A program made the translations under genes and the position numbers. The notes under the pieces are model-generated. The model ran no database searches, was not told the DNA's origin, and worked only from the letters and a program-made list of their open reading frames with translations. Shown here in pieces: positions 1-33,949 of a stretch of DNA of 33,949 nt (position 1 is its first letter; the number at the start of each line of letters is the position of its first letter). Source of the stretch: Pseudothermotoga sp. (lineage in GTDB: Bacteria; Thermotogota; Thermotogae; Thermotogales; DSM-5069); assembly GCA_041640575.1 (NCBI GenBank), contig JBEPZZ010000016.1, positions 1 to 33,949 of the forward strand, in the 5' to 3' direction.

Positions 1-921
1 CTTTTCTGGTCTTACAAATCAGTAAATCACTGTCCCATGGGTGCAGCAGCGATAACAACTACAGGATTTGGGATAGACAGAGAAATGGTTGCAGAATATC
101 TTGGTTTTGAAAGACCACTTCAGAACTCCTATCGTGCGATAGTAACGCACAATTGGTTATTCTTTCCTTCAATTTCAATTCAGGCAATTCTTCTTACCTT
201 GTCAAGATTACTTGCAGATCTGTCTCACAAGAGCTCTTCTGAGGTTGGCATAATAGATTTTCCAGACGATCTTATTCAGATCAGCAGTATAATGCCTCAG
301 AAAAGAAATCCAGTTATACTTGAACACGCCAGAATACGAGTTAATAAATCGCTTGAGCTCTTAAATTCTGTTGCAAGAATTTTCAGTAATATTCCGTATC
401 AAGACGTGAACGAAATAGGTGACGAAATCTTGTTCACTTTTCTTGGTACTATGGAAACAGTTCATGAAGCTATAGAACTTTTCAAAGAGATCGTAAGGAA
501 AATGAGGATCAATGTCAGTAGGGTGAAACAAATTGCATTGAAAATGGGAGCGACAACCACTGAACTGGCTGATGAACTTGTACGAAAGTATGAGATAGAT
601 TTCCGAACAAGTCATCGAAAAGTCTCAGACTGTGTAAAAAAAGGCATGGATTATGAAGTTTTTATACAACTTCTTTCAGAAACTTTTGGAGAAAAGTCAT
701 CAATGAGTAAGGAAGAGTTCTTCGATATTCTTTCGGTGGAACATTTTGTGAAAGTTCGCAGAACCTACGGTGGTCCTAGCAAGCAAACTATGAAAGAGGC
801 CTTAAAAAATTACAGAAAGAACTTGTTGGCTGCTAAAAGAAAGATCAAAGGTTTTCAGGAAAAACTTCTAGAAAGCAAGGCAAAACTTGACAATGAATTC
901 CAACAAATGTTATACACATAA
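1..921 (+). CDS. argH: Argininosuccinate lyase / fumarase-aspartase superfamily protein (5' truncated by window edge)
   Basis: Frame is open from base 1. Superfamily signature SSIMPQKRNP; also CPMGAAAITTTGF-x-IDR and TELADELV...FRTSH motifs typical of ArgH-like proteins. Confidence 0.8.
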   Translation, partial: LFWSYKSVNHCPMGAAAITTTGFGIDREMVAEYLGFERPLQNSYRAIVTHNWLFFPSISIQAILLTLSRLLADLSHKSSSEVGIIDFPDDLIQISSIMPQKRNPVILEHARIRVNKSLELLNSVARIFSNIPYQDVNEIGDEILFTFLGTMETVHEAIELFKEIVRKMRINVSRVKQIALKMGATTTELADELVRKYEIDFRTSHRKVSDCVKKGMDYEVFIQLLSETFGEKSSMSKEEFFDILSVEHFVKVRRTYGGPSKQTMKEALKNYRKNLLAAKRKIKGFQEKLLESKAKLDNEFQQMLYT

Positions 922-937
922 AGTACAAAGAGAACTA

Positions 938-1558
938 CTAAAAAAGCACACTCAGCGAAATCAAAAATTGTGCTGTAAAGTAAGTGGCAAGCACAATTAC
1001 ATGTCTTGCTGGTAGTGCCCTAACAAATTTGTCGTATGCCAAATAAAAATCAGATAAAACAAACAATCCTGCACCAATCGGCAAAAGTATTTTGAAATAA
1101 TCAGCTTGCGTATAAAATGGTCCAAATGAAAAAGCAAGCATTGTTGCTATAGCAAAAACATAGCCTCCAACACCTAAACGAAGACTACCAAGATTTTTAT
1201 ACAAAAACAGTATGTACAAGGTACCCAGAAAAATATAAATTATCGAGAAAACCCAAAACTTAGGAATCGCAAAACTCAAAGCAAAGCCTAAGGAATAGAA
1301 TACATGCCCAACCAAAAAGGATAGCATCCCAAAAACGAAAGTCTTAGAATTTTCGAGAAAAATATCACCAAAGACTCCGCAAATTAATCCAGCAACTATA
1401 AGCCATTCATAACCATTGGCATTCAGCGCAGCCAGCACAACTGCGCAAGTAGTAGTTAATGCTTTGTAAAACACAGCGGGCTTTTCCTTACTCTTTAGAC
1501 TGATAGTTATCCAACCAAATACAGTCATCAAAAGTGCAGTTGGAAAGATCAAAAACAT
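938..1558 (-). CDS. YhhN/TMEM86-family lysoplasmalogenase-like membrane protein
   Basis: Highly hydrophobic 206 aa with YKAL, GDIFLE, FLVGHVFY, LFVLSD and TYFTAQ motifs typical of YhhN. Confidence 0.85.
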   Translation of the reverse strand: MFLIFPTALLMTVFGWITISLKSKEKPAVFYKALTTTCAVVLAALNANGYEWLIVAGLICGVFGDIFLENSKTFVFGMLSFLVGHVFYSLGFALSFAIPKFWVFSIIYIFLGTLYILFLYKNLGSLRLGVGGYVFAIATMLAFSFGPFYTQADYFKILLPIGAGLFVLSDFYLAYDKFVRALPARHVIVLATYFTAQFLISLSVLF

Positions 1559-1587
1559 TTTAGAACCCCCCAGATAAATCTTTCATA

Positions 1588-2538
1588 TTACGCCTTTGAC
1601 GCCATTATTTCGAAGAAGTTTTTCAGAAAGTACGATAGAACACCAGCTGCAACTGGTACTTGTGTCCAACCGGCGACGACTTTATAAACAATCCTCGGGT
1701 TATTCAAACGTTCACCTCTAGCAAACCCAGCACCAATCACACTTCCAACAATTGCCTGAGTAGCTGCAACTGGTATGCCAACTAAGCTGAAGATCCACAC
1801 GGTAACTGATTGTGCAAGCACCGCGATGACGGACGAAAAATGATCCAACCTTACCAAGTCTCTGCCCACAGTGATCATAACTCGACTGCTGAAAGTCAGA
1901 ATCCCAAGTGCAATGCTTAGACCGCCTATCAGAGCAGCTTGTCGAATGCTCAACAGATTACCAACGAAAACTCCTGTGACATTCGCTACATTGTTAGCTC
2001 CAAGGGAATAAACTCCATAGATACCTGCGACCCATCCAAGAGTTCGTATGATGAAATCTTGATACTGTACCCTTCGAAATTTCTTCAAAATATGTGACAA
2101 AAGAAAATACAACAGAAAACTAATGAACATCGCAGTGAACGGCGTCAAAATCCAAGCAGTAAAGAATTTTACAAGATCAGACCATTCGAAACCAGTGATT
2201 CCTCGGCTTTTAGCGCCGATCCCAATTATTGCACCGATTATCGCTTGTGAAGCAGAAGCTGGCAGTTTCAACCAAGTCATTGTCGTAACAACAAAAGCTG
2301 CCGACAGCAATGCACAAGAAGCATCCATCACTGAGAACTTGGCGAGTGAACCTATATTTCTCAATCCTGGCGCACCGCCAAGGACTGCTCCCAAAACTAC
2401 GAAGATGGCACCGATTATAATTGCTTTTCGATGACTCATCAATCCGCTACCAACAGATGGCCCAAAACTGGCACAAGAAGCATTAGCTCCCAGCGACCAT
2501 CCGAAGAAAACTGCCGGTAACAAATACAGCAGAATCAA
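1588..2538 (-). CDS. PiT (PHO4)-family anion permease
   Basis: Two internal repeats with GAN motifs (GANASC, GANNVAN) and P-x-S/A-x-S/T-QAI-x-G motifs. TTG start with GAGGTG SD. Confidence 0.85.
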   Translation of the reverse strand: MILLYLLPAVFFGWSLGANASCASFGPSVGSGLMSHRKAIIIGAIFVVLGAVLGGAPGLRNIGSLAKFSVMDASCALLSAAFVVTTMTWLKLPASASQAIIGAIIGIGAKSRGITGFEWSDLVKFFTAWILTPFTAMFISFLLYFLLSHILKKFRRVQYQDFIIRTLGWVAGIYGVYSLGANNVANVTGVFVGNLLSIRQAALIGGLSIALGILTFSSRVMITVGRDLVRLDHFSSVIAVLAQSVTVWIFSLVGIPVAATQAIVGSVIGAGFARGERLNNPRIVYKVVAGWTQVPVAAGVLSYFLKNFFEIMASKA

Positions 2539-2685
2539 TTGTTACCACCTCAGTTCAATTAATTGATGTATAACGTATTTTACATCAAACGAGTATGAAA
2601 GTTGCAAGACTTTCTCTAGAACAGCAGAAATTCCATTCGATTGTTTGTACTCGTAACGGTTGTTAACATAAAAATTCTAGGTTTA

Positions 2686-2694
2686 TGCTACAAT
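2686..2694 (+). promoter_or_regulatory. Extended -10 promoter element (TG-c-TACAAT) for the riboswitch/MoxR operon
   Basis: TGCTACAAT ends 6 nt before the first G of the fluoride aptamer at 2701. Confidence 0.65.
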
Positions 2695-2700
2695 GTTGTT

Positions 2701-2747
2701 GGCGATGGAGTCCGCCATATAATTGCCGCACGGCTGATGACTCCTAC
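2701..2747 (+). ncRNA. Fluoride riboswitch aptamer (crcB motif)
   Basis: GGCGATGGAGTCCGCC-ATATAATT-GCCGCACGGC-TGATGACTCCTAC. P1 GGCG(2701-04)/CGCC(2713-16); P2 GCC/GGC (2725-34); pseudoknot GGAGTC(2707-12)/GACTCC(2739-44); conserved GAUG and CUGAUG...CUAC nucleotides. Confidence 0.93.
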
Positions 2748-2768
2748 CCATTGGGGTAGGAGTTTTTT
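2740..2768 (+). terminator. Intrinsic terminator acting as riboswitch expression platform
   Basis: 10-bp stem ACTCCTACCC/GGGTAGGAGT, loop ATTG, then T-tract. The 5' arm overlaps the aptamer pseudoknot strand. Confidence 0.9.
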
Positions 2769-2776
2769 ATTGAGGA

Positions 2777-3478
2777 GTGATGGCTCTGCAAGCTAAAAGC
2801 ATTGTTGAGTCCAAGATCCTGGATTGGCTTGAGATGAAAGAACCGGTTTGTCCAATATGCGGCATAATTAACGACGGTGTTGAGAAGTTTTTTGACAGCA
2901 TATTCTACGAACTTGTGAATGACCCTAAGGTAAGAAGTCAATTACGAGGTGGAATATGCGTCAAACATGCTGACCATATGCTTGATTTTCTTTCGAGACA
3001 TCCGGAACAAGGTATACTTGGCGTATCGATAATTTACGAAGACATCATTTCATTCACAATAGAACAGGTAAAAAACGATAACCAATCTCACAAAAATTGT
3101 GTTTTCTGCGAACATGAGGAAAATCTCGAGAAACTTTATCTCAATGGTTTTCAATCAATTCTTTCCCTGGATGACGGACTGAGAATTTACGAAAAGGCTG
3201 GTTCTGTTTTCTGTTTGAATCATTATGAGAATTTGAGAAAACTGCTGCCTCTTGATTCGTCTGAGAGGTTGAAATTGGCACAAGTAAAGAAGTTAGAGAC
3301 GTTAAAGCAACAATTAAAGACTGTAATCACAAAACACGATTACACGAACAAAGAACCAATGGGTTCAGAAGCCAGAGTTTACAGATACGTAGGCAAGTTA
3401 ATAGCAAATTTAAACACGGCAATAAGGAGGAATTGCAATGACAAATTTGGAAAAATTCGCAAAAAAGATTGTAGATAA
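2777..3478 (+). CDS. DUF6062-like protein with two CxxC...CxxH repeats (putative metal binding)
   Basis: CPIC...GICVKH and CVFC...FCLNH, plus KHDY near the C-terminus. Start is GTG 2777 or ATG 2780. Confidence 0.7.
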   Translation: MMALQAKSIVESKILDWLEMKEPVCPICGIINDGVEKFFDSIFYELVNDPKVRSQLRGGICVKHADHMLDFLSRHPEQGILGVSIIYEDIISFTIEQVKNDNQSHKNCVFCEHEENLEKLYLNGFQSILSLDDGLRIYEKAGSVFCLNHYENLRKLLPLDSSERLKLAQVKKLETLKQQLKTVITKHDYTNKEPMGSEARVYRYVGKLIANLNTAIRRNCNDKFGKIRKKDCR

Positions 3479-4385
3479 CGTGTCAAAGGTTATCGTTGGT
3501 AAGCAAGAAGTTATTCAGAAAATCCTTGCCGCAATGTTGAGTGATGGACACGTACTTCTCAACGACGTACCAGGCGTTGGTAAAACGATGCTTGCAAGAG
3601 CTTTAGCTGCTTCAATCAATTTGTCATTCAACAGGATTCAATGTACTCCAGATCTTCTACCTAGCGATATCACTGGTTTGAATATCTTAGACACAAGAAA
3701 AAATGAGTTCGTCTTTAGAAAGGGGCCTATTTTTACTGACATACTCTTGGTTGACGAAATAAATCGTGCTACACCAAGGACACAATCAGCTTTACTCCAG
3801 GCGATGGCTGAAAAACAAGTAACAGTTGACGGCACAACATATCATCTTGCAGAACATTTCTTTGTGATAGCAACGCAAAACCCTGTTGAGTTCGAAGGTA
3901 CGTTTCCGCTGCCAGAGGCACAACTTGATAGATTTGCAATATGTCTCTCAGTTGGTTATCCAGATAAAGAACAGGAAGCAGAGATGCTCAAAAGAATGAA
4001 AAGAATTCATCCCATAGAAACAATTTCTCCAGTTTGTTCAGTTGATGAGTTAAATGAAGCAAAAAAAGAAGTTCGGAACGTTTACGTCGACGATTCAATT
4101 TTGGAGTACATCATAAGGATTATTACTCGAACCAGAAATTGTGAAGATCTTGCGCTTGGTGCAAGTCCGCGTGGAGCAATAGCCTTGATGCAGCTTTCAA
4201 GAGCGATAGCAGCAATCAGAGGTAGAGATTTCGTTTTGCCAGACGATGTCAAATCTATAGTAATAGATGTCATAGCACACAGAATAATTCTCAAACCCGA
4301 AGCAAGATTGATGAGAAAGACAAAGCAGGCTATCTTATCAGAAATTCTTGAAACCGAGGAGGCTCCTGTGAAAAGTGAAGCTTGA
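3438..4385 (+). CDS. moxR: MoxR-family AAA+ ATPase
   Basis: Walker A DVPGVGKT, RIQCTPDLLPSDITG, Walker B LLVDEINRA, ATQNPVEFEGTFPLPEAQLDRF, GASPRG. Confidence 0.95.
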   Translation: MTNLEKFAKKIVDNVSKVIVGKQEVIQKILAAMLSDGHVLLNDVPGVGKTMLARALAASINLSFNRIQCTPDLLPSDITGLNILDTRKNEFVFRKGPIFTDILLVDEINRATPRTQSALLQAMAEKQVTVDGTTYHLAEHFFVIATQNPVEFEGTFPLPEAQLDRFAICLSVGYPDKEQEAEMLKRMKRIHPIETISPVCSVDELNEAKKEVRNVYVDDSILEYIIRIITRTRNCEDLALGASPRGAIALMQLSRAIAAIRGRDFVLPDDVKSIVIDVIAHRIILKPEARLMRKTKQAILSEILETEEAPVKSEA

Positions 4386-5655
4386 ATTTGACCACGCTAG
4401 CTCGTCTTTAGGACCACTTCTTGGAATAAGTTTAGTCTGCACAGTTTGGATTGTTTTCACAGTCAACGTATTCTCGGTGCTAGCTGCTGTCTTCTGCACT
4501 TTTCTTTGGTTCGAGTACTTAAGAGTAAAGAAAATCTTGTCTTCACTAGTTGTGCAACGTGAGCCTTCAAAAACCAGATTGTTCACAAACCAAGATTTGC
4601 TTATAAAGCACGTGATTTTGTCTCCACTTGGAGACATTGACTTAACAATTAATTCGCAAATAAAAATAGCTGATCTCTTGACTTATACAGCATTAGAGAG
4701 AGTAGTTTTTTTAAGGAAGAACGAACCAGTGGAAATAACTGTTAAAACTTCCTTTGCAACACGAGGGAGAAAATTTTTAACCACTTTCTTTGTTGCATAT
4801 GAGCATCCGCTCTCACTATTCAAGATCTGGTGTCTTTACACTGCACATCAAGAAGTACTGGTTCTACCTAAAATCATGCATCTTGAAAGCTTTCCTTCTC
4901 GTTTGAGAGAGCTTATCCCTGGCAATATCTCTGATTTCAAGCTTCTCGAAGATCCTACATACATAAGAGGAGTAAGAGAATACAACAACGAACCTTTGAA
5001 CAAGGTGCACTGGAAAATATCAGCTAAACTTGGCTCACTTCAAGTTAAAGAACTTGATTACACAGCAATTAGCAATAATCTCATATATGTAGATCTTAAT
5101 CTTTCAAGGGAAATCTTTGCCAGAAATGTTTGGGCTCAAATAAGAATGCATTATGAAGAAGATGCCGTTTTGGTTGCCTCATCTATTCTGTACCTGCTTA
5201 CCAGAAACGGGAATTTTGTTGATCTGATTGTCGTTGGAAAAGAAGTTTTGAAAAGAGATTACAAGCCAACGTCAGATTGGGTTAGTGCCGTCGAACTTTT
5301 GGCGATAGCAAAAGGTGACGAAAACGGGCCACAACTTGTTGAAGAATTGGAGAAAGAACTAGAAAGGTTGACACCATCCACGACTCTGACTGTGATTTCA
5401 ATGTATCTAACAGATTCATTGTTACCCTTACTGATAAAAGCTAGGGCAAAGTGCGCGCGAGTTATGGTCTTTCTGATACCCTACGGTTTCAGAGATCCTA
5501 GATACAAGCCAAGCAGAACTTATGAAATGTACCCGATAGACATGCAAAGGCTTTTCGAAAAGGCGAAAATTCTGCAGAAAGAACAGATAATTGTTAACAT
5601 AGTTAAACCGAGTCAAACAATACAGGAGGTTTTCGATGAAATCCAAGGCTTTTGA
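4375..5655 (+). CDS. DUF58 domain (vWA-like) protein with N-terminal transmembrane segment
   Basis: GVREY...VHWKISAK...LQVKE DUF58 motif; standard position after moxR. Confidence 0.88.
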   Translation: MKLEFDHASSSLGPLLGISLVCTVWIVFTVNVFSVLAAVFCTFLWFEYLRVKKILSSLVVQREPSKTRLFTNQDLLIKHVILSPLGDIDLTINSQIKIADLLTYTALERVVFLRKNEPVEITVKTSFATRGRKFLTTFFVAYEHPLSLFKIWCLYTAHQEVLVLPKIMHLESFPSRLRELIPGNISDFKLLEDPTYIRGVREYNNEPLNKVHWKISAKLGSLQVKELDYTAISNNLIYVDLNLSREIFARNVWAQIRMHYEEDAVLVASSILYLLTRNGNFVDLIVVGKEVLKRDYKPTSDWVSAVELLAIAKGDENGPQLVEELEKELERLTPSTTLTVISMYLTDSLLPLLIKARAKCARVMVFLIPYGFRDPRYKPSRTYEMYPIDMQRLFEKAKILQKEQIIVNIVKPSQTIQEVFDEIQGF

Positions 5656-7033
5656 ATTGGGCATGATTTATCTTTGTATTGGTCTATTTGTAATCTATCT
5701 CACATCAGCCCTGCTACCAATATGGGCATCGATAGCTATATCAACAGTAGCAGTTCTTACAACAGTTATCTTGTCTGGTAACCTTGGATGTTCGATGATA
5801 CTTGCGCTCCCGATAATTTTTTTCGGCTCGATTTTCGTTGTTGGCCTTTTGAAACTTGATTTTGCTACCGCACTGTTTGTTAGCTTTTCAACAGTGCTTG
5901 TAATACTTATTTATACAGCTGAGAACTTCATCTCTATAACGGCAATGATAGGTTTGGGAGTTTATTTGACTTTCGTGAAATCGCACAACCCATTTTTTGA
6001 TTCATTGTTTTTTGCCACGGTAATATTGTGCTGGTATATCTCGAAAATGAAGAGAATAAAGCTAGGGAGATTGGCCCAATACTTATTGGTTGTATTGACT
6101 GTATCAATATTGGTTTCGAGATTAGATGTGTATCCACTGAAAACTCTTTTGACTCGGTTGCAACCATTTGAACAGACCTCTCGTCAAGAAATACAAATCG
6201 AGGAACAAATTTCAATCGGCACGAAAGCTTCGCGCCAATTCAGCACAGAAACAAGGCCTAATTGGTTGAACAAGCTTGTTGAGAAAATATGGATCCCACT
6301 GACTTTGCTCCTTTTTGGTGTATTTCTTTTCACCTTTGCCATTACAAACTTCGGTATAAAAGGTACATTGAGATTGCTCTTGCTAGGGGCTTTGTTCTTT
6401 ATAGCTTTCACTACTGTAGCTTCTATGATCTTTCGTTCAATTAAGCCAGGTTATGAACTGTTTCCACCGGAACAATCTTATGAGGTCAGATTAGAAGCTC
6501 AGCAAGGTGTTGAACAAGTAATGGTCAAGGAACAAAAAATCACCACTGAAGAATCATTCGAAACCGTTAGCTACAACTTGACGTTAATCCTTGATTTGCT
6601 AACTCTGAGCCTTTTGGTATTCATGACCATCTTGGTTGTGAATTATGTTCTAAAAAGCCGTCTGAAACTTGAGAATGAAAAAACCACAGCAAGGGGAGAA
6701 CAAATTCCACAAGATGTCGAACTGTATCCATTGGATAAGATTCCAGAATTTGTTCAAACCGAGGATTTTATAAAATCCGCATACTGGTGGTTAAGAAGAA
6801 AATACTTTCCAACTTTGCACCATTTGACGCCGCGCGAACTGATTGATTCAACTAATCTTCAAATCAAATCTTTTGAGGATTTAACATTGATCTACGAGAA
6901 AGTCAGATATGCTGGAAAAGGGATTGAAAAAGAAGAATTGGAAAAGTTTTACCAGGATCTACTCGAAACAGTTGCAGGAATCGAAAAAACAAGATTTAGT
7001 GAAGCTGATAAAGAAAAATCACAGGGGGTTTAA
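5636..7033 (+). CDS. Polytopic membrane protein with C-terminal DUF4129-like domain
   Basis: Many hydrophobic helices; C-terminal LTPRE...LTLIYEKVRY motif; usual partner of moxR-DUF58. Confidence 0.75.
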   Translation: MKSKAFELGMIYLCIGLFVIYLTSALLPIWASIAISTVAVLTTVILSGNLGCSMILALPIIFFGSIFVVGLLKLDFATALFVSFSTVLVILIYTAENFISITAMIGLGVYLTFVKSHNPFFDSLFFATVILCWYISKMKRIKLGRLAQYLLVVLTVSILVSRLDVYPLKTLLTRLQPFEQTSRQEIQIEEQISIGTKASRQFSTETRPNWLNKLVEKIWIPLTLLLFGVFLFTFAITNFGIKGTLRLLLLGALFFIAFTTVASMIFRSIKPGYELFPPEQSYEVRLEAQQGVEQVMVKEQKITTEESFETVSYNLTLILDLLTLSLLVFMTILVVNYVLKSRLKLENEKTTARGEQIPQDVELYPLDKIPEFVQTEDFIKSAYWWLRRKYFPTLHHLTPRELIDSTNLQIKSFEDLTLIYEKVRYAGKGIEKEELEKFYQDLLETVAGIEKTRFSEADKEKSQGV

Positions 7034-7043
7034 AACCCCCTGT
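7021..7043. terminator. Hairpin between convergent genes (putative bidirectional terminator)
   Basis: ACAGGGGGTT-TAA-AACCCCCTGT; lacks a clear U-tract. Confidence 0.7.
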
Positions 7044-7045
7044 AG

Positions 7046-8593
7046 TCATTCACGGACATACCTCTGCTGCGAATCGTAATTTTCTATAACACCGCCCAGC
7101 ACCTGTTGTATATACTCAACAACTGCATAGTCCATGGCAAAGCCTGTGTCATATCCTTTCAACCCTTTAAACATCGTATACCCATCTCCACCGCCTGCCA
7201 TGTAATCATTTGTGACAACTCTGTATGTCTTTGTTAGATCAATAGGTTGTCCTTTAATTCTAACGTCGGTGACTTTACCACCAACAGCCTTAAAAACAAT
7301 TCCAGAAACTTGCGGCCATGCACCTTGTCCAGGTTGTACTGTCGCAGCATATTCGAGGACTTTTAGGAGTTGTTCTCCAGTCATTTCAAGAACATACAAT
7401 CTGTTGCCGAACGGAAGAACAGTAAGGATATCCCTTATTGTGATCTTTCCAGCCTTTATTGACGCTCTGATACCACCACCATTTGTTATGGCTACATCAG
7501 CTCCGGCCTTCCACGCCATTGCATCGGCGATAAGATTTGCAAGATTTGTAGACTTCGATCTAACGTTTGCCCTTTCCCCGTCAAGCAAAATCTTAGTTTC
7601 ACCGATGACAGTATCGAGCTTTTCTGAGCCAAGAGCTTTGAAATAATCTAGGACTGTTTTTACATAAAAATGCTCTTGATAGGGTTTGCCAACGAATTCA
7701 TATATATCCTTTCCTTCCGCGTCTTTACCTTTGTGAATCTTCAAATTAACGGGTATTGGTCTCCAGTTCCAGGAAATTATCTTTCCATTTTCAATTTCAA
7801 GGTCCAATCTTCCAACGACCTTACCCCATTCCCATGCTTGAGCCAATATCACACCATTAACAATCTCAGCTTGCTCCATTCTTGTATGACTATGGCCATC
7901 AATTATGACGTCGATTCCGGCAACGTTCTTTGCAAGTTGTCTACTAGTTGTCTTACCTGGACCTTCGGGTTCAACTCCAAGATGTGTCAGTGCTATCACG
8001 ATATCAGCTTGTTTGCGAAGTTCTGGAACCAGCGATTTACTTACCTCAATCGCATTTGAGAAAGTTGCACCAGCTAGGTGAAGAGGTTCGAGCACAGCCG
8101 TTTCCTCAGTTATCAAACCGAAGATTGCAACTTTCAAGTTTGGAAATTCCTTTATAATGTAAGCTTTTGGTTTAACTATCCCTTCTGGATCACTGAAATT
8201 TGCACAAAGGAATGGGAAGTTTGCAAGTTTCATTTGCTTTGCAAGAACCGTTTTTGGATTATCGAATTCATGGTTTCCCAAGACCACAGCATCCAGCTTC
8301 ATCATGTTAAGTGAAACAATATCTGGAGCAGCATCAAGCTGATCAGATTCCGGTACACCAGTGTTAAAGTCTCCAGCATGCAAAAAGAGAACATAACCAC
8401 CCTGCGCCTCAACTTCTTTGCGTACTTCCTCAACAATCGTCGCAATTGCTGCAAATCCACCTATGTTTGGGTTGTTGGTCTCGTTAAATGGCCAGGCTCT
8501 ACCGTGTGTGTCGTTGATGTGAAGAATAGTGAGTTTTGCAGAGAAGGTAAGAACCACAAGGATGAGTAACAACAAGATTAACAATCTTTTCAT
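7046..8593 (-). CDS. Secreted 5'-nucleotidase / UDP-sugar hydrolase (metallophosphoesterase plus C-terminal domain)
   Basis: Signal peptide MKRLLILLL...; LHINDTHG, AGD, GNHEFD, GHSH, NGGGIRA, GGDGY motifs. Confidence 0.93.
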   Translation of the reverse strand: MKRLLILLLLILVVLTFSAKLTILHINDTHGRAWPFNETNNPNIGGFAAIATIVEEVRKEVEAQGGYVLFLHAGDFNTGVPESDQLDAAPDIVSLNMMKLDAVVLGNHEFDNPKTVLAKQMKLANFPFLCANFSDPEGIVKPKAYIIKEFPNLKVAIFGLITEETAVLEPLHLAGATFSNAIEVSKSLVPELRKQADIVIALTHLGVEPEGPGKTTSRQLAKNVAGIDVIIDGHSHTRMEQAEIVNGVILAQAWEWGKVVGRLDLEIENGKIISWNWRPIPVNLKIHKGKDAEGKDIYEFVGKPYQEHFYVKTVLDYFKALGSEKLDTVIGETKILLDGERANVRSKSTNLANLIADAMAWKAGADVAITNGGGIRASIKAGKITIRDILTVLPFGNRLYVLEMTGEQLLKVLEYAATVQPGQGAWPQVSGIVFKAVGGKVTDVRIKGQPIDLTKTYRVVTNDYMAGGGDGYTMFKGLKGYDTGFAMDYAVVEYIQQVLGGVIENYDSQQRYVRE

Positions 8594-8859
8594 TCAATCA
8601 CCTCCAGGAAAATTATAGTTCAAACGGTATCAAAAAGATGTTCGAAATTCATATAAAAACTTAAAACTTTTCAGTAACCTTTGAATTCTATAAACCATAT
8701 ACCAAAGTAAGGTTTTCAGAGATTCGTTTACAGCTTATATTATTATTATTATGTTACGTTTGGATGCTTTAAGTTAACTTTCCTGAAATTACAGCAAATA
8801 TTTGAAAGTTTTTCATTGCTTAAAAATAAAATGATAGAATTTAGATAGGAGGTGAGAAA

Positions 8860-9252
8860 ATGCCTTTATCTAATCACATTCAAAGTGCTGATTGGAAAGC
8901 GGAAAAGCACGTTCCAGTGATCGAATGCGCCGATACCGTAAAGGCAAACGAATGGTTTGAAGTAAAAGTTTCGGTTGGTAAAGAGATACCTCATCCAAAC
9001 ACAACTGAACATCACATTAAGTGGATTAAACTGTTTTTCATGCCTGAAGGAGAAAAGTTCATATATGACGTTGCCACATTTGAATTCAATGTACACGGCG
9101 AATCTGTAGCTGGTGCAAACCAAGGAAGTGTTTGGACTCATTCTGCAGGTGTTACGTGGATGAAAATCACTAAACCCGGAACAATTTATGCTCTTGCTTA
9201 CTGCAATATTCATGGACTGTGGGAGAGCAGTAAAGCAATCAAGGTTGAATGA
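8860..9252 (+). CDS. sor: Superoxide reductase (neelaredoxin, 1Fe-SOR)
   Basis: EKHVP, HPNTTEHHI and YCNIHGLW iron ligands; no desulforedoxin domain. Confidence 0.93.
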   Translation: MPLSNHIQSADWKAEKHVPVIECADTVKANEWFEVKVSVGKEIPHPNTTEHHIKWIKLFFMPEGEKFIYDVATFEFNVHGESVAGANQGSVWTHSAGVTWMKITKPGTIYALAYCNIHGLWESSKAIKVE

Positions 9253-9256
9253 ATGA

Positions 9257-9281
9257 GGTGCCGGTGTCCCGGCACCATTTT
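9257..9281 (+). terminator. GC-rich hairpin between sor and fprA (terminator/attenuator or stabiliser)
   Basis: GGTGCCGG-TGTC-CCGGCACC followed by ATTTT. Confidence 0.65.
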
Positions 9282-9297
9282 GTAAGGAGGTTCACAA

Positions 9298-10500
9298 ATG
9301 AGACCGATAGAAATCAAATCCGGTGTCTATTGGGTGGGTGTTAACGATAGATTGACACAGCTTTTTGAAGGTCTTTGGCCAATAGGAGCTGAAGGCGTTT
9401 CTTACAACGCCTACCTTGTAACCGATGAAAAGAATGCTTTGATAGACTTAGCAAAATCCGTGAAAACCGACGAGTTTGTTGACCAGATAGAAGAGGTCAT
9501 TCCGGTTTCAAAACTTGATTATGTGGTAGTAAATCACATGGAGCCAGATCACACCGGTGTGCTGAGTTTGTTCAAAAAGTTAGCACCAAACGCGACAATC
9601 TTGATCAGTGAAAAAGGTTTGAAAATGCTTCAAGCTTATTATCATATCGATTCAAATATAAGAATAGTAAAAGACGGAGAAGAACTCCCTCTTGGCAACA
9701 AAACCTTGAAGTTTTTCTACACCCCATTCGTGCACTGGCCAGAGACAATGATGACTTATGAAAAAACGAACAAGATACTTTTCTCTTGCGATGGATTTGG
9801 TGGTTACGGTGCTTTACGTGGAACGATCTTTGACAATGAATGTCAGGATAAGAGTTTTTATATCAGAGAAATGCTTAGATACTATGCTAACATAGTTGCA
9901 ACTTTTAGTCGAAATGTTCTGAAGGCAATTGAGAAGTTACAGAACCTTGATGTTGAAATCATTGCGCCATCGCATGGATTAATATGGCGAAGTGAACCTT
10001 CACTTGTTGTGAATCTTTATAAACAGTGGGCAGAATATGCGCTCAAACCGTCTGAGAAAGCTGTGACGTTGATTTATGGTTCAATGTATGGAAATACAGA
10101 AAGGGTAATGAGCAGCCTTCTTAACGGTTTGGCAAAATCGGGTGTCCCGGTGGAAGTTTACAACGTTACCGAAACACACGTTAGCTATATCCTTGCTTCT
10201 TTATGGAAGAACAGAGGAGTAGTGATAGGCGCTCCAACATACGAGGGTTCTCTTTTCCCTCCTATGGAAGACGTACTGCGGATGGCGACGGTCAAGCATG
10301 TGCAGAATAAAACTGCTATGGTTTTTGGGAGCTATGGTTGGAGTGGTGGAGCCTCAAGAAGAGTCAAGGAAATTGTAGAGCCTTTGAAATGGGAAATTAC
10401 AGATGTTTTTGAGTTCCAAGGTGGTCCGACAGAGGAAATCCTTGGCAAAGCGGAAGAACTTGGATACAATTTCGGTAAGAGAATCTTAGAACAGGTTTGA
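9298..10500 (+). CDS. fprA: Flavodiiron protein (FprA, O2/NO reductase)
   Basis: HMEPDH, HWPET, FSCDGFG, APSHG diiron motifs; flavodoxin domain SMYGNT and GSYGWSG. Confidence 0.93.
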   Translation: MRPIEIKSGVYWVGVNDRLTQLFEGLWPIGAEGVSYNAYLVTDEKNALIDLAKSVKTDEFVDQIEEVIPVSKLDYVVVNHMEPDHTGVLSLFKKLAPNATILISEKGLKMLQAYYHIDSNIRIVKDGEELPLGNKTLKFFYTPFVHWPETMMTYEKTNKILFSCDGFGGYGALRGTIFDNECQDKSFYIREMLRYYANIVATFSRNVLKAIEKLQNLDVEIIAPSHGLIWRSEPSLVVNLYKQWAEYALKPSEKAVTLIYGSMYGNTERVMSSLLNGLAKSGVPVEVYNVTETHVSYILASLWKNRGVVIGAPTYEGSLFPPMEDVLRMATVKHVQNKTAMVFGSYGWSGGASRRVKEIVEPLKWEITDVFEFQGGPTEEILGKAEELGYNFGKRILEQV

Positions 10501-10525
10501 TAACTGTCCGAAATTTCACTATTAC

Positions 10526-10548
10526 GCCGGGGTGTCCCGGTTTTGTTT
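10526..10548 (+). terminator. Intrinsic terminator after fprA
   Basis: CCGGG-GTGT-CCCGG followed by TTTTGTTT. Confidence 0.7.
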
Positions 10549-10586
10549 GTTGTAGTGTTGTTGAACGATGGGAGGTACTATTATAA

Positions 10587-11759
10587 ATGAAGGATCCTAT
10601 AAATCTTGATGCATCAAAGCAGCAAGAACTTATCATTGAAGAGGAAAAGGTAATCCAAAACGGTCTTCAGTATCGAATAAAAGATTTTGGATACTTGAGG
10701 ATTTATTTCAAAAAAGACGGATCAGTTTCAATTGATACTTCACAGATAAAATCGACAAGTGAGTCTAACATCCTGAAAGCTCTGAATTTAAGTGTGTACA
10801 CCATTGATAAATCTGGATGGGAGGAAATTAAAGAGACAATTAAGATGTATTCAGGACAGGTTTTTTCAGTAGGCAAAGCCGAAGTCGCAAAAGTGACAGG
10901 TTTAACTTTGATCTATGATGGAAATTTGCTCGAAATTCTTCAACTCAGTAGCAAGGTACCTAAGGACATTCTAAGAAAACTCGAAAAAAATTCGCAGTTA
11001 CCAACTGATACTCTAAGGATTCTTGAGTTTCTGAGGAACGTGGATGAAGAAAGAGCTTTGAACATAACTCGAAAATTGTGTGGATGCGATGAGAAAGCAC
11101 CAGATAGAGCTCTGCAAAGATGGCTTTTAGCTCAAAAAGTTGTTGATCCAAAATATATCCTTCCAGCTGTTGGCTCTGACGAAGCTGGGAAGGGAGACCT
11201 CTTTGGGCCAATTGTTGTAGCTGCTGTGTACGTTGGAATAAAGCAATACAGTGAGCTTTCGAAACTCGGAATACGCGACTCAAAATCAATTAGTGATAAA
11301 AGAATTCTTCAGCTGGCACAGGATATTCGCCGTGTCTGCCCGTATGCCATTCGCGTTATAGAACCCACAAATTTAAAAAAAGGGGAGATGAATCGTCAAC
11401 TCGAAGAGGCTCACCTTGAATGCATATCCCAGATGATTAAGCAGACAAACTCGCTCATTGCCGTCTTTGACGATTTTGGTTCTAAGCACTTAGCCACTGC
11501 CTTCACAGAGCCAAAAATCTTCGGTTTCAAGAACGGAGAAAGAAATCTAGCTGTTGCTTGTGCTTCTGTGGTTGCAAGGGCTGAATTTCTGGGATATCTA
11601 CAAAATCTTTCAGAAAGGTATAACCTGAGCATTCCAACTGGAAGTGGTGAAAAAGCAAATAAAGCAGCAAGAACTTTCATAGATAAATTTGGGAAAGAAG
11701 AGTTTAGAAAAATTGCAAAGGTGAACTTCTCTAATGCGAGAAAATTACTTTCTAATTGA
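10587..11759 (+). CDS. rnhC: Ribonuclease HIII with long N-terminal extension
   Basis: GSDEAGKGDLFGP, RDSK, DDF, E-x-x-LAVACASVVAR and AKVNF motifs of type 2 RNase H (HIII subtype) in the C-terminal half. Confidence 0.8.
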   Translation: MKDPINLDASKQQELIIEEEKVIQNGLQYRIKDFGYLRIYFKKDGSVSIDTSQIKSTSESNILKALNLSVYTIDKSGWEEIKETIKMYSGQVFSVGKAEVAKVTGLTLIYDGNLLEILQLSSKVPKDILRKLEKNSQLPTDTLRILEFLRNVDEERALNITRKLCGCDEKAPDRALQRWLLAQKVVDPKYILPAVGSDEAGKGDLFGPIVVAAVYVGIKQYSELSKLGIRDSKSISDKRILQLAQDIRRVCPYAIRVIEPTNLKKGEMNRQLEEAHLECISQMIKQTNSLIAVFDDFGSKHLATAFTEPKIFGFKNGERNLAVACASVVARAEFLGYLQNLSERYNLSIPTGSGEKANKAARTFIDKFGKEEFRKIAKVNFSNARKLLSN

Positions 11760-12386
11760 TTGGTAGTATTCACAGTCTTCATTGAAGGGACATTGTGTGC
11801 ATCTTGGGTTTCTTGGAAGGCAAATTTTCTTGCCAAACTCAACCATAGCGACATTTATAGGACCCCAAAGTTGTTTTGGAAGTATTTTAGAGAGCTCCTC
11901 TTCTGTTTGTTCAGGTTTCGTGGTTTTGACAAACCCAAGTCTGTTAGAAATTCTATGAACATGCGTATCGACTGCTACGGCTGGTATTGAAAAACCTTGA
12001 AATAGAACTATGTTTGCAGTTTTTCTGCCGACTCCGGGCAACTTGAGAAGCTCGTTCAAATCAGCTGGAACTTTGCCTTTGTATTTTTCAAGAATGATCC
12101 TAGAAACCTTTACAATTCTCTCAGCCTTTTGTCGATACATTCCAGAAGGCTTTATCAATTCATAGAGTTCTTCTGGCTTTGCTTTTGACAAAGAGTAAAC
12201 GTCAGGATATTTTGAGAACAAATTCTGTGAAGCAACGGCTGTGTTTTCGTCTTTTGTTCTTTGACTAAGAATAGTAGAAATGAGAATTCTGAACGGATCT
12301 TTGTCTTCGAAGTCAGATTGAAACATCTGAACTATTCTTTCCGCAATATGTACAATACGAGATTTGATCAAATCATACGCCTCCAC
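11745..12386 (-). CDS. nth: Endonuclease III
   Basis: LSQRTKD, HhH motif LPGVGRKTAN, VDTHV, C-x6-C-x2-C-x5-C [4Fe-4S] motif. Real start may be TTG at 12371 after SD GGAGG (12384-12380). Confidence 0.95.
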   Translation of the reverse strand: MEAYDLIKSRIVHIAERIVQMFQSDFEDKDPFRILISTILSQRTKDENTAVASQNLFSKYPDVYSLSKAKPEELYELIKPSGMYRQKAERIVKVSRIILEKYKGKVPADLNELLKLPGVGRKTANIVLFQGFSIPAVAVDTHVHRISNRLGFVKTTKPEQTEEELSKILPKQLWGPINVAMVEFGKKICLPRNPRCTQCPFNEDCEYYQSIRK

Positions 12387-12393
12387 AAAATTT

Positions 12394-12403
12394 ATTGTAC
12401 AAT
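12394..12403. promoter_or_regulatory. Palindromic bidirectional -10 element (ATTGTACAAT)
   Basis: Gives TACAAT on both strands between divergent nth and pepQ; each is followed within 7-9 nt by GGAGG. Confidence 0.6.
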
Positions 12404-12414
12404 GAATAAAGGAG

Positions 12415-13503
12415 GTGCGATATTTGAATAGGGTTCAGAAACTGGTCGAGAAAATGGAAGAAAACGGGATAGATGTGGTGTTGATCTACAATGTCGAAGG
12501 TTCGAGCAAGCCGTCTACTTATTATATCTCGGGGTTTAACGGTTCATTCAGTTGCCTTGTTATAGCCAAAGACAAGCAATACATCATAACAGATTCACGT
12601 TATTTTGAACAAGCAAAGGCTCAGACTAGCTTTGAACTCGTCGAATTTAGAGGAACAGATTTTATGGCAACAATAGCTTCGGTTGTTGGACAATTTAAGC
12701 CAAAGAGAATTGGTTTGGAATTTCAAAGAGTGAGTCACAGCACTTTTCTGAAAATTTCCGAAAGAATCAATGCGGAGTTTATGGCAATAGACACTGTTTT
12801 GAATGAAATGAGGGTAGTTAAAGACGATGAAGAAATAGCAAACATTAAGAAAGCTATTGAAATAAGTGAACAAGCTCTAGAAAAAACGTTGCAGGTGGTG
12901 AAGGAAAAAGTTCGAGAGTTGGATATAGCAGCAGAACTTGAGTATAATATCAAAAAACTGGGGGCTGATGCACTTGCTTTCGAATCGATAGTTATAACTG
13001 GTCCGAGAACTTCCTTACCACACGGTAAGCCAACAACTAGAAAACTGGAGAAGAATGAACCAGTGCTTTTTGACTTTGGTGCACAAGTTAACGGTTATTG
13101 TGCGGATATAACAAGAACTTTCTTTTACGGTAAGCCAGACGACGAGTTTTTGAAAATCTATAAAATTGTTTACGAAGCCCAAACATTAGCGCTTCAAAAG
13201 GGCAGTGCTTTGTTGTCTGGGAAACAAGTCGATGCATTAGCAAGAGAAAGGATCAATCAAAGTGGTTATGGTCAATTCTTCGGGCATGGGCTTGGACATG
13301 GCTTGGGATTGGAAGTTCATGAGGAACCAAGAGTTAACAGTTCTAACGAGAGATTGCTTCCAAAGAACAGTGTTGTAACCATCGAACCGGGAATCTACCT
13401 TGAAGGTAAATTCGGTATTAGAATAGAAGAAGATGTTATCGTAAGAGATGATAGACTAGAACAGCTCACAAGTTTTCAGAGAGAGTTGATAATAATTCGT
13501 TAG
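12415..13503 (+). CDS. Xaa-Pro aminopeptidase/dipeptidase (M24B)
   Basis: TDSRY, PHG, DFGA...[35 protein letters not shown]. Likely TTG start at 12424; conserved position upstream of efp. Confidence 0.93.
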
Positions 13504-13519
13504 TTCGGAGGTGGCTTTT

Positions 13520-14077
13520 TTGGTCGAGGTAGGAGATCTGAGGAAAGGTATGATCATATTGGTTGATGGAGAGGCTTACAGGGTTATCGATGTGAACAAG
13601 CATCATATGGCAATGGGAAGAGGAATAATAAGAACAAAACTCAAAAACGTCAAAACTGGTTTCGTAAGGGATATGAATTTCAGCAGTGGAGAAAGAGTTG
13701 AGGAAGCTAATCTAACGTTCAGATCCGCTCAGTATCTTTATAAGGACGAAAACCAGTACCATTTCATGTGCTTGGACGATTATGAACAGTACACACTTAG
13801 TGAAGAAGAACTTCAAGACGCAAAGTGGTATTTAATCGAGAATATGGAATTAAGCTTGGTCTTCTTAGAAAATGAGGTCATAGGCGTACAACTTCCCAAT
13901 GTTGTCACACTTAAAGTGGTGGAAACTGAACCATCGTTCAAAGGAGATACTGTCTCGGGCGGTGGGAAACCAGCAACCTTGGAGACCGGGCTGAGGGTCA
14001 CAGTTCCATTTTTCGTAGAGGCTGGTGAATACGTAAAGGTTGACACTCGAACTGGTGAGTATGTTGAAAGGGCGTAA
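13520..14077 (+). CDS. efp: Translation elongation factor P
   Basis: [17 protein letters not shown]...VPFF...[13 protein letters not shown]-terminus. TTG start at 13520 after GGAGGTG SD (ORF track starts at GTG 13511). Confidence 0.96.
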
Positions 14078-14089
14078 GGAGGTGTATAC

Positions 14090-14443
14090 ATGGATTTCAA
14101 GGGCATGATTGATATTTCTGATAATGCATTGAAGGAGATAGCTGTTAGAAGCATCTGCTCAGTTTTTGAGATAAGTGAAGAAAGAAAAATAAAAAAGATC
14201 AGAAAAGCTCTAGAGATCGAGAGGTCACCGGAGGACAATGTAATCGTAAACGTTAGGCTTACGTTCCCTTACGGCAAACCATTGGTCGAACTCGGTAAAA
14301 GCATCATGGAACGCATTAAATTTGATATTGAGCGAATGACCGATCTTCAAGTCCTCACGGTGAATGTAACAGTTGAGGACATTGAAGAAGGAGAAGCAGA
14401 AACAAAGGAAAAAGGAAGTGAAGAGATCGAAGACAAGGAGTGA
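14090..14443 (+). CDS. Asp23/Gls24 family protein
   Basis: GMIDISD...IA, YG...I...IERMTDL-V--VNVTVED pattern; efp-asp23-nusB synteny. Confidence 0.85.
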   Translation: MDFKGMIDISDNALKEIAVRSICSVFEISEERKIKKIRKALEIERSPEDNVIVNVRLTFPYGKPLVELGKSIMERIKFDIERMTDLQVLTVNVTVEDIEEGEAETKEKGSEEIEDKE

Positions 14444-14874
14444 GACTTTTTGTGAGCCGTCGCAGGAAAATGAGGGATCAAGTCTTCAAAGTGCTCTTCC
14501 AGAACGAATTTCGAACTGGTGAGATTGAAGAAATTCTGAATGAATTTCTCGGCAAGGAAAGCTCGGATTCAATGAAATCCGATATTAGGAGGTATGTCCT
14601 AAACATATATGAAAAAAAAGACTTGATAGATGAAAAAATAACTTCATGTCTAGAGAACTGGGAACTCGACCGGGTCTCTTTGGTTGATAAATGCCTGTTG
14701 AGACTTGGAACCTATGAACTGGTTTACGAACCAGATATACCAGTAGAAGTTACACTGGACGAGATTATCGAATTGGCGAAACGATACGGGACAGAAAATA
14801 GTGGAAAATTTGTCAACGGTGTTCTCGATAAAGTAGCGAAAACTTACGTGCCTGCCGAAAAATTCAAGCTTTGA
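14440..14874 (+). CDS. nusB: Transcription antitermination factor NusB
   Basis: RRRKMR N-terminus, W-x-LDR...D--LLRLG-YEL, E-IELAK-YG...FVNGVLD. Start could be GTG 14452. Confidence 0.95.
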   Translation: MRLFVSRRRKMRDQVFKVLFQNEFRTGEIEEILNEFLGKESSDSMKSDIRRYVLNIYEKKDLIDEKITSCLENWELDRVSLVDKCLLRLGTYELVYEPDIPVEVTLDEIIELAKRYGTENSGKFVNGVLDKVAKTYVPAEKFKL

Positions 14875-14901
14875 TTATGGCATTTACAAGGGGGCATTAG
14901 A

Positions 14902-16560
14902 ATGTTGAGTGACATTGAGATAGCAAGGGCAGCTAATTTGAAACCAATTGTTGAGATTGCCAAAAATTTGGGTTTGAGTGAAGAACACTTGAAAAGCTAT
15001 GGAAAATACATTGCAAAAGTTTCCCACAACCTTGTCGATTCTTTCTCACCAAAAGGTAAATTAATCGTTGTGACAGCTATGACACCAACACCCGCAGGCG
15101 AAGGCAAAACAACCACAAGTATAAGCTTATCAATGGCTTTGAACAAGATTGGCTATAAATCTATCGTAACATTGAGAGAACCATCACTTGGTCCTGTTTT
15201 TGGGATAAAGGGTGGAGCAGCAGGTGGGGGATACGCTCAAGTTCTGCCAATGGAAGACATAAACCTGCACTTTACTGGTGACATTCATGCTGTCGCGGCA
15301 GCTCATAACTTGATTGCAGCAATGATAGACGCACACGTGCGTTTTGATAATGAGCTGAATATAGACATAACACGAATAACCTGGCCGAGAACAATAGATA
15401 TGAACGATAGAGCTTTGAGAGAAATTGTAGTCGGACTTGGTGGACATGCAAATGGATATCCAAGGCAGGATAGGTTTGTGATAACTGCAGCATCTGAAAT
15501 AATGGCAATTTTGTGTTTGGCAAAGAATCTTTCCGATTTGAAAAAACGTGTTGGAAACATTGTAATCGGCTGGTCAAAAGATGGAAAACCTGTGACCGTT
15601 CGAGAACTTGGTGTGGAAGGTGCCGTTGCAGTACTCTTAAAAGATGCGATCAATCCAAACCTAGTTCAAACTATTGAAAATACCCCTGCGCTTATTCATG
15701 GAGGTCCATTCGCGAACATTGCGCATGGGACAAACTCGATTATTGCAACTGACCTAGCTTTACGCCTGTCAGATTATGTTGTCACAGAGACGGGTTTTGG
15801 ATCTGATTTGGGCGCTGAAAAATTCTTTGACTTTGTTGCACCAACAGCTGGTTTCAGACCCGCGGCCGTGGTGATAGTTGCCACTATACGTGCCATAAAG
15901 TATCATGGTGGAGTCGCTCTTAAAGACATTGCTTTGGAAAATATTGGCGCTCTTGAAAAAGGCATAGAGAATTTGAAAACGCACATTGAAAACGTCAGAA
16001 AATACGGTTTGCCTGTTGTAGTCGCCTTGAACAAATTTGCAACAGACACTGAACGGGAGATTTCCTATGTTCTTGAAACGGTTAGAAGTTTTGGAGCAGA
16101 GATAGCTTTGAACGAAGGCTTTGCAAAGGGTGGAGAAGGTGCTGTTGATCTTGCAAAGAAAGTCGTTTCCATTGTTGATGATTCAAAGTTCAAACCTTTG
16201 TTCCCTCTTGATGTTCCGGTCAGGGAAAAACTGCAAACACTTGCAAGGGAAATATACAGAGCAAAAGAAGTTACTTTCACAAAGGATGCACTCGATGATC
16301 TGAAAAAACTAGAAAAAGCTGGTTACGGAAACTTACCACTCATAGTTGCAAAGACACAATACTCCTTCTCAGATGATCCAACCATACTTGGTGCACCAAA
16401 AGATTACATCTTTACAGTGAGAGAGTTTATGCTTTCGGCAGGAGCAGGATTCGTAGTTGCAGTCAGTGGCGAAATAATGCTCATGCCTGGGTTAGGAAAG
16501 AAACCAAATGCAATGAACATAGACATTGATGAGAATGGAAATATTGTCGGATTATCATAG
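14902..16560 (+). CDS. fhs: Formate--tetrahydrofolate ligase
   Basis: [50 protein letters not shown]. Confidence 0.97.
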
Positions 16561-16576
16561 AGAAAGCAGTGATTTT

Positions 16577-17398
16577 ATGTTTATCGACTGTAAAACTTTA
16601 GCGAAAAAGATAGATGAAAAAACTTTGGATTTATTAAAAAGCACTCGTGAGAGAGCGAAATTGGTAAGTTATGCTTTTGACCCTGATGCCTCAACAATTT
16701 CGTACTTAAAAAGTCAACAGAAGAAAGCCGAAACGCTTGGAATTGATTATGTAATGAAAATTTTTGATTCACCAGAAAAATTTATCGAAAACCTTCAGAA
16801 AGATTCACAGGACGATACTGTTCATGGAATTTTTGTTGCTCATCCTCTTCCAAAGAGCTTCAACGAAACGGAGATTGCTCAACTGATAAATCCAAATAAG
16901 GACATTGAAGGGCGTAATCCAGTTAACCTGGGGCGTTTACTCTATGGGATAGAAGATTTTGCACCTTGTACAGCAGCTGCCGTGATTGAGATACTTACTC
17001 AAACCACTTTTTTGGAAGGAAAATTAGCAGTTGTAATAGGAAGAAGTTTAACTGTTGGCCAACCAGTTGCGATAATGCTTTTGAGGCGTGATCGTAGCGC
17101 TACGGTGACGGTTTGTCACACAAAGACTAGGAATCTAGCAGAGTTGACAAAAACTGCGGACATCATAGTTGTAGCGGCAGGGAAAGCTGGATTTTTGACA
17201 GTTGAAATGGTTAAAGAAGGCGCTGTAGTGATAGATGTTGGAATAAATGTGATTGGAAATAAAGTTGTTGGAGATGTGCAACCAGAGGTCGGAGAGAAAG
17301 CTTCTCTCACCCCTGTTCCAGGGGGTGTTGGTTTGGTTACAACCTCGATATTGATGCATAGAGTAGCCAGAAATGCTGTAAGGAGTGGTTCCATTTGA
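16577..17398 (+). CDS. folD: Methylenetetrahydrofolate dehydrogenase (FolD family, possibly monofunctional)
   Basis: PCT, VIGRS--VG-P, IDVGIN, TPVPGGVG. Start set at ATG 16577 to avoid overlap with fhs. Confidence 0.92.
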   Translation: MFIDCKTLAKKIDEKTLDLLKSTRERAKLVSYAFDPDASTISYLKSQQKKAETLGIDYVMKIFDSPEKFIENLQKDSQDDTVHGIFVAHPLPKSFNETEIAQLINPNKDIEGRNPVNLGRLLYGIEDFAPCTAAAVIEILTQTTFLEGKLAVVIGRSLTVGQPVAIMLLRRDRSATVTVCHTKTRNLAELTKTADIIVVAAGKAGFLTVEMVKEGAVVIDVGINVIGNKVVGDVQPEVGEKASLTPVPGGVGLVTTSILMHRVARNAVRSGSI

Positions 17399-18381
17399 GA
17401 ATCTTAAGCGGTGTTCGTCCGACTGGAAAACCACACATTGGAAATTACATTGGAGCTCTCAAAAATTGGAAGAAACTCCAAGATGATGGACATGAATGCT
17501 TTTATTTTGTTGCTGATTGGCATGCTCTAACAACAAATTACGCTGAAACGGGAGAATTAAAACTTTTTACAAGAGAGGTTGTTAGGTCGTTCTTGGCTTG
17601 CGGTTTGGATCCAAACAAGTCTGTGCTATTTGTGCAATCTGGAATCAAAGAGCACGCCGAGTTAGCACTTTTATTCTCCATGATTGTACCGCTTTCTTGG
17701 CTTGAAAGGGTGCCAACGTACAAAGAAATGAAACAAGAGTTGTCAAATAAAGATTTGTCAAACGCTGGTTTTCTCTTTTACCCAGTTTTACAAGCTGCAG
17801 ATATACTCATCTATCTTGCTGAAGGTGTACCAGTTGGGCAGGATCAGGTTTACCATATTGAGTTGACTAGAGAAATAGCTAGAAGATTCAATTATTTCTA
17901 TGGTGAAATCTTTCCAGAACCACAGGCTCTGCTTTCGATTGTTCCGAAATTGCCAGGAACCGATGGCAGAAAGATGAGTAAAAGTTATGGCAACACAATT
18001 CCACTTGAATTTGATTCAAAAAGTCTGGAGAAGATGATTCTACCAATGGTGACCGATCCAGCAAGAAAGCGAAAAACAGATCCTGGAAATCCTGAAAAAT
18101 GCCCCGTCTGGGATTATCACAAAGCTTTCGGAATAAGTGAAGAGGAAAGTCAATGGGTTTTCGAAGGTTGTACGAAAGCTAAGATTGGATGCATAGATTG
18201 CAAGAAACTACTTTTAAAGAATATGAAGCATGAGCTTGAGCCAATTTGGGAACAATATGCCAAAATCGATAAAGATCCAAATTACGTTGATGATGTTATC
18301 TTAGATGGAAATGCAAAGGCAAGAGAAATAGCACGGAAAACTATACAACTTGTGCGCGAGAAGATGAATCTCATGTTTTGA
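17395..18381 (+). CDS. trpS: Tryptophan--tRNA ligase
   Basis: SG-RPTG-PHIGNY, YPVLQAADIL, VPVGQDQ, KMSKS. Confidence 0.97.
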   Translation: MRILSGVRPTGKPHIGNYIGALKNWKKLQDDGHECFYFVADWHALTTNYAETGELKLFTREVVRSFLACGLDPNKSVLFVQSGIKEHAELALLFSMIVPLSWLERVPTYKEMKQELSNKDLSNAGFLFYPVLQAADILIYLAEGVPVGQDQVYHIELTREIARRFNYFYGEIFPEPQALLSIVPKLPGTDGRKMSKSYGNTIPLEFDSKSLEKMILPMVTDPARKRKTDPGNPEKCPVWDYHKAFGISEEESQWVFEGCTKAKIGCIDCKKLLLKNMKHELEPIWEQYAKIDKDPNYVDDVILDGNAKAREIARKTIQLVREKMNLMF

Positions 18382-18390
18382 GGTGATGAT

Positions 18391-19077
18391 TTGGAACTAG
18401 TTTTTCATTTACCGGCTTTTGAAGGTCCTCTGGATTTGTTACTTTATCTGGTAAGAAAGCGCAGAATTAATGTGCGTGATATTTCTATTTCTCAGCTTGC
18501 CGATGAATTCATTCAGTACGTAGAACAAATGAAGAAGATGGATATGCACATCACCTCAGACTTTCTTGTAATGGCTTCAAGATTGATGGAAATAAAGTCA
18601 AGTTATTTATTGCCATCTCTTAGCAAGAAAGAGGTTGAAAAACTGCAAAAAGAAGAAGAGGAAATTTACAGACGAATTGAACTTTACGAACAGATAAAGG
18701 AACTTTCCGAGGAACTGAGCAAGAAAATGGAGAATCTTTCCGGTAGAAGAGTGGTGAAGTTATCAGCTTTGCCGCTAATCCAAGAGGAAAAACTTAGGAA
18801 AATCATGAAATCAGTTCTGAGTGAGATGCATCTGAGAACAAATGTTTACAGAATAAGACGAGAAGCCTTCACTGTTGAACAAGCGATTGAAGATGTCGAA
18901 AACATCATAGCAGAAAGAACAGAGATTGAACTCAAGGAATTATTAATGCAATGTCAGTCCAGATATCAAATGATCGTTTACATACTTGCCGTGCTGGAAC
19001 TGTTGTATCTTAAGCACTTACTATTGGTTGAGAACACTGAGGGGTACATCTTAAGGAGGAATGATCTTGAATCCTAG
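18391..19077 (+). CDS. scpA: Segregation and condensation protein A
   Basis: FEGPLDLLLYL, FLVMAS-L-EIKS--LLP, LA-LEL kleisin motifs. Confidence 0.93.
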   Translation: MELVFHLPAFEGPLDLLLYLVRKRRINVRDISISQLADEFIQYVEQMKKMDMHITSDFLVMASRLMEIKSSYLLPSLSKKEVEKLQKEEEEIYRRIELYEQIKELSEELSKKMENLSGRRVVKLSALPLIQEEKLRKIMKSVLSEMHLRTNVYRIRREAFTVEQAIEDVENIIAERTEIELKELLMQCQSRYQMIVYILAVLELLYLKHLLLVENTEGYILRRNDLES

Positions 19078-19582
19078 GGCAGCTGTTGAGGCTTTAATTT
19101 TCGCTTCAAGGGGGATAACTTCGGAAAAACTCGCCGAACTTCTCAAAATATCTAGGGAAGAAGTCGAGAAGATTCTTGATGAAATTGCTCAGGAATTTGA
19201 TTCGTCGGAACATGGTGTGGAACTCAAAAAGGTTGGAGATGTGTATCGATTTTACACAAAAGTTGAATATGCTCAGCTGGTGCAAACTGTCAGTAGATCT
19301 GTTTACACGAAGCTTTCAGTTCCACAGCTAGAGATTGTCGCGATTTTGATGCTGAACGGTCCATCAACTCTGCAAACAATTAATGAACTAAGAGGGAAAG
19401 ACTCATCAGCTTTGGTTAGATCACTTCATAAAATGGGGATTCTCAAAAGGAAAAGGCAGAAAAATTCTTACGTCTACAATCTTTCGGAAAGCTTTAAGGA
19501 CTTACTAATGATAGAAGAAGTGCCCGGCGCATCCACCGAGCACTTGCAAGCAATTAAACCTTCACTTTCTTCTGAGGAGTAA
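19061..19582 (+). CDS. scpB: Segregation and condensation protein B
   Basis: EALIFAS, LS---LE--A, I-ELRG--S; follows scpA. Confidence 0.9.
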   Translation: MILNPRAAVEALIFASRGITSEKLAELLKISREEVEKILDEIAQEFDSSEHGVELKKVGDVYRFYTKVEYAQLVQTVSRSVYTKLSVPQLEIVAILMLNGPSTLQTINELRGKDSSALVRSLHKMGILKRKRQKNSYVYNLSESFKDLLMIEEVPGASTEHLQAIKPSLSSEE

Positions 19583-21179
19583 CAAACTCGCAAACTCCTT
19601 TTGGGCAACTTTTGGCACCGATATGTGCCAAGAAATCTTGCTCAAAATTCCGGAGTATCGAAAGCAATGGTACATTGATGCTTTGACCAAGACCACATAA
19701 TGAGGCTTCTTGAGTAACCCTTGCGATTTCTTTGAGAGTTTCAAGATCCTCTCTCTTTCCTTGCCCTCTACTCATTTTTCTAAGAATTTGCACTGCCAAC
19801 CTAGTTCCTTCCCTGCATGGAGTACACTTTCCACAAGATTCGTGCTCAAAGAACTGCATCGTATTAAGTGCCACGTCTACGGCGCATACATCCTCACTCA
19901 TAGCCAAAATAACGCCAGAACCAATTGATGCACCATGCTTTGCATAAGAATCATAATCCAAAGGAGCGTCAAGTTTGTCAACACCTATGAAAGTTCCAGC
20001 TGTTCCTCCAGTCTGCACCATATACAACTCCTTGCCACCAACCAATCCACCACCAAATCTGTAGATCAGGTCTCTAACGGTCGTTCCCATTGGTACTTCG
20101 ACAATACCCCGTCTAACAACGTTTCCAACCAGCGAATAGACCTTTGTGCCAGGAGAATTTGGCGTTCCGAAAGATTTGAACCAGTTTGGCCCATTGAGAA
20201 TGATAGCTGGAATGTTCGCAAAAGTTTCTACATTATTAATAACCGTTGGTTTTCCAAACAGTCCATGTGTAGGTGGATATGGTGGTTTGAGTCTTGGTCT
20301 GCCGGAGTTTCCTTCGATGGATTCAAGAAGTGCTGTTTCTTCTCCACAAATGTATGCACCAGCACCCAATCTTACTGTGAGATCAAAACAAAATTCTGTT
20401 CCCATAATGTTCTTGCCAAGAAATCCGTATTCGTACGCATCTTTGACAGCTTTTTGAATGTTTTCAACCGATCCGTAATATTCTCCTCTAATGTAGATAT
20501 ATCCCTTGTTTGCCCCCACGGCGTATCCACAGATTACCATTGCTTCGACGACTGAATGTGGGTCGCCTTCCATGATTAACCTATCTTTGAAAGTACCAGG
20601 CTCTCCTTCATCGGCATTACAAACAACATATTTTTGATCCGCTTCAACCTTGGCAGTGAATTCCCACTTCAGTCCAGTTGGAAAGCCTGCTCCGCCACGG
20701 CCTCTTAAACCAGAGGCTTTCACCAAGTTGATAACATCCTGAGGTTTCATCTCGGTCAAAACTTTGTGCAAGGCAAAATAGCCATCCCTAGCAATGTATT
20801 CTTCTATGTTCCTCGGATCAATCACTCCAACGTTTCTCAAAACTATTCTCGTTTCGGTCGAAACTTTCTCTTTCTCAACAACAACTTTTAATCGTTCTCT
20901 TGGCACTTCTAAACTAATCACTGGCCTACCTTTCAAAAGATGTTCGGCGACAATCTTCTCAACATCTTGAACTGTCTTTACGGAGTAATAAACATCATCT
21001 GGAAAGACTGCCATCAAAACACCTTGAGTGTAAACACCCATGGTACCAGTTTCGAGAACATCAACTGTGTCACTGAGGTTGAATTTTTGAATCAATTCTC
21101 TAAGGTAATTCACAAATTGTCTTGCACCGAGAAGAACGCTATTAGAATCTACGGAAACAAGAACGATTGTTGGTTTCAT
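19554..21179 (-). CDS. NuoF/HydB-like NAD(P)H-binding flavoprotein, copy 2 (no C-terminal ferredoxin domain; Cys-less N-terminal thioredoxin-like domain)
   Basis: GLRGRGGAGFPTGLKW, NADEGEPGTFKDR, GAGAYICGEET, ESCGKCTPCREG...SLCGLG. Confidence 0.92.
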   Translation of the reverse strand: MKPTIVLVSVDSNSVLLGARQFVNYLRELIQKFNLSDTVDVLETGTMGVYTQGVLMAVFPDDVYYSVKTVQDVEKIVAEHLLKGRPVISLEVPRERLKVVVEKEKVSTETRIVLRNVGVIDPRNIEEYIARDGYFALHKVLTEMKPQDVINLVKASGLRGRGGAGFPTGLKWEFTAKVEADQKYVVCNADEGEPGTFKDRLIMEGDPHSVVEAMVICGYAVGANKGYIYIRGEYYGSVENIQKAVKDAYEYGFLGKNIMGTEFCFDLTVRLGAGAYICGEETALLESIEGNSGRPRLKPPYPPTHGLFGKPTVINNVETFANIPAIILNGPNWFKSFGTPNSPGTKVYSLVGNVVRRGIVEVPMGTTVRDLIYRFGGGLVGGKELYMVQTGGTAGTFIGVDKLDAPLDYDSYAKHGASIGSGVILAMSEDVCAVDVALNTMQFFEHESCGKCTPCREGTRLAVQILRKMSRGQGKREDLETLKEIARVTQEASLCGLGQSINVPLLSILRNFEQDFLAHIGAKSCPKGVCEFVTPQKKVKV

Positions 21180-21667
21180 GCTTTACCACCACCGTTTCTT
21201 AGATTATCTATGATTTCTTTCACTTTTCTGGGTGTCAGGTCTCCAAAATACTGGTCGTTTACCATAATCACAGGTGCAACTCCACAAAGGCCAAGACAAC
21301 TGGTCGTTTCCAAGGTAAACATGCCATCTTTAGTAGTCTGTCCAAAATCTATTTGCAAGGTTTCTTTAAGTGCTTTAACAATTTCCCGGCCACCTGTTAC
21401 ATGGCATGGCAAATTTACGCAAACTCGGATTACATATTTTCCTCTGGGATGAGTTGAAAACATTGTGTAGAAAGTGAGAACTTCATAAACTTTGGATTCT
21501 GGAACTTTCAATTCCTCTGCAACAAGTTGAGCTGCTTCCACAGGAACATAGTTACCAAAATAATCTTGGATTCTGTGTAGAGTATTAATTAGAACGTCTC
21601 GTTCCTCCAAAGACTCCGTTTTCACTTTTCTTATTATCTCGCGCACCTTCTCGCGATCGAGTGCCAT
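21176..21667 (-). CDS. NuoE/HydC-like [2Fe-2S] subunit, copy 2
   Basis: TFYTMF, CVNLPC...CLGLC four-Cys motif. Confidence 0.92.
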   Translation of the reverse strand: MALDREKVREIIRKVKTESLEERDVLINTLHRIQDYFGNYVPVEAAQLVAEELKVPESKVYEVLTFYTMFSTHPRGKYVIRVCVNLPCHVTGGREIVKALKETLQIDFGQTTKDGMFTLETTSCLGLCGVAPVIMVNDQYFGDLTPRKVKEIIDNLRNGGGKA

Positions 21668-21680
21668 CTAAGCCCCCCTT

Positions 21681-23480
21681 TCACGGAGATACTTTACTTA
21701 TTGCTCCGAATCGGCAAACCTCTATACAACTTCCACACCTTATGCAAATTTCATTATCAATGGTGTGCACCTTGCGAACCTCTCCACTAATTGCGTTGAC
21801 TGGACACACTCTGGCACACGCGGTACATCCAACACACTTTGTCGGATCTATAACATACCTGATCAAACTTTTGCATTTTAAGGACGGACAGCGTTTTTCC
21901 TTAACATGGGCTTCGTATTCATGCCTGTAGTATCTAAGGGTACTTAGAACCGGATTCGGGGCGGTTTGTCCTAAGCCACACAACGAGGAATCTTTTATCA
22001 CGTTGCCAAGAGTTTCGAGCCTCTCAATGTCCTCCATCGTGCCTTCTCCAGAAACAATTCTTTCGAGAATTCTAAGCATTTCTCGTGTTCCTTCACGGCA
22101 AGGTGTGCACTTTCCACACGATTCATCAACAGTAAATTCCAAGAAAAACCTTGCCACGTCAACCATGCAGTCGTCCTCGTCCATCACAATCATTCCGCCA
22201 GAACCCATTATTGCTCCAAGCTTTTGCAACGATTCATAATCTACCGGTGTGTCAAAGTACTCCGATGGGATACAACCGCCACTTGGTCCTCCAGTTTGAA
22301 CTGCCTTAATTCTCTTTTTGGTTGAAGATCCGCCACCGATTTCGTACAATAGTTCTCTCAATGTTATGCCCATTGGAACTTCAACCAATCCTGTGTTTGT
22401 TATCTTTCCAGCAAGAGCAAAAACCTTAGTCCCTGGAGATTTTTCGGTACCAATGCTTCTGAACCAATTCGCACCCTTAATGATTATTGGTGGTATACAT
22501 GCAAGAGTCTCAACATTATTTATGACGGTCGGCATTCCCCAAACTCCGCTTTGGGCAGGATAGGGGGGCTTAACACGCGGTTGACCTCTCTTACCTTCCA
22601 CTGAAGCTATTAAGGCTGTTTCTTCGCCACAAACAAAAGCTCCTGCTCCAATTCTGATCTCTATGTCAAAACTGAAACCCTTTCCCATAATGTTTTGTCC
22701 GAGAAATCCATATTCTTTGGCTTGTGCTATTGCAATATTTAGTCGTTCTATTGCCAATGGATATTCGGCTCGAACATAGATATATCCTTGATTTGCACCT
22801 ATAGCATACCCACCAATAGCCATGGCTTCCAAAACCGTATGAGGATCTCCTTCGAGAACTGAACGATCCATGAAGGCACCAGGGTCACCTTCGTCAGCAT
22901 TGCATATGATAAACTTCCTTTCTCCCTTTGCCTTCCTGGTGAGTTCCCACTTCAAACCCGTCGGGAAGCCAGCTCCGCCTCTTCCACGTAAACCACTCTT
23001 CTTGATCTCTTCGATCACTTGTTCAGGTGTCATTTCGTTTAGAACTTTAGCCAATGCGAAGTAACCATCTCTTGCTATGTATTCCTCAATATTCGATGGG
23101 TCTATGTAACCAACATTCCTTGTGGCAATCTTGACTTGTCTTGCAAAAAATGGAAGCTTTTCCATTGCCTCCGGAACGACCTCTCCGGTTGGCATCTTGT
23201 AGAGGTGCTCTTGGACTATCCTCCCTTTCAAGATATGCTCTTGCACAATTTTTCTTGCGGCATCAGGCGTCAATTTCTGGTAGAAGACTCCTTCTGGATA
23301 AATTAGCATTAATGGTCCCAGACTGCAAGCGCCCATACAACCAGTTTCAACAACTCTTACAACATCCTGAAGGGCATACTTCTCTATCTCTTTTTCAAGA
23401 GCACTTTTAACACTTTCCTCACCAGCTGATATGCACGCTCCTCCGGCGCATATCAGTATCGTGCTTGTTGTTAAAGGCAC
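21681..23480 (-). CDS. NuoF/HydB/HndC-like flavoprotein, copy 1 (N-terminal [2Fe-2S], FMN/NAD site, C-terminal 2x[4Fe-4S])
   Basis: CAGGAC...CMGAC, NADEGDPGAFMDR, GGPSGG, ESCGKCTPCREG, CVGCTACARVCP, CIRCGSCIEVC. Confidence 0.94.
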   Translation of the reverse strand: MPLTTSTILICAGGACISAGEESVKSALEKEIEKYALQDVVRVVETGCMGACSLGPLMLIYPEGVFYQKLTPDAARKIVQEHILKGRIVQEHLYKMPTGEVVPEAMEKLPFFARQVKIATRNVGYIDPSNIEEYIARDGYFALAKVLNEMTPEQVIEEIKKSGLRGRGGAGFPTGLKWELTRKAKGERKFIICNADEGDPGAFMDRSVLEGDPHTVLEAMAIGGYAIGANQGYIYVRAEYPLAIERLNIAIAQAKEYGFLGQNIMGKGFSFDIEIRIGAGAFVCGEETALIASVEGKRGQPRVKPPYPAQSGVWGMPTVINNVETLACIPPIIIKGANWFRSIGTEKSPGTKVFALAGKITNTGLVEVPMGITLRELLYEIGGGSSTKKRIKAVQTGGPSGGCIPSEYFDTPVDYESLQKLGAIMGSGGMIVMDEDDCMVDVARFFLEFTVDESCGKCTPCREGTREMLRILERIVSGEGTMEDIERLETLGNVIKDSSLCGLGQTAPNPVLSTLRYYRHEYEAHVKEKRCPSLKCKSLIRYVIDPTKCVGCTACARVCPVNAISGEVRKVHTIDNEICIRCGSCIEVCRFGAISKVSP

Positions 23481-23494
23481 TCAAATCACCTCTT

Positions 23495-23872
23495 TTAGAT
23501 TTCTCCTTTTCTGACAAGGAGATCTGTGACGATTTGATTGTTCATGATGTGAAGTTTAACGATTCTTTTTGCATTTTCAACACTAACATGACCATAAACA
23601 ACTGGTTCCTGACCTTCGAGTCTGACTTCCACGGTTGGCTCAACCTCGCAAAGACCCATGCAACCAGATTGAACTACTGAGATATCGTTTAGATTGTTTT
23701 CATTCAGTGCCTCAACTATGGCTTTCAAAGTCTCTTTTGCACCAGCTGCTATTCCGCAGGTTCCCATGGCTACAGTTATCTTTCCCCTTTTCCCAGTATC
23801 TCTAAGTTGAAGATCCTTGAGAGCTTTTTCCTTAATTTTCATGAGTTCTTCAAGAGACTTCACTTTGCTCAT
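23495..23872 (-). CDS. Thioredoxin-like ferredoxin-family subunit (HndB/HydD-like)
   Basis: MGTCGIAAGA and SGCMGLCEVEP; three Cys as in HndB-type proteins. Confidence 0.88.
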   Translation of the reverse strand: MSKVKSLEELMKIKEKALKDLQLRDTGKRGKITVAMGTCGIAAGAKETLKAIVEALNENNLNDISVVQSGCMGLCEVEPTVEVRLEGQEPVVYGHVSVENAKRIVKLHIMNNQIVTDLLVRKGEI

Positions 23873-24372
23873 TTTTGCCCCTCCTTATACTTCGCAATTA
23901 TCCTTGGAACCATGTCCGGTTTTAACCTACCGTAGAAATCTTTTTCACCAATCAAAATGACTGGTGCCATGCTGCATGCACCAAGACATCTGACAGGATG
24001 TACAGAAAACATCCCATCTTTTGTCGGTTCCTCTGGCTTAACTTGCAGTTCTTCAAGAAATCTTTCCAAAACTCTATCGGCACCCTTTACATAGCAGGCT
24101 GTACCAAGACATACTTTTATTTGGATCTTACCCTTTGGTTTCGTTGAGAAAAAATTGTAGAAGGTCACAACGCCATAGACCTGGGAAACAGGGATTTTCA
24201 AAGCTTCCGCAATATGTTCTTGAACTTCCGGCGACAAGTACCCAAACAACTCTTGAGCTTTCTGAAGAATTGAGATTAACAACTCAGGTTTAGCACCTAC
24301 GGATTCAATGTAGTTGTCCAGTTCCTTGAAAAGTCTTTCACCAGTTGTACATACATCTGCCAAATAGGCCAC
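23869..24372 (-). CDS. NuoE/HndA-like [2Fe-2S] subunit, copy 1
   Basis: VYGVVTFYNFF, CLGTAC...CLGAC. Probable start is TTG at 24363 after GAGGAGG. Confidence 0.92.
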   Translation of the reverse strand: MAYLADVCTTGERLFKELDNYIESVGAKPELLISILQKAQELFGYLSPEVQEHIAEALKIPVSQVYGVVTFYNFFSTKPKGKIQIKVCLGTACYVKGADRVLERFLEELQVKPEEPTKDGMFSVHPVRCLGACSMAPVILIGEKDFYGRLKPDMVPRIIAKYKEGQK

Positions 24373-24381
24373 CTCCTCATA

Positions 24382-24399
24382 ATGTTAAGAATTTCACAA
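24382..24399 (-). promoter_or_regulatory. Putative Rex (redox-sensing repressor) operator
   Basis: Minus strand TTGTGAA-ATTC-TTAACAT versus Rex consensus TTGTGAA-N4-TTCACAA (12/14); lies between the -10 and the SD. Confidence 0.7.
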
Positions 24400-24410
24400 G
24401 CTTCACAGTT

Positions 24411-24419
24411 ATTATACCA
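24411..24419 (-). promoter_or_regulatory. Extended -10 (TG-G-TATAAT) of the nuoE/F-like operon
   Basis: Plus strand ATTATACCA reads TGGTATAAT on minus; perfect consensus. Confidence 0.7.
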
Positions 24420-24861
24420 TCTTTGTGCTCTTCAGTGTCAGAGTTATCCAACCTTCAACATGTTTATCAACCCTGGAGACTTTCTGTCCATGATTAATTT
24501 CGGTGTGAAAACATGCCGTAAACGAATAAAATTGCTCACTAATTAATTGGGGTCATGTATTTGTGAATAGTTACGCATGATGTCAGATATCAACAACTAT
24601 CAGAAGTTGTCGAGTAATCGTCAGAGTAGATTTAAACAATCGGAGCAAGCATCATATAAACTTTGATGGAGCAAACAAGAATTTTACGCACTAGGGAAAA
24701 AGGTTTCAACATTGGTTGTCGCAAAAGGGTGATTAAAAATAAAAGTGTTATATGGTTTACACAACTGCGTCGAGAAATTAGAAAAGTTGTCATTATGATC
24801 GAATTATCGTCATATAATATTGTTGGAATAGTAAAACTAAAATAGGGAGGGGGAAAGTAAT

Positions 24862-27243
24862 ATGAATATACAACAAATCGATAGAGTTTGGAAAGCATGC
24901 TGCTACTTATCCGTAGGTATGATTTATCTCAAAGATAATGCATTGCTAGGAGAGAAGTTAAAAAAGGAACATATAAAAGACAGGCTCTTGGGACATTGGG
25001 GCGCATCACCAGCGATAGCTTTTGCTTATGTACACATAAGCAGATTAATTAAAGAGCGCAATCTCAATTGTATATTCATACCTGGTCCAGGTCATGGCAT
25101 GGCTGGTTTTCTGGCGGGTGTTTATCTGGAAGGTTCTTTGATGGAGCACTACCCAGAATTTTCGTTAGACGAATGGGGAATGACTAACCTTTTCAGGGCT
25201 TTTTCATTCCCAGGTAAATTGGGAAGTCATTGTACACCTGAGATTCCCGGATCTATTCAAGAAGGAGGAGAGCTGGGATACTCGTTGTCGCATGCTTACG
25301 GAACGGTTTTTGACAATCCAGACCTTATAACAGTTGCTATGGTTGGAGATGGAGAGGCAGAAACAGGTCCACTTGCAGCCGCTTGGCATTCCAATAAATT
25401 TTTGAACCCTGCAAAGAGCGGTGTAGTTTTACCGATCCTTTCCTTAAATGGTTACAAGATAAACAATCCAACCATCTTTGCACGTATTGAGGATGAAGAA
25501 CTCATTTATTTGTTCAAAGGGTATGGATATGAGCCAAAGATTGTAGATGGAGCAGAAAATTCAGAGATTCATGAAAAAATGTACGATGCGCTAAATTGGG
25601 CCATAGATAGGATCAACGAAATCTGGGAAGAAAGCAGAAATAATGGAAATCTGAAAAGACCTGTCTATCCCATGTTAATACTCAGAACACCCAAAGGTTG
25701 GACAGCACCTAGGAAAGTGGAAGAACATTTTGTGGAAGGCTATTGGAGGTCTCATCAGGTACCCATAACAAATGTCAAAGAAGACGAAAAGAGATTGCAG
25801 ATCTTGGAAGATTGGCTGAAAAGTTACAATCCACAAGATCTTTTTAGCGACTTTGAAAGCCTAAGGACGTTTTTCCCACATGGAGAAAAAAGACTAGGAT
25901 CCAACCCTCATACCAACGGTGGTAAGTTAAGAAAACCACTAAAGCTGCCTCATATAGAGGATCACGCTGTGAATTTAGATGCACCGTTTAATGTTGTCTA
26001 CGAGAACACGTTACCATTAGGACAATTTTTGTCTAGCGTGATGGACATGAACAAAGATAACTTCAGGGTTTTTGGCCCGGATGAGACACATTCTAATAGG
26101 CTGTATCATGTGTTTAAGCATGGAAAGGCTTGGATGGGTAAAGTCTTACCGGAAGATGTGGACGAAGGGCATCTTGATCCAAACGGGAAAACCATGGAAA
26201 TATTATCTGAACACACAATAGAAGGTTGGCTTGAAGGGTACCTATTAACTGGAAGACACGGCTTCTTAAACACGTACGAAGGTTTTGCACCGATTATTGT
26301 GTCGATGGTAAATCAATTTGGTAAGTGGCTTGATATATCTTCAGATGTTCACTGGAGGGCACCTATATCTTCTTTAAACATTCTTCTTACCTCAGTGGTA
26401 TGGAGACAAGATCACAATGGTTTCACACATCAAGACCCAGGTTTCATCAATGCAATAGTAGACAAATGGCCTAACATAGTGAGAGTGTATTTCCCAGCAG
26501 ATGCTAACTGCCTCTTAGCGACAGTTAAATACTGTTTAGACACAACAAACAGGATAAATGTTATAGTCATAGACAAGCAAAAACACCCGCAATATTTGGA
26601 TATAAACAAAGCGCAGCAGCATATAATAAAAGGAATCAGTATATGGGAGTTTGCTTCTAATCATCCTTATGAAGAGCCAGATGTAGTAATAGCATCTTGC
26701 GGAGATATACCTACCAAAGAAGCTGTATCAGCAGCTTTAACGTTGAGAGAAATATTCCCGGATGTAAAAATAAGGTTTGTGAACGTACATAATCTCTTTA
26801 GGCTTACACCAAGCTTTGAGCATCCGGAAGGGCTCACCGATCAGGAATTCGATGCCTATTTTACAACGAGCAAGCCCATAATATTCAACTTCCACGGTTA
26901 TCCCTGGCTTATACACAGACTTACGTACAAGCGCACTAATCACAAGAATTTACACGTCAGAGGTTATAGAGAAAACAGAAAGATAGGCATAGACGCCACG
27001 CACCTTTCCTCTATGTTAAAAGGTAGAGGTGGGATCACAACACCTATGCAACTTGCTATTATTAACCAAATAGACCGTTTCAGCATAACTATGGATGTAA
27101 TAGACAGATTACCACAATTAAAGGATAAAGCTGGACGCTTAAGGGACCGGCTCAAGGAAATTCAGCTAGATGTATTAAGGCACGCATACAAATATGGAAT
27201 TGATGAAGAAAAATACAACACCGTTGGGATAATTGAAATCTAA
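24862..27243 (+). CDS. xfp: Phosphoketolase (xylulose-5-P/fructose-6-P, TPP-dependent)
   Basis: LLGHWG, GPGHG, EGGELGYSL, GDGEAETG, LSEH--EGWLEGYLLTGRH, QDHNGFTHQDPGF. Confidence 0.96.
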   Translation: MNIQQIDRVWKACCYLSVGMIYLKDNALLGEKLKKEHIKDRLLGHWGASPAIAFAYVHISRLIKERNLNCIFIPGPGHGMAGFLAGVYLEGSLMEHYPEFSLDEWGMTNLFRAFSFPGKLGSHCTPEIPGSIQEGGELGYSLSHAYGTVFDNPDLITVAMVGDGEAETGPLAAAWHSNKFLNPAKSGVVLPILSLNGYKINNPTIFARIEDEELIYLFKGYGYEPKIVDGAENSEIHEKMYDALNWAIDRINEIWEESRNNGNLKRPVYPMLILRTPKGWTAPRKVEEHFVEGYWRSHQVPITNVKEDEKRLQILEDWLKSYNPQDLFSDFESLRTFFPHGEKRLGSNPHTNGGKLRKPLKLPHIEDHAVNLDAPFNVVYENTLPLGQFLSSVMDMNKDNFRVFGPDETHSNRLYHVFKHGKAWMGKVLPEDVDEGHLDPNGKTMEILSEHTIEGWLEGYLLTGRHGFLNTYEGFAPIIVSMVNQFGKWLDISSDVHWRAPISSLNILLTSVVWRQDHNGFTHQDPGFINAIVDKWPNIVRVYFPADANCLLATVKYCLDTTNRINVIVIDKQKHPQYLDINKAQQHIIKGISIWEFASNHPYEEPDVVIASCGDIPTKEAVSAALTLREIFPDVKIRFVNVHNLFRLTPSFEHPEGLTDQEFDAYFTTSKPIIFNFHGYPWLIHRLTYKRTNHKNLHVRGYRENRKIGIDATHLSSMLKGRGGITTPMQLAIINQIDRFSITMDVIDRLPQLKDKAGRLRDRLKEIQLDVLRHAYKYGIDEEKYNTVGIIEI

Positions 27244-27693
27244 CAGACTCAGAAAGTCTTTCTTCGGTGACGAGAACACATGCCAACTATATCCAGGCTT
27301 ATGGTTATAAATAAGTCTTTGATTGGCCATGATTTCATAGATAGTTGAACAAAAATTGATGGTTTAGGGACTTGAAAGTGTGATACAGATCTAATTTACA
27401 CATAAAATTTTTCGTCGAAACAGTAAAACTAGCTTATCTTTTTGACTAAGCACAAGCGGCTTAAAATGATCATTTTCCTCTTATCTTTGGCCGCGAAACG
27501 GTGCTTATTAGCTGCCTCTTTTTAGGCAATTGAAAGCGTTAAAACCTGTTAATTGAAGACTTTCAAATAAGAAGAAACTACACGAAATTACTGGTTCTGA
27601 AAAACCCTTTCTCTAGTGAAAATCCTCAACTAAACGTTTTGTCTTTACACGCCAATCGCTACAGCGTGGTAAAGTAATGTTGGAGGGTTCATC

Positions 27694-28710
27694 ATGACTA
27701 TGATTCTAAAAGCTGATCCTATTCAACCAAGTACAAGTATTATTCAAAAGGCAGCGTCGGTGATAAAAGAAGGTGGAGTTGTTGCCTTTCCCACCGAGAC
27801 AGTCTATGGTCTGGGTGCTGATTGTTTCAACATAGCTGGAGTTTTAAAGATTTTCAAGATTAAAAATCGTCCACCAGACAATCCGCTTATAGTTCACATT
27901 TGCGAGCAAGATCAACTTTTCGAGCTTGTTTCGCAAGATATTAAGGTAGCAGAAAAAGTTATTGAAAGATTTTGGCCTGGTCCCGTGACTTTGATATTCA
28001 GAAAATCTCCCCGAGTGCCAAAAGAAGTCACCGGAGGGCTCGAAACAGTTGCAGTGAGGATGCCAAGCCATCCCGTAGCTACGCTTCTCATAAAACTCAG
28101 TGGTACACCGATAGCGGCACCGAGCGCAAACTTATCCGGTAGACCAAGTCCAACAAGTGCTCAACATGTCATTGAAGATTTGTATGGAATGGCCGACGTA
28201 ATTATAGACGCTGGTGAGACACCTTTGGGCCTTGAATCAACAATCATCGATTTTTCAAGGGATCGCGCAGTGATACTAAGGCCCGGACCGGCTACTGTCG
28301 AAGAGTTAAGACAGGTAATTCCAGAATTAGAGGTACCAGAATTTCTCTCAAAAACAGAAGAACAACCAGCTCGTCCCCTATCACCTGGCATGACTTATCG
28401 ACATTATTCACCCAACAAGCCATTGATACTCGTTTGCAACGAAGCAAAACTTGACAAGGTTCTAGCGGAATATGCGGATGCACCAATAATATGTCCTGAA
28501 GAATATTCAAACAGATTTCGGAATCGAAAGCTAATCATCCTTGGTCGACTAAGTGAGCCGTACACAATAGCACAGAATCTTTATGCTACTTTACGAAAAA
28601 TTGACACGATGCCTATTACTGCAGCTATTGTGCTGGCTATGGAGCCAAAAGGAATACTTTTCTCTGTGATGAATAGACTGAAAAAGGCTGCTAGCAAAAT
28701 TATTGAATAA
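27694..28710 (+). CDS. sua5: Threonylcarbamoyl-AMP synthase, Sua5 type (YrdC plus SUA5 domain)
   Basis: VAFPTETVYGLG, K-RP-DNPLIVH, AAPSANLSGRPSPT, ESTIID, PGM-Y-HYSP. Confidence 0.95.
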   Translation: MTMILKADPIQPSTSIIQKAASVIKEGGVVAFPTETVYGLGADCFNIAGVLKIFKIKNRPPDNPLIVHICEQDQLFELVSQDIKVAEKVIERFWPGPVTLIFRKSPRVPKEVTGGLETVAVRMPSHPVATLLIKLSGTPIAAPSANLSGRPSPTSAQHVIEDLYGMADVIIDAGETPLGLESTIIDFSRDRAVILRPGPATVEELRQVIPELEVPEFLSKTEEQPARPLSPGMTYRHYSPNKPLILVCNEAKLDKVLAEYADAPIICPEEYSNRFRNRKLIILGRLSEPYTIAQNLYATLRKIDTMPITAAIVLAMEPKGILFSVMNRLKKAASKIIE

Positions 28711-28828
28711 CTTTTCACATTCTTAACAAATACTTACCAATAACTTCAGATAAGTCGTGTCTTCATATTCTTCTTAATCACTTAAAATAGTGATTGAAGA
28801 AAGCCACTCTTGAGGGAGGTGAAAAGCC

Positions 28829-28867
28829 TTGGAAAGCACCAGTAGTTCTCTTAGTTTGCCGCCATAA
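28829..28867 (+). CDS. Putative mgtE leader peptide MESTSSSLSLPP (uORF)
   Basis: SD GGAGGTGA at 28815-22, 6-nt spacer, TTG start, 12 codons ending TTG CCG CCA TAA; 20 nt before the mgtE ATG. Confidence 0.6.
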   Translation: MESTSSSLSLPP

Positions 28868-28887
28868 CATCGGTAGGAGGTGAGGCG

Positions 28888-30228
28888 ATGAAAGTAAGAG
28901 TACAAGTCGACATTAAGAAATTTATTGAGAACAAAGATTTTAGAACGCTAAAAATGCTTCTTTCTGAACAAGAACCTGCAGAAATACTTGAAATGATCGA
29001 AGAACTGCCATCCGACGAAAAAATCGTCGTTTTTCGTTTGTTACCAAAAGATAAAGCTGCCCTTGTTTTCAGTGAATTAGAAGCAGATGACCAGATAGCC
29101 TTAATAGAACTATTCAAAGAGGAAAAACTTAGAGAAATCTTCCTTTCAATGGATCCAGACGATAGAGCCGAACTTCTAGAAGAAATGCCAGCAAATGTGG
29201 TCAATCAATTACTATCTTATCTAGCACCAGATGAAAGAAAACTTACTTTGTCTTTACTCAACTATCCTGAGAACTCCGCTGGACGTCTGACAACACCGAA
29301 GTGTCTCGAATTGTACGAAAGCATGACTGTCAAAGACGCTCTGGAGAAGATCAGGAAGGAGGGTAAGGACAAAGAAACTGTACAGGTAATGCCGATTATT
29401 GATAAAACCAGGAAATTAGTTGGTACCGTTGAGCTTCAAGATTTGATTTTTGCGGATCCTGATAGTTTTGTAAATCAAATCATGAATCCAGAACCTGTTT
29501 TTGTCTATGCAACCGATGACCAAGAGCATGTCGCACAAGTGATGAGAAAATATGACTTATTCGTGGTTCCAGTTGTGGACAGTGAGCAAAGACTCATAGG
29601 AATTATAACCATAGACGACGTAATAGATGTTATCGACGAAGAAGCAACAGAAGATATTCAGAAGATGAGCTCAGTTATCACTATAGAAGAATCATATTTC
29701 CACACCAGTCTTTTCAAGTTAATAGGAAGGCGAACACCATGGTTGATAGCTCTCTTACTTTTAGGAACTCTGAGCCAGGGAATAATATCAAGTTTCGAGG
29801 GTCTTCTAGCGACTTTGCCGATAATAGCTGCCTTTATGCCGGCTATGATTGATTCAGGTGGAAATATAGGTTCTCAAATCTCCGCCCTGATAATACGAGG
29901 AATGGCGCTTGGTGAAATCAAGCAAAAAGATTGGTGGAGGGTTTTAACCAGAGAACTGGTTGTATCTTCAATGATGGCTTTCATCCTCGCGATTGCACTT
30001 TTCTTAAGATCGATGATAACAACATCTGCCCTAAATGTGAGTCTCGCCGTGTCCACTGCTTTGATCGTTGTTACAATTTATTCAAATCTTTTGGGTGCTT
30101 CATTACCATTCATCGCTAAGACAATACACGTTGATCCAGCTATAATGGCTGGACCGCTCTTAACAACGATTGTCGATATATCAGGAATTGCAATTTACTT
30201 CTACGTCATAAAACTTTTCTTTGGCTAA
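28888..30228 (+). CDS. mgtE: Magnesium transporter MgtE
   Basis: N-domain MDPDDRAELLEEMP, YPENSAG, tandem CBS domains, GIITIDDVID, R-PWL, GGN-GSQ, DPA-MAGPL-TT-VD. Confidence 0.96.
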   Translation: MKVRVQVDIKKFIENKDFRTLKMLLSEQEPAEILEMIEELPSDEKIVVFRLLPKDKAALVFSELEADDQIALIELFKEEKLREIFLSMDPDDRAELLEEMPANVVNQLLSYLAPDERKLTLSLLNYPENSAGRLTTPKCLELYESMTVKDALEKIRKEGKDKETVQVMPIIDKTRKLVGTVELQDLIFADPDSFVNQIMNPEPVFVYATDDQEHVAQVMRKYDLFVVPVVDSEQRLIGIITIDDVIDVIDEEATEDIQKMSSVITIEESYFHTSLFKLIGRRTPWLIALLLLGTLSQGIISSFEGLLATLPIIAAFMPAMIDSGGNIGSQISALIIRGMALGEIKQKDWWRVLTRELVVSSMMAFILAIALFLRSMITTSALNVSLAVSTALIVVTIYSNLLGASLPFIAKTIHVDPAIMAGPLLTTIVDISGIAIYFYVIKLFFG

Positions 30229-30233
30229 AAAGC

Positions 30234-30258
30234 TGGCCAGGGGAAATCCCTTTGGCCA
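30234..30258 (+). terminator. Hairpin after mgtE
   Basis: TGGCCAGGGG...CCCTTTGGCCA followed by TATTTCTT. Confidence 0.6.
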
Positions 30259-30323
30259 TATTTCTTAATCTGGAAAAACTGTAAAACTTTGGGCTTCAAA
30301 ATCCTGAACCAAGGGGGGATAAA

Positions 30324-31154
30324 ATGAAAGTTGCAATTGTAGCGGACAGTAGTGTTGATTTTCCACAAGGCTACTCTACGGAGTTTCCAATATACATCTT
30401 GCCGTTAAGAGTATACGTTGATGATGTTGAATATCGTGACAAGGTAGACATATCTGATCAACAATTCTACACTTATGCTTTAGCAGGAAAAAAAGTGGGC
30501 ACATCAATGCCAAACGCTGGAGAAACAACGAATTTGTTGAAAGATCTTTGCTCTGAGTATGACCATGTATATATAGTAACCATATCCAGTAAACTCAGCG
30601 GAACTCACAACATGCTTGCCATGATCATTGATCAACTAGGAGTTAAGAATGCCACTCTGCTGGATTCAAAAAGTGGAAGTGTTAAGAGCTTCTACTTCTT
30701 ACATAGGCTAGCTTGTGACCTTTCGAAAGGCAAGAAAGTTACGCCTGAGGAAGCAGAAAAATATGTGAGCGAATCCGAATTGCTTTTCACAGTTATGACA
30801 CTTGATTATTTGGAAAAGGGTGGAAGAATTGGAAAAGCCAAGGCAATACTTGGGAAAGTTCTGAAGCTAAAACCCTTGCTTTCGACAGATCTTGATGGAG
30901 AAGTTCATTCAGTGGCAAATTACAGACATATTTCAAAGCTCATTGAAGGTGCAGTGCAAAGAGCGAGAAAATTTGTAGGTTCTAAGAATCATATTATAAT
31001 CGGAGGTTACGGTGCCGACAGCATGAAACAATACCTAGATGATCTTTTACTGCATTTTGAGAAATCGAAGATCTTTGGTTTGGCAAGAATAGGTCCAGCA
31101 ATAAGTGCTCACGTAGGGCCAGAAGTCTTTGGGTTGGTGATTGGTTTAATTTGA
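30324..31154 (+). CDS. DegV family fatty-acid-binding protein
   Basis: IVADSS-D, TSMP, ISSKLSGT, DSKS, L-YL-KGGRIG, HVGP. Confidence 0.93.
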   Translation: MKVAIVADSSVDFPQGYSTEFPIYILPLRVYVDDVEYRDKVDISDQQFYTYALAGKKVGTSMPNAGETTNLLKDLCSEYDHVYIVTISSKLSGTHNMLAMIIDQLGVKNATLLDSKSGSVKSFYFLHRLACDLSKGKKVTPEEAEKYVSESELLFTVMTLDYLEKGGRIGKAKAILGKVLKLKPLLSTDLDGEVHSVANYRHISKLIEGAVQRARKFVGSKNHIIIGGYGADSMKQYLDDLLLHFEKSKIFGLARIGPAISAHVGPEVFGLVIGLI

Positions 31155-31191
31155 AAACAAAAAGACTCGGTGAAGAGAAATCTTCACCGAG
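31155..31191. terminator. Intrinsic terminator between convergent degV and peptidase (U-tract on minus strand)
   Basis: 11-bp stem CTCGGTGAAGA-GAAA-TCTTCACCGAG preceded by an A-rich tract. Confidence 0.85.
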
Positions 31192-31202
31192 CTAATTCAA
31201 TT

Positions 31203-33200
31203 TCACTTGAGGTACTTGTTAAACCAGCCAATTATCTCCTGGAGTCGTCTCAACCTATGCATTGGTTTACCACTTCTACTCAGCTCGTGGTTTTCGCCTC
31301 TAAAAATAACCAACTTTGAATCAATGCCATGGTACTTTAGAGCAGTAAACATTTGAATTGCTTCGACAAGCCAGCACCGATAATCTTCGTCAGAATGAAT
31401 GAAAAGCGTTGGGGTTTTAACTTTATCAGCATACTTCATAGGTGAATGATACCAAAGTTTCTCATAATCAGACCAAGGTGTTGCCAAGTGTTGATCTTCA
31501 ACAAAGAAATAGCCAATATCAGTTGTTCCAAATTTTGAAATCCAATTAGCTATACTCCTTTGCGAAACAGCTGCTTTAAATCTATCGGTATGCCCGATTA
31601 TCCAATTTGTCATGAAACCACCGTATGATCCTCCGGTTACGCCGAGTCTGGATTCATCAATGAATGAATGTCTCTTGACTGCTTCTTCTACGAAGATCAT
31701 TAAATCTTCGTAATCAACCGTTCCGTATTTTCCTCGAATATCTGCAAATTCATTTCCTCTACCGTCGCTTCCACGAGGGTTCGTGTAAATGACCACATAC
31801 CCTTCGTTTGCTAAAACTTGCATTTCGTGGAAAAAGACTTCTCCATAAACCGTTTTTGGACCACCGTGTATGTTAAGTATTGCTGGATACTTCTTTGAAG
31901 GATCAAAATCTGTTGGCCGCATGATGTATCCTTCAAGTAGAACTCCGTCTTTCGAATAAAACGTGAATCTCTCAGGTTTGGACAGAGTTTTATTACTAAT
32001 AACCCACTCATTGAAAAAGGTTAATTGGACCTCCTCATGATTCAAAAGCTGGTAGGCTTCTTGCAGCTTTAGATCTCTCATTCCTACAAAAGCTATCTTT
32101 TCGTTACACACGTCGATACCATCGATTGATCCACCTTTAGTTGTGAGCTTTTCTACATTTCCATCAAGATCAATCCTGTTCAGATAAGAGCTATTCCATT
32201 CAGTAGTCACGAAGTACAAATATGTGCCATCGACTTTTGCATCTTTGTTAGAACCATATCGACAATCTGAATTCACACTGTTACGCAAGCTCAAATCAAA
32301 GTTTGGGGTCAAAAGCTTTACTTGCATTGTATTTGGATCGAGCAGGAAGAATTTCGGGTTTTCGTTTATTCCGTACTTTTTCATATTAGTACCAGCAAAG
32401 ATGATTTTGTCTTTTAGAAAGAAGGCATAGGTATAATCAAATGGGTCTTCATGAGTGAGTTTTGTAAGCTTTCCATCAGCTACATCATACAAGTAAAGAT
32501 CTGAGCGGATTTGCATCTTATGTTCAAATCGATTGCAAATGAACAAAAGTTGCTTTTTATCCTCACTCAAAGTAAAATGCTCCACATTCGTTAATTCGTC
32601 AGTTATGGGCGAAAGGCTTGAGTTTGAGGAATCAAAAAGGTAAAGCCTTGTTCTCTTTTTATTTGTAAAGCCAACACCATTTGACCAAAATGGTATTTCA
32701 TCAAGAACTTCGTAATCCTTTTCTTCTTTCAATTTCTTTAAGGCCTTTTCCTTTTCTTTCTCATCCAAACTACAGAAATTTGCTGTCTTTGGATCATAAA
32801 CGGTCATAAGAACGTATTTGTTTTCACAAATTTTCTCAATGCGTTTCACGCTTAGAGGTATTTCAAAAGCTCTCTCAGCTTCTCCTCCGTCAATATTTAT
32901 TTTGTAATAAACAGTGAATGGTTCTCCAGATTCTTTTCTTTTCTTGTCCTTCTCCTCTCTGATGGTAGGAAAAAGTATCGTTCGATCATCTAACCAGATA
33001 AAAGCACCTTCTTTCCCAAAGTTTGTGAGCTGTTTTAAGGTTTTAGTTTCAAAATCATAAAACCAAATCTTGGAGATGTACTCGTTTTCTTCTGGATTCA
33101 TTTGATGCACAACAAACCCAAGGTACCTTGAACTAGGCGAGAACAAAAGGTTCGATATGAATTTGTACTTGAAGAAATCATCGACTTTCAACTTTTCCAT
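31203..33200 (-). CDS. S9 family serine peptidase (acylaminoacyl-peptidase-like, beta-propeller plus alpha/beta hydrolase)
   Basis: IHGGP, NPRGS-G-G, GGSYGG nucleophile, EDYRC, GENH. ATG 33200 preceded by GGAGGA. Confidence 0.93.
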   Translation of the reverse strand: MEKLKVDDFFKYKFISNLLFSPSSRYLGFVVHQMNPEENEYISKIWFYDFETKTLKQLTNFGKEGAFIWLDDRTILFPTIREEKDKKRKESGEPFTVYYKINIDGGEAERAFEIPLSVKRIEKICENKYVLMTVYDPKTANFCSLDEKEKEKALKKLKEEKDYEVLDEIPFWSNGVGFTNKKRTRLYLFDSSNSSLSPITDELTNVEHFTLSEDKKQLLFICNRFEHKMQIRSDLYLYDVADGKLTKLTHEDPFDYTYAFFLKDKIIFAGTNMKKYGINENPKFFLLDPNTMQVKLLTPNFDLSLRNSVNSDCRYGSNKDAKVDGTYLYFVTTEWNSSYLNRIDLDGNVEKLTTKGGSIDGIDVCNEKIAFVGMRDLKLQEAYQLLNHEEVQLTFFNEWVISNKTLSKPERFTFYSKDGVLLEGYIMRPTDFDPSKKYPAILNIHGGPKTVYGEVFFHEMQVLANEGYVVIYTNPRGSDGRGNEFADIRGKYGTVDYEDLMIFVEEAVKRHSFIDESRLGVTGGSYGGFMTNWIIGHTDRFKAAVSQRSIANWISKFGTTDIGYFFVEDQHLATPWSDYEKLWYHSPMKYADKVKTPTLFIHSDEDYRCWLVEAIQMFTALKYHGIDSKLVIFRGENHELSRSGKPMHRLRRLQEIIGWFNKYLK

Positions 33201-33240
33201 CCTATCTCCTCCAATCGTTCGCATTCAGTACTATTTTACC

Positions 33241-33269
33241 AAACAAAAAGGCCAGGTTTTAACCTGGCC
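33241..33269 (-). terminator. Intrinsic terminator after the GH130 gene
   Basis: GGCCAGGTT-TT-AACCTGGCC with an A-tract on the plus strand (U-tract on minus). Confidence 0.8.
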
Positions 33270-33291
33270 GATTATTCTCAAAAGACACTTT

Positions 33292-33948
33292 TTAAACCTT
33301 TCTACACCATTCCATGACTTCTTCGACGCTTATTGTTGCCAGAGCTATGTGGTTGTCGGCCGCCCCATAGTAAACGTAGAATTGTCCTTTGTATTCAACC
33401 ATTGCGTCGCTGAATACGACTGTTGGGACACCACCGAAGATTTCCCATTCCTCCTCGGGTTCTAGAATAGGTTCCTCACTTCTCTTCAAAACTTTTGTTA
33501 CATCGTTAAGATCTATCAAAATGAAACCAAGTCTGTATATAGGTCTTGGAGCATCTTCAACACCATGGTACAGAAGAAGCCATCCATAAGGTGTTTTTAT
33601 CGGTGGAGCACCTGCCCCGATTTTCAGATTATCCCAGTAGCCTTGTCTTGGTTTTGCAATGCTAACAAAGTCTCTCCAGTGTATCAGATCGTCAGAAAAA
33701 GCCAACCATATGTCTGGCGGTATTCTATGTAACATAACGTATTTACCGTTGATTTTTTCCGGAAAGAGTGCGGCATCTTTGTTATCGACATCTGGTATGA
33801 CAACCCCGTAGCGTTTCCATGTGAGAAAATTTTTTGTAGAAGCCATGGAAATTCTCACACCAATAGGTGAATATGCTGTGTAGAGAATATAGTATTCATC
33901 ACCTATCTTAGTTATCCTTGGATCTTCTACACCGTAGAGTTCATATTT
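33292..33948 (-). CDS. GH130-family glycoside phosphorylase/hydrolase (5' part outside window)
   Basis: Frame is open to the window edge: YGVEDPRIT...YTAY, NKDAALFPEKING, HR, KIGAGAPP, LLYHG, YYGAAD. Confidence 0.88.
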   Translation of the reverse strand, partial: KYELYGVEDPRITKIGDEYYILYTAYSPIGVRISMASTKNFLTWKRYGVVIPDVDNKDAALFPEKINGKYVMLHRIPPDIWLAFSDDLIHWRDFVSIAKPRQGYWDNLKIGAGAPPIKTPYGWLLLYHGVEDAPRPIYRLGFILIDLNDVTKVLKRSEEPILEPEEEWEIFGGVPTVVFSDAMVEYKGQFYVYYGAADNHIALATISVEEVMEWCRKV

Positions 33949-33949
33949 G

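Follow-up and report, generated by a model that had tools for sequence, protein, structure and literature searches.

A fluoride riboswitch stands in front of a four-gene operon in the 33,949-nucleotide stretch of Pseudothermotoga sp. DNA analyzed here (hereafter, the window), and the linkage between this leader and its genes is conserved among relatives. The operon encodes, in order, a DUF6062 protein, a MoxR-type ATPase (AAA_3), a DUF58 protein, and a polytopic DUF4129-like membrane protein. We give an even chance to the reading that the riboswitch gates this translationally coupled operon as a hitherto undescribed type of response to fluoride stress, in which a remodeling machine is combined with DUF6062. 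In the textbook view, fluoride resistance consists of export by Fluc and CLC-F together with raised synthesis of a few sensitive enzymes. In this genome, the one fluoride sensor detected controls non-exporter genes, and no exporter was detected.

The leader matches the Rfam family RF01734 (crcB motif) at 2692–2753 on the + strand over the full length of the model (positions 1–64), scoring 52.3 bits (gathering score 34; E 6.8e-12), and no other Rfam match occurs in the window. An earlier note on this DNA had described a complete crcB-motif aptamer, and the covariance model agrees. Within the aptamer, P1 (2701–2704/2713–2716), P2 (2725–2727/2732–2734), and a pseudoknot pairing 2707–2712 (GGAGTC) with 2739–2744 (GACTCC) can be read from the sequence. 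A terminator scan and folding place an intrinsic terminator at 2739–2768 on the same strand, with a stem of 11 pairs and a loop of 4 (2739–2764) followed by a T-run at its 3' end. The 5' arm of this stem, GACUCCUACCC, starts with the 3' strand of the pseudoknot, GACUCC being common to both, which bears out the overlap proposed in the same note. The minimum-energy fold of 2692–2785 is −38 kcal/mol (z −4.17) and was equalled by none of 200 shuffles. Across 23 related leaders, P1 and the pseudoknot are paired in 99.6% of cells, compared with 40–57% in slid controls; compensatory changes occur at 6 of the 10 pairs in these two elements, and in all 23 the terminator stem again overlaps the pseudoknot strand and is followed by a U-rich tail. 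Judged by sequence and covariation, the leader is a genuine fluoride riboswitch with a fluoride-ON terminator architecture, and the operon would be induced by fluoride, as is established for this riboswitch class. The note had further placed the aptamer start at the predicted transcription start; the aptamer stands, but a start near 2701 would depend on an extended −10-like element, TGCTACAAT (2686–2694, + strand), recognized by eye and absent from the output of a consensus promoter scan that needs a −35 match.

RF01734 was found in 22 of 41 related genomes, the window's own (G000) counted. Among the 23 riboswitch loci in these genomes, 17 precede DUF6062 and/or MoxR, six precede a MutS-related (MutS_V) gene, and none precedes crcB. 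Within the window's family, the riboswitch is present in 15 of the 17 other genomes, and all 16 family leaders examined, including that of the window, precede DUF6062 and/or MoxR. The earlier note had suggested a survey of such operons for the same leader, and these 17 loci show its recurrence. It had also named an orphan riboswitch, with orthologous operons lacking the leader, as what would speak against its reading. Such an orphan, left after loss or rearrangement of an exporter and lying before the operon by accident, would fit the absence of any exporter gene nearby, but is contradicted because the leader-gene junction is conserved: the junction is the same at 17 loci of the order, with covarying structure and terminator intact, and recurs in other phyla. 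We hold this explanation to be extremely improbable. Two relatives (G007 and G009), yet, carry the operon with no riboswitch detected even at E<=1, and the module is therefore not strictly tied to fluoride. DUF6062 and the MoxR module also appear separable and need not act together, because DUF6062 is decayed by a frameshift and an internal deletion in G001 (where the riboswitch and MoxR module are intact), is interrupted by an in-frame TAG in G007, and was not found anywhere in the genome of G003, in which the riboswitch lies directly before MoxR.

The first gene (2780–3478, + strand) encodes the DUF6062 protein of 232 aa (PF19538, E 1.9e-14; 54.1 bits against a gathering score of 27); translation could alternatively begin at a GTG at 2777. 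The protein is soluble and all-helical, with no hydrophobic stretch found, and its AF2 model has a pLDDT of 91.8. It contains two CxxC...CxxH modules (C24, C27, C60, H63 and C107, C110, C145, H148) that reflect an internal duplication (N-half against C-half by hhalign, 97.5%, E 8.6e-12). C24, C60, C145, and H148 are invariant among 103 DUF6062 sequences, and conservation is 90% or higher at P25, C27, H63, C107, and C110; the double motif probably binds two zinc ions. ZAS anti-sigma domains are small helical zinc-binding modules with Cys3His ligands, and DUF6062 resembles them in its small helical module and Cys3-His set, a resemblance rather than membership. The ligand order and spacing (CxxC-32/34 aa-CxxH, duplicated) are unlike those of ZAS, and solved structures gave no match in sequence or fold: no PDB relative was found by sequence, and searches with the model gave no usable relative in Foldseek against the PDB (best E 0.25) or in VIA wide (best Z 5.8), with weak rows to carboxymuconolactone-decarboxylase-type proteins (Z 3.7–4.0). 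The family comprises about 2,500 sequence clusters; its members were gathered by exhaustive profile search, a word-index homology search yielding just two proteins.

The other three genes, likewise on the + strand, follow with overlaps of 41, 11, and 20 nt between successive reading frames. ORFs and Pfam matches together agree with the four overlapping ORFs of the earlier note (Cys/His-rich protein, MoxR, DUF58, and membrane protein). The MoxR protein (3438–4385; 315 aa) matches AAA_3 over positions 1–130 of 131 (210 bits, E 1.2e-62) and AAA_lid_2 (85.2 bits, E 2.5e-24), both above cut-off, and PDB entry 2r44 with E 3.5e-75. A role in anti-phage defense was considered with PADLOC and rejected; MoxR gave only generic P-loop matches (E 2.4e-5 or weaker) and the other three proteins none. 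The DUF58 protein (4375–5655; 426 aa; PF01882, 25.5 bits against a cut-off of 23.4) has an N-terminal hydrophobic hairpin at about residues 9–49, followed by the vWA-like DUF58 domain, whose profile found nothing in the PDB. An intact vWA MIDAS motif reads DxSxS. As read from the sequences, this motif is absent from the window protein and its relatives, which have a degenerate D-L-N-L-S, and from the Chloroflexota versions (D-V-Q-T-V, N-I-N-T-F, or D-T-F-E-D), which score 38.5–55.5 bits for PF01882. A complex prediction for DUF58 (residues 60–426) with DUF6062 scored 0.01 and speaks neither way.

The last gene (5636–7033) encodes a polytopic membrane protein of 465 aa with a weak match to DUF4129 (PF13559; 19.3 bits, below the cut-off of 24.8). 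PF13559 is present in its orthologue P0154, the source record of P0155 gives that protein the name DUF4129, and the Chloroflexota counterparts score 27–68.8 bits. About seven TM helices are predicted in its N-terminal part, along with two linkers of low confidence, more long hydrophobic helices, and a cytosolic DUF4129-like domain at the C-terminus (about residues 376–462), giving about 8–10 TM helices in all. Pfam matching of this protein showed neither a transglutaminase core nor a BatA/B-type vWA domain. A GC-rich hairpin at 7020–7044 encloses the stop codon (7031–7033); in the terminator scan it scores as the terminator of a convergent ushA-like gene on the − strand.

Beyond the order, we found RF01734 upstream and on the same strand at 29 of 49 DUF6062 loci drawn from at least seven phylum-level groups, and one more locus (L056) has a sub-threshold match 45 nt upstream of the DUF6062 gene. 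The riboswitch-linked loci are mostly without MoxR, and the partners of DUF6062 include crcB (L054, L055, L058, and L062), Na_H_Exchanger (L066), MFS, Usp, enolase, and dynamin-like GTPases (L061 and L073). On these gene neighborhoods, DUF6062 is a putative broad fluoride-regulon family, more widely tied to the riboswitch than MoxR. The module also recurs independently in Chloroflexota, where, among 151 genomes sampled, three loci have it behind a riboswitch in three gene orders: DUF6062, MoxR, DUF58, DUF4129 (L139); MoxR, DUF58, DUF4129 (L140); and DUF4129, MoxR, DUF58 (L141). The module was seen only with flanks longer than 1.5 kb, MoxR and DUF6062 being absent downstream of the best 30 Chloroflexota riboswitch loci taken with 1.5-kb flanks. 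Of 50 riboswitch loci examined in Chloroflexota, only 3 are followed by MoxR and 19 by crcB, which counts against the proposed system.

DUF6062 alone could be the fluoride-specific effector, with MoxR-DUF58-DUF4129 serving as a chaperone for the envelope or for stress in general and sharing the transcript by chance in this lineage. The frequent linkage of DUF6062 to the riboswitch in the absence of MoxR argues for this, as do the operons of G007 and G009 and, in the parts of the literature accessible to us, the association of MoxR/DUF58 operons with general stress tolerance rather than fluoride. We consider it unlikely, if credible: the riboswitch lies straight before MoxR where DUF6062 is missing (G003 and L140), persists with the intact module beside the decayed DUF6062 of G001, and precedes all three Chloroflexota gene orders. 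Moreover, the gated MoxR and DUF58 genes are the sole strong AAA_3 gene and the sole DUF58 gene in G000.

The window was said in the earlier note to lack fluc and clcF, and the genome check extends this to the whole assembly. Neither CRCB (PF02537) nor CLC (PF00654) was found in the window or in the 1.97-Mb G000 assembly, which is 93.7% complete, so that a crcB gene might have been missed in G000 taken alone; the assembly contains a single RF01734 match, the operon leader. The source is a hot-spring bacterium, and a matching DNA run is labelled hot springs metagenome. Both exporter families were likewise undetected in G001, the complete genome of a congener, and in G002, G003, and G006. Across the order, the distributions are complementary, related genomes being non-independent samples: of the 17 genomes in the window's family, 16 have the module and two have CRCB (one above cut-off), whereas in one sister family strong homologues of the module occur in 0 of 11 genomes and CRCB in 10 of 11; a second sister family has CRCB in 8 of 12. 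CLC is present in 9 of 17 family relatives, which counts against the proposed system. In one relative's CLC we read GSGIP/GREGP/GxFxP, which we take to be canonical chloride-type motifs, although this protein might also transport fluoride.

This complementary pattern, along with the many TM helices of the DUF4129-like protein and the genomes with no detected CrcB or CLC, could mean that this protein is a new fluoride export path or part of one, assembled or gated by MoxR and DUF58, which replaced CrcB in the clade. We judge this role of the DUF4129-like protein improbable. It is unlike any known channel or transporter, with no PDB match by sequence and nothing at E<=0.001 in Foldseek, albeit from a poor model (pLDDT 64.8). 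Its TM regions show little conservation when Thermotogota and Chloroflexota versions are compared (15–18% identity), the L141 version (323 aa) misses most of the N-terminal TM block, and elsewhere DUF6062 adjoins crcB instead of replacing it. The earlier note had offered both repair of enzymes poisoned by Mg-F/Al-F complexes and a new export route; the computed results are compatible with either. A fluoride-induced, membrane-anchored AAA+ remodeling system is favored over an exporter.

In this favored reading, the terminator (2739–2768) would form in the absence of fluoride and halt transcription ahead of the genes; with fluoride, the pseudoknot (2707–2712/2739–2744) would sequester the terminator 5' arm and allow RNA polymerase to read through. 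MoxR, DUF58, and the DUF4129 protein may then form a membrane-attached, ATP-driven remodeling machine that, under fluoride stress, repairs membrane proteins or metal-dependent ones or puts them together again, while DUF6062 would be a separate, widespread fluoride-regulon protein recruited onto the same transcript. The remodeling role is suggested by analogy with the MoxR/vWA chaperones NorQD, CbbQO, and RavA-ViaA; the degenerate DUF58 MIDAS counts against it, given that characterized MoxR systems have metal-dependent vWA partners. Alternatively, MoxR might be an ATPase inhibited by metal fluorides and made in larger amounts in compensation, as proposed for enolase and pyrophosphatase under riboswitch control. 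The known fluoride regulon takes in fluoride-sensitive enzymes, according to the accessible part of one source (PMC11139923), and the dynamin-like GTPases in DUF6062 operons (L061 and L073) are also Mg-NTPases. However, the terminator gates the sole MoxR/DUF58 copy, which would be largely off without fluoride and is unexpected for a topped-up housekeeping enzyme, and we find this explanation quite improbable. More speculatively, and with considerable doubt, exporter-less thermophiles of fluoride-rich hot springs might survive by means of a riboswitch-induced MoxR-DUF58-DUF4129 complex and DUF6062, which would strip metal-fluoride-blocked membrane proteins or extrude fluoride in an ATP-dependent manner.

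These findings turn DUF6062, a large Cys/His family, and the widespread but enigmatic MoxR-DUF58-DUF4129 module into testable components of a fluoride response. The substrates of MoxR proteins are mostly unknown, and a defined inducing stress would be a rare functional handle. If the proposal is true, DUF6062 would be a major unrecognized arm of the prokaryotic fluoride response.

The crcB motif reportedly precedes crcB/Fluc or eriC-F/CLC-F genes. The window leader is like canonical fluoride riboswitch units in its aptamer (P1, P2, and pseudoknot) and in a terminator that overlaps the 3' pseudoknot strand (ON switch). Unlike those units, which control transporters or listed enzymes, it controls DUF6062 and MoxR-DUF58-DUF4129 in a genome with no detected Fluc or CLC. 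Riboswitch-controlled genes named in the accessible parts of two sources include mutS, K+/Cl- transport, formate hydrogen lyase, Na+/H+ antiporter, ppa, eno, and HAD (PMC11139923; Weinberg et al., 2010). MoxR, COG0714, and ATPase are unmentioned in the supplements of Weinberg et al. (2010). In the open-access literature searched, DUF6062 is unmentioned, MoxR is named apart from the fluoride riboswitch, and DUF58 is not named alongside it. A fluoride-coping route of this kind is thus undescribed within that literature, and the gene list of Baker et al. (2012), outside its scope, may contain these families.

The order MoxR, DUF58, and membrane protein, with overlaps, is shared with the Bacteroides Bat operon, Borrelia BB0170-0176, and the bifidobacterial PFNA cluster, as far as the accessible parts of the sources describe them; the same sources report no fluoride regulation of these operons, and the third protein of the window operon differs from theirs in having no detected transglutaminase core or BatA/B-type vWA domain. 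The MoxR/vWA chaperone pairs, to which two further sources belong (PMC9976466; PMC13036017), include NorQ-NorD, CbbQ-CbbO, RavA-ViaA, and chelatase motors. They also place a MoxR-class AAA+ protein beside a vWA-like partner, and the window operon, like these pairs, would be expected to use ATP to remodel a target protein or to handle its cofactor. Unlike them, it combines a membrane-anchored DUF58 protein with a degenerate MIDAS, a polytopic DUF4129 protein as the third component, and control by a fluoride riboswitch.

The only Rfam family detected across the 33.9-kb window is the fluoride riboswitch RF01734 (crcB motif). Its match in the Rfam scan at 2692-2753 (+) scores 52.3 bits (E = 6.8e-12; gathering score 34) and spans model positions 1-64, which bears out the complete crcB-motif aptamer claimed in the earlier note. 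Read from the sequence, the aptamer comprises P1 (2701-2704 with 2713-2716), P2 (2725-2727 with 2732-2734), and a pseudoknot between GGAGTC (2707-2712) and GACTCC (2739-2744), all on the forward strand. The pseudoknot strand also opens the 5' arm of a terminator-like hairpin (2739-2764, +; 11 pairs, loop of 4, then a T-run), as that note had proposed. Folding of the leader (2692-2785) gave -38 kcal/mol (z = -4.17), equalled by none of 200 shuffles. An extended -10-like element (TGCTACAAT, 2686-2694, +) was seen by eye and is absent from the promoter-scan listing. This architecture is the standard fluoride-ON design, in which the ligand-stabilized pseudoknot and the terminator exclude each other (Weinberg, 2010). 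The riboswitch, its ON architecture, and its control of the operon are firm points; from the riboswitch class, the operon would be induced by fluoride.

Downstream of the leader are four ORFs on the same strand with successive overlaps of 41, 11, and 20 nt: DUF6062 (2780-3478; 54.1 bits), MoxR (3438-4385; AAA_3, 210 bits; AAA_lid_2, 85 bits), DUF58 (4375-5655; 25.5 bits, slightly over the cut-off of 23.4), and a DUF4129-like protein (5636-7033; a sub-threshold match of 19.3 vs. 24.8 bits), the orthologues of which carry DUF4129 or bear its name. Hydropathy indicates that the DUF6062 and MoxR proteins are soluble, that the DUF58 protein has a single N-terminal hydrophobic hairpin, and that the last product has about 8-10 hydrophobic helices. 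Apart from the sub-threshold DUF4129 match, Pfam and hydropathy are in agreement with the previous description of four overlapping ORFs for a Cys/His-rich protein, MoxR, DUF58, and a polytopic membrane protein. The solved chain nearest to this MoxR is 2r44 (E = 3.5e-75), and the AF2 model of the last product is of low confidence (pLDDT 64.8).

The operon has unrelated flanks, namely, a divergent PHO4-family transporter (1588-2538, -; best NCBIfam match a CysP-type sulfate permease, far under cut-off) and a convergent UshA-like 5'-nucleotidase. Among the riboswitch loci examined, the PHO4-transporter neighbourhood is common to the window and the related genome G001 only. The remainder of the window consists of housekeeping genes. 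A neelaredoxin-type superoxide reductase gene precedes that of a flavodiiron (FprA/flavorubredoxin-like) protein (8860-10500, +), a pair for oxygen/NO detoxification that is typical of anaerobes. Two NuoF-like genes and two NuoE-like genes stand side by side (19554-24372, -), an arrangement also seen in electron-bifurcating hydrogenase or NADH:ferredoxin modules. The window further encodes a phosphoketolase (24862-27243) and MgtE (28888-30228).

The assembly of the window's own genome (G000; 1.97 Mb, 123 contigs, 93.7% complete, with the window as contig C16) has a single RF01734 match, the window leader. The only sequencing run listed for this DNA is labelled hot springs metagenome. The absence of fluc/clcF, noted before for the window, extends to this 93.7% complete assembly, in which neither CRCB nor Voltage_CLC gave any match. 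A new export route, perhaps involving the multi-helix membrane protein, is one way to read an operon in such a genome, and we consider it quite improbable. The genome's single strong AAA_3 gene and single DUF58 gene both belong to the operon, so its only detected MoxR-DUF58 pair lies behind its only detected fluoride sensor. Fluoride could also elicit compensatory over-production from this operon, a reading to which we assign a slim chance.

Among the 41 genomes of the order (G000 included), RF01734 was found in 22: G000 itself, 15 of the other 17 members of its family, 6 of the 12 genomes of one sister family, and none of the 11 of the second. A survey of related operons for the same leader, which the earlier note named as a check, placed DUF6062 and/or MoxR behind 17 of the 23 riboswitches (DUF6062 next in 16, MoxR in 16). 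One of these loci (L008) ends before MoxR would appear, and in L010 (genome G003) MoxR comes straight after the riboswitch. The other six loci precede MutS_V proteins (MutS-related, ~500 aa): L013 (G040), L015 (G022), L016 (G038), L017 (G026), L020 (G020), and L023 (G001). An association of crcB RNA with MutS was reported previously (Weinberg, 2010). None of the 23 loci has crcB behind the riboswitch, though CRCB matches exist in 20 of the 41 genomes. Every one of the 23 leaders has a terminator stem that begins inside the pseudoknot strand and runs into a U-rich tail. Pairing in P1 and the pseudoknot reaches 99.6%, against 40-57% in slid controls, and compensatory changes occur at 6 of the 10 pairs. 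The explanation that the riboswitch is an orphan is contradicted by this conservation, and we give it a negligible probability.

CRCB matches show a complementary distribution: 2 of 17 genomes in the window's family (one above cut-off), 8 of 12 in sister family f2, and 10 of 11 in f3. This pattern is suggestive only, because related genomes are not independent. Neither CRCB nor CLC was found in 9 of the 18 family genomes (G000, G001, G002, G003, G006, G007, G013, G015, and G017), six of which are at least 93% complete. The CLC protein inspected, from G010, has GSGIP, GREGP, and GGIFLP, which we take to be canonical chloride-type signatures. Two Pseudothermotoga loci have a purine riboswitch (RF00167) ~2.2 kb past the operon (L032, 12403-12505; L035, 12612-12681), for which the window gave no match.

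Several relatives provide counter-examples. G007 (L080) and G009 (L079) have the operon with no riboswitch match even at E ≤ 1, and the preceding gene stops ~45-50 nt ahead of DUF6062; the G007 DUF6062 has an in-frame TAG. In the complete same-genus genome G001 (L082), DUF6062 has decayed through a frameshift at a T7 run and an internal deletion that shortened the second CxxC...CxxH repeat to CxxC-9 aa-CxxH. This region lies, oriented, ~95-900 nt past the riboswitch, and MoxR, DUF58, and DUF4129 are still intact. DUF6062 was not found in G003.

Among 103 diverse DUF6062 members, C24, C60, C145, and H148 are invariant, and P25, C27, Y43, R52, G58, H63, C107, C110, K185, Y188, and E197 are at least 90% conserved. 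The N-terminal half is homologous to the C-terminal half (hhalign 97.5%, E = 8.6e-12), so that DUF6062 is a helical module duplicated in tandem, with CxxC, 32-34 residues, and CxxH. Most simply, two Cys3His metal (zinc) sites are predicted. The AF2 model (pLDDT 91.8, pTM 0.85) is all-helical with ten helices, and no convincing relative was found among solved structures.

An exhaustive profile search retrieved 2,525 DUF6062 clusters built at 50% identity (E ≤ 0.001), of which 1,226 reach E ≤ 1e-10. Scanning a single genome for each species gave 49 loci, which according to their records derive from Thermotogota, Clostridia and other Bacillota, Armatimonadota (Chthonomonas), Aerophobetes, Dictyoglomota, Chloroflexota, Spirochaetota, Thermodesulfobacteriota and Syntrophaceae, Atribacterota, Endomicrobia, Rubrobacter, and Desulfurococcales archaea. 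At Rfam gathering thresholds, RF01734 is upstream on the same strand at 29 of the 49, immediately before the gene in 22 and with intervening genes in 7. Upstream sequence is shorter than 600 nt at three of the 20 negative loci, and L056 has a sub-threshold match (22.5 bits) 45 nt ahead of DUF6062. With one to two riboswitches per genome, chance co-location within 6 kb should be well under 1%. DUF6062 is firmly a recurrent fluoride-regulon member in its own right.

Typing of operon partners by Pfam on 150 ORFs revealed diverse contexts: riboswitch, DUF6062, CrcB, and AP_endonuc_2 (L054, L058, and L062); DUF6062, CrcB, and DUF190 (L055); riboswitch, Na_H_Exchanger, and DUF6062 (L066); riboswitch, dynamin-like GTPase, and DUF6062 (L061 and L073); Usp and MFS neighbours (L077); MFS neighbours (L052, L056, L074, L075, and L078); and enolase and then DUF6062, where the riboswitch was not found (L051 and L064). 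DUF6062 downstream of a FabK-like/NMO (nitronate-monooxygenase) gene, with no riboswitch, in Bacillota (L059, L063, L070, and L076) is a second conserved context and a possible sign of a function beyond fluoride. The archaeal loci (Desulfurococcales, L037 and L041) have no detectable fluoride riboswitch; in L037, DUF6062 lies between ABC-transporter permease and Bmp-type binding-protein genes. DUF6062 is frequent as tandem gene pairs (L045, L049, L056, and L072) or double-length proteins of 413-522 aa with several matched stretches (L139, P0053, P0081, P0094, P0108, and P0115), which suggests that the units act as pairs. MoxR is in the vicinity at L047, L048, L056, and L072, and among the 49 loci MoxR-DUF58-DUF4129 follows DUF6062 only in the Pseudothermotoga type (L030-L036 and L038). 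The riboswitch also precedes DUF6062 alone (L042, L044, L046, L050, and L053). That DUF6062 alone is the fluoride-specific part of the operon is a reading we find unlikely.

In a sample of 151 Chloroflexota genomes, RF01734 was found in 52 at E ≤ 0.001 (37 above cut-off). The 30 best riboswitch loci (1.5-kb flanks) have crcB downstream in 13 and neither MoxR nor DUF6062 in any; one of them, L098, from a genome flagged as unpublished, gave no match to these genes, and none of our claims depends on it. Twenty further loci with 4 kb downstream (two shortened by contig ends) include crcB in six, same-strand MoxR in three, and DUF6062 in two. For the three MoxR loci, Pfam on extended sequence gives these gene orders after the riboswitch: DUF6062 (413 aa), a 142-aa ORF, MoxR, DUF58, and DUF4129 (68.8 bits) in L139; MoxR, DUF58, and DUF4129 in L140; and DUF4129 (323 aa), a 172-aa ORF, MoxR, and DUF58 in L141. 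These three orders, and only 16-20% identity between their DUF58 and that of the window, argue that the linkage is ancient or arose repeatedly, and against a single recent transfer. The DUF58 MIDAS position is degenerate in both phyla (Thermotogota and Chloroflexota). MoxR-DUF58-DUF4129 is, separately from DUF6062, firmly a recurrent fluoride-regulon member.

We favour a remodelling or repair system of the AAA+ type that would be anchored in the membrane and induced by fluoride, and to which DUF6062 would be a separable companion. By analogy with MoxR/vWA chaperones and from the membrane anchoring, we hold such a mechanism to be about evenly balanced between right and wrong; the step in which fluoride-damaged proteins would be repaired is less probable than that.

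A literature search, with Baker (2012) and its gene table outside its coverage, found no link between fluoride riboswitches and either MoxR or DUF58, and no mention of DUF6062; it is chiefly on this paper's account that the linkage may already be in print. The genes listed for fluoride regulons include exporters, Na+/H+ antiporters, pyrophosphatase, HAD phosphatases, enolase, formate hydrogen lyase, and chorismate mutase (2024 review, PMC11139923), and mutS, K+/Cl- transport, and formate hydrogen lyase (Weinberg, 2010), with no mention of MoxR or ATPase in those of the latter's supplements that were examined. The window contributes DUF6062 and the MoxR module fused in one transcript, a clade largely without CrcB, and natural variants separating the two parts (G003, G001, G007, and G009).
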